Shown piece by piece: positions 1-64,000 of a DNA stretch of 64,000 bases; position 1 is the first letter of the stretch; each line of letters begins with the position of its first letter. The stretch is from an uncultured Halieaceae bacterium. GTDB taxonomy: Bacteria > Pseudomonadota > Gammaproteobacteria > Pseudomonadales > Halieaceae. The position numbers were made by a program, and so were the translations under genes. The notes beneath the pieces were generated by a model, which saw nothing but the letters and a program-made list of their open reading frames with translations, was not told the DNA's origin and did no database searches. The stretch lies in the NCBI GenBank assembly GCA_913045375.1, contig CAJWQE010000005.1, positions 1,829 to 65,828 on the forward strand, written 5' to 3'.

Positions 1-596
1 CCCGTGATGAATAGCTCTGCACCGTAGGACGCAGCTTCATCTATGTAACCCTGACCGCCACCCGTACACCAAGCGGCCGATCGGATGACTGAATCGGGAT
101 CGCCTACAACTAGAGGCTCACGTTGGAGTTCATGCTCCAGCCTCCCAGCGATGTCTGATAGACGTGTCCCCTCATCGAATGCGCCGCAGAAAACGGGATG
201 GGTTGTGTTTTCAGGATCAATCCCCTCCCAATGCTGTAAACCCATCGCACGCGCTAGGCCCGCGTTATTTCCCAGCGTGGGGTGGCAATCTAGGGGTAAG
301 TGGTAGGCGAAAAGACTAATACCAGCTTCCAATAAGGTTCGGATTCGTTTTGCCTTCATGCCAACCAGGCGCTCGTCTTCTCCGCGCCAGAAGTAACCGT
401 GATGCACGAGAACAGCGTCCGCTTCAAGCGCCACTGCCCTGTCGAGCAGCGCCTGGCATGCGGTCACACCCGATACAAGGACATTAATCTCATTGCGCCC
501 TTCAACTTGCAGTCCGTTCGGGCAATAGTCCTTAAATGCGGAAACACGTAACTCCGAATCCAGCACCGTGCGTAATTCATCTCGACCTACGGCCAT
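1..596 (-). CDS. ybgI: Nif3-like dinuclear metal centre protein (YbgI family); C-terminus lies outside the window
   Basis: I translated the minus strand from the ATG at 594-596: MAVGRDELRTVLDSELRVSAFKDYCPNGLQVEGR...VHHGYFWRGE...LPLDCHPTLGNNAGLA...AWCTGGGQGYIDEA. This is colinear with the E. coli YbgI motifs APNGLQVEG, VHHGYFW, LPLDAHPELGNNA and AWCTGGGQ. It is absent from the ORF track because its stop is off-window. Confidence 0.85.
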   Translation of the reverse strand, partial: MAVGRDELRTVLDSELRVSAFKDYCPNGLQVEGRNEINVLVSGVTACQALLDRAVALEADAVLVHHGYFWRGEDERLVGMKAKRIRTLLEAGISLFAYHLPLDCHPTLGNNAGLARAMGLQHWEGIDPENTTHPVFCGAFDEGTRLSDIAGRLEHELQREPLVVGDPDSVIRSAAWCTGGGQGYIDEAASYGAELFIT

Positions 597-690
597 AAAG
601 ATTACTCCTTGAGCCACTCAAACTGCGGTATCTGCCGCATTATACGCAGAGTTTGATTTACACTAGCGGGAGATTTAGGGGGATATCTTC

Positions 691-1785
691 ATGCGCGAGT
701 GGTTTTCACAACTAGCTTGGCCTGCTTTAGTGGGGGTTTTAGCGGCTGTGCTACTGCTCAATACAGAATGGTTGAAAATCTCCAACAGCACGCAGGGCCC
801 TGACAGTTACAGCCATGCGGTGGCCGTCGCAACGCCGTCTGTTGTCAACATCTACACAGCCAAGCTAGTGGCAGACCGGTCGCCAGTGCTGAATGCACCG
901 CTGCTACGACGCTTTACCAATCCGGGAGAACGACAGCCACGGGTCGAGCGCTCTCTGGGTTCGGGCGTGATTATGAGCGAGGACGGACACATCATCACAA
1001 ACCGCCACGTGATCGATGGCGCTCAGGCAATTCAAATACTGTTATCCGATGGACGTCGTGCTAACGCCATAGTTGTGGGGGCTGACCCTGAGACTGACCT
1101 GGCCCTGCTTAAAACTGATCTAACAGGCTTGTCGGCCATCCAGACCGCTGACTCGGATAACATCAACGTCGGCGACATCGTTCTCGCCATTGGTAATCCT
1201 TTCGGTTTCGGGCACTCAGTATCGCTAGGTATTGTGTCTGGACTCGAGCGCTACGGCCTACAGCTCTCGGCTTATGAGAACTACATACAGACTGACGCGA
1301 CCATCCACCTGGGAAGCTCCGGCGGCGCGTTGATTGATGCCGAGGGTAAATTGGTGGGCATCAATACGCTGATTTACACCGGCGCTAATGACGATACCAA
1401 TGAAGCCAGCGGCATAGGCATTAACCTCGCCACACCCAGTAACGTGGTCGCTACTGTTATGAAAGACCTCATTGAATACGGAGGAGTCATCCGCGGCTGG
1501 CTGGGTGTGGAAGTCGATCTGCTGTTGGGTTTTGATGATCAAGGTCGAGCAACCCAATCACTTCTAGTCACCAATACAGCACCCGGCGGCCCAGCGCAGC
1601 GGGCAGGCATTCGAGTGGGTGACCTTATTGTTGGTCTAAATGCGGAGCGGGTTACAGACGCTCGTCAAGCGATGCAGACCATTGCCCGCCTGCGCCCCGG
1701 AGATCGTGTGTTGGTTGGACTTAAGCGAGGCGACGAGGAATTCGATGTTGAGGCCATTGTCTCGACACGTCCAGCCGGCGAATAA
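691..1785 (+). CDS. degS: DegS/AlgW-type periplasmic serine endoprotease (S1C) with one PDZ domain
   Basis: 364 aa. N-terminal TM segment (LAWPALVGVLAAVLLL). Trypsin-fold triad contexts TNRHV, DLALLK and GSSGGAL. C-terminal PDZ-like region (GGPAQRAGIRVGDLIV). Its position next to the his/murA block matches algW in Pseudomonas. Confidence 0.85.
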   Translation: MREWFSQLAWPALVGVLAAVLLLNTEWLKISNSTQGPDSYSHAVAVATPSVVNIYTAKLVADRSPVLNAPLLRRFTNPGERQPRVERSLGSGVIMSEDGHIITNRHVIDGAQAIQILLSDGRRANAIVVGADPETDLALLKTDLTGLSAIQTADSDNINVGDIVLAIGNPFGFGHSVSLGIVSGLERYGLQLSAYENYIQTDATIHLGSSGGALIDAEGKLVGINTLIYTGANDDTNEASGIGINLATPSNVVATVMKDLIEYGGVIRGWLGVEVDLLLGFDDQGRATQSLLVTNTAPGGPAQRAGIRVGDLIVGLNAERVTDARQAMQTIARLRPGDRVLVGLKRGDEEFDVEAIVSTRPAGE

Positions 1786-1787
1786 CT

Positions 1788-3107
1788 CTAATCTTTTCTG
1801 GCCCGAGCAGCTCTCGCATGAGCCGACAGCGACTCGCTGTCTGCAATCGTGCCTGCGACTTCGGCAAGCGCGTTCGCACCTGAGCGCGTAATGTTGATAA
1901 TCGAAGTGCGGGTCTGAAAGTCATAAACACTGAGTGGTGATGAAAAGCGCGCGGCACCTGACGTCGGTAAGACATGATTCGTTCCTGCGCAATAATCACC
2001 CAATGATTCAGAGCTGTAAGCCCCCAGGAAAACGGCACCGGCACTCGAGATCGCAGGTAGCAAGGCCTCGGGCGACGCCACAGCCAGCTCAAGGTGCTCC
2101 GGCGCGAACCGGTTTGACAATGACGCTGCCGCTGATAGGTCAGCTACTGATATTAGCGCTCCCCGATTTCGCAGAGACGCGGCAATGACATCGCGTCGCG
2201 GCATGTCGGGTAGTAGTTTCTCAAGCGACTCAGTTACGGCGTCGAGGTAGTCCTCACTAGTGGCAATGCAGACCGCCTGGGCCATCTCGTCATGCTCTGC
2301 CTGAGACATAAGATCAAGCGCGATCCAGTCGGGATCGACGGTCCCATCCGCAATCACAAAGATCTCGGAGGGACCTGCAATCATATCGATACCCACTTTA
2401 CCGAAGACCTGTCGCTTAGCTTCAGCAACGTAACGATTACCCGGGCCTACAATTTTATCGACGGCTCTAATGGATTCCGTGCCGTAGGCCAAGGCTGCGA
2501 CTGCCTGCGCTCCACCTACAGTCACCACCTGATCGACGCCAGCTAGTGATGCCGCCGCAAGCACTAGCGGATTCACCTGCCCTGAAGGCGTTGGAGCCAC
2601 CATGACAACGTCAGCTACACCTGCCACTTTGGCAGGTATGGTATTCATTAGCACAGAGGACGGATAACTTGCTTTACCGCCGGGCACGTACAAACCCACT
2701 CGTTGCATGGGACGTACTCGCTGCCCCAGTTGACTGCCGTGTTCATCAGTTATCGACCAGTCGGGCGTGATCTGCTCCTCATGATAACGTCGGATACGCT
2801 GTGCCGCTTCCGTAATAGCGGCGCGCTCAGCACCCGTAATCTGAGACTCGAAAGCCTTCAGCGCATCGCCCTCAAAAACGAGCTCGCTGACCGATTCAGC
2901 GGGGTGCTGATCAAAGCGTTGGGTGAACTCGAGAAGTGCTTGATCACCCCTCGATCGCACCTCAGCGATGATATCGCGCACACTGCTGACCAAATTTGGA
3001 TCCAACGCTTCCATTGGCGCCGTCAGCGCACACACTCGCGCCTCGAAATCACCGTCGCTTTGAGAGAAACGCTGCATCTGTAGAGCACTCACGTTGTAAT
3101 TACTCAA
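1788..3107 (-). CDS. hisD: Histidinol dehydrogenase
   Basis: 439 aa with typical HisD sequence ([35 protein letters not shown]). The listed start is a TTG that overlaps the hisG stop. A GTG 5 codons downstream and an ATG at 3077 are alternative starts. Confidence 0.93.
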
Positions 3108-3763
3108 GCGTCTCGCCGCGATGCGACGGCAGTACCCAGTCGCTCGACGAGACTGGCAATAATGTGATTACGGGTACGCATCGACGCTTTATTCACAATG
3201 AGGCGTGAAGAGATATCGGCAATATGCTCCAGCGGCCGCATACCATTAGCCTTAAGGGTATTGCCAGTATCGACAATATCAACAATCTCATCCGCAAGAT
3301 CCATAATCGGCGCAAGTTCCATTGCCCCGTACAGCTTGATGATATTGGGTTGGATACCCCGCGATGAATAGTGAGCGCGCGCAACATTCACAAATTTGGT
3401 CGCCACTCGGATTTTAGCGGCATGGCCAGTTCTGGCCTGCCCCGTACCCGCCGTCATGAGACGGCAACGGGCTATCTCAAGATCGAGCACCTCATAAAGG
3501 CCCTCGTCACCTGACTCCATCAAAAGATCTTTACCGACCACACCTACATCAGCAGCACCATGCCGGACATAAGTTGGGACATCAGAGCCACGCAAAATAA
3601 CGAGCGAAACACCCTCCATCGTGGTGGGGAAGATAAGTTTCCGACTCTCCTCCACTGACTCCAACGGTGACACACCCGCCTCCGCTAGCAGCGGCAAGGT
3701 TTCGGAGAGAATGCGCCCTTTCGTCAGCGCTATGGTGAGCTGTTCCCCTTTTGCGGGTTTCAT
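3104..3763 (-). CDS. hisG: ATP phosphoribosyltransferase, short form
   Basis: 219 aa ([10 protein letters not shown]...[13 protein letters not shown]). Short HisG forms normally need HisZ, which is not in this window. Confidence 0.93.
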
Positions 3764-3766
3764 GAC

Positions 3767-5029
3767 CTACCTCGACTTCCTGACTATGTCAGCACCAACG
3801 GCCTGAAGCTTTTCTTCAATGCGCTCGTAACCGCGATCAATGTGGTAAATGCGATCAACATGAGTCTCACCCTTTGCGGCTAGGCCTGCGATAACCAGAC
3901 TCGCCGAGGCTCTCAGATCAGAAGCCATTACGGGAGCACCATCGATACTGGACTTGCCGCGAATAATAACTGAATGCCCGTCTACCGTGATATTGGCACC
4001 CATGCGACTCATCTCATGCGCTTGCATTAATCGGTTTTCGAATATGGTTTCGGTTATGCGACCCACACCCTCTGCCACCACATTAAGGGCGGTAAATTGC
4101 GCTTGCATGTCGGTCGGAAACCCGGGATAGGGCGCAGTGATGAGGTCAACCGATGTTAGCTGCCCCTCAGTCATGTCAGCCGTAATGGTGTTGCCTTCAA
4201 CCGTGACGTTAACCCCTGCATCGCGTAACTTCTCGAGTACAATGCCAAGATGTTCGGCATTCGCATTCTCGACCGTGATTCGCCCGCGAGTCGCCGCAGC
4301 CGCCACCAGAAATGTCCCAGCCTCGATCCGATCTGGCATGACGCTGTAATGACTCGCCGCTAACTCCGAGACGCCATCGATCACAAGTGTAGATGTATCA
4401 TCGCCCTCGATCTCTGCCCCCATGCCTCTGAGGAACGCTACGAGATCAGTGATTTCTGGCTCGCGGGCAGCGTTGCGAAGCACGGTTCTGCCCTCAGCCA
4501 AGACCGCTGCCATGAGTAAGTTTTCGGTTCCACCTACCGTGACGGTATCAAACGTGAAGTCACAGCCTTTGAGTCCGCTCTCTGTGGTGGCAACGATGTA
4601 GCCATCACGGACATCGATACACGCACCCATGGCCTCGAATCCCTTCAAGTGCAGGTCAACAGGGCGACTTCCAATCGCACAACCCCCCGGAAAGGACACC
4701 TCCGCTTTACCGAAGCGCGCCAGAAGCGGACCCATTACAAGGATCGAGGCCCGCATAGTTTTCACTAACTCATAAGGGGCGCGCTGGTTGTTCAGTTGCG
4801 CTGCTGATACCTGTAGCGCCATGGACTCGTCGATCGCAACATCAGCGCCAAGCGCGCCCAGCAACTCGACCATCGTCGTGATGTCATTAAGGTGAGGCAC
4901 ATTCGATAGCGTGGACACTTTGTCCGTCAGCAGCGTAGCCGCCAATATCGGAAGCGCTGCATTCTTCGCCCCCGAAATAGGTATACGACCCTGTAGCGGC
5001 GTTCCGCCGCGGATTTGAAAGTAGTCCAA
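3767..5029 (-). CDS. murA: UDP-N-acetylglucosamine 1-carboxyvinyltransferase
   Basis: 420 aa, (M)[28 protein letters not shown]... The start codon is TTG (plus-strand caa at 5027-5029). Confidence 0.95.
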
Positions 5030-5042
5030 CGCAGTCTGCCTG

Positions 5043-5249
5043 CTAGGGTGTCTTCGCGATGATATTGACCGCGTGCAAGGCGCCGCTGCGAATAAATTCG
5101 CCTAGAGGCGCATAAACTCGCTGCTGGCGCGCGACTGGTCTCAACCCCTCGAATACATCACTGACTACGGTGACTTGGCAGTGAGAGCCATCCAGTTGCA
5201 CATCGATAGTGGCGCTCGGAAATTCGCCCTCGAGCGCCTCTTTAATCAT
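5043..5249 (-). CDS. ibaG: BolA-family protein (IbaG/YrbA type)
   Basis: The tail of track ORF 5043..5393 reads [49 protein letters not shown]...HAVNI, which matches the IbaG pattern (GDGSHFQV..., KQQ.VY.PL, HA.SI). I chose the internal ATG at 5249 because the longer ORF would overlap mlaC. A GTG at 5261 is an alternative. Confidence 0.8.
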
Positions 5250-5253
5250 GGCT

Positions 5254-5940
5254 TCATTCACTGTCCAAATCCTCCGGCAAGTTGGCCGAGATATCCCACT
5301 CAGCCACAACCTTAGCCACATCGCCATCAGCAGATTTCGCGGCTGCGGCGAATTGATTTTGATAGATCTGGCCCAAGTTGATGTCCGCGACAATAAGATT
5401 ACGCAGTCGCCAACTGCCGTCCCGGCTTCTACCCATCTGATATCTCACGGTATAGGTCCGGTCACCCGAGCCATAGACTAATTGAGTAATCGACGCAGAC
5501 CGCGCGTCAGGGTCGATCGCTTCATCATCGACAATTTCGAATTTGGATCCACTGAACGCCAGCAAGCCTTTCGCATAGGTGCGTATCAAGCCCGACTTCA
5601 TGATGTCAGTGAATGACTGAAGCTGCTCTCGCAGCGCTTTGCGACCCGCATCATCGAGGGAGCGGTAGCGCGCATTGGAGGCGTAATCACCCATCACACC
5701 CTTAGCAAAGCCTCGCCAATCAATCGTCTCATCCAGAACAGCACCAATCTCGTTGTAGAAGCGGTCTGGATCGCTATCGAAATACTCGGGCGCCTCACCC
5801 ACGATGGCCATGATTTGAGAGGTGGTCGATTCAATGATCGGTGTCGGCCCCGCCGAATCATTTCCAATTGCAACCGTAGTGGCTATCAAACTGAGTAAGC
5901 CGACGACGATGCTTGTAATCATTACTTTGACAGATTTCAT
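5254..5940 (-). CDS. mlaC: MlaC/Ttg2D-family periplasmic phospholipid-binding protein
   Basis: 228 aa with a signal peptide and Ttg2D-like features (DWRGFAKGVMG..., WRLRNLIVADINLGQIYQNQF). Its position upstream of ibaG-murA matches E. coli and Pseudomonas. Confidence 0.75.
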   Translation of the reverse strand: MKSVKVMITSIVVGLLSLIATTVAIGNDSAGPTPIIESTTSQIMAIVGEAPEYFDSDPDRFYNEIGAVLDETIDWRGFAKGVMGDYASNARYRSLDDAGRKALREQLQSFTDIMKSGLIRTYAKGLLAFSGSKFEIVDDEAIDPDARSASITQLVYGSGDRTYTVRYQMGRSRDGSWRLRNLIVADINLGQIYQNQFAAAAKSADGDVAKVVAEWDISANLPEDLDSE

Positions 5941-6091
5941 GCGATTTTTAGCTCAAAACGTAAATTGTTGGGATGAGTCGCTCCGATTTTACCGGTGTCG
6001 GAGTCTGCTCGGCGCTCACATTGCCGTATGATACCCGATCGCTGATGCTCAGCGGTGCGTTTTTGAACCTGAAGGTCACGACTCTTATTAC

Positions 6092-7063
6092 ATGTTGGAT
6101 TTTATATTCATTGCCCTGGGCCTTGCAGGCCTCGTTTGGAGCTCGGATAAGTTCGTGGAGGGCGCGGCCGCCATTGCGAATCACGCCGGCATGTCACCGC
6201 TGCTGATTGGGATGACCATTGTTTCACTGGGTACATCAGCACCTGAAATCGTTGTGTCCATCATGGCGTCGCTGTCGGGATCAGGAGAACTAGCGGTTGG
6301 CAACGCGCTGGGTTCGAATATCACCAACATAGGATTGGTACTGGGTGTTACGTTACTGATCCGAAGCATAGCCATTGATGCGAGTACGACAAAACGCGAA
6401 CTTCCTCAAATGGTCATCGTCACGCTGCTTGCCGGTGCCTTGATGGTTGATGGTGTTCTCTCTATTGTCGATGGTGCTCTCCTTCTCTTCGGTCTGGTGA
6501 TTTTTTTAACGCTGCTGGCTCGACGCGGCGAGACGCCTGACGGCAATGTCGATAGCAACCCCGAGCTCACGCCTCTGAAAGCCTGGGGGGTATTCTTCCT
6601 TGGCTTGGTGCTGTTGGTTATCTCGTCAAGATTACTGGTCGTTGGTGCCGTCAACATAGCGACAGCATTGGGCGTATCCGAGCTTATTATCGGATTGACC
6701 ATCGTCGCCATAGGTACAAGCCTTCCGGAGCTCGCGGCATCGGTCATGAGTGCCTTGAAGGGGCACTCGGACATCGCCATTGGTGCCATCGTGGGTAGCA
6801 ATGTCTTTAACTTATTGGTTGTACTCGCTGGTCCAGGGCTGTTCGGACCGCTGACGCTAAACGCTAATGTGATGAGTCGCGACTGGCCGGTGACGTTACT
6901 GACAACCGGCACCTTGATGTTATTGGCCTGGGTCGCCTACCGAAACGCCAAACACGGCAAAGCAGGGAATGGTGAACTTGGGCGAGCCTCAGGTGTCTTA
7001 TTGGTTAGTATGTACACCGCTTACATTGGCTTACTTATCTTCTATCCGGACTTCGCATTGTGA
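6092..7063 (+). CDS. yrbG: Ca2+/Na+ antiporter, CaCA family (YrbG type)
   Basis: 323 aa polytopic protein with the two alpha-repeat motifs GTSAPE (LGTSAPEIVVS) and GTSLPE (IGTSLPELAAS). It is located immediately before kdsD, as in E. coli. Confidence 0.88.
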   Translation: MLDFIFIALGLAGLVWSSDKFVEGAAAIANHAGMSPLLIGMTIVSLGTSAPEIVVSIMASLSGSGELAVGNALGSNITNIGLVLGVTLLIRSIAIDASTTKRELPQMVIVTLLAGALMVDGVLSIVDGALLLFGLVIFLTLLARRGETPDGNVDSNPELTPLKAWGVFFLGLVLLVISSRLLVVGAVNIATALGVSELIIGLTIVAIGTSLPELAASVMSALKGHSDIAIGAIVGSNVFNLLVVLAGPGLFGPLTLNANVMSRDWPVTLLTTGTLMLLAWVAYRNAKHGKAGNGELGRASGVLLVSMYTAYIGLLIFYPDFAL

Positions 7064-8046
7064 CCTCAGACAGTAATTCGCCAAGATCGGCTATCGAGTC
7101 TGCTAAACGCACTATCGCCATTGAGCGACAGGCCGTCGAGCAGTTAGAGGACCGAATCGACGACAGCTTTAGCAAAGCGGTAGATCTACTCGCATCCGTC
7201 GATGGACGAGTGATTGTCAGCGGGATGGGAAAAAGCGGGCATATCGGTAATAAAATTGCCGCCACGCTCGCCAGTACCGGTACGCCAGCGCAATTCGTGC
7301 ACCCAGCGGAAGCTTGTCATGGCGATATGGGGATGGTCACCCGGTCAGACGCTGCGCTGCTGATGAGTAACAGCGGTACCACAAGCGAGATAACCGCCCT
7401 TCTACCACTATTAAAACGGCTCGGTATTCCGATTGTTGCTATGACCGGTAATGCTAACTCGACATTGGCGACTGCCGCTGATGTACACCTGAATATTGGC
7501 GTGCCTGAGGAGGCCTGCCCCCTCGATCTAGCGCCGACAGCAAGCACAACCGCGAACCTGGTCATGGGTGATGCGCTAGCAATCGCGCTTCTAGAGCAGA
7601 GGGGATTCACGGCCGAGGACTTTGCATTCACCCACCCCGGTGGTGCCTTAGGTCGTCGACTACTGACACGTGTAAGCGATGTGCTGGTTACAGGGAGTGA
7701 TGTTCCTCGGGTAACAACGGATACCTCACTGGCTGACGCACTGATGGAAATCTCCGCCAAAGGCCTTGGCATGTCGACCGTGATAGATGCGAACGGGCAT
7801 TTACTAGGTATCTTCACCGACGGTGACCTCCGCCGCGCACTCGAGCAGAAGCATGACTTAAGCACCACGCAGGTGGGTACCGTCATGTCCGCGGGCGCCA
7901 AGACCATCGATGCAGACGCACTCGCTGCTGAAGCGGTGACGCGCATGGAAAATGACAGTATCAGTGCACTAATCGTGGTGGATGAGGGCAACAGGGTCAC
8001 CGGTGTCGTACAGTTATTGGCGCTATTGAAGGCGGGTATCGTATGA
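7060..8046 (+). CDS. kdsD: Arabinose-5-phosphate isomerase (SIS plus tandem CBS)
   Basis: 328 aa. SIS motif VSGMGKSGHIGNKIAATLASTG and C-terminal CBS pair. Start overlaps the yrbG stop. Confidence 0.92.
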   Translation: MTSDSNSPRSAIESAKRTIAIERQAVEQLEDRIDDSFSKAVDLLASVDGRVIVSGMGKSGHIGNKIAATLASTGTPAQFVHPAEACHGDMGMVTRSDAALLMSNSGTTSEITALLPLLKRLGIPIVAMTGNANSTLATAADVHLNIGVPEEACPLDLAPTASTTANLVMGDALAIALLEQRGFTAEDFAFTHPGGALGRRLLTRVSDVLVTGSDVPRVTTDTSLADALMEISAKGLGMSTVIDANGHLLGIFTDGDLRRALEQKHDLSTTQVGTVMSAGAKTIDADALAAEAVTRMENDSISALIVVDEGNRVTGVVQLLALLKAGIV

Positions 8047-8525
8047 CCGATTACGCTGATATTCGCTTGCTGGTCATGGATGTCGATGGCGTCATGACCG
8101 ATGGAAAAATTACCTATAGCAGCGATGGACAGGAGCTTAAATCCTTCAACATCAAAGACGGCCTTGGGATAAAGCGCGCCCAAGCGTCGGGGATCGAAAC
8201 CGCCATCATCACTGGCCGCACATCACCCATGGTTGAGCGACGCGCGCGGGAGCTGGGTATTGCTCACCTTGTTCAGGGCAGAGAGGACAAACTATCCGCC
8301 CTTTCAGATCTTGTGGATCAGATGAATCTATCGCTCGATCAGGTTGCCTATATAGGCGATGACTTGCCCGACTTGACGGCGATCGAGTCGGTGAAGTTAG
8401 GTGCGTGTCCCGCTGACGCCGCTATCGAGGTGAAATCGAAGGCTAACTGGGTATCGACCCGAGCAGGCGGCGATGGATGCGTGCGTGAATTATGCGATCT
8501 ACTGGTGAGTCATAAATCCTCATGA
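8043..8525 (+). CDS. kdsC: KDO-8-phosphate phosphatase (HAD)
   Basis: 160 aa with LLVMDVDGVMTDG (HAD motif I) and YIGDDLPD. Start overlaps the kdsD stop by 4 nt. Confidence 0.92.
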   Translation: MTDYADIRLLVMDVDGVMTDGKITYSSDGQELKSFNIKDGLGIKRAQASGIETAIITGRTSPMVERRARELGIAHLVQGREDKLSALSDLVDQMNLSLDQVAYIGDDLPDLTAIESVKLGACPADAAIEVKSKANWVSTRAGGDGCVRELCDLLVSHKSS

Positions 8526-9067
8526 AGTGGAGTATTGCGTTTGCCCTCATCGGCGTCGTGACCCTTCTGGCAGTTTTCGCTCGCGTTGACAGCGAATCCC
8601 CCGCAAGTAGTGCGCCGCAGGCACTGATTGAAGTCGAAATTGATCAACTGGTTCTCACCCGCTATGACAACGAGGGCAATAAACTCGAGCAAAGCAGCGC
8701 GACACATGCGATCCGACTCGAAAATCAGTCGACGACTGACCTGTCAGAGTTAGAAGTCCGGCGCCGCGACCGCCAAGGGCAAGAATGGATACTAGCCTCC
8801 CCCAACGGCACTTCAGACGCGTCGAATGACACAGTGAAACTGGAAGGCGGTGTCGTGGTCTCGCGGGCGGATGGTGTTAGCCTCCTCACCAAGACGGTAG
8901 TGGTCGATATCGCCGCAGGCAGGGCTGTCTCGACGGATAAAACACAATTGACCAGCAATAAAAGCTCGTCGGCATCAGATGGGCTTGTTATCGACCTTGA
9001 GCAGGGAACAGCAGAGCTACTGGGTCAAGTGCGATCGACATATCAGCGGAGCCAGCAGACGCCATGA
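8522..9067 (+). CDS. lptC: LPS export protein LptC
   Basis: 181 aa with an N-terminal membrane anchor and beta-rich sequence. Its position between kdsC and lptA is conserved. Confidence 0.8.
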   Translation: MKWSIAFALIGVVTLLAVFARVDSESPASSAPQALIEVEIDQLVLTRYDNEGNKLEQSSATHAIRLENQSTTDLSELEVRRRDRQGQEWILASPNGTSDASNDTVKLEGGVVVSRADGVSLLTKTVVVDIAAGRAVSTDKTQLTSNKSSSASDGLVIDLEQGTAELLGQVRSTYQRSQQTP

Positions 9068-9582
9068 CATTAGGGATACAGCGCATGACCGCTCTCTTTC
9101 TCTGTCTCGCTCTCTTTGGGACAGGGACCGTGCTTGCGGCTGACACCGATCAGCCGATCGAGATATCTGCGGACAGCGCCATGCGTGAGGAGCCCTCAGG
9201 TAAGACGACTTATCGCGGCGATGTTGTGCTGACCCAGGGCAGCCTGGAAATTCGCGCCGATAGCCTAGTCTTCAGTTTCGATAGCGACAATTCGACCCTC
9301 ATCACAGCAAAAGGCAACCCCGCGACACTTAAGCAGCAACCTGAAAATGCCGAGACGCCCATCGACGCCAGCGCAGAGATGATTGAATATCACGAGAAGA
9401 GTGAGCGTGTGCGTTTAGTAGGGAAGGCGAAAATCCTTCAGGATGGTGCAGTAATCGAGGGCAGTACGATCGAATATTTAGTCGGAACGCAGCGCGTCAT
9501 GGCCGCCGGCTCACCCGAGATAGGTGCACCTCAACGAGTCAAGGTGACCATCCCTCCCAACTCGTTACGCGACGGTAAATAA
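9064..9582 (+). CDS. lptA: LPS transport periplasmic protein LptA
   Basis: 172 aa with a signal peptide and OstA-like sequence (PIEISADSA...[17 protein letters not shown]). Conserved position. Confidence 0.87.
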
Positions 9583-9583
9583 G

Positions 9584-10312
9584 ATGACCGAGGTGCTCTC
9601 CGCCACAGGTTTAGCAAAGGCGTACAAGGGCCGTCGTGTGGTGGATGGCATGTCGATGTCAGTGAATGCTGGCGAGATCGTTGGACTTCTTGGGCCGAAC
9701 GGTGCAGGTAAAACGACCTGCTTCTACTTGATGGTTGGACTGGTAACAAGTGACGAGGGTGCGATCACCCTGTCCGGAGACGACGTCACCCGCCTACCCA
9801 TCCATTTGCGCGCGCGGCGGGGACTGGGCTACCTCCCTCAAGAGGCATCCATCTTCAGAAGGATGACGGTCGAAGACAACATCATGGCGATTTTGGAAAC
9901 ACGGGATGATTTGTCTCAGGAAGAGCAACAAACCCAATGTGACGAGTTACTTCACGAGTTTCACATCACGCATATCAAGGACTCGCTGGGGCAAAGCTTG
10001 TCAGGTGGCGAGCGACGACGGGTTGAGATTGCACGTGCCTTAGCAACTGAGCCGCGCGTGATTTTACTCGATGAGCCATTTGCCGGGGTTGATCCTATCT
10101 CCATATCGGATATCAAGGCGATCATTACGCATCTCAAAGAGCGCGGCATCGGTGTATTGATCACCGATCACAACGTCCGGGAAACGCTCGACATCTGCGA
10201 CCGCGCCTACATTGTGAGTGAGGGCAAGGTTATCGCTGACGGCGATGCCCAGAGCATTCTTAATAACGCCAAGGTTCGGAAAGTCTATCTTGGTCAGGAT
10301 TTCCGCCTCTAG
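9584..10312 (+). CDS. lptB: LPS export ABC transporter ATPase LptB
   Basis: 242 aa. Walker [10 protein letters not shown], signature LSGGERRR, Walker B ILLDEP. Confidence 0.95.
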
Positions 10313-10415
10313 CACCACTGCCGGAATTGGCGCATGCAAAACCTTTGCCAACTTGATTGCCTTCCCCGATTTGAAAGCGCTAAACTGATTTTCCAATAGC
10401 GGCTTTTAGAGATCT

Positions 10416-11843
10416 ATGAAGCAAGCGCTGCAGTTAAAGCTTGGCCAACAACTCACGCTGACACCTCAGCTTCAGCAGGCTATTAAGCTCCTTCAACTTA
10501 GCACCCTAGATCTTCAGCAGACCATTTCAGAAACACTCGAGAGCAATCCACTTCTAGACGAAGAGGAGCTGATTGCCGAACCTATCGATGACGATATACG
10601 CGAGAGCGTCGACTTCTCAGATAGCGTCAGCGACGCCGTTCCAGGGACGGAGCTCCAAGTTGATGCCGCATGGGAAGACGTCATGCCTTCTGCCGCCCCC
10701 CCCTCTTCAGGGATGAGTGCAGGATCGGATGATCTGGCTTTTGCAGAGCGTGATTCATTACCCGAGACACTCCAATCGCACCTATTGTGGCAGCTGAATC
10801 TGACTCGCTTTTCCGAGACTGACCACGCCATTGCCCTAGCGTTCATCGACGCTGTCGACAGTGAAGGCAGACTGACCCAGACCCCGGAACAAATCCATGC
10901 TGGATTGGCGCTTGATGACGTCGAAATGGATGAGGTCATGGCGGTCTTGCACCGGCTGCAACACTTCGAGCCCACCGGGGTCTTCGCCACAGACCTGAGA
11001 GAATGCCTATTGATTCAACTCCGACAGATGTCTGTCGACACACCACACCGAGATACAGCCGGCTTACTGGTAAGTCGACACATAGAGCAAATTCCGGTGG
11101 CTGATCCAAAGAATCTCGCGCGCCGGATGCGAACCACGCCCGAGGATATTCTCGGAGCCCTTACACTGATCCGAACGCTCAACCCAACGCCCGGATCAAC
11201 GGTTGCCACTGAGGCTACGGAGTACATCGTTCCTGACGTTTTTGTAAAACGCGCGGAAGGAAAGTGGCGCGTCGAGCTCAACCCCGATATTGCACCCAAA
11301 TTACGCATTAACGATCACTACGCGGATCTACTCAGTGCCGGCTCGTCGGCTGACAGAGACTACGCGCGGACCAGCATGCAAGAAGCGAAGTGGTTCATTA
11401 AAAGCCTGATGAGTCGCAACGAGACGCTACTCAAAGTGGCGTCGTCCATTGTCCAGCATCAACGTGCTTTTTTGGATCACGGCGAAGAGGCCATGCGCCC
11501 ACTTATTCTGGCCGACATTGCGGGAGAGGTGGACCTCCACGAGTCCACGGTTTCCCGGGCAACCACTCGGAAGTATATGCACACGCCACGCGGCATCTAC
11601 GAGTTGAAATATTTCTTCTCGAGTCACGTGGCCACCACTGAGGGAGGTGAGTGCTCATCAACAGCCATCAAGGCGCTAATCAAGCGCATCGTGGCTGCGG
11701 AAAACCCTCAAAAACCCTGGAGCGACGCAAAACTCTGCACTCTATTGGCAGACGAAGGCGTCGTAGTCGCTCGACGTACGGTTGCGAAGTACCGAGAGCA
11801 AATGAACATAGGACCATCTAACGAGAGAAAGCGGTTTATTTGA
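10416..11843 (+). CDS. rpoN: RNA polymerase sigma-54 factor
   Basis: 475 aa. N-terminus MKQALQLKLGQQLTLTPQLQQAIKLLQLS. RpoN box ARRTVAKYRE near the C-terminus. Confidence 0.96.
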   Translation: MKQALQLKLGQQLTLTPQLQQAIKLLQLSTLDLQQTISETLESNPLLDEEELIAEPIDDDIRESVDFSDSVSDAVPGTELQVDAAWEDVMPSAAPPSSGMSAGSDDLAFAERDSLPETLQSHLLWQLNLTRFSETDHAIALAFIDAVDSEGRLTQTPEQIHAGLALDDVEMDEVMAVLHRLQHFEPTGVFATDLRECLLIQLRQMSVDTPHRDTAGLLVSRHIEQIPVADPKNLARRMRTTPEDILGALTLIRTLNPTPGSTVATEATEYIVPDVFVKRAEGKWRVELNPDIAPKLRINDHYADLLSAGSSADRDYARTSMQEAKWFIKSLMSRNETLLKVASSIVQHQRAFLDHGEEAMRPLILADIAGEVDLHESTVSRATTRKYMHTPRGIYELKYFFSSHVATTEGGECSSTAIKALIKRIVAAENPQKPWSDAKLCTLLADEGVVVARRTVAKYREQMNIGPSNERKRFI

Positions 11844-11869
11844 TTATTGAAACGACAGGAGATTAGGCC

Positions 11870-12157
11870 ATGCGATTGACCATCAGTGGACATCACGTAG
11901 AAGTAACCGACGGACTAAGGGAGCACATCTCCAAAAAACTAAGACGAGTGCAGCGGCACTGCGACACGATCGATCACATAGAATTTGTTTTGGTTGTGGA
12001 GCGGGCTAAGCACAAAGCGGAAGCAAATCTTCACCTCGCCGGAGCTGACTTCTTCGCATCCGAGACATTATCTGACATGTATCCGGCTATCGACTCGGTC
12101 ATTGATAAACTCGACCGGCAAGTCACGGATCACAAACGTAAACAACGAACTCACTAA
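11870..12157 (+). CDS. hpf: Ribosome hibernation promoting factor (short HPF/YhbH type)
   Basis: 95 aa, MRLTISGHHVEVTDGLREHISKKL... Conserved position after rpoN. Confidence 0.9.
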   Translation: MRLTISGHHVEVTDGLREHISKKLRRVQRHCDTIDHIEFVLVVERAKHKAEANLHLAGADFFASETLSDMYPAIDSVIDKLDRQVTDHKRKQRTH

Positions 12158-12206
12158 AACACACAACGGATCAAGCGATGTTTGCTTGGTCGGTATATAC
12201 TTCGGG

Positions 12207-12229
12207 GGTCGGCTTTTGCCGGCCTTTTT
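12207..12229 (+). terminator. Putative rho-independent terminator after hpf
   Basis: The stem ggtcggc / gccggcc has 7 bp including one G-U pair, with a tttt loop, and is followed by ttttt (12225-12229). Confidence 0.45.
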
Positions 12230-12304
12230 AATTGGGCTGGCTTTAACATGCAGTGCTCGCCTACCGCTGAGTCAGAGCGAGCACGAGAGCACGAGAGCAA
12301 GACC

Positions 12305-13165
12305 ATGCGAACGATTATTGTCAGTGGCACCTCCGGGTCGGGTAAAAGTTCAGCCCTTAACCAGCTGGAAGACCTAGGCTATTACTGCGTAGATAACCTC
12401 CCCATCGCACTCGTTAGCTTTCTTATTGAGCATTTCTCGCAACAGTCGTCAGCTACCCACAAGGGTTTAGCAATCTGCATCGATATCAGGACCGAGTACG
12501 CGGGGGTTACCGACTTCAGGGACTATCTGAAAACACTTCGCGAGGGCTTGGAACTACAACTCATCTTCTTTGATGCGACTTCGCAGGCATTGAGCAAACG
12601 CTTTAACGAGACCCGTCGGAAACACCCGCTGAGTAAAGACGGTCGTTCGCTGAGCGAGGCCATTGCAGCGGAGAGGGAGCTTTTGGAACCTCTGGCATCC
12701 GCCGCTGATCTCATTATTGATACCAGCGAGATGTCGCCCTACCAGCAACGAGAACTTGTGACCGAGCGCGTCGATGCGGCTGACACCAACTCGCTGTCGA
12801 TTCAGGTTCAATCCTTTGGATTCAAAAAAGGTGCGCCCGTTGATGCCGATATTGTCCTGGATATGCGCATGCTGGCTAACCCACATTGGGAGCCCGAGTT
12901 ACGGGCCTCTACAGGACAAGCACCAGGCGTGATCGAGTTTCTCGAGAGCCACGATCAAACGCACGAGGTTGCAAAAGACCTTATCGACATGCTGATTCGC
13001 TGGGTGCCCATGTACAAGGCAAGTCAGCGAGCCTACCTGAGCATTGCCATAGGCTGCACAGGCGGCAAACATCGCTCGGTCTATATGACAGAGCGTGTCG
13101 GAAAGGCGCTCGCCGAGCAGTTCTCAAGCGTGACAGTACTGCACCGAGATATGCCGCGATCATAG
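12305..13165 (+). CDS. rapZ: RNase adapter protein RapZ (YhbJ), P-loop
   Basis: The RapZ N-terminus MRTIIVSGTSGSGKSSAL starts at the ATG at 12305. The track ORF start at 12182 adds 41 residues with no resemblance to RapZ and spans the hpf terminator. The C-terminal motif GCTGGKHRSV is present. Confidence 0.9.
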   Translation: MRTIIVSGTSGSGKSSALNQLEDLGYYCVDNLPIALVSFLIEHFSQQSSATHKGLAICIDIRTEYAGVTDFRDYLKTLREGLELQLIFFDATSQALSKRFNETRRKHPLSKDGRSLSEAIAAERELLEPLASAADLIIDTSEMSPYQQRELVTERVDAADTNSLSIQVQSFGFKKGAPVDADIVLDMRMLANPHWEPELRASTGQAPGVIEFLESHDQTHEVAKDLIDMLIRWVPMYKASQRAYLSIAIGCTGGKHRSVYMTERVGKALAEQFSSVTVLHRDMPRS

Positions 13166-13247
13166 ATCGCTCTCTGGTGGTATTTGTTCGTAGGGTGAAA
13201 ACGGGCAAGCGGTGTTACCCTTCACGCGCGATTGAGAGGGACACACG

Positions 13248-14597
13248 ATGGTTGATATGAGCGCACAAGCAAGCATTGCAGTGACTCGCGTCACCGATGC
13301 GTTGCGCTCGGGTACGCCCTCGGATGTCGCGTCGCTGCTGGCAGACATGTCGCCCGGTGACATCGCTCACCTCATCAGTTCCTCGCCTCCAACCACCCGC
13401 GATGAGCTTTGGGAATTGCTCGATCACGAACAGGAAGCAGACGTCCTCAATGAACTGCCCGATGACATTCGGAATAACTTCCTGGCGGAACTGCAACCCG
13501 AGGCAGTCGCCGAACTCATTGTCCAGCTAGATGACGATGATGTTGCGGACATTCTTCATGAGCTGCCTCAGGCTGATACAGACCGAATTCTTGACTCGCT
13601 AACAGAGTACGATCGTGAGCGTTTTGAAACGGTACTCAGCTACCCCGACGACGTTGCGGGCGGATTGATGAGCACCGACACGCTTACGATCCGAGCTGAT
13701 CTGACAATGGACGTGGTCCTGCGCTACCTGAGACGTCATACGCGACTTCCTGAGAACACTGATAGCCTTATTGTCGTCAACCGCGATGATAAGTACGTAG
13801 GACTGTTACCGGTCAGGACGCTCCTCGTCTCGGATCCACATACTTCCGTGCGAGAGATGATGAAGACCGAGCGTGAACCACTTGACGCCATGACTTCCGC
13901 TGACGAGGTTGCGCGTCGTTTTGAACGAAATGACTGGATCTCCGCGCCCGTGGTTGACCCCGATGGTAAATTGATTGGTCGAATTACCATTGATGACGTG
14001 GTTGACGTGATTCGTGAGCAAGCCGACCACAGCCTGGCAGTGATGGCAGGTCTCGGTGACGGCGACGCATTTACGCCTGTACTAAGTACCGCACCTCAGC
14101 GGGCCATTTGGCTTGCGATTAACCTGGCGACAGCCATCCTCGCAGCATCCGTCATTGGGCTCTTCCAGGACACGATTGAGAAAGTTGTTGCGCTTGCAGT
14201 GTTGATGCCCATCGTTGCCTCGATGGGCGGCATCGCTGGGACACAAAGCCTGACGGTCCTCATTCGTGCGATGGCCATGGGTCAGATTAACGATCGAACG
14301 GAAATTTGGTTGGTGCGACGAGAAATTCTTGTGTCACTCATCAATGGTCTATTGTGGGCAGCAGTCATTGCCGTCATCGCTTCCTATTGGTTCAGTGACA
14401 TACGACTCGGAATGATTATTGCCTTCGCGATTGTGATTAACCTGATAACTGCGGGTATTGCTGGCGCGTCTCTACCGCTGCTCTTGGATCGATTAGATAT
14501 AGACCCTGCGCTCGCCGGAGGTGTGGTCCTCACCACCATCACTGATGTTGTTGGATTCTTTGCGTTTCTCGGTCTAGCGGCTTACTTCTACGGTTGA
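13248..14597 (+). CDS. mgtE: Magnesium transporter MgtE
   Basis: 449 aa with an N-domain, a CBS pair and C-terminal TM helices. Includes MPIVASMGGIAGTQS and the terminal DVVGFFAFLGLA. Confidence 0.92.
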   Translation: MVDMSAQASIAVTRVTDALRSGTPSDVASLLADMSPGDIAHLISSSPPTTRDELWELLDHEQEADVLNELPDDIRNNFLAELQPEAVAELIVQLDDDDVADILHELPQADTDRILDSLTEYDRERFETVLSYPDDVAGGLMSTDTLTIRADLTMDVVLRYLRRHTRLPENTDSLIVVNRDDKYVGLLPVRTLLVSDPHTSVREMMKTEREPLDAMTSADEVARRFERNDWISAPVVDPDGKLIGRITIDDVVDVIREQADHSLAVMAGLGDGDAFTPVLSTAPQRAIWLAINLATAILAASVIGLFQDTIEKVVALAVLMPIVASMGGIAGTQSLTVLIRAMAMGQINDRTEIWLVRREILVSLINGLLWAAVIAVIASYWFSDIRLGMIIAFAIVINLITAGIAGASLPLLLDRLDIDPALAGGVVLTTITDVVGFFAFLGLAAYFYG

Positions 14598-14603
14598 ATC
14601 GCG

Positions 14604-15131
14604 ATGTCTGACGATTTCCTTGAGGAAGATGATGACGGCTTGATCGAGAGTAAAAGTGCTCGAAAGCGTCAAATGCATGCCCTTCAAAACCTGGGAGAAC
14701 AGTTAGTCGATCTCTCGGCGGCACAACTAGCAAAACTCAATATTGATAACGAGGCGCTGATCGAAGCGGTGCAATTGGCCCAACGAATATCGCATCGCAG
14801 CGGTAGACGCCGGCAAATGCAGTTTATCGGCAAACTTATGCGCAGCGCGGATGCGGAGCAGATTGCGGATGCGCTCGATGCCCTTCACGAAACATCGCGG
14901 AAGGCAAAGGCACAAGAGCGCGTTATCGAGGGTGCTAGAGATGCGCTGCTCGCCAGAGGCGACGAGGCGCTACCAGAGGTTCTCGCCATTTGGCCTCACG
15001 GTGATCGGCAATTAATCAGACAGCTCACTCGCAGCGCACACGAAGAGCGACAACGGGATCAGTCACCCACGTCATCGAGAAAACTCTTTCGTTATTTGCG
15101 CTCACTCTCCGAAGCGTTGGCTGAAGACTGA
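14604..15131 (+). CDS. yjgA: Ribosome-associated protein YjgA/DarP (DUF615)
   Basis: 175 aa, SKSARKRQMHALQNLGEQLVDLS...RRRQMQFIGKLMR, which is the characteristic YjgA pattern. Its 3' end overlaps the convergent yhdP by about 40 nt. Confidence 0.82.
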   Translation: MSDDFLEEDDDGLIESKSARKRQMHALQNLGEQLVDLSAAQLAKLNIDNEALIEAVQLAQRISHRSGRRRQMQFIGKLMRSADAEQIADALDALHETSRKAKAQERVIEGARDALLARGDEALPEVLAIWPHGDRQLIRQLTRSAHEERQRDQSPTSSRKLFRYLRSLSEALAED

Positions 15132-18100
15132 CCTTCCGCCGCACCATTGTCTCTACTCGACGATAATTTGGCGTCGAATACGCGGACAAATTTAACCTCT
15201 GGCGAGCTCACGGGCCCGCTCACTGAGTACACGCCACTGGACAGACTCTTCATTTGGTCCTCAAAGACCTTACTTGCAAGATAGGCTCCCGCAGCAATGG
15301 GCAATCCACCGGCCAAGGCTGCTACCCACGGAATGTTGTCGACCAGCGGCAACGTAACAACCAGCTCAGCATCTATGTTCTCTGAGTCCATGCTGTACAG
15401 TCCACCCAAGGTCAATCTACCCCCACCATTTCGAATGGCGAATTCATTAATGGTGACCTCACCACGACTGAGGGAGAAATCGCCACTCGCGCGATCAAAT
15501 GTCAGCCCCGGATCAAACAGCTGATTCACATTCGCCCGCTGAACAAGACCAGCCAAGTTAAATACCCCAATAAAGCGGAGGGGGTCTGTGGCCTGCGACG
15601 GCACTGGCAGGAATGACCCCGATGTGAGTTGAAGCTCAAGGTCCCCAGTCACTTGATTCGCTTGAAAATCGGTTGGTGCGCCGGGCCACTCAACGTCACC
15701 CACGACTCTACCCGACGAGAAGTCAACGACCGACTTTGCATCAAGGAGCGTCAACGCCTCGCCAGCACTGGGCAGTGTCAAATCAAGCGAGGCGCGCGTG
15801 GTCGAACCGTCGCCTCTTCGCCAGCTAAATTGACTCTCTGGCCCAAAGGTCACGCCATCCAGACTCCCATCAAATTGGGCCAACTCAACACTCGATTCCG
15901 AGATCGATGCGTCGAAAGAGAGCGAACCCAGGTCTTGCCCTTCAAACATCAGAGAATCAACAGCGATCTGCATCGCCGGCCAGGAAGCCGCAGCTGGGTT
16001 GTCCGATTCGACATCCAACGTCGCGACATTGATGGTTGGTAGTGAATCGAGAGAGAGCGACTCAATCTGGATATTCAGCTGCGCTTCAGGGCCATCGAAG
16101 TCAATTTGTGCCTTGATAAAATCGCCGGCAAGGCCCAATGATGTTAGTCCTCCCTCGTACTGCCCCGTGGAGGAGAACGCACCAAAATCTGTCTCACCTA
16201 ACGCGAGCCGGTCCACGGAAAAATCACGCCAGACAATCGCCGGGAGACCCGGGTTGCCGCCGCTTCTGAAGCGGGCTTGTGTGTCTGCCCAAGCGCTGAT
16301 ATCGAGCTCTTCCAGACGGCCTGAAATAACCGTCGTACCTGCGTCAACGTCATCGAGTGTGAGCTCCGGTCTCACCTCCCCGATCGAGGCCAATGCCCGC
16401 CATGTATCCTCGGTGTCTTGCGCTATTGCGAGAGACAGATTGTTTGAATACGTGGCATCGATGGACAGTGCATCAGAAATTCTCAGGTCGATGTCCAGCG
16501 ATTCGCTTTGCTCCCGCGCTTTGTTAAATGGGGGGGGAAGACCGACGGCCAAACCATCGAGGTCAGAAGCAATGTTGAGCGCCACGCCCTCTCCGGCCTG
16601 AAACACGATATCGAAGGCTGAACTGCCGTCGAGCAAGCCGTCAGGAACGGTAACACCCAACAGCCGATTGACATCGGCCCCTCCGAGGCGCGCGGAAGTG
16701 GCGATGGAGAAGCCTTTTTGAGATAACCCCAAATCGTTCGCATCGAGGTTCAGATCAAGAAGGATGTCTTGATTTTCAAAGCGCGCTGCCAGCGAGCCAT
16801 CCGCAATACCTCGAGGGTACTCATACACAAACTCACCCTTAACCCGCTCTAGCTTTATAGGAGGAGTGGGGACGGACACGGTGGCCTCGCTGACTTCAAC
16901 CCTCGTGGAGATGGTAGGGATTTTCGGTGCACCCTTAATGGGTATCGAGAGATCGAAATAACCGCGAACTCGACCATCGACCGTGAGATCTCGTAACTCA
17001 CTAGCCACTCGCTCAGGTACGTAAGGAATACCAGCAACCTGCTCAACTGCAACCGGCAATGTGCCATCGATCGTAGCCTGCGCCGTCAGCATGCGAATGG
17101 TGTCCCGTTTACCTACTTGGACAAGCCCTTCGCTGATATCCAGACCACCAACCAATGCCGAATCCACATCGAATGTCACCAGCCCGTTATCAATCCCAAC
17201 ATGGCCGATGAGCGACTCCGCGGGAGGCAGCCCCGGCATCATGGTAACGGCATCAAGATCAGCTAAAGCTGACAGCTGAATGGATCTGAGCGGAAAATCG
17301 ACCTTACGGACTCCACCCCTCAGGATAAACCCGATCTGAGTTGCCTCACCCGTGCCAAGCGATGTTTGCATCCATCGATAGGCATCAGGGTCGATGGTCA
17401 TTGGTGTGAAGGCCAGTGCTCGCGATGCGGGAGCTCGACGAGAGCCAAGGACCACGTTAAGCGTTGGCGAACGACTGGATGCCTGTGAAAACGGAATTTC
17501 ACCCGTCAACAGGGCCATCGCCTCAAAATCGTCTGCTCGAGCGGCAGCGCGTCCATTTCTGATCACAACCTGATCATCGGTGAGACCAAAATCGATAACG
17601 GCATTTACATTCCCCAGTTGCATGGGGTCAGGGAATTGCGTGGGAATCCCCAGCGTTAAATCGCTGCTATTGATCTGTAGTTGACCAGCATTGCCGGATA
17701 GCCTTAGCGAGCCTGAAAGTCCGCTGATGCCCGGAAAAGGCGTGTCTTCCTGTACGAAAATATCATCAAAATCTACCGCCACCCGCTGAATAGATTCATC
17801 AGAGAGCGAACCACTAAGGCTGAGGGCATTGATGGTCCCTGAGATCGATGCGGCCACCAAAGGCTCTCTCGCAGAGTCTGGAATCAGGCCAGCCTCTAGT
17901 AATAGCTCCGCGCTGGAGGCCAAATCCAGGTCATTGACCAGAAGCTCCCAGCCAGTGGTCGTTAAACCCACGTTAATATCATTAAACTGGACGGGGCCTT
18001 GCTCAAGTGTCACCGCTGCCTGAGCGATGTTGACCCAGGACTGGTCGCTCTCCAATGTCGCCGTACCGTTCACTGAGAAGGCAATACTGGGTAGTCGTAC

Positions 18101-18925
18101 ATCCGACGCAGGGAAAAGAGCGTCGCCCGTGACCTCAAAGACGGTACTTGCCTGTCCCGCTGACGCGTCGGTCCAAAAGAGAAGATCGCTAGTTCCCGAC
18201 ATATCTGCGCCAAAAAACTCCGATATCGACCCCATATCATCGGATGACACCCGCCCGCGCAGCGATCCGGTAAATCGAGACAAATCGAGGGGATTGCCTA
18301 TCCCCGCACCAACGATGCTGACTGTTAAACCGCCATCACCCGTCGCCAATAGCTGGAGTTTTCGGTCACTGCCATCTCGCCTAAGGTCAAGATCGACCAC
18401 AAGCTCCAGGGCTCGCTCGGTGTCAGACAGCTCGCGAAGCAAAGAGACCCGCATAGTTTCAAGCGCCAAACGTTCGATCTCAGTCGCAAAGACACTCGGG
18501 TCGATGGGTACAACAATACCGGTAGCTTCATTAGTTAATCTCGCGGGAATAGCGACATCACTTGCGCGCATCTCAGCGAGAATCAGCTGACGCTGTAACA
18601 GCGAACGCCAGGGGTTGAGCGTGACCTGAAGACGCCCGGCAGAAAATACACTGGTGGCGGTCTTCCTATTGCGGATATTCAGATCCTCGAGGGCCAGCTT
18701 GGGTCGAAAACCCTCCATTTCCGCGGTAATTCCACCAACCTGTGCATCAAAACCAGTACGAGACTCAATCTCAGCAACGAGTGAGGTTTTGACGGCGGGC
18801 AGCAACGGCACCAAGGCTGTGGCAAGGCTGACCACAACCGCAATCAAGACAAGAAGAGCAATGGCAGTGCGCCAAATCAAGCTTCCTAACGCACGATAGG
18901 CGCGCTCAAACACGGGGATCTCCAA
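15092..18925 (-). CDS. yhdP: YhdP-family (AsmA-like) large envelope protein
   Basis: 1277 aa with a single N-terminal TM and a long beta-rich periplasmic body. Its position after mreBCD-maf matches E. coli yhdP. Confidence 0.85.
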   Translation of the reverse strand: MEIPVFERAYRALGSLIWRTAIALLVLIAVVVSLATALVPLLPAVKTSLVAEIESRTGFDAQVGGITAEMEGFRPKLALEDLNIRNRKTATSVFSAGRLQVTLNPWRSLLQRQLILAEMRASDVAIPARLTNEATGIVVPIDPSVFATEIERLALETMRVSLLRELSDTERALELVVDLDLRRDGSDRKLQLLATGDGGLTVSIVGAGIGNPLDLSRFTGSLRGRVSSDDMGSISEFFGADMSGTSDLLFWTDASAGQASTVFEVTGDALFPASDVRLPSIAFSVNGTATLESDQSWVNIAQAAVTLEQGPVQFNDINVGLTTTGWELLVNDLDLASSAELLLEAGLIPDSAREPLVAASISGTINALSLSGSLSDESIQRVAVDFDDIFVQEDTPFPGISGLSGSLRLSGNAGQLQINSSDLTLGIPTQFPDPMQLGNVNAVIDFGLTDDQVVIRNGRAAARADDFEAMALLTGEIPFSQASSRSPTLNVVLGSRRAPASRALAFTPMTIDPDAYRWMQTSLGTGEATQIGFILRGGVRKVDFPLRSIQLSALADLDAVTMMPGLPPAESLIGHVGIDNGLVTFDVDSALVGGLDISEGLVQVGKRDTIRMLTAQATIDGTLPVAVEQVAGIPYVPERVASELRDLTVDGRVRGYFDLSIPIKGAPKIPTISTRVEVSEATVSVPTPPIKLERVKGEFVYEYPRGIADGSLAARFENQDILLDLNLDANDLGLSQKGFSIATSARLGGADVNRLLGVTVPDGLLDGSSAFDIVFQAGEGVALNIASDLDGLAVGLPPPFNKAREQSESLDIDLRISDALSIDATYSNNLSLAIAQDTEDTWRALASIGEVRPELTLDDVDAGTTVISGRLEELDISAWADTQARFRSGGNPGLPAIVWRDFSVDRLALGETDFGAFSSTGQYEGGLTSLGLAGDFIKAQIDFDGPEAQLNIQIESLSLDSLPTINVATLDVESDNPAAASWPAMQIAVDSLMFEGQDLGSLSFDASISESSVELAQFDGSLDGVTFGPESQFSWRRGDGSTTRASLDLTLPSAGEALTLLDAKSVVDFSSGRVVGDVEWPGAPTDFQANQVTGDLELQLTSGSFLPVPSQATDPLRFIGVFNLAGLVQRANVNQLFDPGLTFDRASGDFSLSRGEVTINEFAIRNGGGRLTLGGLYSMDSENIDAELVVTLPLVDNIPWVAALAGGLPIAAGAYLASKVFEDQMKSLSSGVYSVSGPVSSPEVKFVRVFDAKLSSSRDNGAAEGQSSANASESERK

Positions 18926-19484
18926 GGCTCGTCGTAATGCCGGCTGCCTCTAGCAACGTGCGAGTCTCAGTCAAGGGCAACCCCACCACACCGCTATAGC
19001 TTCCCTCTAGTCGCTTAACAAAACTCCCGGCCAAACCTTGAATGCCATAGGCCCCGGCCTTGTCCCAGGGCTCATCAGTCGACAGGTATTGTGCAATCAG
19101 CTTCGATGAGAGCTCAGCGAACTCAACGCGGGTAGTAATTAGCTCAGTTGTAACAACCACATCTGACATAAGCGTCACCGATGTCATCACCTCATGCGTT
19201 AGACCGCTTAATGAGCGCAACATTCCCTCAGCATCGGCAAAAGAGTCGGGTTTGTGCAACACGCGACCATGACACACAACCGTCGTATCGGCGCCGAGCA
19301 CCACACTACCCGGCACCCAGACCCTGGCCGCTTTTTCCGAGGACATGCGACAGACGTAGTCAGCAGGGAGCTCGTCGCAGAGCATTGCCTCGTCAATATC
19401 GGCGGCTTCACACTCGAAAGCGGGTACCAGCATACGCAAAAGTTCGCGCCGCCTAGGGCTGGCGCTGGCCAGAATGAGCCTCAT
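18906..19484 (-). CDS. maf: Maf-like nucleoside triphosphate pyrophosphatase
   Basis: 192 aa, MRLILASASPRRRELL...GADTTV...KAGAYGIQG. Confidence 0.92.
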   Translation of the reverse strand: MRLILASASPRRRELLRMLVPAFECEAADIDEAMLCDELPADYVCRMSSEKAARVWVPGSVVLGADTTVVCHGRVLHKPDSFADAEGMLRSLSGLTHEVMTSVTLMSDVVVTTELITTRVEFAELSSKLIAQYLSTDEPWDKAGAYGIQGLAGSFVKRLEGSYSGVVGLPLTETRTLLEAAGITTSLGDPRV

Positions 19485-19969
19485 AGCAGTTGCCCAATCC
19501 GGAAACGTGCGGTATCGATGAGCACGTTAAAAGGCCGCCACAGCAAGGCTGAAACAACGACCGCAATCAGATAACCAAGCCCATCAGGTGGCACGCCCAC
19601 AGCCGCTAGTACCACCCGCTGCAGTGCGACCGAAATGCCGAGTAGGAGAAAAATAACCGCCGTTTGCGATATCCAATCAAGCTGTCGAATGGTGTAAATA
19701 TTATGGAGCAAAACATAAGCCACTATCGACAGACCCATTGACGCGGCACCCACAGGCGAGCCTTCAATTAAGCTGATCAAAATACCCACTGAAAACGCAA
19801 AGATAATGCCCACTCGCGCGGGCGAGGACAAAACCCAGTAACAAACACAAAGCTCGAGCAATCGTGGCATGACTATCCGTAGCTCGATTGCATTCGCTGC
19901 TTGAAATAACAGGCCAGCCAGAATGACCGAGGCTATAACTGAAAAACCGATATTGCTCTCGTCTCTCAC
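19481..19969 (-). CDS. mreD: Rod shape-determining protein MreD
   Basis: 162 aa polytopic membrane protein, located between mreC and maf. Confidence 0.85.
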   Translation of the reverse strand: MRDESNIGFSVIASVILAGLLFQAANAIELRIVMPRLLELCVCYWVLSSPARVGIIFAFSVGILISLIEGSPVGAASMGLSIVAYVLLHNIYTIRQLDWISQTAVIFLLLGISVALQRVVLAAVGVPPDGLGYLIAVVVSALLWRPFNVLIDTARFRIGQLL

Positions 19970-19987
19970 GCCGCTACCTCATTCCGA

Positions 19988-20818
19988 CTAGGGCGCGTCA
20001 GTGGATGTAAGAATAAGTACGTGACTCTCGACATCCAAGGCAGCTGAAGTTTGGAGTGTCACTGACAAATAAGCAGCATCGCCAGAGGTCGTTGTCTCTC
20101 GGGTGCGGCCCACGGGATAGCCAGCAGGGAACCGCTCACCCAAACCGGACGTCACCCAGAGATCACCTGAACTCACGTCAGACGTGCTGGCAAGATTACG
20201 AATCACAAGTTGATCCAAACGACCCACGCCCTCTGCGATCGCTCGCTGCCCCGTACGATTATTCAAGACCGGAATACCGTGTTGCAGATCGGTGACCAAC
20301 AGGGCTCGGCTTGCCGTTCGACCCACTTGAACAATCTGGCCCATGACGCCCTCCGCGTTCAGAACCGGATGGCCAACATCGACCCCTTCATCCCGCCCTC
20401 GGTCCAGCGTAAGCAAATGGCGATTCACGTCAGGCGAAACAGCTACGATCCGAGCGACGGTCATGGTTGCATCCTCCGCAACCGGCGAGTTGAGTAGCGC
20501 GCGGTATCGCATATTCTCAGCGGTGAGAGCCTCCATGCGCTGGGCGCGCGCGCTCAGAATGAGATTTCTGTCCTCCAGCGCTTGAATTTGCTCACGCATG
20601 GACGCGCGACTTTCCAGATACTCTGCCGCCGTTTGAAAAAAACGCTTTGGGACGTCAAGGGTGTAGAAGGAGACCTCGGATAGGTCTGCGCCCAAACCTT
20701 CCACTTTTCCCATGATGGGAGAGTCGCGAAGAAACGCAACCAGCGCCCAAGCAATGCCCAGCACGACAAGGAGGCGGATCGTAAGGAAACGTGGCTTGGA
20801 GAAAAGGCTGCTGATGAT
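19988..20818 (-). CDS. mreC: Rod shape-determining protein MreC (start codon uncertain, possibly ATC)
   Basis: The track ORF starts at the GTG at 20764. The 18 in-frame codons upstream (IISSLFSKPRFLTIRLLV) align with the E. coli MreC N-terminus (PIFSRGPSLQIRLILAVL). They are preceded by GAGGA and contain no ATG, GTG, TTG or CTG. Confidence 0.85.
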   Translation of the reverse strand: MISSLFSKPRFLTIRLLVVLGIAWALVAFLRDSPIMGKVEGLGADLSEVSFYTLDVPKRFFQTAAEYLESRASMREQIQALEDRNLILSARAQRMEALTAENMRYRALLNSPVAEDATMTVARIVAVSPDVNRHLLTLDRGRDEGVDVGHPVLNAEGVMGQIVQVGRTASRALLVTDLQHGIPVLNNRTGQRAIAEGVGRLDQLVIRNLASTSDVSSGDLWVTSGLGERFPAGYPVGRTRETTTSGDAAYLSVTLQTSAALDVESHVLILTSTDAP

Positions 20819-20849
20819 CTGTTCCTCGTTCTAAATCGAACCTAGAAAC

Positions 20850-21893
20850 TTACTCAGTCGACATAAGATCCAATGAGTAATTGTCCATCAACTCTAGCGC
20901 CATACCGCCCCCTCTCACAACGCAGGTTAGCGGATCCTCAGCGATGAGTACTGGCAGACCTGTCTCTTCAGCAATTCGAGCATCCAAATCACGCAATAGA
21001 GCACCACCACCCGTCAGAACAATACCGGTCTCGGCGATATCTGCGGCAAGCTCAGGCGGTGACTGCTCCAAAGCCATTCGAACAGCGCGGATGATGGCAT
21101 CGACAGGCTCCTCGAGCGCTGTCATCACATCGGTACTGTTGAGCGTAAAGGTACGCGGCACACCTTCAGCAAGGTGTCTGCCACGAACATCGATTTCTCT
21201 CTGCTCACTACCAACCCAGACACAACCAACTTCTTGCTTAATTCGCTCGGCGGTAGAGTCACCTATCAAACAGCCAAAGCGACGACGAACATGAGCCACA
21301 ATCGCTTCGTCAAAACGGTCGCCACCGACTCGGATAGAGTCGCGATAGACGACCCCACTGAGCGATATAAGCGCAATCTCGGTCGTGCCACCGCCAATGT
21401 CGACAACCATACAGCCGACTGCTTCGTCGACCTTCATACCCGCGCCAATCGCGGCTGCCATAGGCTCTTCGATCAGTCGAACATCCCGCGCTCCTGCACC
21501 TTCCGCCGATCGTCTAATGGCCTCACGCTCAACTTGGGTTGACAAGCAGGGGACGCAAATAAGCACGCGCGGACTTGGGCGTAGCCACGACGAGTGGGTG
21601 TCATGTACTTTCAGGATGAAGTGCTGAAGCATTTTCTCCGTCACTTGGAAGTCAGCAATCACACCGTCTTTAAGGGGACGAATCGCAGTGATGTTACCGG
21701 GTGTTCTGCCCAGCATGCGCTTAGCCTCGGTACCAACGGCCTCTATGGACTTCTGACCATTGTGAACTCTGATAGCAACAACTGAGGGCTCATCTAGGAT
21801 GATACCGCGATCTTTGACGTAGATCAGTGTGTTGGCCGTGCCGAGGTCGATCGACAGATCGGTTGAGAACATACCCCCTAAACGCTTTAACAT
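20850..21893 (-). CDS. mreB: Rod shape-determining actin homologue MreB
   Basis: 347 aa, [15 protein letters not shown]...DIGGGTTE... Confidence 0.97.
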
Positions 21894-22096
21894 GTCTTTT
21901 TAGCCTGTGGACAAATACGCCTTTGCCACCGTTAAGAGCGAGCCTCCCTCGCTACAAAACCCCAGGCTAAACCCAGGATGTCCTCGTATCGAGGGACCGG
22001 TGCGGTTAGTTGTTGAAATGTAACAATGCGATAGTTTTTGAGCAAGCTGGAAGTGTGTTAGTTTGCGCTCTCCAAACCACCTATTAGGCATTTATC

Positions 22097-22381
22097 GTGA
22101 CTGATGCAGCAACCGTCAGAGATGTCGCGGCGTTAGCACGTCTTGCGATCTCAGACCAAGACATCGAAAACGCGACAGCGGAATTCAATCAGACCCTTGC
22201 GCTGTTTGACGCACTCAGTTCGGCTGATACGACCGATGTCGCGCCCATGATCAACCCACTCGATAGTGCGCAGCGCCTTAGAGTAGATAGTGTAGAAACC
22301 TTGGTCGACAGAGCGGGTTTGATGCAAAACGCACCTGCCAGCGAAGAGGACTACTTTCTGGTCCCGAGAGTACTCGACTGA
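22097..22381 (+). CDS. gatC: Asp/Glu-tRNA amidotransferase subunit C
   Basis: 94 aa with a GTG start. Precedes gatA with a 1-nt overlap. Confidence 0.9.
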
Positions 22382-23850
22382 TGACAGAACCGTTCGAGAC
22401 GATTTCCTCGCTGGCAAAACAGTTAGATGCCGGACGTGTCTCTTCACGGGAACTGGTGGAGGATGCGATTGCGCGCACTGAAACGTTAAACTCAGCGCTT
22501 AACGCCGTTATTGCTCTGGATAAGCCAGGCGCTCTGGCGGCGGCAGACAAAGCCGATAAGGCTCGAGCAGATGGCTCAACCTCACCGTTACTTGGTGTGC
22601 CCATGCTCCACAAAGACATTTTCTGCACACGCGGCGTGCAAACATCGTGCGCTTCAAAAATGCTCGCAGACTTTGTACCGCCCTACGATGCTACCGTTGT
22701 AAAGAAGCTTGATGCCGCAGGCATGGTCAGTCTGGGCAAATGCAATATGGATGAGTTCGCCATGGGCTCATCGAACGAGACTAGTTTTTTCGGAGCAGTA
22801 AAGAATCCATGGGACCTTAATCGGGTCCCCGGTGGATCTTCTGGCGGTTCAGCCGCGGCCGTTGCTGCCGGCCTGGCACCGCTGGCAACAGGGACAGATA
22901 CCGGCGGTTCGATTCGCCAGCCTGCGGCGCTCTGTGGCATTACAGGCCTAAAGCCCACCTACGGACGAGTATCTCGCTACGGCATGATTGCCTTTGCTTC
23001 CTCCATGGACCAAGCAGGCCCTATGGCGAGGACTGCCGAGGACTGTGCGTTAGTCCTCAATGCGATGGCCGGTCACGACCCGCTTGACTCAACCTGTGCC
23101 GATATTTCAGTGCCCGACTACTCGGCAGGACTCGAGCAAAGCATAGAGGGGCTGCGTGTCGGTATTCCAAAAGAGTTTTTCTCCAGTCATCTAAATGATG
23201 GTGTTGCCGCGACTGTTACCGCTGCCATCAAAGAGCTGGAGGCCGCCGGTGCTGTGATCGTTGATGTCTCGCTACCTTCCACAGATCTGGGCGTTTCGAC
23301 CTACTACGTCATTGCACCGGCCGAGGCTTCGGCAAATCTGTCTCGGTATGACGGCGTAAGATACGGTTATCGTTGCGACAATCCATCTGATCTTCAAGAT
23401 CTCTATTTGCGATCGCGCACTGAGGGCTTTGGTGAAGAGGTCAAACGACGAATTCTGATCGGCACCTTTACCTTGTCCGCCGCATCGTATGACCAATACT
23501 TCATGAAGGCACAACAGGTACGTCGCCTAATTGCTGACGAATATGAATCCGTCCTCAATGATGTCGATGTCATTGCCGGGCCATCTGCACCCAATACTGC
23601 GTTTGTTCTCAACGACGGCTCTAAGTCGATAACCGACATGTACATGGAGGACGTCTTCACCATTGGCGCCAATCTCGCGGGACTACCCGCCATCAGCGTC
23701 CCCGCGGGCCTAGTCGACGGACTGCCCGTTGGCATGCAACTCATAGGTTCGCGGTTTGGTGAAGCACAACTATTGAACATAGCCCATCAATTCCAGAGAC
23801 GAACCGATTGGCACTCGCTCACACCGGATCTTGAGGGCCTGACGGGATGA
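22381..23850 (+). CDS. gatA: Asp/Glu-tRNA amidotransferase subunit A (amidase signature)
   Basis: 489 aa. Amidase signature [14 protein letters not shown]...[12 protein letters not shown]. Confidence 0.96.
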
Positions 23851-25289
23851 ATTGGGAAAAGGTAATGGGCCTAGAGGTGCATCTGCAGCTCTCAACACAC
23901 TCCAAGATTTTTTCATCTTCGGCCACGGCCTTCGGTGCTGATGCCAATACCCAGACCAACCCTTTAGACATGGCGCTGCCAGGGACCCTGCCGGTTTTGA
24001 ATCACGCTGCCGTGAGTCAAGCGATCGTTTTTGGCCTCGGTGTCGGTGCTGAAATCGGCAAAGTATCACGCTTCGATCGAAAGAATTACTTCTACCCCGA
24101 TCTGCCTAAAGGCTATCAGATATCCCAATTTTTCGAGCCAATCGTCAAAGAAGGTGTCTTTGATGTACCACTAGAGGATGGGTCAATTTTTCCGGTCAGA
24201 ATTCTCCGCGCTCACCTCGAGGAGGATGCGGGAAAATCGGTACACGATGCCATTCCCGGACACACAGGCATTGACTTGAATCGCGCTGGGACACCACTAC
24301 TTGAGGTCGTTACCGAACCTGATTTTCGAACGGCAGAGCAAGTTGTGGCCTATTTGAAGGCACTGCATGCGCTCGTCACCTATCTTGGAATTTCCGATGG
24401 CAACATGTCGGAGGGATCGATGCGATGCGATGTCAATTTATCGCTGCGTTTGGAAGGGGAAACAGAGTATGGCACCCGCACAGAGCTGAAGAACATCAAC
24501 TCGTTCCGATTTATCGAGCGCGCCATTCATGTCGAAGCCGAGCGACAACAAGATCTTTTGGAAAGTGGCCAGAGTGTGGTTCAAGAGACACGATTGTTCG
24601 ATCCAGATAAAGACGAAACTCGGTCCATGCGGTCGAAGGAAGTGGCCAATGACTATCGCTATTTCCCAGACCCGGATTTACTGCCTATTGTCATCGACGA
24701 TGCAACCATTGAGCGAATTCGTGACGCCCTGCCCGAGTTACCTGCCGTTAAACGCGGTCGATACACTACCGAACTGGGCTTGAGCCAGTACGACGCCAAC
24801 CTGCTCACCCAAGATCGTGCCACAGCTGAGTTCTTTGAGGCCTGCTGTGCTACCTCGAATAACCCCAAGGCCACAGCAAACTGGATGCTCGGCGATTTGA
24901 GCGCCGCGTTGAATAAAGAAGGGCTGGCAATCTGTGGGTGCAAGGTCACACCCGAGGGACTCGGTTTGCTGATAAAGCGAATCGATGACGGAACGCTCTC
25001 CAGCAAAATGGCGAAGACCGTCTTCGAAGGCCTGTGGGCTGGCGAACCCGATGTCGACCGTATCATTGAAGATAAAGGCTTAAAGCAAGTCAGTGACAGT
25101 GGTGCACTGGAAACCATCGTGGACGATCTCATCGCTAACAACCCAGCACAAGTTGATCAATATCGTGCAGCCGATGAGGGCAAGCAGAAGAAACTGATTG
25201 GCTTTTTCGTAGGGCAGGCAATGAAGGCCTCAAAAGGTCAGGCGAACCCACAATTGCTGAACCAACTACTGAAACAGAAGTTAGGCTAG
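23847..25289 (+). CDS. gatB: Asp/Glu-tRNA amidotransferase subunit B
   Basis: 480 aa, [13 protein letters not shown]...[15 protein letters not shown]... Confidence 0.96.
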
Positions 25290-25300
25290 ATACGCTCGCC

Positions 25301-25888
25301 TTAGACGTCCTGAACTCGGCCCTTCATGAAGCGCTCTCGATTTTCTCGCTTCTTGTCCTCGCTCTTGCGCAACAGCACATAAACGGAGCCCGTGCCGCCG
25401 TGCTGTGGTTGCGCCGAATGAAAAGCCTGAACGTCTTCCACATCCCTGAGCCAGCGATTGACGTAGCCTTTCAGTACGCCTGAGCCTGACTTTTCCTTGT
25501 TGCCGAAGCCCTTACCGTGGGTAATCAGCAGGGTTCGCAACCCCAGTCGCCGCGCCTCCTTAAAAAATGACCAGATCTCGGTCCGGGCCTCTGCCACCGT
25601 AAAACGGTGTAAATCGAGACGGGCTTCAATGTCGTAATGACCCAGCCTCAACTTGCGGTAAACACCGTTTTGAATGCCTGGCCGCTTAAACTCAAGTACG
25701 TACCATGCGTCGAGCGGCGGCACACCATCATCCGGCAGATGATTATCGCTGCGCGCACCCGACTGAGTGGCCGCCTGCCTTCGCTGACTGACATCGACCG
25801 CCTCGGTTTTTACAAGTCGCTCACGTGGCTCGCGCTTTAGTGGTGTTACGCCACTCATTTCGCTCGCAAATAGGTCATCGTCTTGCAT
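25301..25888 (-). CDS. smrA: Smr-domain protein (SmrA type)
   Basis: C-terminal Smr domain (LDLHRFTVAEARTEI...LLITHGKG). I chose the ATG at 25888 (MQDDDLFASEMSGVTPLK), which fits the usual SmrA N-terminus. The track ORF starts 23 codons earlier. Confidence 0.78.
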   Translation of the reverse strand: MQDDDLFASEMSGVTPLKREPRERLVKTEAVDVSQRRQAATQSGARSDNHLPDDGVPPLDAWYVLEFKRPGIQNGVYRKLRLGHYDIEARLDLHRFTVAEARTEIWSFFKEARRLGLRTLLITHGKGFGNKEKSGSGVLKGYVNRWLRDVEDVQAFHSAQPQHGGTGSVYVLLRKSEDKKRENRERFMKGRVQDV

Positions 25889-25980
25889 GTTCGTGTTTCC
25901 GACATCAGCTGCCGTAGTATAGTCACAGGACTGACGTTTTGGTGTCAGTCGTGGCAAGTAACGAGGTGGAATAACAAGTC

Positions 25981-26715
25981 ATGTCCGGATTACTCAAGGG
26001 AGTCGGTTATTTTTTTCGCGGCATGACCATGCTGATCCAGCCGGGACTGCGGCGATTCGTCATCATCCCACTGCTCGCAAATATCGCTGTATTTGCCTTG
26101 ATCGCCGGCAGCCTTTATCAACTGATGTCAGGTTTTTACATCGACATTACCGGCGAAATCACAGGAACGTTGAGCTTTCTCACATGGATCGTCACTCCGA
26201 TTATTTGGTTGGTCGGGACGTTACTCTCAGGCTACCTGTCTATTTTCATCGTGTTATTTTTGACCTCCCCCTTTCATGGGTTACTCGCTGAAAAAGTGGA
26301 GGAGCAGGTAACAGGCGAAGCCATTCAGAACGAAAGCTCGGTAGTTCAGGTCGCCCTATCCGTCCCGCGAGGCTTTCTGCGCGAATTACAAAAGCTGTTT
26401 CACTACCTGCCTATGGCCTTACTGGTCGTCATCATTAGTGTCATACCGGGACTTAATTTCGCGGCGCCATTTCTCTGGATCATCCTTGGGGCGTGGATGA
26501 TGTCACTGCAATTTATCGACTACCCCATGGATAACCATCGACTCGCGTTCAGGGAAGTACGCGAGGCCTGCAGTGCGCGGCGCGGAACGTCGATCGGGTT
26601 TGGTGTCATTGTTGCGTTTGTATCGGGAATTCCGATACTCAACCTCGCACTCATTCCTGCAGCGGTAGCGGGCGCTACCTTGTTATGGTGCGATGAGCTC
26701 CGTCACCTACGTTAA
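25981..26715 (+). CDS. cysZ: Sulfate transporter CysZ
   Basis: 244 aa, GVGYFFRGMTMLIQPGLRRFVIIPLLANI..., a polytopic membrane protein. Confidence 0.85.
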   Translation: MSGLLKGVGYFFRGMTMLIQPGLRRFVIIPLLANIAVFALIAGSLYQLMSGFYIDITGEITGTLSFLTWIVTPIIWLVGTLLSGYLSIFIVLFLTSPFHGLLAEKVEEQVTGEAIQNESSVVQVALSVPRGFLRELQKLFHYLPMALLVVIISVIPGLNFAAPFLWIILGAWMMSLQFIDYPMDNHRLAFREVREACSARRGTSIGFGVIVAFVSGIPILNLALIPAAVAGATLLWCDELRHLR

Positions 26716-26772
26716 GAAAACGCGGGCCAGTCAATAGTCAATCGATAACGAACGAAGGTCCACTGCTGACGG

Positions 26773-28023
26773 TCAGTCAGCCAGAAGTTCCTCGGGAACC
26801 TGGGTGCATTTTAGTGACTCACCCAACAAGGCTTCGATTTCCGGCAATAAGAAAGCGTCGTCTTCACTGGCAAAACTGATAGAGACACCCTTTTCACCCG
26901 CTCTGCCCGTTCGCCCAATACGGTGTACGTAGTCTTCGGGGTCTTCGGGTAGATCGTAATTGACCACGTGGCTTACGCCATCGACGTGAATACCTCTCCC
27001 TGCCACATCGGTCGCAATCAGCACGCGCAGCTTGCCAGACTTGAATCGCTCCAAGGTCTTAGTGCGTTTTACCTGAGCAATCTCACCCGACAAGATGCCG
27101 CAGTCGAGGCCCTGTTTTTGCAGACGCTCATGGACTTTCCGTACAACGTCTCTTCGATTAGCAAAGACAATGACTGAAGTCGCCTCGGGCGTTGCAAGAA
27201 TGCGCTTTAGCACATTCAGGCGATCGCGACTCTCCAGAAGATAGACACGCTGATCGACATTTTCAGTCGCCACTCGCTCCGGTTCGATCTCCACCGTGAT
27301 GGGATCGAACGTCCACTGTTGTGCCAAATTCATAATGTCCTGACTGAAAGTCGCCGAAAACAGGAGCGTCTGACGGTCTTCCTTGCGCGGAGTCGATCGA
27401 ACGATGCGTTTCACCTGAGGGATGAATCCCATATCGAGCATTCGGTCTGCCTCATCGAGGACCAGTGACTCGACGCGATCGAGATACATATCGCCGCGCT
27501 GGATAAAGTCAATCAGCCTTCCCGGTGTCGCGACCACAATATCGGTGACCCGATCATTCACCTTCGCCAGTTGCTTCGCGTAATCCGCGCCACCGATAAG
27601 CGTGACCGTCGACAGGCCGGTGTACTTTCCAAGTTGTCGCGCGTCATCGGCAATCTGCATTACCAACTCGCGCGTCGGCGCTAAAATAACGGCGCGGGGC
27701 TCAGCCAGATAGCGCTCTCCCTCAATGGGGTTGTTCAGCAGGTCATTGAACAGCGTTATCAAGAAAGCTGCCGTTTTTCCCGTACCCGTCTGCGCTTTAC
27801 CAATCGCGTCGTGCCCTTCCAATGTGTGGGGCAAAATTTGAGCCTGAATAGGCGAACATTTCTCGAAGCCCAAGCCCTCAATTCCGCGCATAAGCGAGGG
27901 AGCAAGGTCGAGACTGCCAAACGATATATCGGGTAACTGAGCAGCTGAATTATCAAGTGCTCCAAGGGCTTGTTCGCTCAAGGGTTCATGAGTCCTTTCT
28001 TCAGAGGTGCGCGAGCATAGCAC
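26773..28023 (-). CDS. rhlB: DEAD-box ATP-dependent RNA helicase (RhlB-like)
   Basis: 416 aa. Q-motif region GFEKCSPIQ, plus [21 protein letters not shown] (VLDEADRM), SAT and [10 protein letters not shown]. Length and N-terminal region resemble RhlB, but I am only moderately sure of the symbol. Confidence 0.7.
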
Positions 28024-28114
28024 ACTGAACTGGGGGTGCCCGCGTTATTCGCATGACGGGATACGGCAACGGTTGAAGCACGTGATACAGTGCGACCCTA
28101 ACTGCGAGACAACC

Positions 28115-29500
28115 ATGAATCATCCAACCCCCACACTGCGAGCAGAGCTAAGTCAGTTTTGGCGAATCGGCTGGCCGCTGCTGATTGCGCAAACGGCACA
28201 AATGGGTACCGGCGTTGTGGATACCATCATGGCTGCCCGATTCGGCGACAAAGACCTTGCCGCCATTGCCATCGGGTTTAACATCTGGCTTCCGCTTTAC
28301 CTCGTGGTGTTGGGCGTCATCTTTGCCTCCTCCACCATCATTGCGCAGGATTTTGGTGCGGGTCGAATACAACGCATTCGGGACCATCTACCGCAGACCT
28401 TGTGGGTGTCTGTATTTCTCAGCTTGATCGTCGCGCCTATCTGCTATTACAGCCACCTCGGTTTACCGTGGCTCGGCATCGATGAGTTAACGGCAGAAAA
28501 ATCCAGCGAATACATCAAAATGGTGGCGTTTGGCTTCCCGGCGATTGGGATATTCATGGCCCTCCGTTATCACATGCAAGGGGTGGGAATCACGTCGCCA
28601 TTTGCCGTGGCATCGGTCATTGGTTTCATCGCCAACATACCGCTTAATTACATATTCATCTTCGGTTTTGGCGACATCCCGGCCATGGGTGCTCAAGGCT
28701 GTGGCATAGCGACGGCCATTTCAATGTGGCTGTCTGCCCTTATCATCACTCTTTATGTACTGACCAAAAAGTCACTACAGCAATACATGCCGCCGCTGCG
28801 GCCAGTGGCGCCTGACCCAACCACGATTAAAGAGATACTAACCATTGGCGCTCCTGTAGGTGCTACGTTCTTCCTCGAGACTGCGGTCTTCGCCGGTATT
28901 GCGCTCCTGGTCTCGTCGCTGGGTGATGTTGCAATTGGCGCGCACCAGATCGCATTCAATGTCTGGGACATGTTTTACATTCCAATGCTCGCTATCGGCT
29001 CTTCAATGGCAACCCGAATGGGGCACGCATTGGGAGCCCAGGATCAGCAGGGGGTCTTCATGGCCTTAAAGGCGGGCATTCTGTGTTCTGGCGTCATCAG
29101 CGTCACCACCATGATTATCTTGCTGTCGTTCCCCACCGCCATTGTCGGGATTTACTCCGACTCTCAGGATATCTCCTTACTTGCAGTTCGACTGCTCAGT
29201 TTTGCTGCGCTATTTGTGATCATTGACGCAGTACAAATCGTAGGGTCTTTCTCCATGCGAGCCTATAAGAAAACACGGTTTCCCTTTATCGCCAGTATGG
29301 TTGCCTACTGGCTGATAGCACTTCCGCTCGGCTACTACCTTGGCATTATGAATGCAGACAACGCTTTCGATGGCGCCGCTGGTTTTTGGGTGGGGATCAT
29401 CGTGGGAGTCGCAGTGGCATCGGTCATGATCGCCGTGCGTCTAGTCTTGTTACTTCGCCAGCCGATTCCAACCGGCTTCACACCTGACTACGACGTATGA
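28115..29500 (+). CDS. MATE-family multidrug efflux transporter (NorM type)
   Basis: A 12-TM protein. I chose the start MNHPTPTLRAELSQFWRIGWPLLIAQ at the ATG at 28115. The track ORF start at 28007 overlaps the helicase start region. Confidence 0.85.
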   Translation: MNHPTPTLRAELSQFWRIGWPLLIAQTAQMGTGVVDTIMAARFGDKDLAAIAIGFNIWLPLYLVVLGVIFASSTIIAQDFGAGRIQRIRDHLPQTLWVSVFLSLIVAPICYYSHLGLPWLGIDELTAEKSSEYIKMVAFGFPAIGIFMALRYHMQGVGITSPFAVASVIGFIANIPLNYIFIFGFGDIPAMGAQGCGIATAISMWLSALIITLYVLTKKSLQQYMPPLRPVAPDPTTIKEILTIGAPVGATFFLETAVFAGIALLVSSLGDVAIGAHQIAFNVWDMFYIPMLAIGSSMATRMGHALGAQDQQGVFMALKAGILCSGVISVTTMIILLSFPTAIVGIYSDSQDISLLAVRLLSFAALFVIIDAVQIVGSFSMRAYKKTRFPFIASMVAYWLIALPLGYYLGIMNADNAFDGAAGFWVGIIVGVAVASVMIAVRLVLLLRQPIPTGFTPDYDV

Positions 29501-30240
29501 CATCCCTGTCGCGGCGTTACCGCAAGCCTGTCGATTCGCTGCTGCATAGCGTCGTAGATGCGCAAGACACCCCACTCAAGCGGTTGGCCTGATAAAAACA
29601 TCAGGGCATCCTGTGCCTGCCAAGCGGCGATAACCCCGATTACAGGACCTAGAATGCCCTCGTTACGGCAGTCATAGCCTCGGCTGTCGTCTTCGCTTGG
29701 TGCTAAACACTGGTAACAGCCTTCTGCTCTCGACTGACTAAAGGATGCAACCTGCCCGTGAAGCCGCGTGGCCGCGCCCATAATCCAGGGCTTTTTTGCA
29801 TCACGAGTCAAACGCTCAATTGCATGACGTGATGCAAGGTTGTCGGTCGCATCAATCACAATATCCACATCACCGAGTAACTCAGCATCGGACTCGGCAT
29901 CGTCACCAAAGCTCCGGAGAGCGCTAGTCACTGCGATATCTGAATTGAGCGACACAAGCTGATTTTGGAGAGCCTGTGCTTTCGGTTGATGAATATCGCT
30001 CTCGCGAAAGGCCAGCTGACGATGGAGATTACTCAGCTCAACGCTGTCCGCATCGACCAAGGTCAAGTTACCGACGCCTGCACCCGCAAGGAACAGGGCT
30101 ACCATCGATCCCAAACCGCCACAGCCAACGACTAGCACTGAGCCTCGCCGAATATTTTCCTGACCCACCAGATCGATTTCCGGCAACAGAATTTGCCGCG
30201 AGTAGCGCTCGAGTACTTCGTCATTCAACACTGCCAACAC
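29488..30240 (-). CDS. moeB: HesA/MoeB/ThiF-family adenylyltransferase (MoeB position)
   Basis: 250 aa, YSRQILLPEID..GQ..., Rossmann motif VGCGGLG, CxxC (CYQC). Located after prmC, as in Pseudomonas. Confidence 0.8.
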   Translation of the reverse strand: MLAVLNDEVLERYSRQILLPEIDLVGQENIRRGSVLVVGCGGLGSMVALFLAGAGVGNLTLVDADSVELSNLHRQLAFRESDIHQPKAQALQNQLVSLNSDIAVTSALRSFGDDAESDAELLGDVDIVIDATDNLASRHAIERLTRDAKKPWIMGAATRLHGQVASFSQSRAEGCYQCLAPSEDDSRGYDCRNEGILGPVIGVIAAWQAQDALMFLSGQPLEWGVLRIYDAMQQRIDRLAVTPRQGCHTS

Positions 30241-31064
30241 CCTCCTGTTACTCGAGGCCGGCCGGCTAGATCATGCCGAAGGCTTACCTTTGAAAATCCA
30301 TTCAGTTCGAGGATCGACCGGACATCCGCTGCCTGATCATAACCGTGCTCGATCAAAAGCCAACCACCGGCCTCCAAGTGATCAGGCGCGTTGGACGCTA
30401 TCTCCCGAATCGAGGACAGTCCATCTCCTTCGTCGGTCAGGGCCGTGTTGGGCTCAAATCGTAAATCCCCTTCCAGTAGATGGCCATCATCAGCCGCGAC
30501 ATAAGGGGGGTTCGATACGATGAGAGCCCAGCGTCTCTTCGCTAAGGCATCGAACCAACTCGATTCAACAAACTCAACAGGTAGCCCCAGATTTTCCGCA
30601 TTCTCTCGCGCAACGCGCAACGCCAATTCACTGACATCGCTGGCGGTTACCGACAGGTGGGGCAAATCGTGCTGGACCGCAAGCGCAATAGCACCGCTTC
30701 CGGTGCCCAGATCGAGCATTGACTGCAGGTCATGATGAGATGCGAGTTCCGCAGCCCACTCCACGAGCAACTCCGTCTCAGGTCGAGGAATAAGTACATC
30801 GCGCGTGACTTTAAGTTTCAGCGACCAAAACTCTCGATGACCTAAGAGATAGGCCAATGGCACCCCTTTGAGCCGTTCCTTGGACATTGAAGAAAACGCC
30901 TCAACAATATCTGTCGGAAGCTCATCATGGTCGTGAGCAATCAGCCAACTGCGTTCATCCCTCCCGAGACAGTGCAGTAGCAGCAACTCCGCATCGCGGT
31001 AGTCGGTGCCAAAGGAACGCAGCGCTTCTTTGACTTTCATTGGATGAGTTTCACTGGCTGGCAC
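30225..31064 (-). CDS. prmC: Release-factor glutamine N5-methyltransferase
   Basis: 279 aa with DLGTGSGAIA and NPPY (SNPPYV). Downstream of prfA. Confidence 0.92.
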   Translation of the reverse strand: MPASETHPMKVKEALRSFGTDYRDAELLLLHCLGRDERSWLIAHDHDELPTDIVEAFSSMSKERLKGVPLAYLLGHREFWSLKLKVTRDVLIPRPETELLVEWAAELASHHDLQSMLDLGTGSGAIALAVQHDLPHLSVTASDVSELALRVARENAENLGLPVEFVESSWFDALAKRRWALIVSNPPYVAADDGHLLEGDLRFEPNTALTDEGDGLSSIREIASNAPDHLEAGGWLLIEHGYDQAADVRSILELNGFSKVSLRHDLAGRPRVTGGCWQC

Positions 31065-31151
31065 CGATTGGGTTGCTCTTCACACAAGACGTCACTAGGG
31101 AACTTAATGTAGTCCTCGCCATGGCTTTCACCACAGACCTCCCCACGGCCC

Positions 31152-32237
31152 TCACTCTTCGCCTAGGGCGGCGAGCAAGTCTGCCTGATGTTCCTGACGC
31201 AACGGTTGAATCACGGCGTCTAGGTCACCCTCGACCACTTCATCCAGTTTGTACAACGTGAGGTTAATCCGATGATCGGTAACGCGCCCCTGAGGGTAGT
31301 TATAGGTTCGGATGCGGTCCGAGCGATCGCCCGTACCCACCAGGTTTCGTCGCTCTTCCGCCTGCTCAGCCGCAAGCTGCTGCTCACTTGCCGAGGCAAG
31401 TTTGGCCTGTAACAGTGACATCGCCCGAGCACGGTTTTTGTGCTGTGAGCGCTCATCTTGACACTCAACCACGATACCCGTGGGAATGTGTGTCAGACGA
31501 ACCGCCGAGTCCGTTGTATTGACGTGCTGACCGCCCGCGCCAGAAGAACGGTAGGTATCGACCCGCAAATCCTCTTTGCGAATTTCCACTTCCTCGACCT
31601 CGTCAGGTTCCGCCATCACAGCGACCGTGCATGCAGACGTATGAATCCGTCCCTGAGACTCTGTCTCGGGTACACGTTGCACCCGATGAGCGCCGGATTC
31701 GAACTTGAGATGCGCGTACACAGCTTCGCCTGCAACCCGCGTGATCAATTCCTTGTAGCCACCGTGTTCGCCGGGGCGCTCTGAGATAACTTCAACCGAC
31801 CAACGCTTACTCTCTGCATAGCGGCTGTACATGCGAAACAAGTCACCGGAAAAAATGGCTGCCTCGTCGCCGCCCGTACCCGCACGAATCTCCAGAAACA
31901 CATTGCTCTTATCCTTGGGGTCCTTCGGCAACATCAATACTTGCAGCTCGGCTTCAGCAGAGGACATGTGGCTCTCAGCCGCACCAATTTCCTCTTCTGC
32001 CATCTCTCGCACATCAGGATCACTGTCTTCGAGCATCAACTGTGCTTCAGCCAGATCATCCTTCGCTCGGCGGTATCCATCGTAGACCTTCACGACGTCA
32101 TCGAGTTGGGCATACTCCTGCGACAAAGTTCGGAACTTATTGGGGTCTGACGCAGTCTCGGCGTCCGCAAGTAAAGCCGCCACCTCTTCATGACGATCAC
32201 ATAGCGATTCGAGCTTGGTAACAAGCGACGTCTTCAC
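31152..32237 (-). CDS. prfA: Peptide chain release factor 1
   Basis: 361 aa with the GGQ motif (SGAGGQHVN) and a PxT-type recognition region. Confidence 0.96.
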
Positions 32238-32257
32238 AATAAACTGCCCTTATCGAA

Positions 32258-33574
32258 CTATTGTAGGGTCGACGAGCCGTCTGATGGGGTGGATGCGGGC
32301 ACGCCGAGTAACTCTGCTGCACGCGAGACATTAACACGATCGCCTTCCTTTGCGATCTGCTTGAGACCCGCTGTCGGCGCGTGGATAAGCTTGTTGGTGA
32401 GATCACGCGATAATCGAGTCATCACCTCCTCCGGTGATTTGCCGCTCTCCAGTGCCTTCAATGCGCGCTCAAGTTCTGCCTGCTGAATGGCCATTGCAGA
32501 TTCGCGATAATTCCTCACGACATCCGCCGAGGCACGCTGCAACCATGTGGCTTCAACCTCGACCACGCCCTCTTCGACGATTTTGTCGGCTTTGTTGGCC
32601 TCATGGCTTCGCAATCGAACGTTCTCTTCGACGACGTCACGCAAATCATCAACTGTGTACAGATAAACATCGGACAGAGAGGCTACCTGCGGCTCGATGT
32701 CTCGAGGCACGGCCAAGTCGATCAATAGAGCCGGACGGTAACGCCGCGCCTTGATCGCCTCCTCGACTGCGCCCTTCCCCAGAATGGGGAGCTGACTTGC
32801 GGTCGAGCTAATCACAATATCGGCGCTGGGCAGCCGCTCAGTGACGTCAGCGAGAAGAATCGCCTCAGCACCGAACTGATCTGCCAGCGTTTCTGCTCGT
32901 TTGAGTGTCCGGTTGGCCACAATCAACTTACCCAAGCCCGCCTCATTCAGATGCCGAGCCACTAACTCGATGGTTTCGCCCGCACCAAGCAATAACGCCG
33001 TGCGATTTGAAAGATCTGAAAATATTCGACCGGCGAGATCCACAGCTGCATAGGCCACTGAAACCGGGTTCTCCCCTATGGCCGTATCGGTTCGGACCCG
33101 CTTTGCGAGTCGGAAGGCCTCGGGGAATAGCTTGCTCAGGGAGTCGCCAATACCACCGCTCTCCTGCGCTACCGCAAACGCCGATTTAATTTGACCAAAA
33201 ATTTGTGGTTCACCCAGGACCATCGAATTAAGCCCCGCGGCAACTCGAACAAGGTGAGTAAGTCCCGCAATGCCGTGACTTCGATACGTGCAGGTAGCAA
33301 GATCATCCAATGCAATCGCGTGATACTTCGATAACCAGGCGATGACTTCATCACCCACAAGCGCCGCTTCACCTTCAGTGCCAAACCAGCCGTAGATTTC
33401 TGTGCGATTGCAGGTACTCAGGATGACTCCCTCGCTCAGGCGAGTCTCCGCCATGAGTTCGGAAATCGCCTCAGGCACACACTCAGGTGCAAAGGCCACA
33501 CGCTCTCGCACCGCTACGGACGCAGAGTCATGATTTATCCCTATGACAACCAAGTTTGACGGCATAACTGTCAA
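32258..33574 (-). CDS. hemA: Glutamyl-tRNA reductase
   Basis: 438 aa, VIGINHDSASVAVRERVAF...STCNRTEIY... Confidence 0.95.
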   Translation of the reverse strand: MTVMPSNLVVIGINHDSASVAVRERVAFAPECVPEAISELMAETRLSEGVILSTCNRTEIYGWFGTEGEAALVGDEVIAWLSKYHAIALDDLATCTYRSHGIAGLTHLVRVAAGLNSMVLGEPQIFGQIKSAFAVAQESGGIGDSLSKLFPEAFRLAKRVRTDTAIGENPVSVAYAAVDLAGRIFSDLSNRTALLLGAGETIELVARHLNEAGLGKLIVANRTLKRAETLADQFGAEAILLADVTERLPSADIVISSTASQLPILGKGAVEEAIKARRYRPALLIDLAVPRDIEPQVASLSDVYLYTVDDLRDVVEENVRLRSHEANKADKIVEEGVVEVEATWLQRASADVVRNYRESAMAIQQAELERALKALESGKSPEEVMTRLSRDLTNKLIHAPTAGLKQIAKEGDRVNVSRAAELLGVPASTPSDGSSTLQ

Positions 33575-33664
33575 TCGCTATCTACACACACCAGAATCAT
33601 ACCAGACAAATAGCGTTTCGAGAGGGCGTGTGCCGATTTCGTCGGGTGTGTCATCATATGCGCC

Positions 33665-35389
33665 ATGCGATCGCTTCATTACATCATTGGACTCTTGGCA
33701 CTCACGCTCTCGGGTTGCGCAAGCGTGGATCTTGTCGAAAGTCCAGTGGAGCCTGAACAAGTTGCACCGACAGCGGCCAAGGTAGAACCCAGCCATCCTT
33801 ACGCTGATATACCTGGTGAACAGTTATCGACACTGCTTCAGGCAGAGTTCGCCATCAGAGAGCGCAATCTGGATGCTGGGCTAATGCACCTTATGAAGGC
33901 GAGTCAGGCGATCCCTGACCCGGCGATTGCTCGACGCGCACTTCAACTCGCGCAATACATTCGCAATCCTGATGCAACGCTGGAAATGGCTGTTCGCATA
34001 TCCGACCTGGATCCCAGCAATGGAAGCGCGGCCACACTTGCCGCCGCCGTATTCATAGAGCGCGGTGATATCGCCCGTGCATTAACTTACTCGAGACGCG
34101 CATTCGACGCCGGATCCGATATCAACCCAGCCGCACTGCTTAATAGCTATGAAGGCCAAACTCCCGAGACTCAGACTGCGACGCGCAACCTGCTAGAAGC
34201 GCTCGAATCAGACTATCCCGAGGATGCTCGAAGTTTATTTGCTATTGCATTACTGGAGTGGCGCCAGGGAAACAGCGATGTTGCAGTGACGAAGCTAGAT
34301 AAGCTTTTCACCATCGAGGCATTTCACGAGCGAGGGACACTGTTGCTGACGGAAATTCTCTCGCAAGCTGATGATCCCGATGCATTCGATCCCTTACTGA
34401 AGGCCATTGAAGCGACAAACAGCAGCTTACTTCGCTACCAATATGCGCGCTATTTACTGGGCAAACAGAAACTGACAGAGGCCAAAGCGCAATTTGATGT
34501 GTTGGTCGCAGATCCAGCGGCAACCGTTGATCATCTAATAGGCGCGGCAGTACTGGATATCGAGTTATCCGATTCAGCATCAGCCCTGCTTCACCTTGAT
34601 AGGGCACTTCCCTTCGGCCAACGCGTGAGTGACGCACAGTTTTTCAAAGCACTGGCATTGATTCAGCTTAACGATATCTCGGGTGCTCTCAAGGCGCTTG
34701 GCGAAGTTGGACCCTCTACAAATTATGGGAGAGCACTTCAGGAAGCGGCCGCTATTTTAGTATCACAAGGTGATATTGGAGCGGCCAACGCCTTCTTTGA
34801 AGAGCACCGGCAAGTTCACGCTGACGGCGCTGAACTCAATTTTGCATTGCATGCCGAAACGCTGCAGACCTTGGGATCGATTGAGGCTGAGTCAGTGCTC
34901 AGTCGGGGTATCGATGCCTTCCCGACCTCGACCCGCCTTCTCTTCGCGAGAGCCAATTTTCGAGAGCGCGCAGGCTTCTTTGATCTGGCGGAAGCCGATT
35001 ACCGACGAATACTTAGCCTCAATCCGGGAGATGCCAATGCGCTGAATGCGCTCGGCTATGCGCTAACGAACAACACTGATCGCTTCCAAGAGGCAGCAGG
35101 ATTGCTCGAGGAGGCCATTTCCAAAGATCCGCGTAATCCGGCCATCATCGACAGTCTTGGATGGGTTTACTTCAAACTGGGTAAGGACCGCCAAGCAGAA
35201 CTCTTACTCAAGGAAGCTTACAAGCAATACCCTGATCCTGAGGTGGCAGCGCATTTGATTGAACTTTTGTGGACGCAGGGACGAGAGATCGAAGCGAGAG
35301 ACCTCATCGCGAATCAATGGCGCGCCTCACCCAACAATGAACATCTTCGTGAGACAGCGAGCCGACTCGCTATTCCCCTTCCTGAGTGA
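33665..35389 (+). CDS. TPR-repeat lipoprotein (conserved partner upstream of lolB)
   Basis: 574 aa. Lipobox LTLSGC at the N-terminus and multiple TPR-like repeats (NALGYALT...DSLGWVYFKLG). Same position as the TPR gene between hemA and lolB in Pseudomonas. Confidence 0.75.
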   Translation: MRSLHYIIGLLALTLSGCASVDLVESPVEPEQVAPTAAKVEPSHPYADIPGEQLSTLLQAEFAIRERNLDAGLMHLMKASQAIPDPAIARRALQLAQYIRNPDATLEMAVRISDLDPSNGSAATLAAAVFIERGDIARALTYSRRAFDAGSDINPAALLNSYEGQTPETQTATRNLLEALESDYPEDARSLFAIALLEWRQGNSDVAVTKLDKLFTIEAFHERGTLLLTEILSQADDPDAFDPLLKAIEATNSSLLRYQYARYLLGKQKLTEAKAQFDVLVADPAATVDHLIGAAVLDIELSDSASALLHLDRALPFGQRVSDAQFFKALALIQLNDISGALKALGEVGPSTNYGRALQEAAAILVSQGDIGAANAFFEEHRQVHADGAELNFALHAETLQTLGSIEAESVLSRGIDAFPTSTRLLFARANFRERAGFFDLAEADYRRILSLNPGDANALNALGYALTNNTDRFQEAAGLLEEAISKDPRNPAIIDSLGWVYFKLGKDRQAELLLKEAYKQYPDPEVAAHLIELLWTQGREIEARDLIANQWRASPNNEHLRETASRLAIPLPE

Positions 35390-35925
35390 TCATGCTGTTC
35401 AGATCACTCGTCTACAGCCTGCTCGCCACCCTTCTTTCTGGTTGCCTTCTGACCGCCGCAGAACGACCCGAAGATGACTTGAAGCCACTGGTTGATACAA
35501 ACCCATGGCAAGCACGCGGCAAAATGCTGGTTTCCAGCGAGAACGAGCGGCAAACGCTAAGATTTATTTGGTCTCATCTGTCGGAGGAGCAAGACCGTAT
35601 CGAGCTCAGTGACAGCTTGGGCCTTCGGTCAATCATCTTGATAAGGGACTCCGACGAATACTATCAAGAGAACACCCAAGGGCATCTAATCCTCCTGTCC
35701 GCCAACACTCTAGAAGAACCGCTCGCTGCTGTATTATCGAGCCTACCGAGCGATATTTCGCGACTGATGACAGGTGCAAAGTCTGCAGACAATCGCGTTA
35801 CCAGCGAGGTTGTAAGCTGGTCCACCTCCGCACAGTTCGCAACACCGGAGGTGTTGCGTGTTCATTTTGGCGATTACGGCCTCAAGATCATGATTAACCA
35901 ATGGGATATCGGCAGCAGTGAGTAA
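35386..35925 (+). CDS. lolB: Outer-membrane lipoprotein receptor LolB
   Basis: 179 aa with lipobox LLSGC, WQARGKMLV and the conserved position before ispE. Confidence 0.8.
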   Translation: MIMLFRSLVYSLLATLLSGCLLTAAERPEDDLKPLVDTNPWQARGKMLVSSENERQTLRFIWSHLSEEQDRIELSDSLGLRSIILIRDSDEYYQENTQGHLILLSANTLEEPLAAVLSSLPSDISRLMTGAKSADNRVTSEVVSWSTSAQFATPEVLRVHFGDYGLKIMINQWDIGSSE

Positions 35926-36742
35926 GCAAGTCATTGAAGCGCTCAGTCCCGCCAAGTTGAACCTATTCCTCCATGTAACTGGCCAAAGAGCCAATGGTTA
36001 TCACGAGCTTCAAACTGCGTTTCAGTTGCTTGATTGGGGTGATCGGATGCACTTCGAGATAACCGAAACGCCCGGCATTACGTTACATCCACCGGTCGCG
36101 GGTGTACCGAACGAGGACAATCTCATTTTCCGCGCGGCGGCGGCATTGGGGCTACCCGAGGACCGTGGTGTAGCCATTAGTATCGAAAAGGTCATTCCGA
36201 TGGGTGGTGGCCTTGGTGGCGGTAGTTCCAACGCTGCAGTCACACTCTTGGCGCTGAACGACCTGTTTGATCTGGGTCACAGCGTTGACGAACTCGCCGT
36301 GAAAGGTGCCGCCTTAGGCGCTGACGTTCCCGTTTTTGTTAGGGGTACATCAGCATGGGCGGAGGGTGTTGGCGATGAACTCACGCCACTCGAGCTCCCC
36401 ACGCGATGGTTTGTGATTATTTACCCAGATTGTCATGTCTCAACACAGGAAATCTTCGGTGCTCCAGAATTGACACGCAATACTCCGCCAATTACAGTGT
36501 CGGCCTTTTTTGAAGGGCCGGTTCGCAACGATCTGCAGCCTGTGGTTGAAAGCAGATACGAGCAGGTGAGTACAGCCATAAAGTGGTTGTCTAACCACGG
36601 TTCGGCAATGATGACCGGGAGCGGCGCGTGTGTATTTGCAAGCTTCCAATCGCAAGCAGAAGCTCAGCGCGTAGCTGAGGCTGCAAACGGCGAGTTTAGT
36701 GTTTTCGTTGCCAAGGGAATTAATCGCTTCACAGTGGTGTAG
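35918..36742 (+). CDS. ispE: 4-diphosphocytidyl-2-C-methyl-D-erythritol kinase
   Basis: 274 aa, SPAKLNLFLHVTGQRANGYHEL and the GHMP motif PMGGGLGGGSSNAA. Confidence 0.93.
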   Translation: MSKQVIEALSPAKLNLFLHVTGQRANGYHELQTAFQLLDWGDRMHFEITETPGITLHPPVAGVPNEDNLIFRAAAALGLPEDRGVAISIEKVIPMGGGLGGGSSNAAVTLLALNDLFDLGHSVDELAVKGAALGADVPVFVRGTSAWAEGVGDELTPLELPTRWFVIIYPDCHVSTQEIFGAPELTRNTPPITVSAFFEGPVRNDLQPVVESRYEQVSTAIKWLSNHGSAMMTGSGACVFASFQSQAEAQRVAEAANGEFSVFVAKGINRFTVV

Positions 36743-36755
36743 CACAAACAATTAT

Positions 36756-36830
36756 TGGGGCGTCGCCAAGCGGCAAGGCAGCGGGTTTTGATCCCGCCAT
36801 TCGGAGGTTCGAATCCTCCCGCCCCAGCCA
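36756..36830 (+). tRNA. tRNA-Gln (anticodon UUG), CCA encoded
   Basis: TGGGGCGTCGCCAAGCGGCAAGGCAGCGGGTTTTGATCCCGCCATTCGGAGGTTCGAATCCTCCCGCCCCAGCCA. I folded the cloverleaf by hand. Anticodon stem GCGGG/CCCGC with loop TTTTGAT. Near-identical architecture to E. coli tRNA-Gln. It lies 13 nt after ispE and 24 nt before prs. Confidence 0.92.
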
Positions 36831-36854
36831 TTTTCTGCTCGCAGGACGCCTAGC

Positions 36855-37805
36855 ATGTCTTCGAAAATGATGGTTTTTACCGGCAACTCGAACCGTGATC
36901 TTGCTAAAAAGGTCGCGAGCCGACTCTACCTTGAGTTGGGTAGTGCGAAGGTCGATAAGTTTTCCGATGGCGAAGTGACCGTCGAGCTTAACGAAAACGT
37001 TCGTGGTAAAGACGTATTCGTAATGCAAAGTACCTGTGAGCCGACCAACGATAATTTGATGGAGCTACTGCTCATCATTGACGCGCTCCGACGCGCATCC
37101 GCAAGTCGAATCACAGCGGTTGTGCCCTACTTCGGTTATGCACGCCAGGATCGCCGCGTGCGATCCGCCCGGGTACCCATTTCATCAAAAGTTGTCGCGG
37201 ACATGATGGTCAGTGTGGGCGTCGATCGTGTTCTAACCGTTGACCTGCACGCCGAGCAGATTCAGGGCTTCTTTACCTGCCCGGTAGATAACGTCTACGG
37301 CTCGCCAATTTTGAATGACGACATTGTCGCTAGTAACTTCAAGGATGTGGTTGTGGTGTCTCCCGACATCGGTGGTGTTGTTCGTGCACGAGCTATCGCA
37401 AAACAACTGGACGATGCCGATCTAGCCATTATCGATAAACGCCGTCCGAGAGCGAACGAGTCGGAAGTTATGAACCTCATCGGTGATGTCGAAGGCCGCA
37501 CCGCGATTATGGTTGATGACATGGTCGATACAGCAGGGACACTGTGCTCCGCAGCCAACGCCCTCAAAGAGCGTGGCGCAACAAAAGTCGTCGCTTACTG
37601 CACGCACGCCGTATTATCTGGAAAGGCGCTGGAGAACGTACGCAATTCCGAGTTGGATGAATTGGTCGTAACAGACACCATCCCGCTGAGCGACGAAGCA
37701 AAAAGCGTAAAGAAAATTCGCCAGTTAACAATTGCTGACCTACTCGCGGAATCAATCCGGCGCGTCAGTAACGAAGAATCCATTAGCGCGCTGTTCGATT
37801 CCTAG
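36855..37805 (+). CDS. prs: Ribose-phosphate pyrophosphokinase
   Basis: 316 aa, [13 protein letters not shown]...[11 protein letters not shown]...DDMVDTAGT. Confidence 0.96.
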
Positions 37806-37821
37806 GCAGCGTAAACCCGCC

Positions 37822-37857
37822 CACCTTTGAACCGGTCGCAAGTTCAAAGGTGTTTTT
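37822..37857 (+). terminator. Strong terminator-like hairpin between prs and rplY
   Basis: Perfect 11-bp stem cacctttgaac / gttcaaaggtg with a 9-nt loop, followed by ttttt (37853-37857). It ends 3 nt before the rplY Shine-Dalgarno AGGAG (37861-37865). Confidence 0.7.
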
Positions 37858-37872
37858 CAAAGGAGACAGACC

Positions 37873-38547
37873 ATGTCTGACACTTTTGTAGTAGAAGCCG
37901 AGCTTCGTAGCGATGAAGGGAAAGGTGCGAGCCGCCGCCTTCGCCGACTCGAAGCAAAAGTACCCGCCATCATTTATGGGGGTGACAGTGCCCCGGTAAG
38001 CCTATCGCTGATCCGCAAGGATCTCGAAAAGCACCTCGAGAAAGAGGCGTTTTACTCAGCGATTATCGAAGTGGCTTACGATGGCAAAAAAGAAAAAGCG
38101 ATTCTGAAAGCACTTCAGCGTCACCCTGCAAAGGATTTTCCAATGCATGCTGATTTCTTCCGGGTCGAAGAAAACAAGGCCATTAAAGTCTCTATTCCTC
38201 TTCACTTCATCAATGAAGAGACTTGTGTTGGTGTGAAGCTTGGTGGCGGTCGAATCCAGCACACGGTAAATGAGGTAGAGGTGCTTGCGCTGCCAGCCGA
38301 TCTTCCAGAGTTTATCGAGGTGGATATGGGCCAAGTGCAGGTAGGCGAGATTGTTCACCTCTCTGATTTGAAGTTGCCCGAGGGTGTTACGTCTACAGCG
38401 CTGGCGTTGGGCGATGACCGCGATATCGGTGTAGCCAGTGTACTGGCGCCACGAGGTGGCAAAGGTGCTGGCGATGCAGAGGACGAGGCGGATGACGCTG
38501 AGTCAACTGATGATGCACCAAGCGAAGACGCCGGCGACGAGAGCTAA
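37873..38547 (+). CDS. rplY: 50S ribosomal protein L25 / general stress protein Ctc (long form)
   Basis: 224 aa, GKGASRRLRR..KVPAIIYG, with an acidic C-terminal tail. Confidence 0.92.
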   Translation: MSDTFVVEAELRSDEGKGASRRLRRLEAKVPAIIYGGDSAPVSLSLIRKDLEKHLEKEAFYSAIIEVAYDGKKEKAILKALQRHPAKDFPMHADFFRVEENKAIKVSIPLHFINEETCVGVKLGGGRIQHTVNEVEVLALPADLPEFIEVDMGQVQVGEIVHLSDLKLPEGVTSTALALGDDRDIGVASVLAPRGGKGAGDAEDEADDAESTDDAPSEDAGDES

Positions 38548-38552
38548 TTGCC

Positions 38553-39152
38553 ATGCCCAGCATTCGACTGATTGTCGGTCTGGGTAATCCTGGCGAAAAA
38601 TATATCGGCACCCGCCACAATGCGGGTGCCGATTTCGTTTCAGCACTCGCAAAACAAAACGGTATTGAGCTCAAGTCCGAGAAAAAACTAGCTGGACGAC
38701 TGGGCAGAGGTACTGTGGCGGGACACGATCTGCGTCTAATGATTCCTGACACGTACATGAACCACAGCGGGAAAGCCGTGGGCTTGGCGGCCAAGTACTT
38801 CCAGATAGCGCCCGAGCAGCTCCTCATTGCGCATGACGAGCTAGACATGCCACCCGGTGCTAGCCGTTTCAAGTTCGACGGTGGTCACGGGGGCCATAAC
38901 GGTCTTCGGGACGTCATTCCTGCCATTGGGGGGTCAAAGGCCTTCTGGCGACTGAGGGTGGGCATCGGTCACCCCGGCCAGGCTAGCAAGGTCTCAGGCT
39001 GGGTATTAAGCAAAGCCTCCAAAATTGAACAGGGACTGATTGATCTCTCAATCGATGAGTCACTAAGCGCTTTACCACTGCTTCTCGACGGCGAGGATGT
39101 GAAAGCAATGACACGTCTTCACAGCAGTGACAAGACGAAAGAAGATTTGTAA
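38553..39152 (+). CDS. pth: Peptidyl-tRNA hydrolase
   Basis: 199 aa, [20 protein letters not shown]...HDELD...[11 protein letters not shown]. Confidence 0.96.
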
Positions 39153-39163
39153 GGAGCCTCAGT

Positions 39164-40258
39164 ATGGGCATCAAATGCGGCATTGTCGGATTACCTAATG
39201 TCGGAAAATCGACCCTATTTAATGCACTAACAAAGGCAGGTATCGATGCGGAGAATTTCCCGTTCTGCACAATCGAACCGAATGCAGGCGTTGTGTCGGT
39301 GCCCGATCCCCGGCAAGACGCTATTAAAAGTCTCGTTAAACCTGAGCGCTCTATTCCAGCAACAATAGAATTCGTTGATATCGCTGGACTGGTTGCCGGC
39401 GCCTCAAAAGGTGAAGGATTGGGCAATCAGTTCCTCGCCAATATTCGAGAGACTGACGCAATCGCTCACGTTGTGCGTTGCTTTGAGGATCCGAATGTCA
39501 TTCATGTCGCTAACCAGATCGATCCGCTGGCCGATATTGAAACGATTAACACCGAACTTGCGCTCGCTGATCTCGAAAGCTGTGAAAAGCAACTTCAGCG
39601 CGTTGTGCGGACAGCCAAAAGTGGCGACAAAGTCGCTGTGGCAACCAAATCACTTTTGGAAGACAAATTGCTGCCACACCTAAACGAGGCGCTACCGGTG
39701 CGAGCTTTAGAACTCGATGACAATGAACAGGCTCTTGTGAAGACCATGCACCTGTTAACCACGAAACCGACGATGTACATCGCTAACGTGGCGGAGGATG
39801 GATTCGAGGATAATCCTCACCTAGATGCTGTCAGCAACTATGCAGCGAGTGAGGGGGCCGGAGTAGTCGCTATTTGCAACAAGCTGGAGTCAGAGATTTC
39901 TGAGCTCGAAGATGACGAGAAACTCGAGTTCCTAGCTGATATGGGAATGGAAGAGTCAGGTCTCGATCGAACGATTCGCGCGGGTTATGCGTTGCTAAAT
40001 CTTCAGACCTACTTTACGGCCGGTCCAAAGGAGGTGCGCGCTTGGACGATCAAAGTAGGAGCGACGGCGCCGGAAGCCGCAGGCGTTATCCACACAGACT
40101 TTCAAAAAGGGTTTATTCGCGCCGAAGTGGTCGCCTACGACGATTTCATTACCTACCAGGGTGAGTCGGGTGCTAAAGAGGCCGGCAAATGGCGTCTTGA
40201 AGGCAAGGAATACACGGTCGCAGATGGCGACGTAATTCACTTCCGATTCAACGTCTGA
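39164..40258 (+). CDS. ychF: Redox-regulated ribosome-binding ATPase YchF
   Basis: 364 aa, [23 protein letters not shown]... Confidence 0.96.
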
Positions 40259-40329
40259 CCCGACTGCGGATACCTGAAAGCAGTAGCACTCAGTAAAGAG
40301 AAAAAGTAGTGAAATGAGGGGCCAGGGAA

Positions 40330-40358
40330 TTGACCTGTGCACCATTTATCGACACACT
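40330..40358 (+). promoter_or_regulatory. Possible sigma-70 promoter for tRNA-Met
   Basis: TTGACC (40330-40335), a 17-nt spacer, then CACACT (40353-40358). A GC-rich discriminator-like acgcgccctcgt follows, directly before the tRNA 5' end. The -10 element is weak, so this is tentative. Confidence 0.3.
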
Positions 40359-40370
40359 ACGCGCCCTCGT

Positions 40371-40447
40371 GGCTACGTAGCTCAGCTGGTTAGAGCACAG
40401 CATTCATAATGCTGGGGTCGGTGGTTCAAGTCCACCCGTAGCTACCA
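40371..40447 (+). tRNA. tRNA-Met elongator (anticodon CAU), CCA encoded
   Basis: GGCTACGTAGCTCAGCTGGTTAGAGCACAGCATTCATAATGCTGGGGTCGGTGGTTCAAGTCCACCCGTAGCTACCA. Anticodon stem CAGCA/TGCTG with loop TTCATAA. Acceptor and D-arm are nearly identical to E. coli metT. I cannot formally exclude a lysidine-modified tRNA-Ile2. Confidence 0.9.
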
Positions 40448-40460
40448 CTTTCTTACGAAG

Positions 40461-40488
40461 AATCAGTGACTTAGGTTGCTGATTTTTT
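40461..40488 (+). terminator. Putative terminator after tRNA-Met
   Basis: Stem AATCAG / CTGATT with a 12-nt loop, running into a T6 tract (40483-40488). Confidence 0.5.
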
Positions 40489-40492
40489 CGTT

Positions 40493-40542
40493 TCTGGGAA
40501 TGGAAAAAATATCTGGGAACAATCTGGGAAGATTTTTGGGAA
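40493..40542 (+). repeat. Four closely spaced direct repeats of (T/C)TGGGAA (iteron-like)
   Basis: TCTGGGAA occurs at 40493-40500, 40512-40519 and 40523-40530, and TTTGGGAA at 40535-40542. The last three are spaced 11-12 nt apart. A doublet of TCTCACAC follows (40556-40563 and 40566-40573). The region is non-coding and lies between two convergent genes. Confidence 0.6.
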
Positions 40543-40717
40543 TATTCTCTGCGTTTCTCACACTCTCTCACACACCCTTTTTTTCGGTATAACGGAATAT
40601 ACCCGTAATACAAAAGAACCCCGTAGAGACGATTACAGAGGGTCTCAGACCCTATCTATTCTTCTGTTTAGACTTCCTCTCATTGACGAATAAACTTGTC
40701 AGAACCATTTCTATTCC

Positions 40718-41449
40718 TCATTTACCGGCTGATTCAATACTTGCATTGGATGTCATGATTGCCGCCCCGCGTGCGACTTGTCGCTTGCGCTCCTCGCTCC
40801 ACTGGTCCACTTCCTCGAGCGGTACACCGTATTGCAAGCCTCGCTCGACAGCAGGACGGGCACGCACCCTCTCCACCCAGGCCACCACATTGTGATGGCC
40901 GGTGATGTCTATCTTTTGCCACTTCCAGCTGCGTACCCAGGCATAGTTGGCAATATCGGCGATGGTAAACTGATCACCACAGATATAGTCCCGGCCCTCA
41001 AGCTGTTTATTCAAAACCCGCAATAAACGCTGGGCTTCGCTGTTAAAGCGCGAGAGTGGATGGCTCTTCTGCTCGGCCGGCACATCGTCCATATAGCGGG
41101 TATAGCTCAGCTTGTTGCCAAACGTAGGGCCCACGGCAGCCGCCTGCCATGTCAACCATTGAATAACCTGCCAGCGCATATCCCCGTCGGGCAACAGTGG
41201 TGATGGGTACTTTTCCCCAAGGTATTGCAAAATGGCACAGCTCTCCATCATACGAATGTCGCCATCCACAAGGCCCGGAATTTTCTGATTGGGACTGATG
41301 GCGGTAAATTCATCAGAAAACTGATCACCACCCTGCAGATCCAAAAATTTCACCTCTACTTCTGGCAAAGTCACACCGGCCTCTTGCAGTTCTTCCAGCA
41401 TAATGCTGACTTTCCAGCCATTGGGCGAGGGTGCTGTCCAAAGTTCCAT
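40718..41449 (-). CDS. Nu-class (YfcG/YghU-like) glutathione S-transferase, copy 1
   Basis: 243 aa, ELWTAPSPNGWKVSIMLEE...ISPNQKIPGLVD...ESCAILQYLGEKY...WLTWQAAAVGPTFG..., which parallels E. coli YfcG (APTPNGHKITLFLEE, ISPNNKIPAIVD, ESGAILLYLAEK, WLFWQVGGLGPMLG). Confidence 0.85.
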   Translation of the reverse strand: MELWTAPSPNGWKVSIMLEELQEAGVTLPEVEVKFLDLQGGDQFSDEFTAISPNQKIPGLVDGDIRMMESCAILQYLGEKYPSPLLPDGDMRWQVIQWLTWQAAAVGPTFGNKLSYTRYMDDVPAEQKSHPLSRFNSEAQRLLRVLNKQLEGRDYICGDQFTIADIANYAWVRSWKWQKIDITGHHNVVAWVERVRARPAVERGLQYGVPLEEVDQWSEERKRQVARGAAIMTSNASIESAGK

Positions 41450-41454
41450 CGTAA

Positions 41455-41619
41455 TTACCCTCCTAAGTTGACCGGCGCATAACTGGCAATTTTTTCGGCC
41501 ACTGGCGCTCGAAAACTCTGTTTAATTGCAGCGAAATTTTTTGAGTCCATTTGACTCAGCGTTTTGGCTTTTTCTATTGCGGCGTCCAACAAGCGATCTT
41601 CAGCAACAACCTCATCTTC
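41455..41619 (-). pseudogene. C-terminal remnant (54 codons) of a crotonase/enoyl-CoA hydratase-family gene
   Basis: My translation gives EDEVVAEDRLLDAAIEKAKTLSQMDSKNFAAIKQSFRAPVAEKIASYAPVNLGG*. This has the typical crotonase C-terminal pattern and resembles the tail of the intact crotonase at 49269..49937 (FLDRLVPEGEAVDAAVELAAELGKLPGKAY). An in-frame TAA at 41620-41622 truncates it. Its stop lies 5 nt before the GST copy 1 ATG. Confidence 0.55.
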
Positions 41620-41758
41620 TTAAGGTTCACAGTTAGCTATCTCCTTATTGGTATTGGAATTTTCTGCTTCTCGTAAGCCAGGTTTCTTCTGGTTCGCAGG
41701 TCGGCATTCCCGCGCATGACCTTTCGCGACTATCAGCTTGCGCACTCGTCCGATCGAG

Positions 41759-42247
41759 CTATGAAGGAGGTGAATCCTGAATACTGGCGTATCTTCCTCT
41801 GTGGAACAGTAATGCGGGTTTGTCGTGGGCACTGAAATCTCTGACTTCACCCACAATGATCAGGTGATCTCCCCCTTCATACTCATGACGGGTCTCACAT
41901 TCGTAGCGGGCAACAAAGTCTTCAAACAAAGGCACGTTGTCCTTGCTCAATGTGTAGCGAAGGCCGGTAAAGTCTCCAGCACCGGAACGAGCAAATCGGC
42001 TAGAAACATCCTGCTGGTCGGCTCCGAGCACGTGGATGGCAAAGCACCTGGCCTGCAGAAATGCGCTAAGCGAAGACCGCTCATTTCCAATGGAGAACAG
42101 CACAAGCGGTGGCTCCAATGACACCGAATTGAAACTCGATGCGGTCATCGCAACCGGGTTTCCCTCGGCGTCAACCGTGGTTATCACTGTCACACCTGTA
42201 GGGAAGGCACCAAGTGCTTTACGGAACTCCTGACTATCTGGCTTCAC
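41759..42247 (-). CDS. Flavin reductase (HpaC/NADH:FMN oxidoreductase family)
   Basis: 162 aa, FRKALGAFPTGVTVITT...MTASSFNSVSLEPPLVLFSI...GDHLIIVGEV, the canonical flavin-reductase-domain pattern. Confidence 0.87.
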   Translation of the reverse strand: MKPDSQEFRKALGAFPTGVTVITTVDAEGNPVAMTASSFNSVSLEPPLVLFSIGNERSSLSAFLQARCFAIHVLGADQQDVSSRFARSGAGDFTGLRYTLSKDNVPLFEDFVARYECETRHEYEGGDHLIIVGEVRDFSAHDKPALLFHRGRYASIQDSPPS

Positions 42248-42315
42248 CGGGATAACCCTCTCTTACTTATTATTGAAAGCCACCCTCGTTCTGGTGGCGA
42301 TGGAAGCACCATATA

Positions 42316-42338
42316 TTAAATTGGTCGACCATTCAAGT
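42316..42338. promoter_or_regulatory. Operator-like site A (contains perfect palindrome TGGTCGACCA)
   Basis: Sequence ttaaattggtcgaccattcaagt, about 70 nt upstream of the flavin reductase start. It is related to sites B, C and D (see findings). Confidence 0.45.
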
Positions 42339-42530
42339 AGAGCTAACGAAATTGGAATTTGGAGCACATACGCCAGGAGAAATGGCAACTACTTTCGTGA
42401 GACTTGGGACAAGTAAATGGGGTTTAGGGCGTGATATATGTCCTATATTTATTGAGTTTGTACGGAGCGCGTACCCCAGACTGGGTCGCTTTCACAGCCA
42501 CTGACGATAAGCAATGGAGCCATCTTATTT

Positions 42531-42548
42531 ACTTGACCGACCATTTAA
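42531..42548. promoter_or_regulatory. Operator-like site B
   Basis: Sequence acttgaccgaccatttaa, about 60 nt upstream of the 42609 ORF. The 11-mer TTGACCGACCA (42533-42543) recurs exactly at 44713-44723. Confidence 0.45.
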
Positions 42549-42608
42549 CTTTAGTATCCTGCTGAGTTTTCACGATTCTTCGTCGATCAGATAAACAAGA
42601 GAGATATT

Positions 42609-43061
42609 ATGGAAACTGCTAGCGACCCTTATTTCGCCGTCCGCGTGTTACTCAGCATCACGACATTTGGTTGCAGCATCATTCCAATGCTTGCTGATTT
42701 CAACAAGACGCACGCAACCAATCCGCTCTGGACCGGCCACGCTCGATATCATGTTGTTTGGCAATGCCTATCGTACGGCTGGCTGGGACTGTTTTCGTTC
42801 TACCTGATTTGGCTTCACGAGGGGAGTTCTTCCACGCCTTTATACATTAGCGCTTTCTTGTGTGCGGCCATTTATGGCGGCTTCTTCATGACACTTATGT
42901 GCATCGGGTTATTCGATGGAAAAACTCACGATGAGAATGGTTACCTACCTACCGAAATCAACCTAGCAGGCAAGACCTTTTTTCTAGACGCCAATGTCAC
43001 CGTATTTTCAACGATGGTGGCCTTGCTGGCTATTGCGTTGTATCTGCTACCAGAGCTGTGA
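42609..43061 (+). CDS. Hypothetical small polytopic membrane protein (about 4 TM)
   Basis: 150 aa with four hydrophobic stretches and the conspicuous motif ADFNKTHATNPLWTGHARYHVVWQ. I do not recognise the family with confidence. Confidence 0.6.
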   Translation: METASDPYFAVRVLLSITTFGCSIIPMLADFNKTHATNPLWTGHARYHVVWQCLSYGWLGLFSFYLIWLHEGSSSTPLYISAFLCAAIYGGFFMTLMCIGLFDGKTHDENGYLPTEINLAGKTFFLDANVTVFSTMVALLAIALYLLPEL

Positions 43062-43129
43062 TAACTATCATGCTGGCAAAGGGCTGCTTCCAGCCAGAAT
43101 AGCGCCAAAAGAGGTGGCCGCACCACAGA

Positions 43130-43786
43130 CTACTGTGACAGAGCCAAGACCTCACGCTCTATACCAGCGACCACAGTTTCAGCCATGAGCTGGCAAAGTT
43201 CTTTTAGTTCGGGGCTCGAGCCTTCAATTGAACTCTGCATAAAAACACCGTCACACATTACAATCAAAAGACGTGCATACCGCTTTGCGATGTCATTAAC
43301 CGCTTTTTCGGGCAGGTCAGGATAGACAGCCATCAGATCCGCCTCCAAGTCACGGATCGAGCTCCTTCTTAAAACCCGAAGTGCATGCCGTATAGTTTTA
43401 TTATCAGTCTTGGCCTCAACCACTGCGGCAAACATTAACCTCACAAAATTCGGCCGCTCTCGGAGAGAATACAGAATTTGGAAAAGATCATCCTTGAGAC
43501 CCTTAAGGTCTGTGGGCAGCTCACTCTCCTGCCTATCGTCTCGGTGCATATACTCCCGCCAGGCATCACTCCCTTCTGTTATCAGAGTTGCGAAAATATC
43601 GTCCTTTGAAGGAAAGCAAAAATATATTGAACCAGACAGGACGCCTGCCTTTTTTGCGATCTTGGATATCGAAGTCCCTGAATACCCCAACTCGGCGAAT
43701 AGCTCTTCTGAAGCGGCCAAGATTTTAGCCCTGGTCTCCCCGTCACCCTTGCCTTTACGTGCCCTGGCACTACTTACTGCGCTCAC
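43130..43786 (-). CDS. TetR/AcrR-family transcriptional regulator
   Basis: 218 aa. N-terminal HTH TRAKILAASEELFAELGYSGTSISKIAKKAGVLSGSIYFCFPSKDDIF. Confidence 0.9.
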   Translation of the reverse strand: MSAVSSARARKGKGDGETRAKILAASEELFAELGYSGTSISKIAKKAGVLSGSIYFCFPSKDDIFATLITEGSDAWREYMHRDDRQESELPTDLKGLKDDLFQILYSLRERPNFVRLMFAAVVEAKTDNKTIRHALRVLRRSSIRDLEADLMAVYPDLPEKAVNDIAKRYARLLIVMCDGVFMQSSIEGSSPELKELCQLMAETVVAGIEREVLALSQ

Positions 43787-43858
43787 TCTTGCCCTCGCTG
43801 GCTATAAGTTGTTGCTCGTTCGCGCCCATCTTTGGCGACCGACTAATGGATGAACATT

Positions 43859-44621
43859 CTAAGTCATTTGCCGATAACTCTCACCCACCAAAATATCCGG
43901 GTTTACTCCGAACTGAGCCGGGTCGTGAGGCGCCTCATGCATGATTTGCGCCCCAACCTTATGGGCTTCGATTTGATAATCTATCCACTGTTGCTGCGGG
44001 ACAATGCTTTGAGCTTTGCCGTGCAGATGGTAGGGCTTCCACTCTTCCCCAACAGAGTCTATCGGTGGGAACAGCATTGCTGGATCATGACTTAGGCCAC
44101 CAGTACCCATATATAAAACTCTCTTATCAGAGTGCTTTTCGTCAATGAAGTTGCCAATTACCTCACCCAGCGCTCTCGCTCTGGCAAAGGGTGTAAAGGG
44201 TATCTGTATACAAGACACAAATATCGGCAGGATCGGATACAGGTCAACGCCCCCAGCAGCTCTACCCAGCAGTTGCGAAAAGCCATGATCTACGTCCATG
44301 GAATAGGAGACGGCGACATCGACCCCTCCATTGCGAACGTAGTTCACAGCATCCACAGCGAGTTCCTTTGGGACCTTTAACGGCCCAGGTCTCCCGCCAA
44401 CGTCTGCAATTACCAACGTTTTCCACTCCAATCGTGAAGCTAGGCATGCAGTTCATGCTGTGACCACCGTAGTGGTCTACACCAAACATAACGATCAAAT
44501 CAGGATCAAAGCGCCTGATTCTCTCCTGAACATCGTCAAAAGCCGCAAGTATTCTCTGAACCGGTTCCCTACTTTCATCGGCGTAATCAAGTACCGGCGA
44601 GTGGGAAGCGCATAACATCAT
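43859..44621 (-). pseudogene. LigB-family (class III, MhpB-like) extradiol ring-cleavage dioxygenase, interrupted by a frameshift
   Basis: The N-terminal part (MMLCASHSPVLDYADE...DLIVMFGVDHYGGHSMNCMPSFTIGVE) is in the frame of track ORF 44262..44747. The continuation (KTLVIADVGGRPGPLKVPKELAVDAVNYV..VDVAVSYSMDVDHGFSQ...GTGGLSHDP) is in the frame of ORF 43859..44431. Both parts are colinear with E. coli MhpB (CLSHSPLVGY, LFAPDHYNGF, PFCLGVG, LAVSYCMQVDHGFAQ, GSGGLSH). The frames switch at the A4 run (plus-strand T4, 44419-44422). Confidence 0.75.
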
Positions 44622-44683
44622 TCTTTGTATCTGGTTTCCTCCATATGCGGCCCCATTTTTCCGTTCAAGCAAGTCATACCTCA

Positions 44684-44726
44684 ACTTGGTTGGTTGTTCA
44701 ATTTCATATTGATTGACCGACCAAGT
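44684..44726. promoter_or_regulatory. Operator-like inverted repeat (sites C and D)
   Basis: ACTTGGTTGGTTGTTCAA-tttcatatt-GATTGACCGACCAAGT lies in the divergent region between the LigB-type gene and the monooxygenase. The right arm contains the same 11-mer, TTGACCGACCA, as site B. Confidence 0.5.
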
Positions 44727-44792
44727 TTTTATATAACACTTAACCAATGGGGCAATTGCATGCTCCGCCGTTAAATGAGGAAGGGTTCAATA

Positions 44793-45995
44793 ATGAATGC
44801 AATAATGAATAATAAGACAACAGCACAGGAAGCAGGCTTGGCTCTACACGACAGAGTTCGAGCGGTATTGCCGAAACTCGCCGAAAATGTAGAAAAGTGC
44901 TATAGCGACCGCCGGGTCCCAGATGAAAATTTCGCACTTCTTCGGGAGGCAGGCTTCTATAAGGCGTTTCAACCTGCTGAATACGGTGGCCTGGAAATCA
45001 GGGCTCAGGAATACGGCCCAATATTGATGGACATCGCGAAGGTTTGTGCATCCACCGCTTGGGCATCTGGTTTGTTGGCCCAGCACCAGCACGGCTTAGC
45101 CCTATTGTCTAAGCAGGTTCAGGATGAAGTATGGGGCGAGAAACCCGATACACTTCTATCTTCTTCTGTAGCGCCAATCATCACTGCTGAAGAAGTAGAA
45201 GGTGGCATCAGACTTTCCGGTAGTTTTGGCTGGTCTTCCGGGTGTGATCATGCTGACTGGGCATTTCTTGGCTGCAAGATGTCCCAGGAGGGTTTCGATG
45301 AACCTATGCCTCATCTGGTTATAGTTCCTAAATCAGATTACGAGATTGTGGACGACTGGCACGTGGCCGGTCTGGAAGGGACAGGCAGTAAGACATTGAA
45401 ACTGGATAATGTCTTTGTGCCGCAGCATCGTTGCGAGTCCCATGTGGGTTTGGCTCTTGGAATCTCTTCAGGTTTTGGGTCTAACGCTGGCGAGCTTTTC
45501 CATGCGTCATTCTTCAACCACTTCGGACTTGGTTTTTCAATTGTAGCGCTAGCTACTGCGCAGCGTTTTGCGGACGTCTATCGTGACAAAATTTCAAATC
45601 GCGTCCGTGCATACACTGGCACAAAGGTATCTGAAAACGTGCCATCCTGTATGCGACTCGCTGAGACCGTTCTTGAATTGAAAGCTCTTGAAGCGACAAT
45701 CAGGCAAGATTGGGCTCAGATTGATGATGCTTGTTCCCGTCGCGAAATGCCAACTGCGGAAGAACAGGAAATATGGCGCGCCAATCAAACTTTCGTAACA
45801 AACCGTTCCATTGATGCACTTGATCGACTGTTCCGCGCGTCAGGTGGCAGTGCATTTTTCAATACTAACGAAATGCAACGATTGTGGCGCGATAACAAAA
45901 TGACCGGCGCTCACGCATATTCTGACCTTGATGTAGCTCTTCAGAAGCTTGGCGCGTATTTGATGGAAGTTGAAGCCCCAGAAGGAGTGTTCTAA
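44793..45995 (+). CDS. Acyl-CoA-dehydrogenase-fold flavin-dependent monooxygenase, oxygenase component (HsaA/C2-HpaH/DszC-like)
   Basis: About 400 aa with an ACAD-like fold pattern (ENFALLREAGFYKAFQPAEYGG..., WSSGCDHADW...). It has no ACAD C-terminal IYxGxxEIQ motif, which is typical of group D two-component monooxygenases. A flavin reductase lies nearby. I prefer the start at 44793 (GGAAGGG upstream); the track start is 44775. Confidence 0.75.
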   Translation: MNAIMNNKTTAQEAGLALHDRVRAVLPKLAENVEKCYSDRRVPDENFALLREAGFYKAFQPAEYGGLEIRAQEYGPILMDIAKVCASTAWASGLLAQHQHGLALLSKQVQDEVWGEKPDTLLSSSVAPIITAEEVEGGIRLSGSFGWSSGCDHADWAFLGCKMSQEGFDEPMPHLVIVPKSDYEIVDDWHVAGLEGTGSKTLKLDNVFVPQHRCESHVGLALGISSGFGSNAGELFHASFFNHFGLGFSIVALATAQRFADVYRDKISNRVRAYTGTKVSENVPSCMRLAETVLELKALEATIRQDWAQIDDACSRREMPTAEEQEIWRANQTFVTNRSIDALDRLFRASGGSAFFNTNEMQRLWRDNKMTGAHAYSDLDVALQKLGAYLMEVEAPEGVF

Positions 45996-46014
45996 TCGGG
46001 AGGGGAGAATAACG

Positions 46015-46989
46015 GTGAAATACTCTAGCTATAAAATTAACGGCTCGAAATCCTATGGTTTTTGGGTGGACGACAGCACAATTGTAGATCTGCCAAAATT
46101 GCTTGGCAGTAAAGCGCCAAAAAATCTGGATCGTTTCCTAGAAGATTTGGTTGATGGAGATATTGACACTTCTCTACTGACGGAGAATGCTGAGGCATCC
46201 ATTGCATCTTCAGATGTCAAGCTTCTGCAGCCAATTGGTCGACCCGGCAAAATAATCGGAGTGGCGGCCAACAACAGAATGATTCAAATGCTCGCGCATC
46301 GTCGATTCGATAACCCAGCCTTCTTTTTTAAGCCAAGTTCGTCGTTGGCGGGTCATGGTGATGCAATTGAAGTTGGTGAAGACTTCGGAAATACCCATTG
46401 CGAACCGGAACTTGCGGTGATTATTGGGAAGCCAGGTAAGAACATATCTGAAGCTGAGGCTTTGTCCCATGTGTTTGGATACTCGATCATCAACGATGTT
46501 ACGTCGCCGGGATTGAAGGCAAGAGACAGTATTGAGCTGGTCATTCCGGGTGATGGTACTGCTTATAACAAGTTGCTTGATTGGCGTCGCAACTTAACTG
46601 ACGAACATGACCGCAGCATCTACCTTACTTATCATGCACTGTCCAAAGGGACTGATACGTTTGGGCCGATGGGACCCTGGATCGTCACTGCTGACGAAGT
46701 TGCTAACCCCAATTGCCTGGCAGTCAATACGTACGATGGCGATACTTTGGTGTTCGAAGATTCAACGGCAAATCTCACTTTTTCTATTGAGCATATTATC
46801 GCCCATCTGTCCAAGTATATGACACTGGAAACGGGTGACATCATTCACTGTGGTACAGCAATGAAAGCCGTAGAGGGTGCGAAATACTCAGCCATTGGGG
46901 AATGGGATTTCTCACGCATCGGCGGAACTTGTACCATCGAAATCGAAGGGATCGGCAAACTCTCGAATCCAATCGAAATTCGTAAGTAA
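46015..46989 (+). CDS. Fumarylacetoacetate hydrolase (FAH) family protein
   Basis: FAH-fold pattern (KIIGVAANN...FFFKPSSSLAGHGD.I.......CEPELAVIIGK...GYSIINDVTS...). The GTG start at 46015 is preceded by GGGAGGGGAG. The track ORF start at 45970 overlaps the upstream gene. Confidence 0.85.
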   Translation: MKYSSYKINGSKSYGFWVDDSTIVDLPKLLGSKAPKNLDRFLEDLVDGDIDTSLLTENAEASIASSDVKLLQPIGRPGKIIGVAANNRMIQMLAHRRFDNPAFFFKPSSSLAGHGDAIEVGEDFGNTHCEPELAVIIGKPGKNISEAEALSHVFGYSIINDVTSPGLKARDSIELVIPGDGTAYNKLLDWRRNLTDEHDRSIYLTYHALSKGTDTFGPMGPWIVTADEVANPNCLAVNTYDGDTLVFEDSTANLTFSIEHIIAHLSKYMTLETGDIIHCGTAMKAVEGAKYSAIGEWDFSRIGGTCTIEIEGIGKLSNPIEIRK

Positions 46990-47167
46990 GCTCAAAAAAG
47001 GCGTGGTTGTCAGTAGATAAGTATGCTGGGAAGTCCGCAGGAATACAGGCTTGCCATTCAATTGATGGATGGTGCCTCTCAACTCCTGAAACTATGACCC
47101 TATGAGCTATCTGCTGACCATCTCTTTGAAGACGTGACTGAGGCACTTGTGATCGAAAGGCATAACA

Positions 47168-47590
47168 ATGAGCGATTATGAACAGATTTTGAGACTAAAT
47201 GCACAATTCTCCTGGTTGATCGACCACAAAAATGGAGAGGGTGTGCCAGATCTTTTTACAGACGACGGCTACTACGGATTCGAAAACCAGGGCGCGACCG
47301 GCCGTGAAGAAATCAAAGCATTTTACGACATGAGAAAAGCGCGCGGACATCGTGTGTCGCGTCACATTTTCTCTCCCGTTTGCATTCACGAAGAAACTGC
47401 TGATCGAATCACCGGAACGACGATGCTCACACTGATCGCAGCAGACGGGGAAGGGCCGCATCCTGCCGACATACACGTCATCACAGATTATCGAGATGAA
47501 TATGTGAAAGTTGATGGCGAGTGGAAGTACAAGTCGAGAGTTATCTATCCGATTTTCGGTGACATACCGGACCTTCAAGTCAAACAATAA
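47168..47590 (+). CDS. SnoaL-like / NTF2-fold protein
   Basis: 140 aa, LRLNAQFSWLIDHKN...DLFTDDGYY...GREEIKAFY...YRDEYVKVDGEWKYKSR, a typical SnoaL_4 pattern. Confidence 0.72.
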   Translation: MSDYEQILRLNAQFSWLIDHKNGEGVPDLFTDDGYYGFENQGATGREEIKAFYDMRKARGHRVSRHIFSPVCIHEETADRITGTTMLTLIAADGEGPHPADIHVITDYRDEYVKVDGEWKYKSRVIYPIFGDIPDLQVKQ

Positions 47591-47650
47591 AAGTTGTCCA
47601 TCCCTTCCTGGAACCAGAAACCGTGGTTACGCTATTGAAGGCTGTGGAAA

Positions 47651-47871
47651 CTAAAGTGAATCGCCCTCCCGACCACATAAGGCACGCACGTGGTAACGGA
47701 TGGCTTCGTATAAAGCTTCCGAGTCTTTTGCTTGCAAGATGATAAGGCTAAGACAACAGGCATAATATCTCAAACGCTGTCTATGCCTAGATTTTCAGCA
47801 AACTGAACAAACTGAATAGTTTCCTCAATGCCAACCCGGCGATAATCACCAACTCCTATTGTTAACTTCAT
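47651..47871 (-). pseudogene. Remnant of a luciferase-like (LLM) flavin-dependent oxidoreductase gene
   Basis: The ATG at 47871 opens MKLTIGVGDYRRVGIEETIQFVQFAENLGIDSV* (stop at 47770-47772). This is the classic LLM N-terminus, cut off just where DSVW normally continues. A shifted frame continues as ...LSLIILQAKDSEALYEAIRYHVRALCGREGDSL* (to 47651), which might be the LLM C-terminus after an internal deletion. That second part is speculative. Confidence 0.45.
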
Positions 47872-47970
47872 AAGCCCCTATGATCTGCCGCAAAACTCTT
47901 TGGTCTAAACTCCCACAACGACACGAAACCGATTTAAGTGACGCAATCAGACGAATTCTCCGGCCTGGAC

Positions 47971-48705
47971 TCAACTGACCGAAGCGATACTTTCATTAGA
48001 TGCAATGGACGCACCACCTGAGGCATAGCGCTTACGGGTCTCCTCAGACCAGGAATCGATCTCGTCCTGGGCGAAGTCATAGGACAGGCCGCGCTCCACG
48101 GCCGGGCGGGCACGCACCCTGTCTACCCAGGCCACCACGTTGGCATGGCCGGTGATATCGACCTTGCTCCATTTCCAGCCCCGCACCCACGGATACGCGG
48201 CAATGTCGGCGATGGTTAAACCGTCGCCGCAAATATAGTCGCGCCCCTCAAGCTGACGGTTCAGAACGCGCAGCAGGCGCTGCGCCTCGTTGTTGAAGCG
48301 CTGTAAGGGGTGCTCCTTTTGTTCCATGGGAATGTCATCCATATAGCGGGTATAGGAGAGCTTGTTACCAAAGGTGGGGCCAACCCCCGCCGCCTGCCAG
48401 AACAGCCACTGGATAGCGTCCCAGCGGGATTCATCCGTGGGCAACAAGGGAGATGGATATTTCTCCGCCAGGTACAACAGGATGGCGCAGCTTTCCATGA
48501 TGGTCTTGTCGCCATCACGCAAACCTGGAATCTTCTGGTTGGGGCTGACCTCGGTAAAGGCATCGGAAAACTGCTGCCTTTGAAACAGGTCTATGGGTAC
48601 AAGCTTGACTTCCGGAAGCGCTACGCCGGCCTCTTTCAGTTCCTCCAGCATAATGGTGACCTTCCAGCCGTTGGGGGTGGGCGAAGTCCATAATTCCATA
48701 GCCAT
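47971..48705 (-). CDS. Nu-class (YfcG/YghU-like) glutathione S-transferase, copy 2
   Basis: 244 aa, colinear with copy 1 at 40718..41449 along the full length. By eye roughly three quarters of residues are identical. Confidence 0.85.
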   Translation of the reverse strand: MAMELWTSPTPNGWKVTIMLEELKEAGVALPEVKLVPIDLFQRQQFSDAFTEVSPNQKIPGLRDGDKTIMESCAILLYLAEKYPSPLLPTDESRWDAIQWLFWQAAGVGPTFGNKLSYTRYMDDIPMEQKEHPLQRFNNEAQRLLRVLNRQLEGRDYICGDGLTIADIAAYPWVRGWKWSKVDITGHANVVAWVDRVRARPAVERGLSYDFAQDEIDSWSEETRKRYASGGASIASNESIASVS

Positions 48706-48718
48706 GATTCTCTCTCCT

Positions 48719-49240
48719 TTACAGGTTTACCCGCAGTTGTCCCAGGTAGTCCATCTTGCCCAGAGGCACGCCGTGTGCACGCAGCACCGCATAGGTGGTT
48801 GTCGCGTGAAAATAAAAATTGGGCAGGGAAAAAGACAACATGAAGTTGTCGGTGGTGTAGGGTATTTCCATCTCGCCCATCTTGAACAACAAAGGCTTGT
48901 CTGCCAGGGCGTTGATCTCCTCCGGCGTCTCGCCCTGCAGCCCTTCAATAGCCTCTTTAACCAGGCCCTTCAGAGCCTGGTAATCCAGCCCACTCATCCT
49001 CGGCGGCGGAGAGAACTCGCCGGCTTTCAGGCCCGCGATGGCATTCAGGGAGTGGTGCCAGACGGACAGCACCTGAAAACTGAAGGGCGCCATGTCGTCG
49101 CGCAGTTTGTAACGGACAATTTGCTCCAGATCCATATTGCCGGCGGCCGCATATTCTTCGCCCTTGGCCAGCACATTGGCCACGCCACCCAGGATTTGCA
49201 GATAAGAAGCGACGCTCAGGTCGTACAGTGATAAAGACAT
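48719..49240 (-). CDS. DUF1993-family protein
   Basis: 173 aa, MSLSLYDLSVASYLQILGGVANVLAKGEEYA...NFYFHATTTYAVLRAHGVPLGKMDYLG, the characteristic DUF1993 pattern. Confidence 0.8.
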   Translation of the reverse strand: MSLSLYDLSVASYLQILGGVANVLAKGEEYAAAGNMDLEQIVRYKLRDDMAPFSFQVLSVWHHSLNAIAGLKAGEFSPPPRMSGLDYQALKGLVKEAIEGLQGETPEEINALADKPLLFKMGEMEIPYTTDNFMLSFSLPNFYFHATTTYAVLRAHGVPLGKMDYLGQLRVNL

Positions 49241-49268
49241 TTTCTATTCCTCTATCGGTTGTTTTGAC

Positions 49269-49937
49269 TTACAGACCCAGGCTGGCCGCCATGATCTGCA
49301 GCGGCTGCTGCCTCGGTACCAGCTTGTTTCCTGCATAGGCCTTGCCCGGTAATTTGCCCAACTCGGCGGCCAGTTCGACTGCGGCATCGACGGCCTCGCC
49401 CTCTGGAACGAGACGGTCGAGGAAGCCCGCATCGACCGCGCCCACCGGGTCCAAGGTGACTGACTGAGTAACCACTGGCAAAAATCGGGTGGGATTCACC
49501 CGCGCCTTCAGCGGCTCCATCGCCCAGTCTGGCAACACCATTCCCATGGCGGTCTCTATCATGCTGAACTTGTAGGCCCCCTGCTCGCCAATGCGGGTAT
49601 CGCAGGCCAGCAGCCACAGGGCACCGATGGTAAAGGCATGTCCGGTACAGGCAGCCACCAGCGGCTTGCCCGTACCATAGAGCTTATACAGAATTTTGGC
49701 GCCTGCCAGCGTCAGTTCGCCAATCGCCTCCACGTCACCACTGGTCATGGTGGCCAGTTCGAATCCGGCGCAGAAAGCACCCGGGCGCCCGGCAATCACG
49801 ATGGCATCGGCGCTGGCCTCTGCCTCCTCAAGGCCGGCGAGAATTAGCGCTGCCGCTTCTGGCGTAATGGCATTTTTCTTGCCATCGTCAAACTGGATCA
49901 GCGCCACGCCGTCGCGGTTTTCTACCTGTACCTGCAT
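49269..49937 (-). CDS. Crotonase/enoyl-CoA hydratase-isomerase family protein (short, about 220 aa type)
   Basis: 222 aa, DGVALIQFDDGKKNAIT...VIAGRPGAFCAGFEL...PLVAACTGHAFTIGA... Confidence 0.8.
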   Translation of the reverse strand: MQVQVENRDGVALIQFDDGKKNAITPEAAALILAGLEEAEASADAIVIAGRPGAFCAGFELATMTSGDVEAIGELTLAGAKILYKLYGTGKPLVAACTGHAFTIGALWLLACDTRIGEQGAYKFSMIETAMGMVLPDWAMEPLKARVNPTRFLPVVTQSVTLDPVGAVDAGFLDRLVPEGEAVDAAVELAAELGKLPGKAYAGNKLVPRQQPLQIMAASLGL

Positions 49938-49940
49938 TGT

Positions 49941-50537
49941 TTACTCCCCGGTATTCGGTTTTGAAATCATTTGGATTAGCACCTGCACGCGCCGCCGGGC
50001 CTCTGCCCGGCTCAAGCCCGCGCGACTTGCAACCCTGAGTCCGTAAATATTGGTCATGAGATACCCCACCCCTTCCGCTATGCTCACATCTTCGCGGAGG
50101 GTGCCGCTGTCTTGTGCCTCCTGCAGGCAGAGGGATAGTACCTGTTCGAGACCCTTGAACCTGTTTACCAACTGTTGATGCAGTTCGGTATCTACCCCCT
50201 CCATTTCCAGGATACTGTTCACCAGCAGGCAACCCTTGAGGCGATTTTTATCAGACACATCCACCACGGTGATGTGGAGGAATTCACTAATGGCATCCAG
50301 TCCCGCTTTAGTGGTACGAATCCTCTCCCACTGCGCCGCCGACCAGGTGTCATACTTTTCAATCACCTGCGCAAACAGTTCGGGCTTACTACCGAAGGCC
50401 GCATAGAAGCTGCCACTACCAATGTCCATCGCCTTCAACAGCTGACTCATGGAGGTAGCGGTAAAGCCCTGGCGCCAGAAGATGTCACGGGCCGCTCGCA
50501 GTGCTTTGTCGCGATCGATCTGAACAGGTCTTGCCAT
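49941..50537 (-). CDS. TetR/AcrR-family transcriptional regulator
   Basis: HTH DKALRAARDIFWRQGFTATSMSQLLKAMDIGSGSFYAAFGSKPELF. I prefer the ATG at 50537 (MARPVQIDRD...). The track ORF begins 11 codons upstream. Confidence 0.87.
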   Translation of the reverse strand: MARPVQIDRDKALRAARDIFWRQGFTATSMSQLLKAMDIGSGSFYAAFGSKPELFAQVIEKYDTWSAAQWERIRTTKAGLDAISEFLHITVVDVSDKNRLKGCLLVNSILEMEGVDTELHQQLVNRFKGLEQVLSLCLQEAQDSGTLREDVSIAEGVGYLMTNIYGLRVASRAGLSRAEARRRVQVLIQMISKPNTGE

Positions 50538-50573
50538 GGGTTGAGCTTCAACTGCTACGAAGAAGCGCAATTA

Positions 50574-50589
50574 TGGATTGATCATTCCA
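50574..50589. promoter_or_regulatory. Near-perfect 16-bp palindrome, candidate operator of the adjacent TetR
   Basis: TGGATTGA|TCATTCCA (7 of 8 positions complementary), 37 nt upstream of the TetR start at 50537. Confidence 0.35.
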
Positions 50590-50929
50590 CAAATACAAGA
50601 GAATCGCTATAAACACAGATGCCGGCCAAACTTGAATGCAAATCAACAGTCCCACATTATTTGACAACTGCACAAACGGATTTATTAGCCTTTACCAGGT
50701 GCCGGAATTGCGGCCTTCATATAAATCAATCAATTTTGCCAGGTCATCAAGTTAGTCGGATGTTGATAGAATGGTGTCTTCACTATACGCTGAGTTGTAC
50801 TCATCAATTACAGCTGACTGATTGCGACACAATGCCTCTATTTCATCCAGCTCGCCCTCCTCGAAACTGTCAAAGTAGTGCTCATATAGGTAAACCGTAT
50901 CATGTAGATCACGGGCAGCAGTTCGACCA

Positions 50930-50986
50930 TTAAGCGCCCTCAATCAGTTCCTTTTGGATCTCGTTGGCGCCGCCGTAAATTTTTTG
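50930..50986 (-). pseudogene. Extreme C-terminal remnant of an acyl-CoA dehydrogenase gene
   Basis: My translation gives QKIYGGANEIQKELIEGA* (stop at 50930-50932). The IYxGxNEIQ motif is the hallmark ACAD C-terminal helix. No ACAD body lies upstream, because the GPH transporter stop is at 51020. Confidence 0.4.
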
Positions 50987-51019
50987 TGGAGAAAAAGAGC
51001 TTATACTTATCGACTTTTG

Positions 51020-52444
51020 TTAAAGTTGACTTGAGATCGAGCCGTCTAGCTGCTGCCTAATAGCCATGTAACGTTCAGGACTCAAGGAATATTTCGAATA
51101 TACCCAAGCACCCACTAATACAAGAATTGCTATTCCAGGACCATACATCCAGCCAAGTTTTAACATCATATCGTGGCTTACTTCACTTGCAGACTCCACT
51201 CCGTCAAAACCCGCGAAATCTATCATCAACCCCGCCATAAATGTGCCAACACCAAATGTTACTTTCTGTGTGAGCATCATTGCTGAATTTAGTATGCCTT
51301 CCTGCCGCATACCATTTTGTGATGCTAAATCGTCGGCGATATCAGGGACCATTGCTCCGAGGATATTGGCATGGGCAATATAGAAAGATTGAGACAATAC
51401 GACAAAAATGCAGACGACAAGCAATAACTGGTTACTACCGGTTTCTGGAAGAAAGCCGTACAAGTGCAATAGCACTGGTATCGGCCCAATCAAAGCGGTA
51501 ATTATAAGAAAAAGAACAATCGCACGGGTTTTCCCCATAGCCCGAGATACTTTTACAGAAAGCAGAGACGCGAATGGTAGCGCAAACGCAATACAGAGCA
51601 TGAAGATACCCATTTGTTCACTGCTAAATCCGTAATAAAAACTGTTCACATGAATGAGCATTGTGTTGGATATGCCAATCGCTGTTGCTATAACAAGATT
51701 CGCCAGGAGAAAAATCCTAGACGAATCGACCTTCATCAGGCCAATCAAATCACTAAATGCCGAATACCAGGGTCGATGACTTTGTTCGTCACCAATTTGA
51801 TGCAGGTAGGGAATACGTGATTTGCTGCCCAGAATTGCCATGAGCATTCCAACAAATGCCACGGTGATAGCAAATACGCCAGTACTCACATAGCCCGATG
51901 CCAAGTCACCCTGAGCCGTTGCATGGGGTATCAAAACAAACCACGCGACCACTTGAATTAACAGGCCACAAAAAAAACCCAACACTGTGCGATAAACAGC
52001 GATACTGGTTCTTTCATGATAGCTATCACTGAGTTCAGCGCCGAGTGCCATATGGGGTACAGTAAAAAACGTTAATGACGTTCTAACCAGAATCGCCATG
52101 ATTAAATACCACGAGAATAACTGCCACTGTGACAGCTCCGCGGGCGGATTAAATATGGCAAACACACCAAGGCAAAATGGCACAACAGACCACATCATAA
52201 ATGGATGCCGTCTGCCCCACTTTTTCGACTTCCATCTATCAGAGAGATGACCAATAATCGGATCAGAAATACCGTCAGCAATCAGCGCTAAAAGTGCAGC
52301 CAGGCCTGCAAGACTTGCCGAAAGACCAAGAATTTGGCTGTAATAGAAGAACAGAAAGAACTGGAAACAGGCATCTTTTGCTGCCCATGCAGCATAGCCT
52401 GCTCCGTAATAGAACTTTGTTTTTTTACTTAACGTCGACGGCAT
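51020..52444 (-). CDS. GPH/MFS_2-family (glycoside-pentoside-hexuronide type) cation symporter
   Basis: 474 aa, 12-TM-like, KFYYGAGYAAWAAKD..FFLFFYYSQILGLS...ADGISDPIIGHLSDR...GRRHPFM, the typical GPH N-terminal signature. The block is markedly AT-rich. Confidence 0.8.
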   Translation of the reverse strand: MPSTLSKKTKFYYGAGYAAWAAKDACFQFFLFFYYSQILGLSASLAGLAALLALIADGISDPIIGHLSDRWKSKKWGRRHPFMMWSVVPFCLGVFAIFNPPAELSQWQLFSWYLIMAILVRTSLTFFTVPHMALGAELSDSYHERTSIAVYRTVLGFFCGLLIQVVAWFVLIPHATAQGDLASGYVSTGVFAITVAFVGMLMAILGSKSRIPYLHQIGDEQSHRPWYSAFSDLIGLMKVDSSRIFLLANLVIATAIGISNTMLIHVNSFYYGFSSEQMGIFMLCIAFALPFASLLSVKVSRAMGKTRAIVLFLIITALIGPIPVLLHLYGFLPETGSNQLLLVVCIFVVLSQSFYIAHANILGAMVPDIADDLASQNGMRQEGILNSAMMLTQKVTFGVGTFMAGLMIDFAGFDGVESASEVSHDMMLKLGWMYGPGIAILVLVGAWVYSKYSLSPERYMAIRQQLDGSISSQL

Positions 52445-52543
52445 TTCGCACTACCACTCAACAATCGGGTAGGAGGCCGGATTGCTCCCGCCGTCATCCC
52501 ACACCACCGGGCATACGGTTCCGTACCACGGCGGTTCATGTGG

Positions 52544-53386
52544 TCAGGCGCTGGTACCGTGGTCGCCAAATTTTTCATCGCGGTCGGCAACGGCACTCGC
52601 AACGCCTCCTTCAACGAGCTTTTTGAAGAAACCCTGGGTGGTTTCGGTAAAACAGGCCAGAGCCTGCATTTCCGTGCCCGCACGGATACCCGCACGAATA
52701 CCCATGATGTCCATCTGACGGTGAACACTGCGCTTGCAGATCTGTTGTACATCGGTGGGTATTTTTGTCATGCGCTCTGCTACCTTCAGCACCTCTTCCT
52801 CCAGTACGTCAGGTGCGAATGAGGCATTGGCAAAACCCTGCTGCGCGGCCTGCTTGCCGGTAATACCGTCACCGGTGAGCATCAGGTACATCGCGTTGCG
52901 AAAACCCATCAGCCAGGGTATCGCCTGGTTGTCCGGGGGGCTCAGTGAGCGCACGGGCGGGTAGCCAATGTTGGCATCGTCGGCGACGAACACCAGGTCA
53001 CAGGACTGCGCCAGTTCAAAACCACCCGCCAGGCAGTGCCCGGATACCTGCCCGATCACGGGCTTCGCGAGGTCCCAGATACGGAAACAACCCTCGGTGA
53101 CCTGGCGGGGCCAGGCGCCCAGCCCCTCGGAGGTAAAGAACGGGTAGTTCTCGCTAAACTCCTTTGGCTCGGAGAGGTCGTAACCGGCGGAGAAACACTG
53201 TTCGTTGCCACGGATGATGGTGAGATTGATATCGTCATCGGTATCAACCCGGGTCAGTTCGGTGAACAACTCCCTGCGCAGCTGGTCAGATAGCGCATTG
53301 CGCTTATCGGGCCGGTTCAGGGTAATGCGGTTGACCCGTTCGATGGGGCGATCCACCTTGATGCAGGTATAGTCCTCAATGTTCAT
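52544..53386 (-). CDS. Enoyl-CoA hydratase/crotonase family protein
   Basis: 280 aa, ITLNRPDKRNALS...GNEQCFSAGYDL...GHCLAGGFELAQSCD... Confidence 0.85.
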   Translation of the reverse strand: MNIEDYTCIKVDRPIERVNRITLNRPDKRNALSDQLRRELFTELTRVDTDDDINLTIIRGNEQCFSAGYDLSEPKEFSENYPFFTSEGLGAWPRQVTEGCFRIWDLAKPVIGQVSGHCLAGGFELAQSCDLVFVADDANIGYPPVRSLSPPDNQAIPWLMGFRNAMYLMLTGDGITGKQAAQQGFANASFAPDVLEEEVLKVAERMTKIPTDVQQICKRSVHRQMDIMGIRAGIRAGTEMQALACFTETTQGFFKKLVEGGVASAVADRDEKFGDHGTSA

Positions 53387-53535
53387 TCCTGTTTACTCCC
53401 TTCCTTTAGTTCAACACAATTCCCATCCGGGTCCTGGAGCAGGCAAACGCTCACACCGGTGAGAATTTCGGTTTTCGGCTTCGGCACATTGACGCCTGCG
53501 GCAATTTTCTCCTGCGAACGTCTAGCTTTGGTCAT
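53383..53535 (-). pseudogene. Short ORF that looks like the C-terminal piece of a VOC/glyoxalase-family protein
   Basis: My translation (50 aa) gives MTKARRSQEKIAAGVNVPKPKTEILTGVSVCLLQDPDGNCVELKEGSKQE*. The motif L.DPDGN.VEL is the typical VOC C-terminal strand. Its TGA overlaps the ATG of the downstream crotonase (ATGA). It is too short to form a full VOC domain. Confidence 0.45.
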
Positions 53536-53625
53536 AAAACATCACGTTGTAGACGGATGGGGACGAAATTCCCCCCAGTCGGAAATGAGATTACTAACCA
53601 ACTATACCGCCCATTCAGGAAGGGC

Positions 53626-55719
53626 TTAAAAGGGGGAAACACCCCAGCTTATAAAGAATAGACTCAAGCAAACTGCCGCGAGTCCATTGGCCAGATAGCC
53701 CAACAGCAAATGAGCAGCGATCCCGGCTTTCATGCGAACCTGAATAATCTGGTAGATAACGATTAAACCCATCACCCCGGCGATATAAACCAATATCAGG
53801 CCGTATCTGGCCCACGGCACAAGTCCGAATAAGATCAGAGTTTCCGTCACGTTTATCGTCGCCGCTGCAGCCGCCGCAAAAACAGCCAGACCGGTAAACG
53901 CTGTTACGCTCGCCAACCAACTCAAAGGCCTGGCACTCGCCACATACACCGGATTTTTCTCACTGGTTCGATTGATGAACCAGTTGATCGAATGAACAAA
54001 CAGGCCAATAACAAGCAGTAAAACCGAAACGCCTACCCAAACGATAGGTTTGGCCAGTTTATTTTTATCCTCTGTGGCTATCAGAGATAACTGTGCAAAT
54101 AAGTCGGTAGTCATCAACGGCGCGATAAATTCGGGCGCTTTCACTTGCTCAACACAGGACAAGTCAGGCTGGCGCTGAGGCGAGTCATAAAACAGGTTTA
54201 GCATGTCACCGGCGCACTCAACAGATCGTGTCGGTCCGTGTCCGGCGTAAGGAAACTCCACGTAAGTTCCGTTCTTAAAGCCGGGCAATATCTCCCTGGC
54301 TAGCGGCGGCGGCGTAACTGGATCCATATCCCCCGCGATTATCAAGCTTGGGATTGAAGTCTCGGTCATCGCATATTCAGCCGCATCTCGAGGCGCCACC
54401 TGCATTTCACGGCAAATATCGCTGATGGCCTGATATGACGCTTCACTACCATACACCGGGGCGAGCACTTCAAAGTCTCTGAGGTCAGCCAGTCCAGATG
54501 CACGCTGCGAATCTCGCCCTCCGTCCAGACACAACACCGCGTCATGCATTCCGCGACTAAAGGTGAAGAAATTACTTGGCGCTTGCAAAATCAATTTAAA
54601 GAAGGATTCGTCACGTTGCCGAATTTTTTCTGACCAGCCATGAATAATCGCCGGTAACGCCGGAAAATTAGAGTCTTCGTACAGCAGCATAAAGGGCAAT
54701 CCCGCAGCTTCATACTCGAACAGGCGAGCCTGACCGTCCGGATAATGCTCAACGTCCTTTACTTCAACGCTGATGGGAGAATTAGTGACACTTTGGGCGA
54801 CAGCGCGCACTTGCGCCCCTAAATCCGGATAATATTCAGCGCAGTTTTCATCCTGTTGACACGCCTCATCCAACTTTTTGAGGTCTCTGTCATACCATTT
54901 GGCCATTCGCCAGTACAAGGCATCATCGCGTGCAAATAGCGGCATAACGGAGTCCAGCGCCACGGCTTTGATTCCCTGGGGATCTTGCTTCAGGTAAGCC
55001 TGACCTAATATCGTCCCATAGGAGAGACCCCATACATTCCATGACTCAAATCCCAGCGCCATCCGCAAGGCCTGAACATCTCGCGCATTTTCGATGGTGT
55101 TATAACCGCTTAGGTCAACCCCGGCCCGAGCCGCGTTGTGGAAACACTGCCTGATGGCATCATTCTTCTGTGCGAGCTTTTCCGCATAGGTCTTGGGGCT
55201 CTTTATGCTCAACTGTCTCGTGCTGTAAAAAGGACAAAAGTCATCAGAATAGCCGATACCGCGTTGCTCAAGAATGTATAAATCACGATGTTTGATCAGG
55301 CCGTGGTCTTTAAAACGCTTCACATAGGTGGTGACCTTAGCACCGGGACCGCCGGTTAAATAAATCACCGGATCATCGCGTTTGCCCGCCTTGGGTTGGG
55401 TCCACTTGACTTCAGCATCGTTAGCTTCATCCACTTTCGCGTTGATTTTGACAAAGTGAAGCTCGATAAAACGCGAATCCGCCTTTTCCCGGTTCTCAGG
55501 CACCTCCAGCAGACCGCATTCGATATCCCCTGGCTCATAGTCCACTTCATTTTTAAAGGGACAGACAATGCTGTCGATTCGTAACGAATCACGGGCGAAC
55601 AGATCAGGCTGAACCTTCAAACCGGATTGGTCGACTTCAGATAGCTGCGCAAGCGCGGGTAAAGCCAGGCAGGTTAAAGATAAGGCTAATATAAAATTGC
55701 TGAGCGTTTTGCGCTGCAT
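53626..55719 (-). CDS. Secreted alpha/beta-hydrolase (S33 / TAP-like tripeptidyl-aminopeptidase type) fused to a C-terminal polytopic membrane domain
   Basis: 697 aa. Signal peptide MQRKTLSNFILALSLTCLALPALA. Nucleophile elbow WGLSYGT. TAP-like C-terminal region PSLIIAGDMDPVTPP...YAGHGP. The last 200 or so aa contain 4-5 hydrophobic helices (PIVWVGVSVLLLVIGLFV..., LSWLASVTAFTGLAVFAAAAAA..., GLILVYIAGVMGLIVIYQII..., LLLGYLANGLAAVCLSLFFI...). Confidence 0.78.
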   Translation of the reverse strand: MQRKTLSNFILALSLTCLALPALAQLSEVDQSGLKVQPDLFARDSLRIDSIVCPFKNEVDYEPGDIECGLLEVPENREKADSRFIELHFVKINAKVDEANDAEVKWTQPKAGKRDDPVIYLTGGPGAKVTTYVKRFKDHGLIKHRDLYILEQRGIGYSDDFCPFYSTRQLSIKSPKTYAEKLAQKNDAIRQCFHNAARAGVDLSGYNTIENARDVQALRMALGFESWNVWGLSYGTILGQAYLKQDPQGIKAVALDSVMPLFARDDALYWRMAKWYDRDLKKLDEACQQDENCAEYYPDLGAQVRAVAQSVTNSPISVEVKDVEHYPDGQARLFEYEAAGLPFMLLYEDSNFPALPAIIHGWSEKIRQRDESFFKLILQAPSNFFTFSRGMHDAVLCLDGGRDSQRASGLADLRDFEVLAPVYGSEASYQAISDICREMQVAPRDAAEYAMTETSIPSLIIAGDMDPVTPPPLAREILPGFKNGTYVEFPYAGHGPTRSVECAGDMLNLFYDSPQRQPDLSCVEQVKAPEFIAPLMTTDLFAQLSLIATEDKNKLAKPIVWVGVSVLLLVIGLFVHSINWFINRTSEKNPVYVASARPLSWLASVTAFTGLAVFAAAAAATINVTETLILFGLVPWARYGLILVYIAGVMGLIVIYQIIQVRMKAGIAAHLLLGYLANGLAAVCLSLFFISWGVSPF

Positions 55720-55779
55720 TGATCACGGCCTTTGTTCATGGCGTTTTTTTTGGGTAAAGATAAAGCACGCAAGTAAGCG

Positions 55780-57066
55780 TTACTGGTTCTTGTAGACCAC
55801 TCCATCTTTCATCACGAACTTGACGTCAGTCATCAGCTCGATGTTTTCAAGAGGATTTCCCTCTACGGCAACCAGGTCCGCCAGCTTACCCACCTCAACT
55901 GAACCGAGTTTGTCGGAAATACGCAGCAGGTCGGCAGCGTTCACCGTTGCCGCCTGTATGGCCTCCATCTCCGGCATACCCGCTTCCACCATGTACACAA
56001 ATTCATGGCTGCTCAGGGCATGGGGAAACACGCCGTTGTCTGCACCAAACGCTATTTTGACGCCTGCTTTGTACGCCTTGGCGAAGGTACCCTGTATCTT
56101 CGGTCCAATCTCTCTCGCCTTGGGCTGGATCATGGGAGGGTAGAAATCGGCATGCTTGGCCACCCACTTGCCAGCAGAAATCGTCGGCACATAGTAGGTG
56201 CCCTTTTTCTTCATCAGTTTCATGATCTCCGGGGTCATGTAGGTACCGTGCTCTACCGAGTGAACCCCGGCTTCCACCGCGCGCTTCATGCCTTCCGCAC
56301 CGTGGGCATGCACCGCCACAACAAAGTTGTAGTCGTTAGCCGCTTGCATGATGGCCTCGAGTTCATCCGCCATGAACTGCGTGTTATCACCGCTCCTGGC
56401 CAGGCTCCCGACACCGCCGGTGACTGTCAGCTTAATCACATCGGAACCATCTTTGTAACGTTGTCGAACCGCCTGGCGTGCCTCATAGGGACCATTCACC
56501 ACACCCTCGGTGGGCCCCGGCGGTCCCATTAGGTGGGAGAGAGTGCGGTTCAAACCGTTGGTCTGGTCGGCGTGACCACCAGTAGTAGCAATCGCAGTCC
56601 CCGCCGCATAGATGCGAGGCCCCGGTATGTAGCCCGCATTCACCGCATCACGCAGATTCAGCGTGGTTATGCCACCCAGGTTACGCACTGTAGTAAAACC
56701 GGCCATCAGCACATCTTCCACGTAGTCCGTTGCCCGCAGGGCCCGATCTGCCTCGTCCCGGAGGAAGGCGTCAGTAAGCGCTTCGGCCGGATTCGGGTTT
56801 ATATCCAGGTGGGTGTGCATATCCATCAGACCCGGCATCAGAGTGTGGTTTTTCAGGTCGATGACTTCCTGACCGTCCGTGGCCGCTACATAGCCCTTCT
56901 CTATTCCGACAATCTGCTGATCCTTAACGAGCACGGACATCTGTTCCATGGCCTTGCTGCTGTTGCCATCGATCAGTCGGCCCGCATGGATCACGTAGTC
57001 GCCGGCGACAGCCGACACAGAGCCAAGTAGTGCCAGAGCGGCAAACACTATTGAGATTAATTTCAT
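55780..57066 (-). CDS. Periplasmic metal-dependent amidohydrolase (COG1228-type, dipeptidase/prolidase-like)
   Basis: 428 aa. Signal peptide [21 protein letters not shown]. The metal-binding HxH is in [10 protein letters not shown], with further motifs VAVHAHG and FGADNG. Confidence 0.85.
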
Positions 57067-57122
57067 TTACCTTATCTCCTTGGTTATCGTTGCAGGCTTC
57101 GCTATCGCTGCTTACCCGCCTA

Positions 57123-58889
57123 CTACTGGTTCTCGATCCAGCGGTCAATTTTCGCATCCAGTACGCTCAGCGGCAGTGAGCCACCTTCCAGTACTACCAC
57201 GTGGAATTCACGCAGGTCGAATTTGTCGCCCAGGGCCTGCTCAGCGCGCCGGCGCAGTTCCTTGATCTTGAGTTCACCGAGCTTGTAGGACGTGGCCTGG
57301 CCCGGATAGGTGATGTAACGATCTACCTCGGAAACCACGTTCTGCTCTGTGAGACCGGTGTTCGCCATCATGTAATCGATGGCTTGCTGGCGGGTCCAGC
57401 CCTTGGCATGCATACCGGTGTCCACCACCAGGCGCACGGCGCGCCATACTCCGTAGATCAGGCGGCCAAAGCGCTCGTAGGGTGTGGTGTAAACACCCAT
57501 CTCCTCACCCAGCCACTCGGAGTACAGCCCCCAGCCTTCACCGTAGGCGTGGAAGTAATACTCCCGGCGCCACTGGGGCAGGCTCTGGTTTTCCTGTTGA
57601 AAGGATATTTGCAGGTGATGACCTGGAACCCCCTCGTGCAGGGACAGGCCCACCAATTCGTACAGGGGGCGGCTGCTCAGGTCGTAGGTGTTAACGAAAT
57701 ACTGGCCAGCGCGGGTGCCATCACTGGCTCCCGGCTGGTAGTAAGCGGTGGCCGTCCTGGGTGCGGTTTGAGCTGGTACTGGCTTGATCCCATAGGGGTT
57801 ACTCGGCAGGCGGCTGAAGTAGCCGGGCAGTTTGCCATCGATGCTCTTCGCTACCCAGGCCACGTGGTTCAGATAGTCCTGTTCATTGGTCTTGTAGAAC
57901 TGTTCATCGCTGCGCAGGAATTCCAGGAACGCGGCAAAGTCACCGTCGAACGCCACTTCCTCGATAATCTGGCGCATTTCGGCCTGTATACGCTCCACTT
58001 CAGACAAGCCCAGGGCATGCACCGTATCGGCGTCAGTATCCAGACTGGTGTAGTAGCGCAGCAACTGGTCGTAGGCAGCGCGACCACCGGGCAGTGAGCT
58101 GAGCCCAGCCTCCTTTCTGCAGGCCGACATATAGGTATCAGCGAACCAAGCCGCATAACGCTTGTAGGCGGGGTTAATTTGCTTATGGATCAATGTGGCC
58201 GCTTCGGTCCGCAACTCCGCCTGCACTTCTGCCGGGATCGACTCCGGCAATCGCGCGAAGGGGATTATGAACGCGCTCTTTAGCGGATCATCGGCGACAT
58301 AAGCCGAGATAGTAGCGTCATAGCCCTGCAGGGAGTCACAGGGCTGGGTGTATCCGGCAGCTATACCCTCTTCCAACAGGGCAATATTCTGGTCGGCGAA
58401 GCGGCCTACCTGGGACATGCGCGAGAGCAGGTCACGATAATCCTCTTCATTGAAGTAAGGCTGCGCCAGGAATAGCCCCACCAGGCCGCTATGCCAACCC
58501 GTTAAGGTGTTGAAGGCAAAGAAACGGCTATTGTGATCCAGGTTGGCCCGCTCATTGCGCAGCATCCAATTGTAGGCCTCGAAGTGTTCCCGGTTCTCCG
58601 GTGAGAGTTTGTTAACACGCACCTTGGCCAGGGCCTCGATATAGTCGTCCAGGCGTTTCACCTGCGCGGCACGGGCCTCCGGGCCAAAATCATCCAGCAC
58701 ATCTCTCGGGCCCTGGGCACCGAAGCCCGCTGCTATAAGCGGATAGGCTTCCACGTACTCCGCCCAGTAGTCCGCCATTTGCTGTTCGAGGCGACGGTCA
58801 TCCCCACCAGCCTGTGCTTCTGCGCCCAGGATAAGAAGGAAAGACAGCGCCCAATGGGCAGCACCGGTGATTTTTCCAGCTTGTTTCAT
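57123..58889 (-). CDS. DUF885-family protein (putative periplasmic metallohydrolase)
   Basis: 588 aa with a signal peptide and the family-typical HEGVPGHHLQ motif. Confidence 0.83.
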   Translation of the reverse strand: MKQAGKITGAAHWALSFLLILGAEAQAGGDDRRLEQQMADYWAEYVEAYPLIAAGFGAQGPRDVLDDFGPEARAAQVKRLDDYIEALAKVRVNKLSPENREHFEAYNWMLRNERANLDHNSRFFAFNTLTGWHSGLVGLFLAQPYFNEEDYRDLLSRMSQVGRFADQNIALLEEGIAAGYTQPCDSLQGYDATISAYVADDPLKSAFIIPFARLPESIPAEVQAELRTEAATLIHKQINPAYKRYAAWFADTYMSACRKEAGLSSLPGGRAAYDQLLRYYTSLDTDADTVHALGLSEVERIQAEMRQIIEEVAFDGDFAAFLEFLRSDEQFYKTNEQDYLNHVAWVAKSIDGKLPGYFSRLPSNPYGIKPVPAQTAPRTATAYYQPGASDGTRAGQYFVNTYDLSSRPLYELVGLSLHEGVPGHHLQISFQQENQSLPQWRREYYFHAYGEGWGLYSEWLGEEMGVYTTPYERFGRLIYGVWRAVRLVVDTGMHAKGWTRQQAIDYMMANTGLTEQNVVSEVDRYITYPGQATSYKLGELKIKELRRRAEQALGDKFDLREFHVVVLEGGSLPLSVLDAKIDRWIENQ

Positions 58890-58906
58890 CGGTCTATCTT
58901 CGTTGT

Positions 58907-60547
58907 TTACAGTTCCCCACTGACGGCAGCCCTACCAGCTTTATCCGCCTCGAGCAGGGCACCGGCAACATCCGGCCTGACAGGCAATTCCGCCCGCTCA
59001 GTTTCACTCAGGCTATTCCACCAGTCGCGGACTCTGCCAGCATCGTGCGGCACCACGCTCTCGCTATGTTCCGCGAACTGCGCTGCCGGGAAGTTGTTAT
59101 CCAAACCGCGAACGTGCTTGTCGAAGAAGCCGCGTACGAAATCATTTATAACGGCCATCATGGTAGGCCCATCTATTCCACCAAAGATGACCGATTTGAC
59201 CGGCCCCCGGACAGCCATGATCATGTCCGTCACCCCAAAGTGCTGTACGTCCTTGACCCGCAGCCGATAGATGTCGTCCCGAGTTCCGGCAACCGAGTGC
59301 GCCTCGTAGGACAGGTCGGCATAGCCGTACTCGCTGTAATCCCAGCCTTGATCGCCGTCAGTCAGTTTATTCATCACCGGCCAGTCATGCATAAACATCA
59401 ACAGGGGCTTGTCCACGCTGCGATTGAACAGCTGCGGGTCAAAGTTGCCGCCATCCAGGTTCACCGCCGCGGCGCAATCTGCGTCCTGCCAGCACACTGA
59501 GACCGCAGTAGATCCGCCAAATGACATGCCGGTGTGGCCTACCCGGATAAAATCGCCGGCGGCGGCGATCTCTGCCATAGCAGGATCAACCCGACCCGCC
59601 ATAAGCTCGTCCTTCACGAACAGGCGATCCTCAATCCAGACGCCCCGACTGCGGTGGAACCGGGTATTGTCGCGAGTGTACCGTTCAAGCATGGCTATCA
59701 TACCGGCGCGCCGCTCCGCCATTGTCGGCCCGTTCACCTTATCGACAGCCTTGCCGCCTGGGAGCGCCGACTCCAAGGCCTCTTCCCACAGTTTGTCATC
59801 TTCGGGAATCGGGTCGCCATTGGGAAACACACCTTCGGGTCCGTCGTAGGTATGAGCCACCGAGTAGACGATGTAGCCATGGCTGGCCAACTCTTCCATC
59901 AGCCCCGTATTCTGGGACAAACGCCCCTGGTAGCCATGACTGAAGAAAACGACGGGTTGCATTGAAGCTCCGCTTAGCAGCGGTGCATTCTCGTAAGAGT
60001 GGGTGTCGACGTGCCGAAAATGAGTAAAGACCTGTGAAGTCGCCGCTTCGGCGTCGGTGAAATAGGGCCGTGGTTCCAGCCCCGCCACCGAGCCCGCGGG
60101 ATACCAGACGCGCACCAGCAGGCGCCGCGGTTCGTCCACGGCGGCAGCCATCACCCCCTTGCGAGAGGTATCGGTGAGCTCGAAATCGCGCACACCAACC
60201 GCGTGCTCGCCGGAAGGCGCTGGCATCTCGAAGTTGGGAAAAGTCCAGTATCCGAACGCCGCAATCGCCGTCAACAGCGAGAACAGCACACCGCTAGCCC
60301 AGGGTCTTCCGCTGAGCACCCTGGAACCGCGCAATCGCCGAATCACCAGGGCCAGCAGCAGCACCAGGGCGACTACCAGCGCAATCATCGCCGTGCCTCG
60401 ATAGTTGGCGTAGCCCGCTATCGAGGCAAGCAGTGCCACCGATGCGCTAGCCCATAGCAGTGCATCTCGCCTGGCCATGCCAACACGGAACCAGCAGATG
60501 CAGAAGCCCAGCAGTGCGAGGATAGAAACCATGTCCGTCAAAAGCAC
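58907..60547 (-). CDS. Membrane-anchored alpha/beta-hydrolase (PAF-acetylhydrolase / lipase-like) with an N-terminal 4-TM domain
   Basis: 546 aa. There are four hydrophobic helices in the first 110 or so aa, with Arg-rich loops after helices 1 and 3 (RVGMARRD, RRLRGSRVLSGRP). By the positive-inside rule this places the catalytic domain in the periplasm. Hydrolase body: PVVFFSHGYQG... and nucleophile elbow GHTGMSFGG. Confidence 0.72.
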   Translation of the reverse strand: MLLTDMVSILALLGFCICWFRVGMARRDALLWASASVALLASIAGYANYRGTAMIALVVALVLLLALVIRRLRGSRVLSGRPWASGVLFSLLTAIAAFGYWTFPNFEMPAPSGEHAVGVRDFELTDTSRKGVMAAAVDEPRRLLVRVWYPAGSVAGLEPRPYFTDAEAATSQVFTHFRHVDTHSYENAPLLSGASMQPVVFFSHGYQGRLSQNTGLMEELASHGYIVYSVAHTYDGPEGVFPNGDPIPEDDKLWEEALESALPGGKAVDKVNGPTMAERRAGMIAMLERYTRDNTRFHRSRGVWIEDRLFVKDELMAGRVDPAMAEIAAAGDFIRVGHTGMSFGGSTAVSVCWQDADCAAAVNLDGGNFDPQLFNRSVDKPLLMFMHDWPVMNKLTDGDQGWDYSEYGYADLSYEAHSVAGTRDDIYRLRVKDVQHFGVTDMIMAVRGPVKSVIFGGIDGPTMMAVINDFVRGFFDKHVRGLDNNFPAAQFAEHSESVVPHDAGRVRDWWNSLSETERAELPVRPDVAGALLEADKAGRAAVSGEL

Positions 60548-60586
60548 GGTCGTCGGACCTTCGATGATTCAAACGCTACGGCTTAC

Positions 60587-63088
60587 TTATTCAAAATCGT
60601 AGGTAATCTCGATGCCGATTTGGCGCGGACGATCAACAATGCCCGTGACTTCGGTTCCGACACTGCTGCGTCTGACAAATCCGTCCTCATCCAGTAAGTT
60701 ATTACCGAACAGGAACACACCGAAGTCCTTGTAATATCCGCCAATACGTCCTCGCAACAGATTGCGAGCATCCCCCGGTATCGGATCCCCATCGCCAGCC
60801 GCGAACTGCTCGCCAATATAGCTGTAGGTCAGGTTGGCAATGCCCTGCCAGTTATCACCCATACTCCAGGAATAGTTTGTAGAGAGTGCGAAGGTCGAGT
60901 CTGGCTGACCCGGCAGGTCACTGCCTTCCTCAATACCCGTAGCGGCCTCCAGAGCAGGATCAACACGGGTCAGTTCGCCGTCGGCAAGGTTGGCAACCAG
61001 GGTGAAGTTAAGACCGTCAATCGACGCCGGGGCATATTTCACAGACAGGTCTACACCGTATATCTCTGCGTCACCGAACGTATAGACCAGAGGGAATTCG
61101 AGGAAAGTCACGTTCTGGCGGAAGTCTTGCCAGTCCATATAATAGGCTGCCGTTTCCAGCTGCAACTGCCCGTCAAGCAAGGTGAACTTGCCACCAATCT
61201 CGTAGCTCCACAGCTCATCGGAATCAACCGCCACTTCAGAGGGCAATCCGCCCAGGGTGACATGAAGCTCACTCACCGGGGGAGAGTTAAGCTCACCGCT
61301 GCGGAAACCCTTGACGACATTCAGGTAGTAATTGGACGTATCATTGGGAAACCAGGCCAGGTTGAAGCGCGGGTTCCAACTGTCAAAGCGCTGGTCATTG
61401 ATCTCGAAAGTGCCGGTAGCTTCCTCAGCGCTGCGATCGTCTTCGAAATAACGCAGCCCTACCAACGGAATCAGGCGCCCGTCCATCAGGCTGTAAGAGA
61501 TTTCGCCAAACACCGAAATACTCTCAGACTTGGTGTTAAGGGTCGTATCCGGAAGCAACAATTGGGCGTTGGAAGCCGTGGTGGATTCGAGATCCTCATC
61601 GGCGTAAAACACACCCGCTATCCATTGCAGATCACTGTCCCCCTGGGAAACCAGGCGAAACTCGTTGTTTATGGTTTCCGTATTGCCGGAGCCGGCAACG
61701 CTCAGGATGCCATCAGGGGGGCCAAAAGGAGGGGGTATGGGAACCGCAAGGTTGATAACCGTGTTTGGTGTCGCATCGATATAGGTCGTCGTGTTGGTCA
61801 GCGCCGCCCAACCCAGGTCGTAGTTAAAAGTGAGGTAGAAAAAGTCGTATTCATTCTCGTTGACGTCGTCTTGCCCATAAAAGTTCACCACTGGATCACG
61901 GTCATAGACGATATTGCCGTATTCCTGATCGATCTCATTATGAATGGCGGTAAACCGGACATCGAGATCATCGGATGCCGCCCAAAGCAGGCTGGCGCGG
62001 TAGGAAGTGATATCCCCAGGCTCCACATTTTCGTTACCCAGGGCGTCCTCTGTCCAACCTCCTACATCTTCGAAACTACCCACAACTCGCAACGCCAGTT
62101 TGTCTTCAACTAAGGGCACGCTCACCGCAGCGTCGGTGTAATAGCTGTCATCGCCGCCCTTGGTGTCGTAATAGCCTGCTCTCACGTGAGCTTCGACGTT
62201 TTCGAGGTTGGGCTTCTCAGTAATAAAGCGCACCGTGCCGCCCATGGAGCTCGCCCCCCACAAGGTGCTCTGGGGTCCCCGGAGCACTTCGACCCTGCTC
62301 ATATCGAAGGTACGCGCTATGGGGGCAAAATCTTCGCCGGGGAAATAGGCCGCGTCATCAACGTAATAACTCACCGTGGGATCACTAAAGCCTTGATCCA
62401 CACCACGAATACTGTACTGCCGGCGACCAAGGCTGTTCTCGTTAGTCTGAATGGCGCCGGGCACCAGTTCCATGACCTGTTGCAGGTCCCGGATACTCGC
62501 CCTGTTCAGGGACTCGCCGGATAGAGCCTGCATGGAAAATGGTATTTCCATCACTGCCTGTTCACGCTTCTGGGCGGTTACGATGACCTCTTCCAGTATT
62601 CCTGCACTGTCCTGCGCCACTGCAACACCTGTGGTCGCACTTCCTACAACCAGGGCCGACAATAAGCGACCAAAGAATGATGTTTTCATTTTCCCCTGTC
62701 CTCGTTCCTTATTCGTTGAAACTACACTTAGCTCGCCATCATCGATCGAGCTTGCAAGACTGGTTCCCTCAAGGAGCCGGCTGAGGCCTTCAGTCAACGT
62801 ATACCGACCCTTGAGCCGGTTGGTCGTGACTTCAGCTGCCTCGTCAAACGGGAACACCAGGGTGACACCCGCCTGAGTCGCAAACTCGATCAATGATCGA
62901 TCTGCGGTCTGTCGGGAAACATCGAACTCTACCTGTTGCTCAAGATCTTGTGGGGCGGCTTGCACCTGCAAACAGGCCAGCGCCAACCCGGTTGTTATGA
63001 CGATCTCAAGCAGTACCCGAAAGACGCAGGGACCACTCAGTCGTTGATTAGACGGGCCGGCAGACATTTTCCCCCAGTGGAATTTCAA
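60587..63088 (-). CDS. TonB-dependent transducer (STN signalling domain plus plug plus beta-barrel)
   Basis: 833 aa. N-terminal signal peptide and STN domain (FDVSRQTADRSLIEFATQAGVTLVF...RLKGRYTLTEGLSRLLEGTSL). Plug begins ILEEVIVTAQKRE. The C-terminus ends in the typical aromatic residue (ITYDFE). The listed start is TTG. The first ATG is at 63067, preceded by GGGGG. For the internal signal-peptide-like segment see findings. Confidence 0.9.
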   Translation of the reverse strand: MKFHWGKMSAGPSNQRLSGPCVFRVLLEIVITTGLALACLQVQAAPQDLEQQVEFDVSRQTADRSLIEFATQAGVTLVFPFDEAAEVTTNRLKGRYTLTEGLSRLLEGTSLASSIDDGELSVVSTNKERGQGKMKTSFFGRLLSALVVGSATTGVAVAQDSAGILEEVIVTAQKREQAVMEIPFSMQALSGESLNRASIRDLQQVMELVPGAIQTNENSLGRRQYSIRGVDQGFSDPTVSYYVDDAAYFPGEDFAPIARTFDMSRVEVLRGPQSTLWGASSMGGTVRFITEKPNLENVEAHVRAGYYDTKGGDDSYYTDAAVSVPLVEDKLALRVVGSFEDVGGWTEDALGNENVEPGDITSYRASLLWAASDDLDVRFTAIHNEIDQEYGNIVYDRDPVVNFYGQDDVNENEYDFFYLTFNYDLGWAALTNTTTYIDATPNTVINLAVPIPPPFGPPDGILSVAGSGNTETINNEFRLVSQGDSDLQWIAGVFYADEDLESTTASNAQLLLPDTTLNTKSESISVFGEISYSLMDGRLIPLVGLRYFEDDRSAEEATGTFEINDQRFDSWNPRFNLAWFPNDTSNYYLNVVKGFRSGELNSPPVSELHVTLGGLPSEVAVDSDELWSYEIGGKFTLLDGQLQLETAAYYMDWQDFRQNVTFLEFPLVYTFGDAEIYGVDLSVKYAPASIDGLNFTLVANLADGELTRVDPALEAATGIEEGSDLPGQPDSTFALSTNYSWSMGDNWQGIANLTYSYIGEQFAAGDGDPIPGDARNLLRGRIGGYYKDFGVFLFGNNLLDEDGFVRRSSVGTEVTGIVDRPRQIGIEITYDFE

Positions 63089-63091
63089 TGT

Positions 63092-64000
63092 TTACAGCAC
63101 GCTGCTTGAGGGCTTCAGGGAAAGCGCGATGGTCTCTTCATCAATTCGCCTGTCAACCACATCAAAGTTGGCACGTAGGGAGGCAAGAAAGCCCTCGACA
63201 TCACCGGCTTTGAACACACCGGCCACCCGCATTGCCTTGAGGTCCTCAGACTGAACCACAAACTCAAGGTGGGTGTAGCGCCCTACTTCGCGAACGGCTT
63301 CATCCAGGGAACTGCCACGAAATACCAGCATGCCTTCGCGCCAGGCCAGCTTGACCTCGATATCGCCATCAGCGATGGCCTCCACCTCCGGGACCTCGTC
63401 GAGGACGATGCGCTCACCCTGGGCGAGCTCGGTGTTGCCTGAGTCCTGCTCTGATACGGTGAAAGATTCAGCGGGCAATTCCACCCTCACACGCCCCTCG
63501 GTAACGATCAGCTCAACCTCCCCGCTCTCATCAATGCGCACGTTGAAGGACGTGCCAAGGGCTTCAAAGACTTTATCGCCAACCAACACACGCAGCGGAC
63601 GTTGTGGATCGTGAGCCACATCGATATGGATCTCGCCCTGCTCCAGAGTCAGCAAACGGTACTCAGCCGTCATACGCACCTGTAGCTGCGTCTCAGTGTT
63701 GAGCTGTACCACGCTGCCATCGTTCAGGTGAATGGTGGATTGATCGCCTACCGGGGTCGTATAGATCGCCTGGTCAACCACCTCACTCACCTCAGCCACC
63801 TGGGGCTCATGGGCCGGCTGCACTGAAGCATCGTTCACCAGGACTGCCAAGCCAGCCACCAACGCCAGGGCAAGGGAGGCCGCCAACGCCACAGGACGCC
63901 AGGAAGATGGTTTCTTTTCGTGGGGCATCAGGTCCGCCAGGGAATGCAGTGCACCCAGCATGTCCCAGAGGCGCGCGCACTCTTCCAGTTCACGTTCATT
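63092..64000 (-). CDS. FecR-family transmembrane anti-sigma factor / sensor (N-terminus outside window)
   Basis: A TM segment (WRPVALAASLALALVAGLAVLV) is followed by a FecR domain (TPVGDQSTIHLNDGSVVQLNTETQL...GEIHIDVAHDPQRPLRVLVGDKVFEALGTSFNV) and a C-terminal domain (LAWREGMLVFRGSSLDEAVREVGRYT). The reading frame stays open upstream of the listed ATG to the window edge (NERELEECARLWD-MLGAL...). Confidence 0.87.
   Translation of the reverse strand, partial: NERELEECARLWDMLGALHSLADLMPHEKKPSSWRPVALAASLALALVAGLAVLVNDASVQPAHEPQVAEVSEVVDQAIYTTPVGDQSTIHLNDGSVVQLNTETQLQVRMTAEYRLLTLEQGEIHIDVAHDPQRPLRVLVGDKVFEALGTSFNVRIDESGEVELIVTEGRVRVELPAESFTVSEQDSGNTELAQGERIVLDEVPEVEAIADGDIEVKLAWREGMLVFRGSSLDEAVREVGRYTHLEFVVQSEDLKAMRVAGVFKAGDVEGFLASLRANFDVVDRRIDEETIALSLKPSSSVL

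Follow-up and report, generated by a model that had tools for sequence, protein, structure and literature searches.

At one end of the window, by which we mean the whole 64,000-nt stretch of DNA analysed here, from an uncultured marine Halieaceae bacterium, six co-directional genes on the minus strand encode, in order, a FecR-type anti-sigma factor, a TonB-dependent transducer (TBDT), a PAF-AH-like hydrolase, a DUF885 protein, an amidohydrolase and an S33/TAP-like hydrolase. The intergenic gaps are 3 (24 if the TBDT starts at its alternative ATG), 39, 17, 56 and 60 nt, and no convincing terminators were found between the six genes. The spacing is operon-like, and the genes appear to form a single transcription unit or regulon. 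The first-pass annotation had described six tightly spaced genes of these families, and its coordinates, gaps and domain identities (Pfam, all six proteins) are borne out. It had also placed four hydrolases on the periplasmic side, and the same orientation is predicted here for all four from export and membrane calls made by eye and hydropathy (the DUF885, amidohydrolase and S33 proteins and the esterase helices).

The fecR reading frame (63092..>64000, minus strand; Pfam FecR 69.8 bits, plus FecR_C) leaves the window, so that about 47 N-terminal codons fall outside the edge, as does the ECF sigma gene; the partial frame has a single transmembrane segment (residues 34-61, hydropathy). On sister contigs (L001-L003) the full-length FecR copies are 347-349 aa long and the sigma gene is present upstream, as the first-pass annotation had expected; it shares 4 nt with fecR, and its 183-aa product passes TIGR02937. 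The TBDT (60587..63088, minus strand; TTG start, alternative ATG at 63067; STN, Plug and barrel by Pfam) consists of a signal peptide, an STN-like signalling domain (about 62729..62863), a linker, a TonB box (EEVIVTA, from 62593), the plug and the barrel. The linker retains an internal ribosome-binding site, an ATG (M134, 62689) and a signal-peptide-like segment. The STN match is weak (21 bits, under the Pfam gathering score), but homologous STN-type extensions at the N-terminus of 9 of 23 relatives lend it support (N-terminal alignment; best E 2.5e-10). The best NCBIfam match of the TBDT is a siderophore-receptor subfamily, with 105 bits where the cut-off is 223, and scores against all NCBIfam siderophore-receptor models are far under their cut-offs; the FecR and FecA equivalog models likewise score far below theirs (87 against 385 and 46 against 1100).

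The first hydrolase gene (58907..60547, minus strand) encodes a carboxylesterase-fold enzyme (Pfam PAF-AH_p_II) with four N-terminal helices (residues 3-20, 27-47, 53-72 and 83-102 in the AF2 model, pLDDT 91), a predicted inner-membrane anchor. Its nucleophile motif is GMSFG (S342), and S342, D365/D388 and H436 are invariant; Foldseek ranks feruloyl esterase 5yae first, followed by Lp-PLA2 and then PETases. Most relatives carry a C-terminal cyclophilin domain (PPIase fusions) that is missing here and for which the reading favoured below offers no account, a point against it. The exported DUF885 protein (57123..58889, minus strand; Pfam 569 bits) is a putative zinc oligopeptidase or carboxypeptidase from a family that Pfam assigns to clan Peptidase_MA (PMC12572635). 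Its motif at residue 418, earlier called HExxH-type, is HEGVPGHH and thus a non-canonical HExxxxHH; E451 is invariant. Its PDB matches (3o0y, 3iuk, 3u24) are all uncharacterised proteins, and in a Foldseek search with the AF2 model (pLDDT 93) the DUF885 structures are followed by ACE, ACE2 and M3 Dcp. This modelled resemblance to ACE- and M3-type oligopeptidases fits a peptide or lipopeptide substrate.

The exported COG1228 amidohydrolase (55780..57066, minus strand; Amidohydro_1 172 bits) falls in the ADH3/LlADH/2qs8 subgroup, whose chemistry is that of an N-acyl-amino-acid hydrolase, carboxypeptidase or dipeptidase. It matches PDB entries 9kov, 9l6p, 8ihq and 2qs8 at E values of 1e-134 to 1e-144 (about 55-60% identity) and the Arg carboxypeptidase Cc2672 at 1.8e-67, and it scores 376 bits against the NCBIfam Xaa-Pro dipeptidase model, under the cut-off of 500. 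Its identity to ochratoxin amidohydrolases, which hydrolyse N-acyl-Phe, is ~60%, and Cc2672 and prolidases are also among its relatives (PMC9430628). Compared with ADH3, LlADH and the COG1228 carboxypeptidases and prolidases (Cc2672, Sgx9260), similarity is full-length (~55-60% identity), and the HxH and other metal-ligand motifs are intact. Those enzymes were characterised in isolation; the available literature describes neither their natural substrates nor a TBDT link. The last of the six genes (53626..55719, minus strand; Abhydrolase_1 and TAP-like Abhydrolase_4 by Pfam) encodes a serine hydrolase whose nucleophile motif is GLSYG. The protein begins with a signal peptide and has a C-terminal membrane domain of several helices at about residues 553-697 (hydropathy); its PDB matches include Hip1/CaeA (2e-8) and proline iminopeptidases.

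Beyond the S33 gene lie an enoyl-CoA hydratase (ECH)/crotonase gene (52544..53386, minus strand; ECH_1 121 bits) and, two genes downstream of the S33 gene on the same strand, an MFS_2 (GPH-family) inner-membrane transporter (51020..52444; 240 bits). Thiolase, MaoC, SDR, acyl-CoA dehydrogenase, ECH and TetR genes flank the locus. GC3 is 0.55 in the S33 gene, compared with 0.66-0.70 in its neighbours, and 0.43 in the strongly deviant MFS_2 gene, which suggests recent assembly.

A shared motif, CTGGGGG-N16-CGTCTA, occurs in exactly three copies: one before the sigma gene, one where fecR and the TBDT gene meet, and one ahead of the ECH and MFS_2 genes. Its geometry is ECF-like, and its core is CGTC. 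The junction copy P2 (CTGGGGGAAAATGTCTGCCGGCCCGTCTA, 63049..63077, minus strand) is a candidate ECF-dependent promoter; its spacer contains the TBDT ATG at 63067, an overlap that is awkward for a simple promoter. Copy P3 (CTGGGGGGAATTTCGTCCCCATCCGTCTA, 53550..53578, minus strand) sits in the 239-nt gap beyond the S33 gene; the ECH gene and a 50-codon VOC-like remnant lie downstream of it. The pattern CTGGGGGN{14,19}CGTCTA has two matches in the window, compared with 0.00 expected (100 shuffles), and among 181 loci the motif is restricted to L001-L006, at homologous positions. L091 has the same arrangement of two sites, in which the -35 half differs, and L039 an analogous pair of a near-identical motif. 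None of the copies separates the TBDT from the hydrolase genes. The three copies suggest a single autoregulated ECF regulon with an inner-membrane transporter among its members, a feature new here. Since the motif before the sigma gene is that of its targets, autoregulation rather than Fur control is implied; of the two regulatory elements that the first-pass annotation had suggested looking for, only a candidate ECF promoter is seen before the sigma gene, where the best match to a Fur box (10/19) is at background level. The ECH gene probably belongs to the same regulon, and MFS_2 is a candidate importer for the system; L092, too, has an MFS_2 gene (32% identical) close to an orthologous TBDT. 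The first-pass annotation was right that the locus contains no periplasmic binding protein, ABC importer or reductase, but it overlooked this motif-sharing transporter.

The six-gene block is confined to near-identical Halieaceae MAGs, a single species-level clade, so that the co-conservation on which the first-pass annotation had made its proposal depend does not extend further. At greater distance, homologues of each gene occupy other contexts: identity to the nearest relatives outside the clade is 51% for the TBDT, 79% for the esterase and 88% for DUF885, TBDT relatives with 42-48% identity have different hydrolases alongside, and DUF885 orthologues (64-88%) stand in hydrolase operons with no TBDT within 10 kb. 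Partner hydrolases accompany 33-52% DUF885 homologues in 0 of 43 long loci. The general theme nevertheless recurs at family level, where TBDTs adjoin PAF-AH-like esterases, DUF885 proteins, COG1228 amidohydrolases or peptidases. In L096 a TBDT is followed by a PAF-AH and a PPIase and then an amidohydrolase; in the orthologous clade, a PAF-AH comes after the TBDT in L094, and L091 and L092 have beta-lactamase-family hydrolases there. The beta-lactamase-family neighbours of this clade are esterase-like; serine hydrolases, carboxylesterases, PhyH, an alkylsulfatase-like gene and MFS_2 also occur beside it. The neighbourhoods of DUF885 orthologues are rich in M19, GGT, S9, DAO, OCD and SNF genes (all six in L177), and L178 unites PAF-AH, DUF885, esterase, amidohydrolase, M19 and DAO. 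Among seven distant sigma/FecR/transducer loci, catabolic enzymes lie downstream in six; these include a hydrolase or peptidase in five, and an MFS transporter is often present as well.

We consider it somewhat better than an even bet that the locus is a lineage-specific, substrate-inducible system that follows the cell-surface-signalling plan, takes up peptides or acylated peptides and breaks them down in the periplasm; it probably serves to feed on such compounds and not to acquire iron. An organic ligand, most probably an oligopeptide or a peptide that is acylated or esterified (of the lipopeptide, depsipeptide or N-acyl amino acid type), would bind the STN-bearing transducer and be pulled into the periplasm, and the signal would pass to FecR and release the sigma factor, which would drive three promoters, those of the sigma operon itself, of the TBDT and hydrolase genes and of the ECH-MFS_2 unit. 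The ligand would be dismantled by the membrane-anchored carboxylesterase-fold enzyme, the ACE/M3-like DUF885 metallopeptidase, the N-acyl-amino-acid/carboxypeptidase-type amidohydrolase and the membrane-anchored, aminopeptidase-like S33 hydrolase. Products would cross the inner membrane, possibly through MFS_2, and any acyl moiety may enter the flanking CoA-dependent enzymes. In line with this, Francis et al. (2021, PMC8371827) expected Halieaceae TBDTs without CAZyme neighbours to target protein. Of the earlier peptide or lipopeptide proposal, the enzymes, the adjacent sigma gene and the orthologue neighbourhoods fit, but a conserved six-gene system does not. The clade-limited block, DUF885 orthologues without a TBDT, the lack of partner hydrolases in the long loci and the S33 and MFS outliers all count against our reading.

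The locus might instead take up and degrade a hydrophobic ester or amide lipid (an aminolipid, lysolipid or other acyl ester), with the peptidase-like proteins acting as N-acyl-amino-acid deacylases. The lipase, PAF-AH or cutinase fold of the esterase, the membrane anchoring of two hydrolases, N-acyl-Phe hydrolysis in the amidohydrolase subgroup, an ECH in the regulon, the surrounding acyl-CoA-type genes and the esterase-like, PhyH and alkylsulfatase-like neighbours of related TBDTs would all suit such a substrate. We nonetheless regard it as unlikely, given that the DUF885 fold is typical of oligopeptide-processing enzymes, that the S33/TAP relatives are aminopeptidases, that peptide and amino-acid genes dominate the DUF885-orthologue neighbourhoods and that the cyclophilin fusions of esterase homologues point to Xaa-Pro bonds. 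Chance juxtaposition of a sigma/FecR/TBDT cassette and an unrelated periplasmic hydrolase operon would explain why the block occurs in one clade, why the phylogenetic neighbourhood differs for each gene and why composition is mosaic. Such a lack of functional coupling appears quite improbable beside the tight gaps, the absence of a motif copy between the TBDT and hydrolase genes, the independent recurrence of TBDT-esterase and TBDT-esterase-amidohydrolase adjacency (L094, L096) and the many unrelated loci with hydrolases right after transducers.

We judge it very unlikely that the locus takes up a xenosiderophore, such as an acylated peptidic one, and releases its iron by hydrolysis in the periplasm, which the first-pass annotation had offered as its second hypothesis. 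The FecI/FecR/transducer architecture is classically linked to iron (PMC1790865), the top NCBIfam match of the TBDT is to siderophore receptors, an esterase and amidases could cut an amphiphilic peptidic siderophore, and in L094 a PepSY_TM gene lies 7 kb downstream. Against this stand the missing Fur box, the apparently autoregulated sigma factor and the low siderophore-receptor scores, which together disfavour the idea, as do the lack of reductase, binding-protein and ABC-importer genes in the locus and the orthologous TBDT clade, whose neighbours include no iron genes.

The locus is a lineage-specific variant of a known and common design; the first-pass annotation knew of no characterised system with this composition, and the gene combination is found only in this lineage, but the general design has precedents, as the six distant loci with catabolic enzymes illustrate. 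With FecIRA-type systems (E. coli Fec; Pseudomonas Fox, Fiu, Fpv and Hxu) it shares the ECF sigma factor, FecR, a transducer with STN domain and TonB box, and the order sigma-fecR-receptor; it differs in having no Fur box, in a sigma factor apparently autoregulated through its targets' motif, and in a cargo of four hydrolases, ECH and MFS_2 in place of iron-handling genes. Bacteroidetes PULs under ECF-sigma/anti-sigma control, with SusC-like transducers, likewise place substrate-induced trans-envelope signalling via a TonB-dependent transporter beside polymer-degrading enzymes. The present locus, in a proteobacterial host, has no SusD partner or CAZymes, and its enzymes are peptidase-type hydrolases and an esterase. 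The same four-part logic of TBDT, inner-membrane MFS-type transporter, degradative enzymes and regulator is seen in the CUT loci of Xanthomonas and aquatic bacteria (Blanvillain 2007, PMC1790865), but these target carbohydrates under LacI- or AraC-type regulators, whereas this locus has no CAZymes and uses sigma/anti-sigma regulation. In the gammaproteobacterial Colwellia MAG BB5, genomic inference points to a 'protein-side PUL', a predicted collagen-utilisation cluster in which a TBDT occurs together with peptidases, an MFS transporter and a cyclophilin PPIase that is secreted (PMC7883544). The M9 collagenase, proline/hydroxyproline catabolic genes and PutR regulator of that cluster are missing here, as is any secreted endopeptidase. 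CUT loci, ECF-controlled Bacteroidetes PULs and the predicted Colwellia cluster are thereby conceptual precedents for the design.

Six co-directional genes on the minus strand occupy the right end of the window (53626-64000), an arrangement described in the first-pass annotation and confirmed here by ORF calls and gap lengths. In order, they encode a FecR protein (63092 to beyond the window edge at 64000; Pfam FecR and FecR_C), a TonB-dependent transducer (TBDT; 60587..63088), a PAF-acetylhydrolase-like (PAF-AH-like) alpha/beta hydrolase, hereafter the esterase (58907..60547), a DUF885 protein (57123..58889), a COG1228-type amidohydrolase (55780..57066), and an S33/TAP-like hydrolase (53626..55719). 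The intergenic gaps are 3 nt (24 nt when counted from the ATG at 63067), 39, 17, 56, and 60 nt. ORF calls combined with Pfam and NCBIfam upheld every domain assignment that had been proposed, and the ECF sigma gene expected just past the window edge was located on sister MAG contigs. On L001-L003, which belong to a set of near-identical Halieaceae loci bearing the same block (L001-L006), it encodes a 183-aa protein with Sigma70_r2 and r4_2 domains (TIGR02937, 82.6 bits against a cut-off of 42.9) and shares 4 nt with the beginning of fecR. Two genes are broken on L001, a long-read contig (11348..13460): S33 into ORFs of 482 and 197 aa, and the neighboring enoyl-CoA hydratase (ECH) gene into ORFs of 158 and 121 aa; both genes are unbroken in the window and in L002-L006, and the splits are probably sequencing frameshifts rather than real pseudogenes. 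The surroundings are rich in genes for hydrophobic or aromatic acyl-CoA catabolism, with GST, TetR, LigB, acyl-CoA dehydrogenase, FAA hydrolase, SnoaL_4, DUF1993, and ECH genes at ~40700..51000, and an acyl-CoA dehydrogenase fragment, an SDR, a MaoC hydratase pair, and a thiolase past sigma (L001, 1..1917). A run of housekeeping genes (hemA, TPR protein, ispE, prs, L25, pth, and ychF) ends near 40258, and this block follows it immediately.

The adjacent ECF sigma and FecR-family genes, together with a receptor that has an N-terminal STN extension, give the locus the gene make-up of a FecIRA-type signaling module. The STN match itself (21.2 bits, E 2.5e-4) falls under the Pfam gathering score, but we count the TBDT as STN-bearing because its extension aligns with relatives whose STN scores reach E 2.5e-10; the domain was detected in 9 of 23 relatives. 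In agreement with the first-pass annotation, no periplasmic binding protein, ABC importer, or reductase is encoded in 51020-64000; none was seen within 10 kb on L001-L003 either. That description had nevertheless overlooked a candidate inner-membrane importer, the MFS_2 transporter gene at 51020..52444. No glycoside hydrolase, lyase, or SusD domain was detected among the eight gene products scanned.

Of the four enzymes, one hydrolyzes esters and three hydrolyze amide or peptide bonds, to judge by their domains and relatives and as originally proposed; their export is predicted by eye from the protein sequences. The AlphaFold model of the esterase (pLDDT 91) shows four N-terminal helices followed by a catalytic domain whose nearest structural matches are a feruloyl esterase from Streptomyces, the human Lp-PLA2/PAF-AH, and PETases, with an invariant Ser342 (in GMSFG), Asp, and His436. 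By the positive-inside rule, we read the Arg-rich loops 1 and 3 as placing this domain in the periplasm. Most relatives of the esterase (P0002-P0005, P0012, P0017, P0025, and others), including the closest non-self proteins at 64-79% identity, have a C-terminal cyclophilin-type PPIase domain (PF00160), which in the window protein was either lost or never present. The model of the DUF885 protein (pLDDT 93) matches three uncharacterized DUF885 crystal structures and then ACE, ACE2, and the M3 peptidase Dcp. Its motif HEGVPGHH, recognized from the outset, is invariant, as is E451, but the pattern is HExxxxHH and not the canonical HExxH to which it had been assigned and which, with a Glu further downstream, would be expected of a Peptidase_MA-clan metallopeptidase; in the literature that we found, no activity or function has been demonstrated for DUF885. 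Along its whole length, the amidohydrolase shares ~55-60% identity with ochratoxin-A (N-acyl-Phe) amidohydrolases and with a "Xaa-Pro dipeptidase" from structural genomics, and it is more remotely related to the Arg carboxypeptidase Cc2672 and prolidases (PMC9430628). Finally, the S33 protein is similar to Hip1/CaeA and to proline iminopeptidases; besides a signal peptide, it carries a membrane domain of several helices at its C-terminus.

A 29-nt motif, CTGGGGG-N16-CGTCTA (also written TGGGGGAA-N14-CGTCTA), is present in the locus in exactly three copies, all on the gene strand. The first, seen on L001-L003 beyond the window edge, precedes the sigma ATG by 33 nt; the second (P2; 63049..63077) lies just after the fecR stop codon and overlaps the TBDT start codon; and the third (P3; 53550..53578) lies in the 239-nt gap between the S33 and ECH genes. 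The number expected by chance in the window is 0.00, and none of the 175 other loci fetched has a copy. The motif has the geometry of an ECF promoter, with a CGTC core and 16 nt separating its two conserved blocks. Scans for simple sigma-70 promoters and for terminators gave only chance-level results. An analogous pair, GTCACCCAAA-N13-CGTCTA, occupies the same two positions in L091, a divergent sigma-FecR-TBDT locus, and in the acidobacterial locus L039, ATGGGGGAA...CGTCT(A/T) lies upstream of both sigma and the TBDT. We also considered whether the G-run at the junction could simply be the ribosome-binding site of the ATG at 63067 (GGGGAAAATG also precedes M134), but this would not account for the other two sites, where CGTCTA follows at exactly the same distance. 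We read the three sites as predicted sigma-dependent promoters, although the overlap of the junction copy with the TBDT start codon speaks against a simple promoter there; such promoters would imply positive autoregulation and a single regulon that includes ECH and MFS_2. The idea does not extend to L094, a contig with a TBDT relative, because no CGTCTA-type motif was found there. Directly behind P3, a 50-codon ORF (53389..53535, minus strand) extends 4 nt into the ECH gene. Its sequence includes VCLLQDPDGNCVELKE, reminiscent of the C-terminal strand in glyoxalase/VOC-family proteins, and it is probably a gene remnant.

The position of the junction copy raises a question about the transducer itself. 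Only one start codon provides the long, STN-bearing TBDT with a signal peptide, and the motif covers this codon or follows it in the window as well as in L091. At both loci, the linker that joins the STN domain to the TonB box retains an RBS, an ATG, and a complete signal peptide that align with the N-terminus of 700-aa STN-less relatives. In the window, this signal-peptide-like segment, MKTSFFGRLLSALVVGSATTGVAVAQD, spans 62611..62689 on the minus strand (TBDT residues 134-160) and is preceded by the SD-like GGGGAA. The feature is shared with the homologues P0124, P0127, and P0137, and absent in P0140, P0143, and P0153. The conservative reading is that it is a relic of domain fusion. Alternatively, the gene may yield two products from two promoters, an STN-bearing sensor and a transport-only TBDT, a proposal that we regard as distinctly unlikely. 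Transcripts reading through from the sigma promoter would then give the long sensor, whereas transcripts from the junction promoter, which would depend on sigma, would begin past the start codon of the long form, so that the induced transcripts could be translated only from the conserved internal RBS and ATG (M134, 62689), followed by the complete signal peptide; the short product would be a 700-aa transport-only TBDT, co-expressed with the hydrolases. L091 has the same layout (the motif past the start of the long ORF, and an RBS, ATG, and signal peptide inside it) even though its TBDT is only 43% identical, whereas in L039 the motif sits cleanly upstream of the start codon. If true, the two-product arrangement would be a previously undescribed separation of sensing from bulk transport in cell-surface signaling.

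Conservation of the six-gene block across taxa, a check raised by the first-pass annotation, was not borne out. An exact look-up of the 833-aa TBDT gave no match, as gene callers had used other start codons, and the sister loci were found with the amidohydrolase as anchor instead. The full block occurs only at ≥91% identity, and the same gene set was not found in distant relatives, where only family-level pairs or trios recur (L094, L096, L178). Among TBDT relatives, identity falls from 91% to 51% with none between. Those at 42-48% have beta-lactamase-family hydrolases downstream (L091, L092) or a different PAF-AH-family gene (L094), with sigma/FecR present in some cases and absent in others; in L095, a TBDT relative sits after an alkylsulfatase-like gene. 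Esterase homologues at ~45-50% identity occur in varied, often peptidase-rich contexts, and in L096 a relative at 64% identity is flanked by a non-orthologous TBDT on one side and a COG1228 amidohydrolase on the other. DUF885 orthologues at 64-88% identity reside in hydrolase-rich operons without any TBDT, such as L178 (esterase, PAF-AH, DUF885, esterase, amidohydrolase, M19, esterase, DAO, and two beta-lactamase-family genes) and L177 (S9, amidohydrolase, two DUF885, GGT, M19, DAO, OCD, and SNF). Scanning metagenomes with DUF885 yielded mainly homologues of 33-52% identity without shared neighbors, and no partner hydrolases were found near these in 43 long metagenome loci. Base composition sets two genes apart: GC3 is 0.55 for S33 and 0.43 for MFS_2 (GC 0.505 and 0.445, respectively) against 0.66-0.70 in their neighbors, which suggests that both were acquired separately and probably recently. 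Given these outliers and the relatives in other contexts, the six-gene arrangement appears to be a mosaic that is recent and specific to this lineage. The recurrent element is an association, at the level of families, of TBDTs, PAF-AH-like esterases, DUF885 proteins, COG1228 amidohydrolases, beta-lactamase-family hydrolases, and peptidases.

Two of these contigs merit separate description. L177, a Tara contig whose DUF885 is 88% identical to that of the window, carries beside its SNF transporter gene a 104-codon fragment (17642..17962) that matches the N-terminal part of the window amidohydrolase at 75% identity and is either an orthologue remnant or an assembly artefact. L094, a 22-kb JGI contig (1..22571), is a dense array of transducer-hydrolase modules: three TBDT genes, two with STN extensions and a sigma/FecR pair between those two, are interleaved with genes for an amino-acid permease, PALP, SDR, Abhydrolase_1, beta-lactamase-family and PAF-AH-family proteins, and two carboxylesterases, followed by PepSY_TM and Opp/Dpp-type permeases.

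Most likely, the locus serves the substrate-induced uptake of a peptide or acylated peptide followed by its periplasmic hydrolysis. The peptide or lipopeptide utilization hypothesis of the first-pass annotation stands as the best available reading, but not as a new kind of system, since the locus is a lineage-specific variant of a known design. Uptake of a siderophore, originally proposed as an acylated xenosiderophore with hydrolytic iron release, is very unlikely despite the FecIRA-type signaling genes. The Fur box that was to be sought is not present in the 200 nt upstream of sigma, where the best match to the 19-nt consensus, 10/19, is at background level, and every NCBIfam hit of the TBDT falls far under its cut-off, which places the protein in no curated siderophore, heme, or citrate receptor family (TonB-siderophor, 105 against 223.5; FecA, 46 against 1100). 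A lipid or ester substrate is unlikely, though less so than a siderophore. The flanking thiolase, MaoC, SnoaL, and LigB genes prompted us to consider a steroid, bile salt, or aminolipid, for which there is no direct evidence and which we retain only within the lipid reading.

The locus bears on a wider problem. Halieaceae and related marine Gammaproteobacteria have many abundant TBDTs without CAZyme neighbors; for those of Halieaceae, protein is the expected target, and genomic context is said to be of little help in assigning substrates (Francis et al. 2021, PMC8371827). The locus and its relatives offer a concrete, testable case, in which a transducer is linked through a recognizable candidate promoter motif to a defined set of predicted periplasmic esterase- and peptidase-type enzymes and an MFS transporter. 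They also place two poorly understood families, DUF885 and the membrane-anchored, often cyclophilin-fused PAF-AH-like hydrolases, in a shared functional neighborhood that can guide biochemical substrate screens. The importance is moderate, as the principle behind the design is not new and this particular block is limited to a single lineage.

The generality of the design was gauged from distant loci. Because universal plug motifs had been chosen, a contig scan with the TBDT alignment returned only TBDTs of ≤32% identity, without true orthologues, and this set was reused as background and for a survey of seven loci that pair an STN-type TBDT with an adjacent FecR gene. In six of them, which the domain scan covered, the downstream genes encode an S9 prolyl-oligopeptidase-family protein (L039), an ABC transporter fused to an M1 peptidase domain (L011), an aldehyde dehydrogenase, MFS, and amidase (L020), a PF00756 esterase (L068), an aminotransferase and MFS (L086), and an Amidohydro_3 protein (L078); in the seventh locus, L018, the TBDT is not directly followed by a co-directional ORF. 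Hence, signaling transducers coupled to catabolic enzymes are widespread in environmental bacteria. In the literature, we found no experimentally characterized proteobacterial example of a transducer with a peptidase, and nothing useful on a "peptide/protein utilization locus". Bacteroidetes polysaccharide utilization loci (PULs) under ECF control are a conceptual precedent. Signaling in response to something other than iron has a precedent in PrhA, and the CUT locus, likewise a conceptual precedent, has been defined by a TBDT, degradative enzymes, an inner-membrane transporter, and a regulator (both PMC1790865). A further conceptual precedent is the predicted Colwellia collagen cluster, which combines a TBDT, MFS, PPIase, and peptidases (PMC7883544). 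While the present locus differs from PUL and CUT systems by having no CAZymes, and from PULs also by having no SusD, it shares their set of receptor, enzymes, transporter, and regulator, with the TBDT co-located with four hydrolases, MFS_2, and the sigma/FecR pair in a PUL/CUT-type layout.
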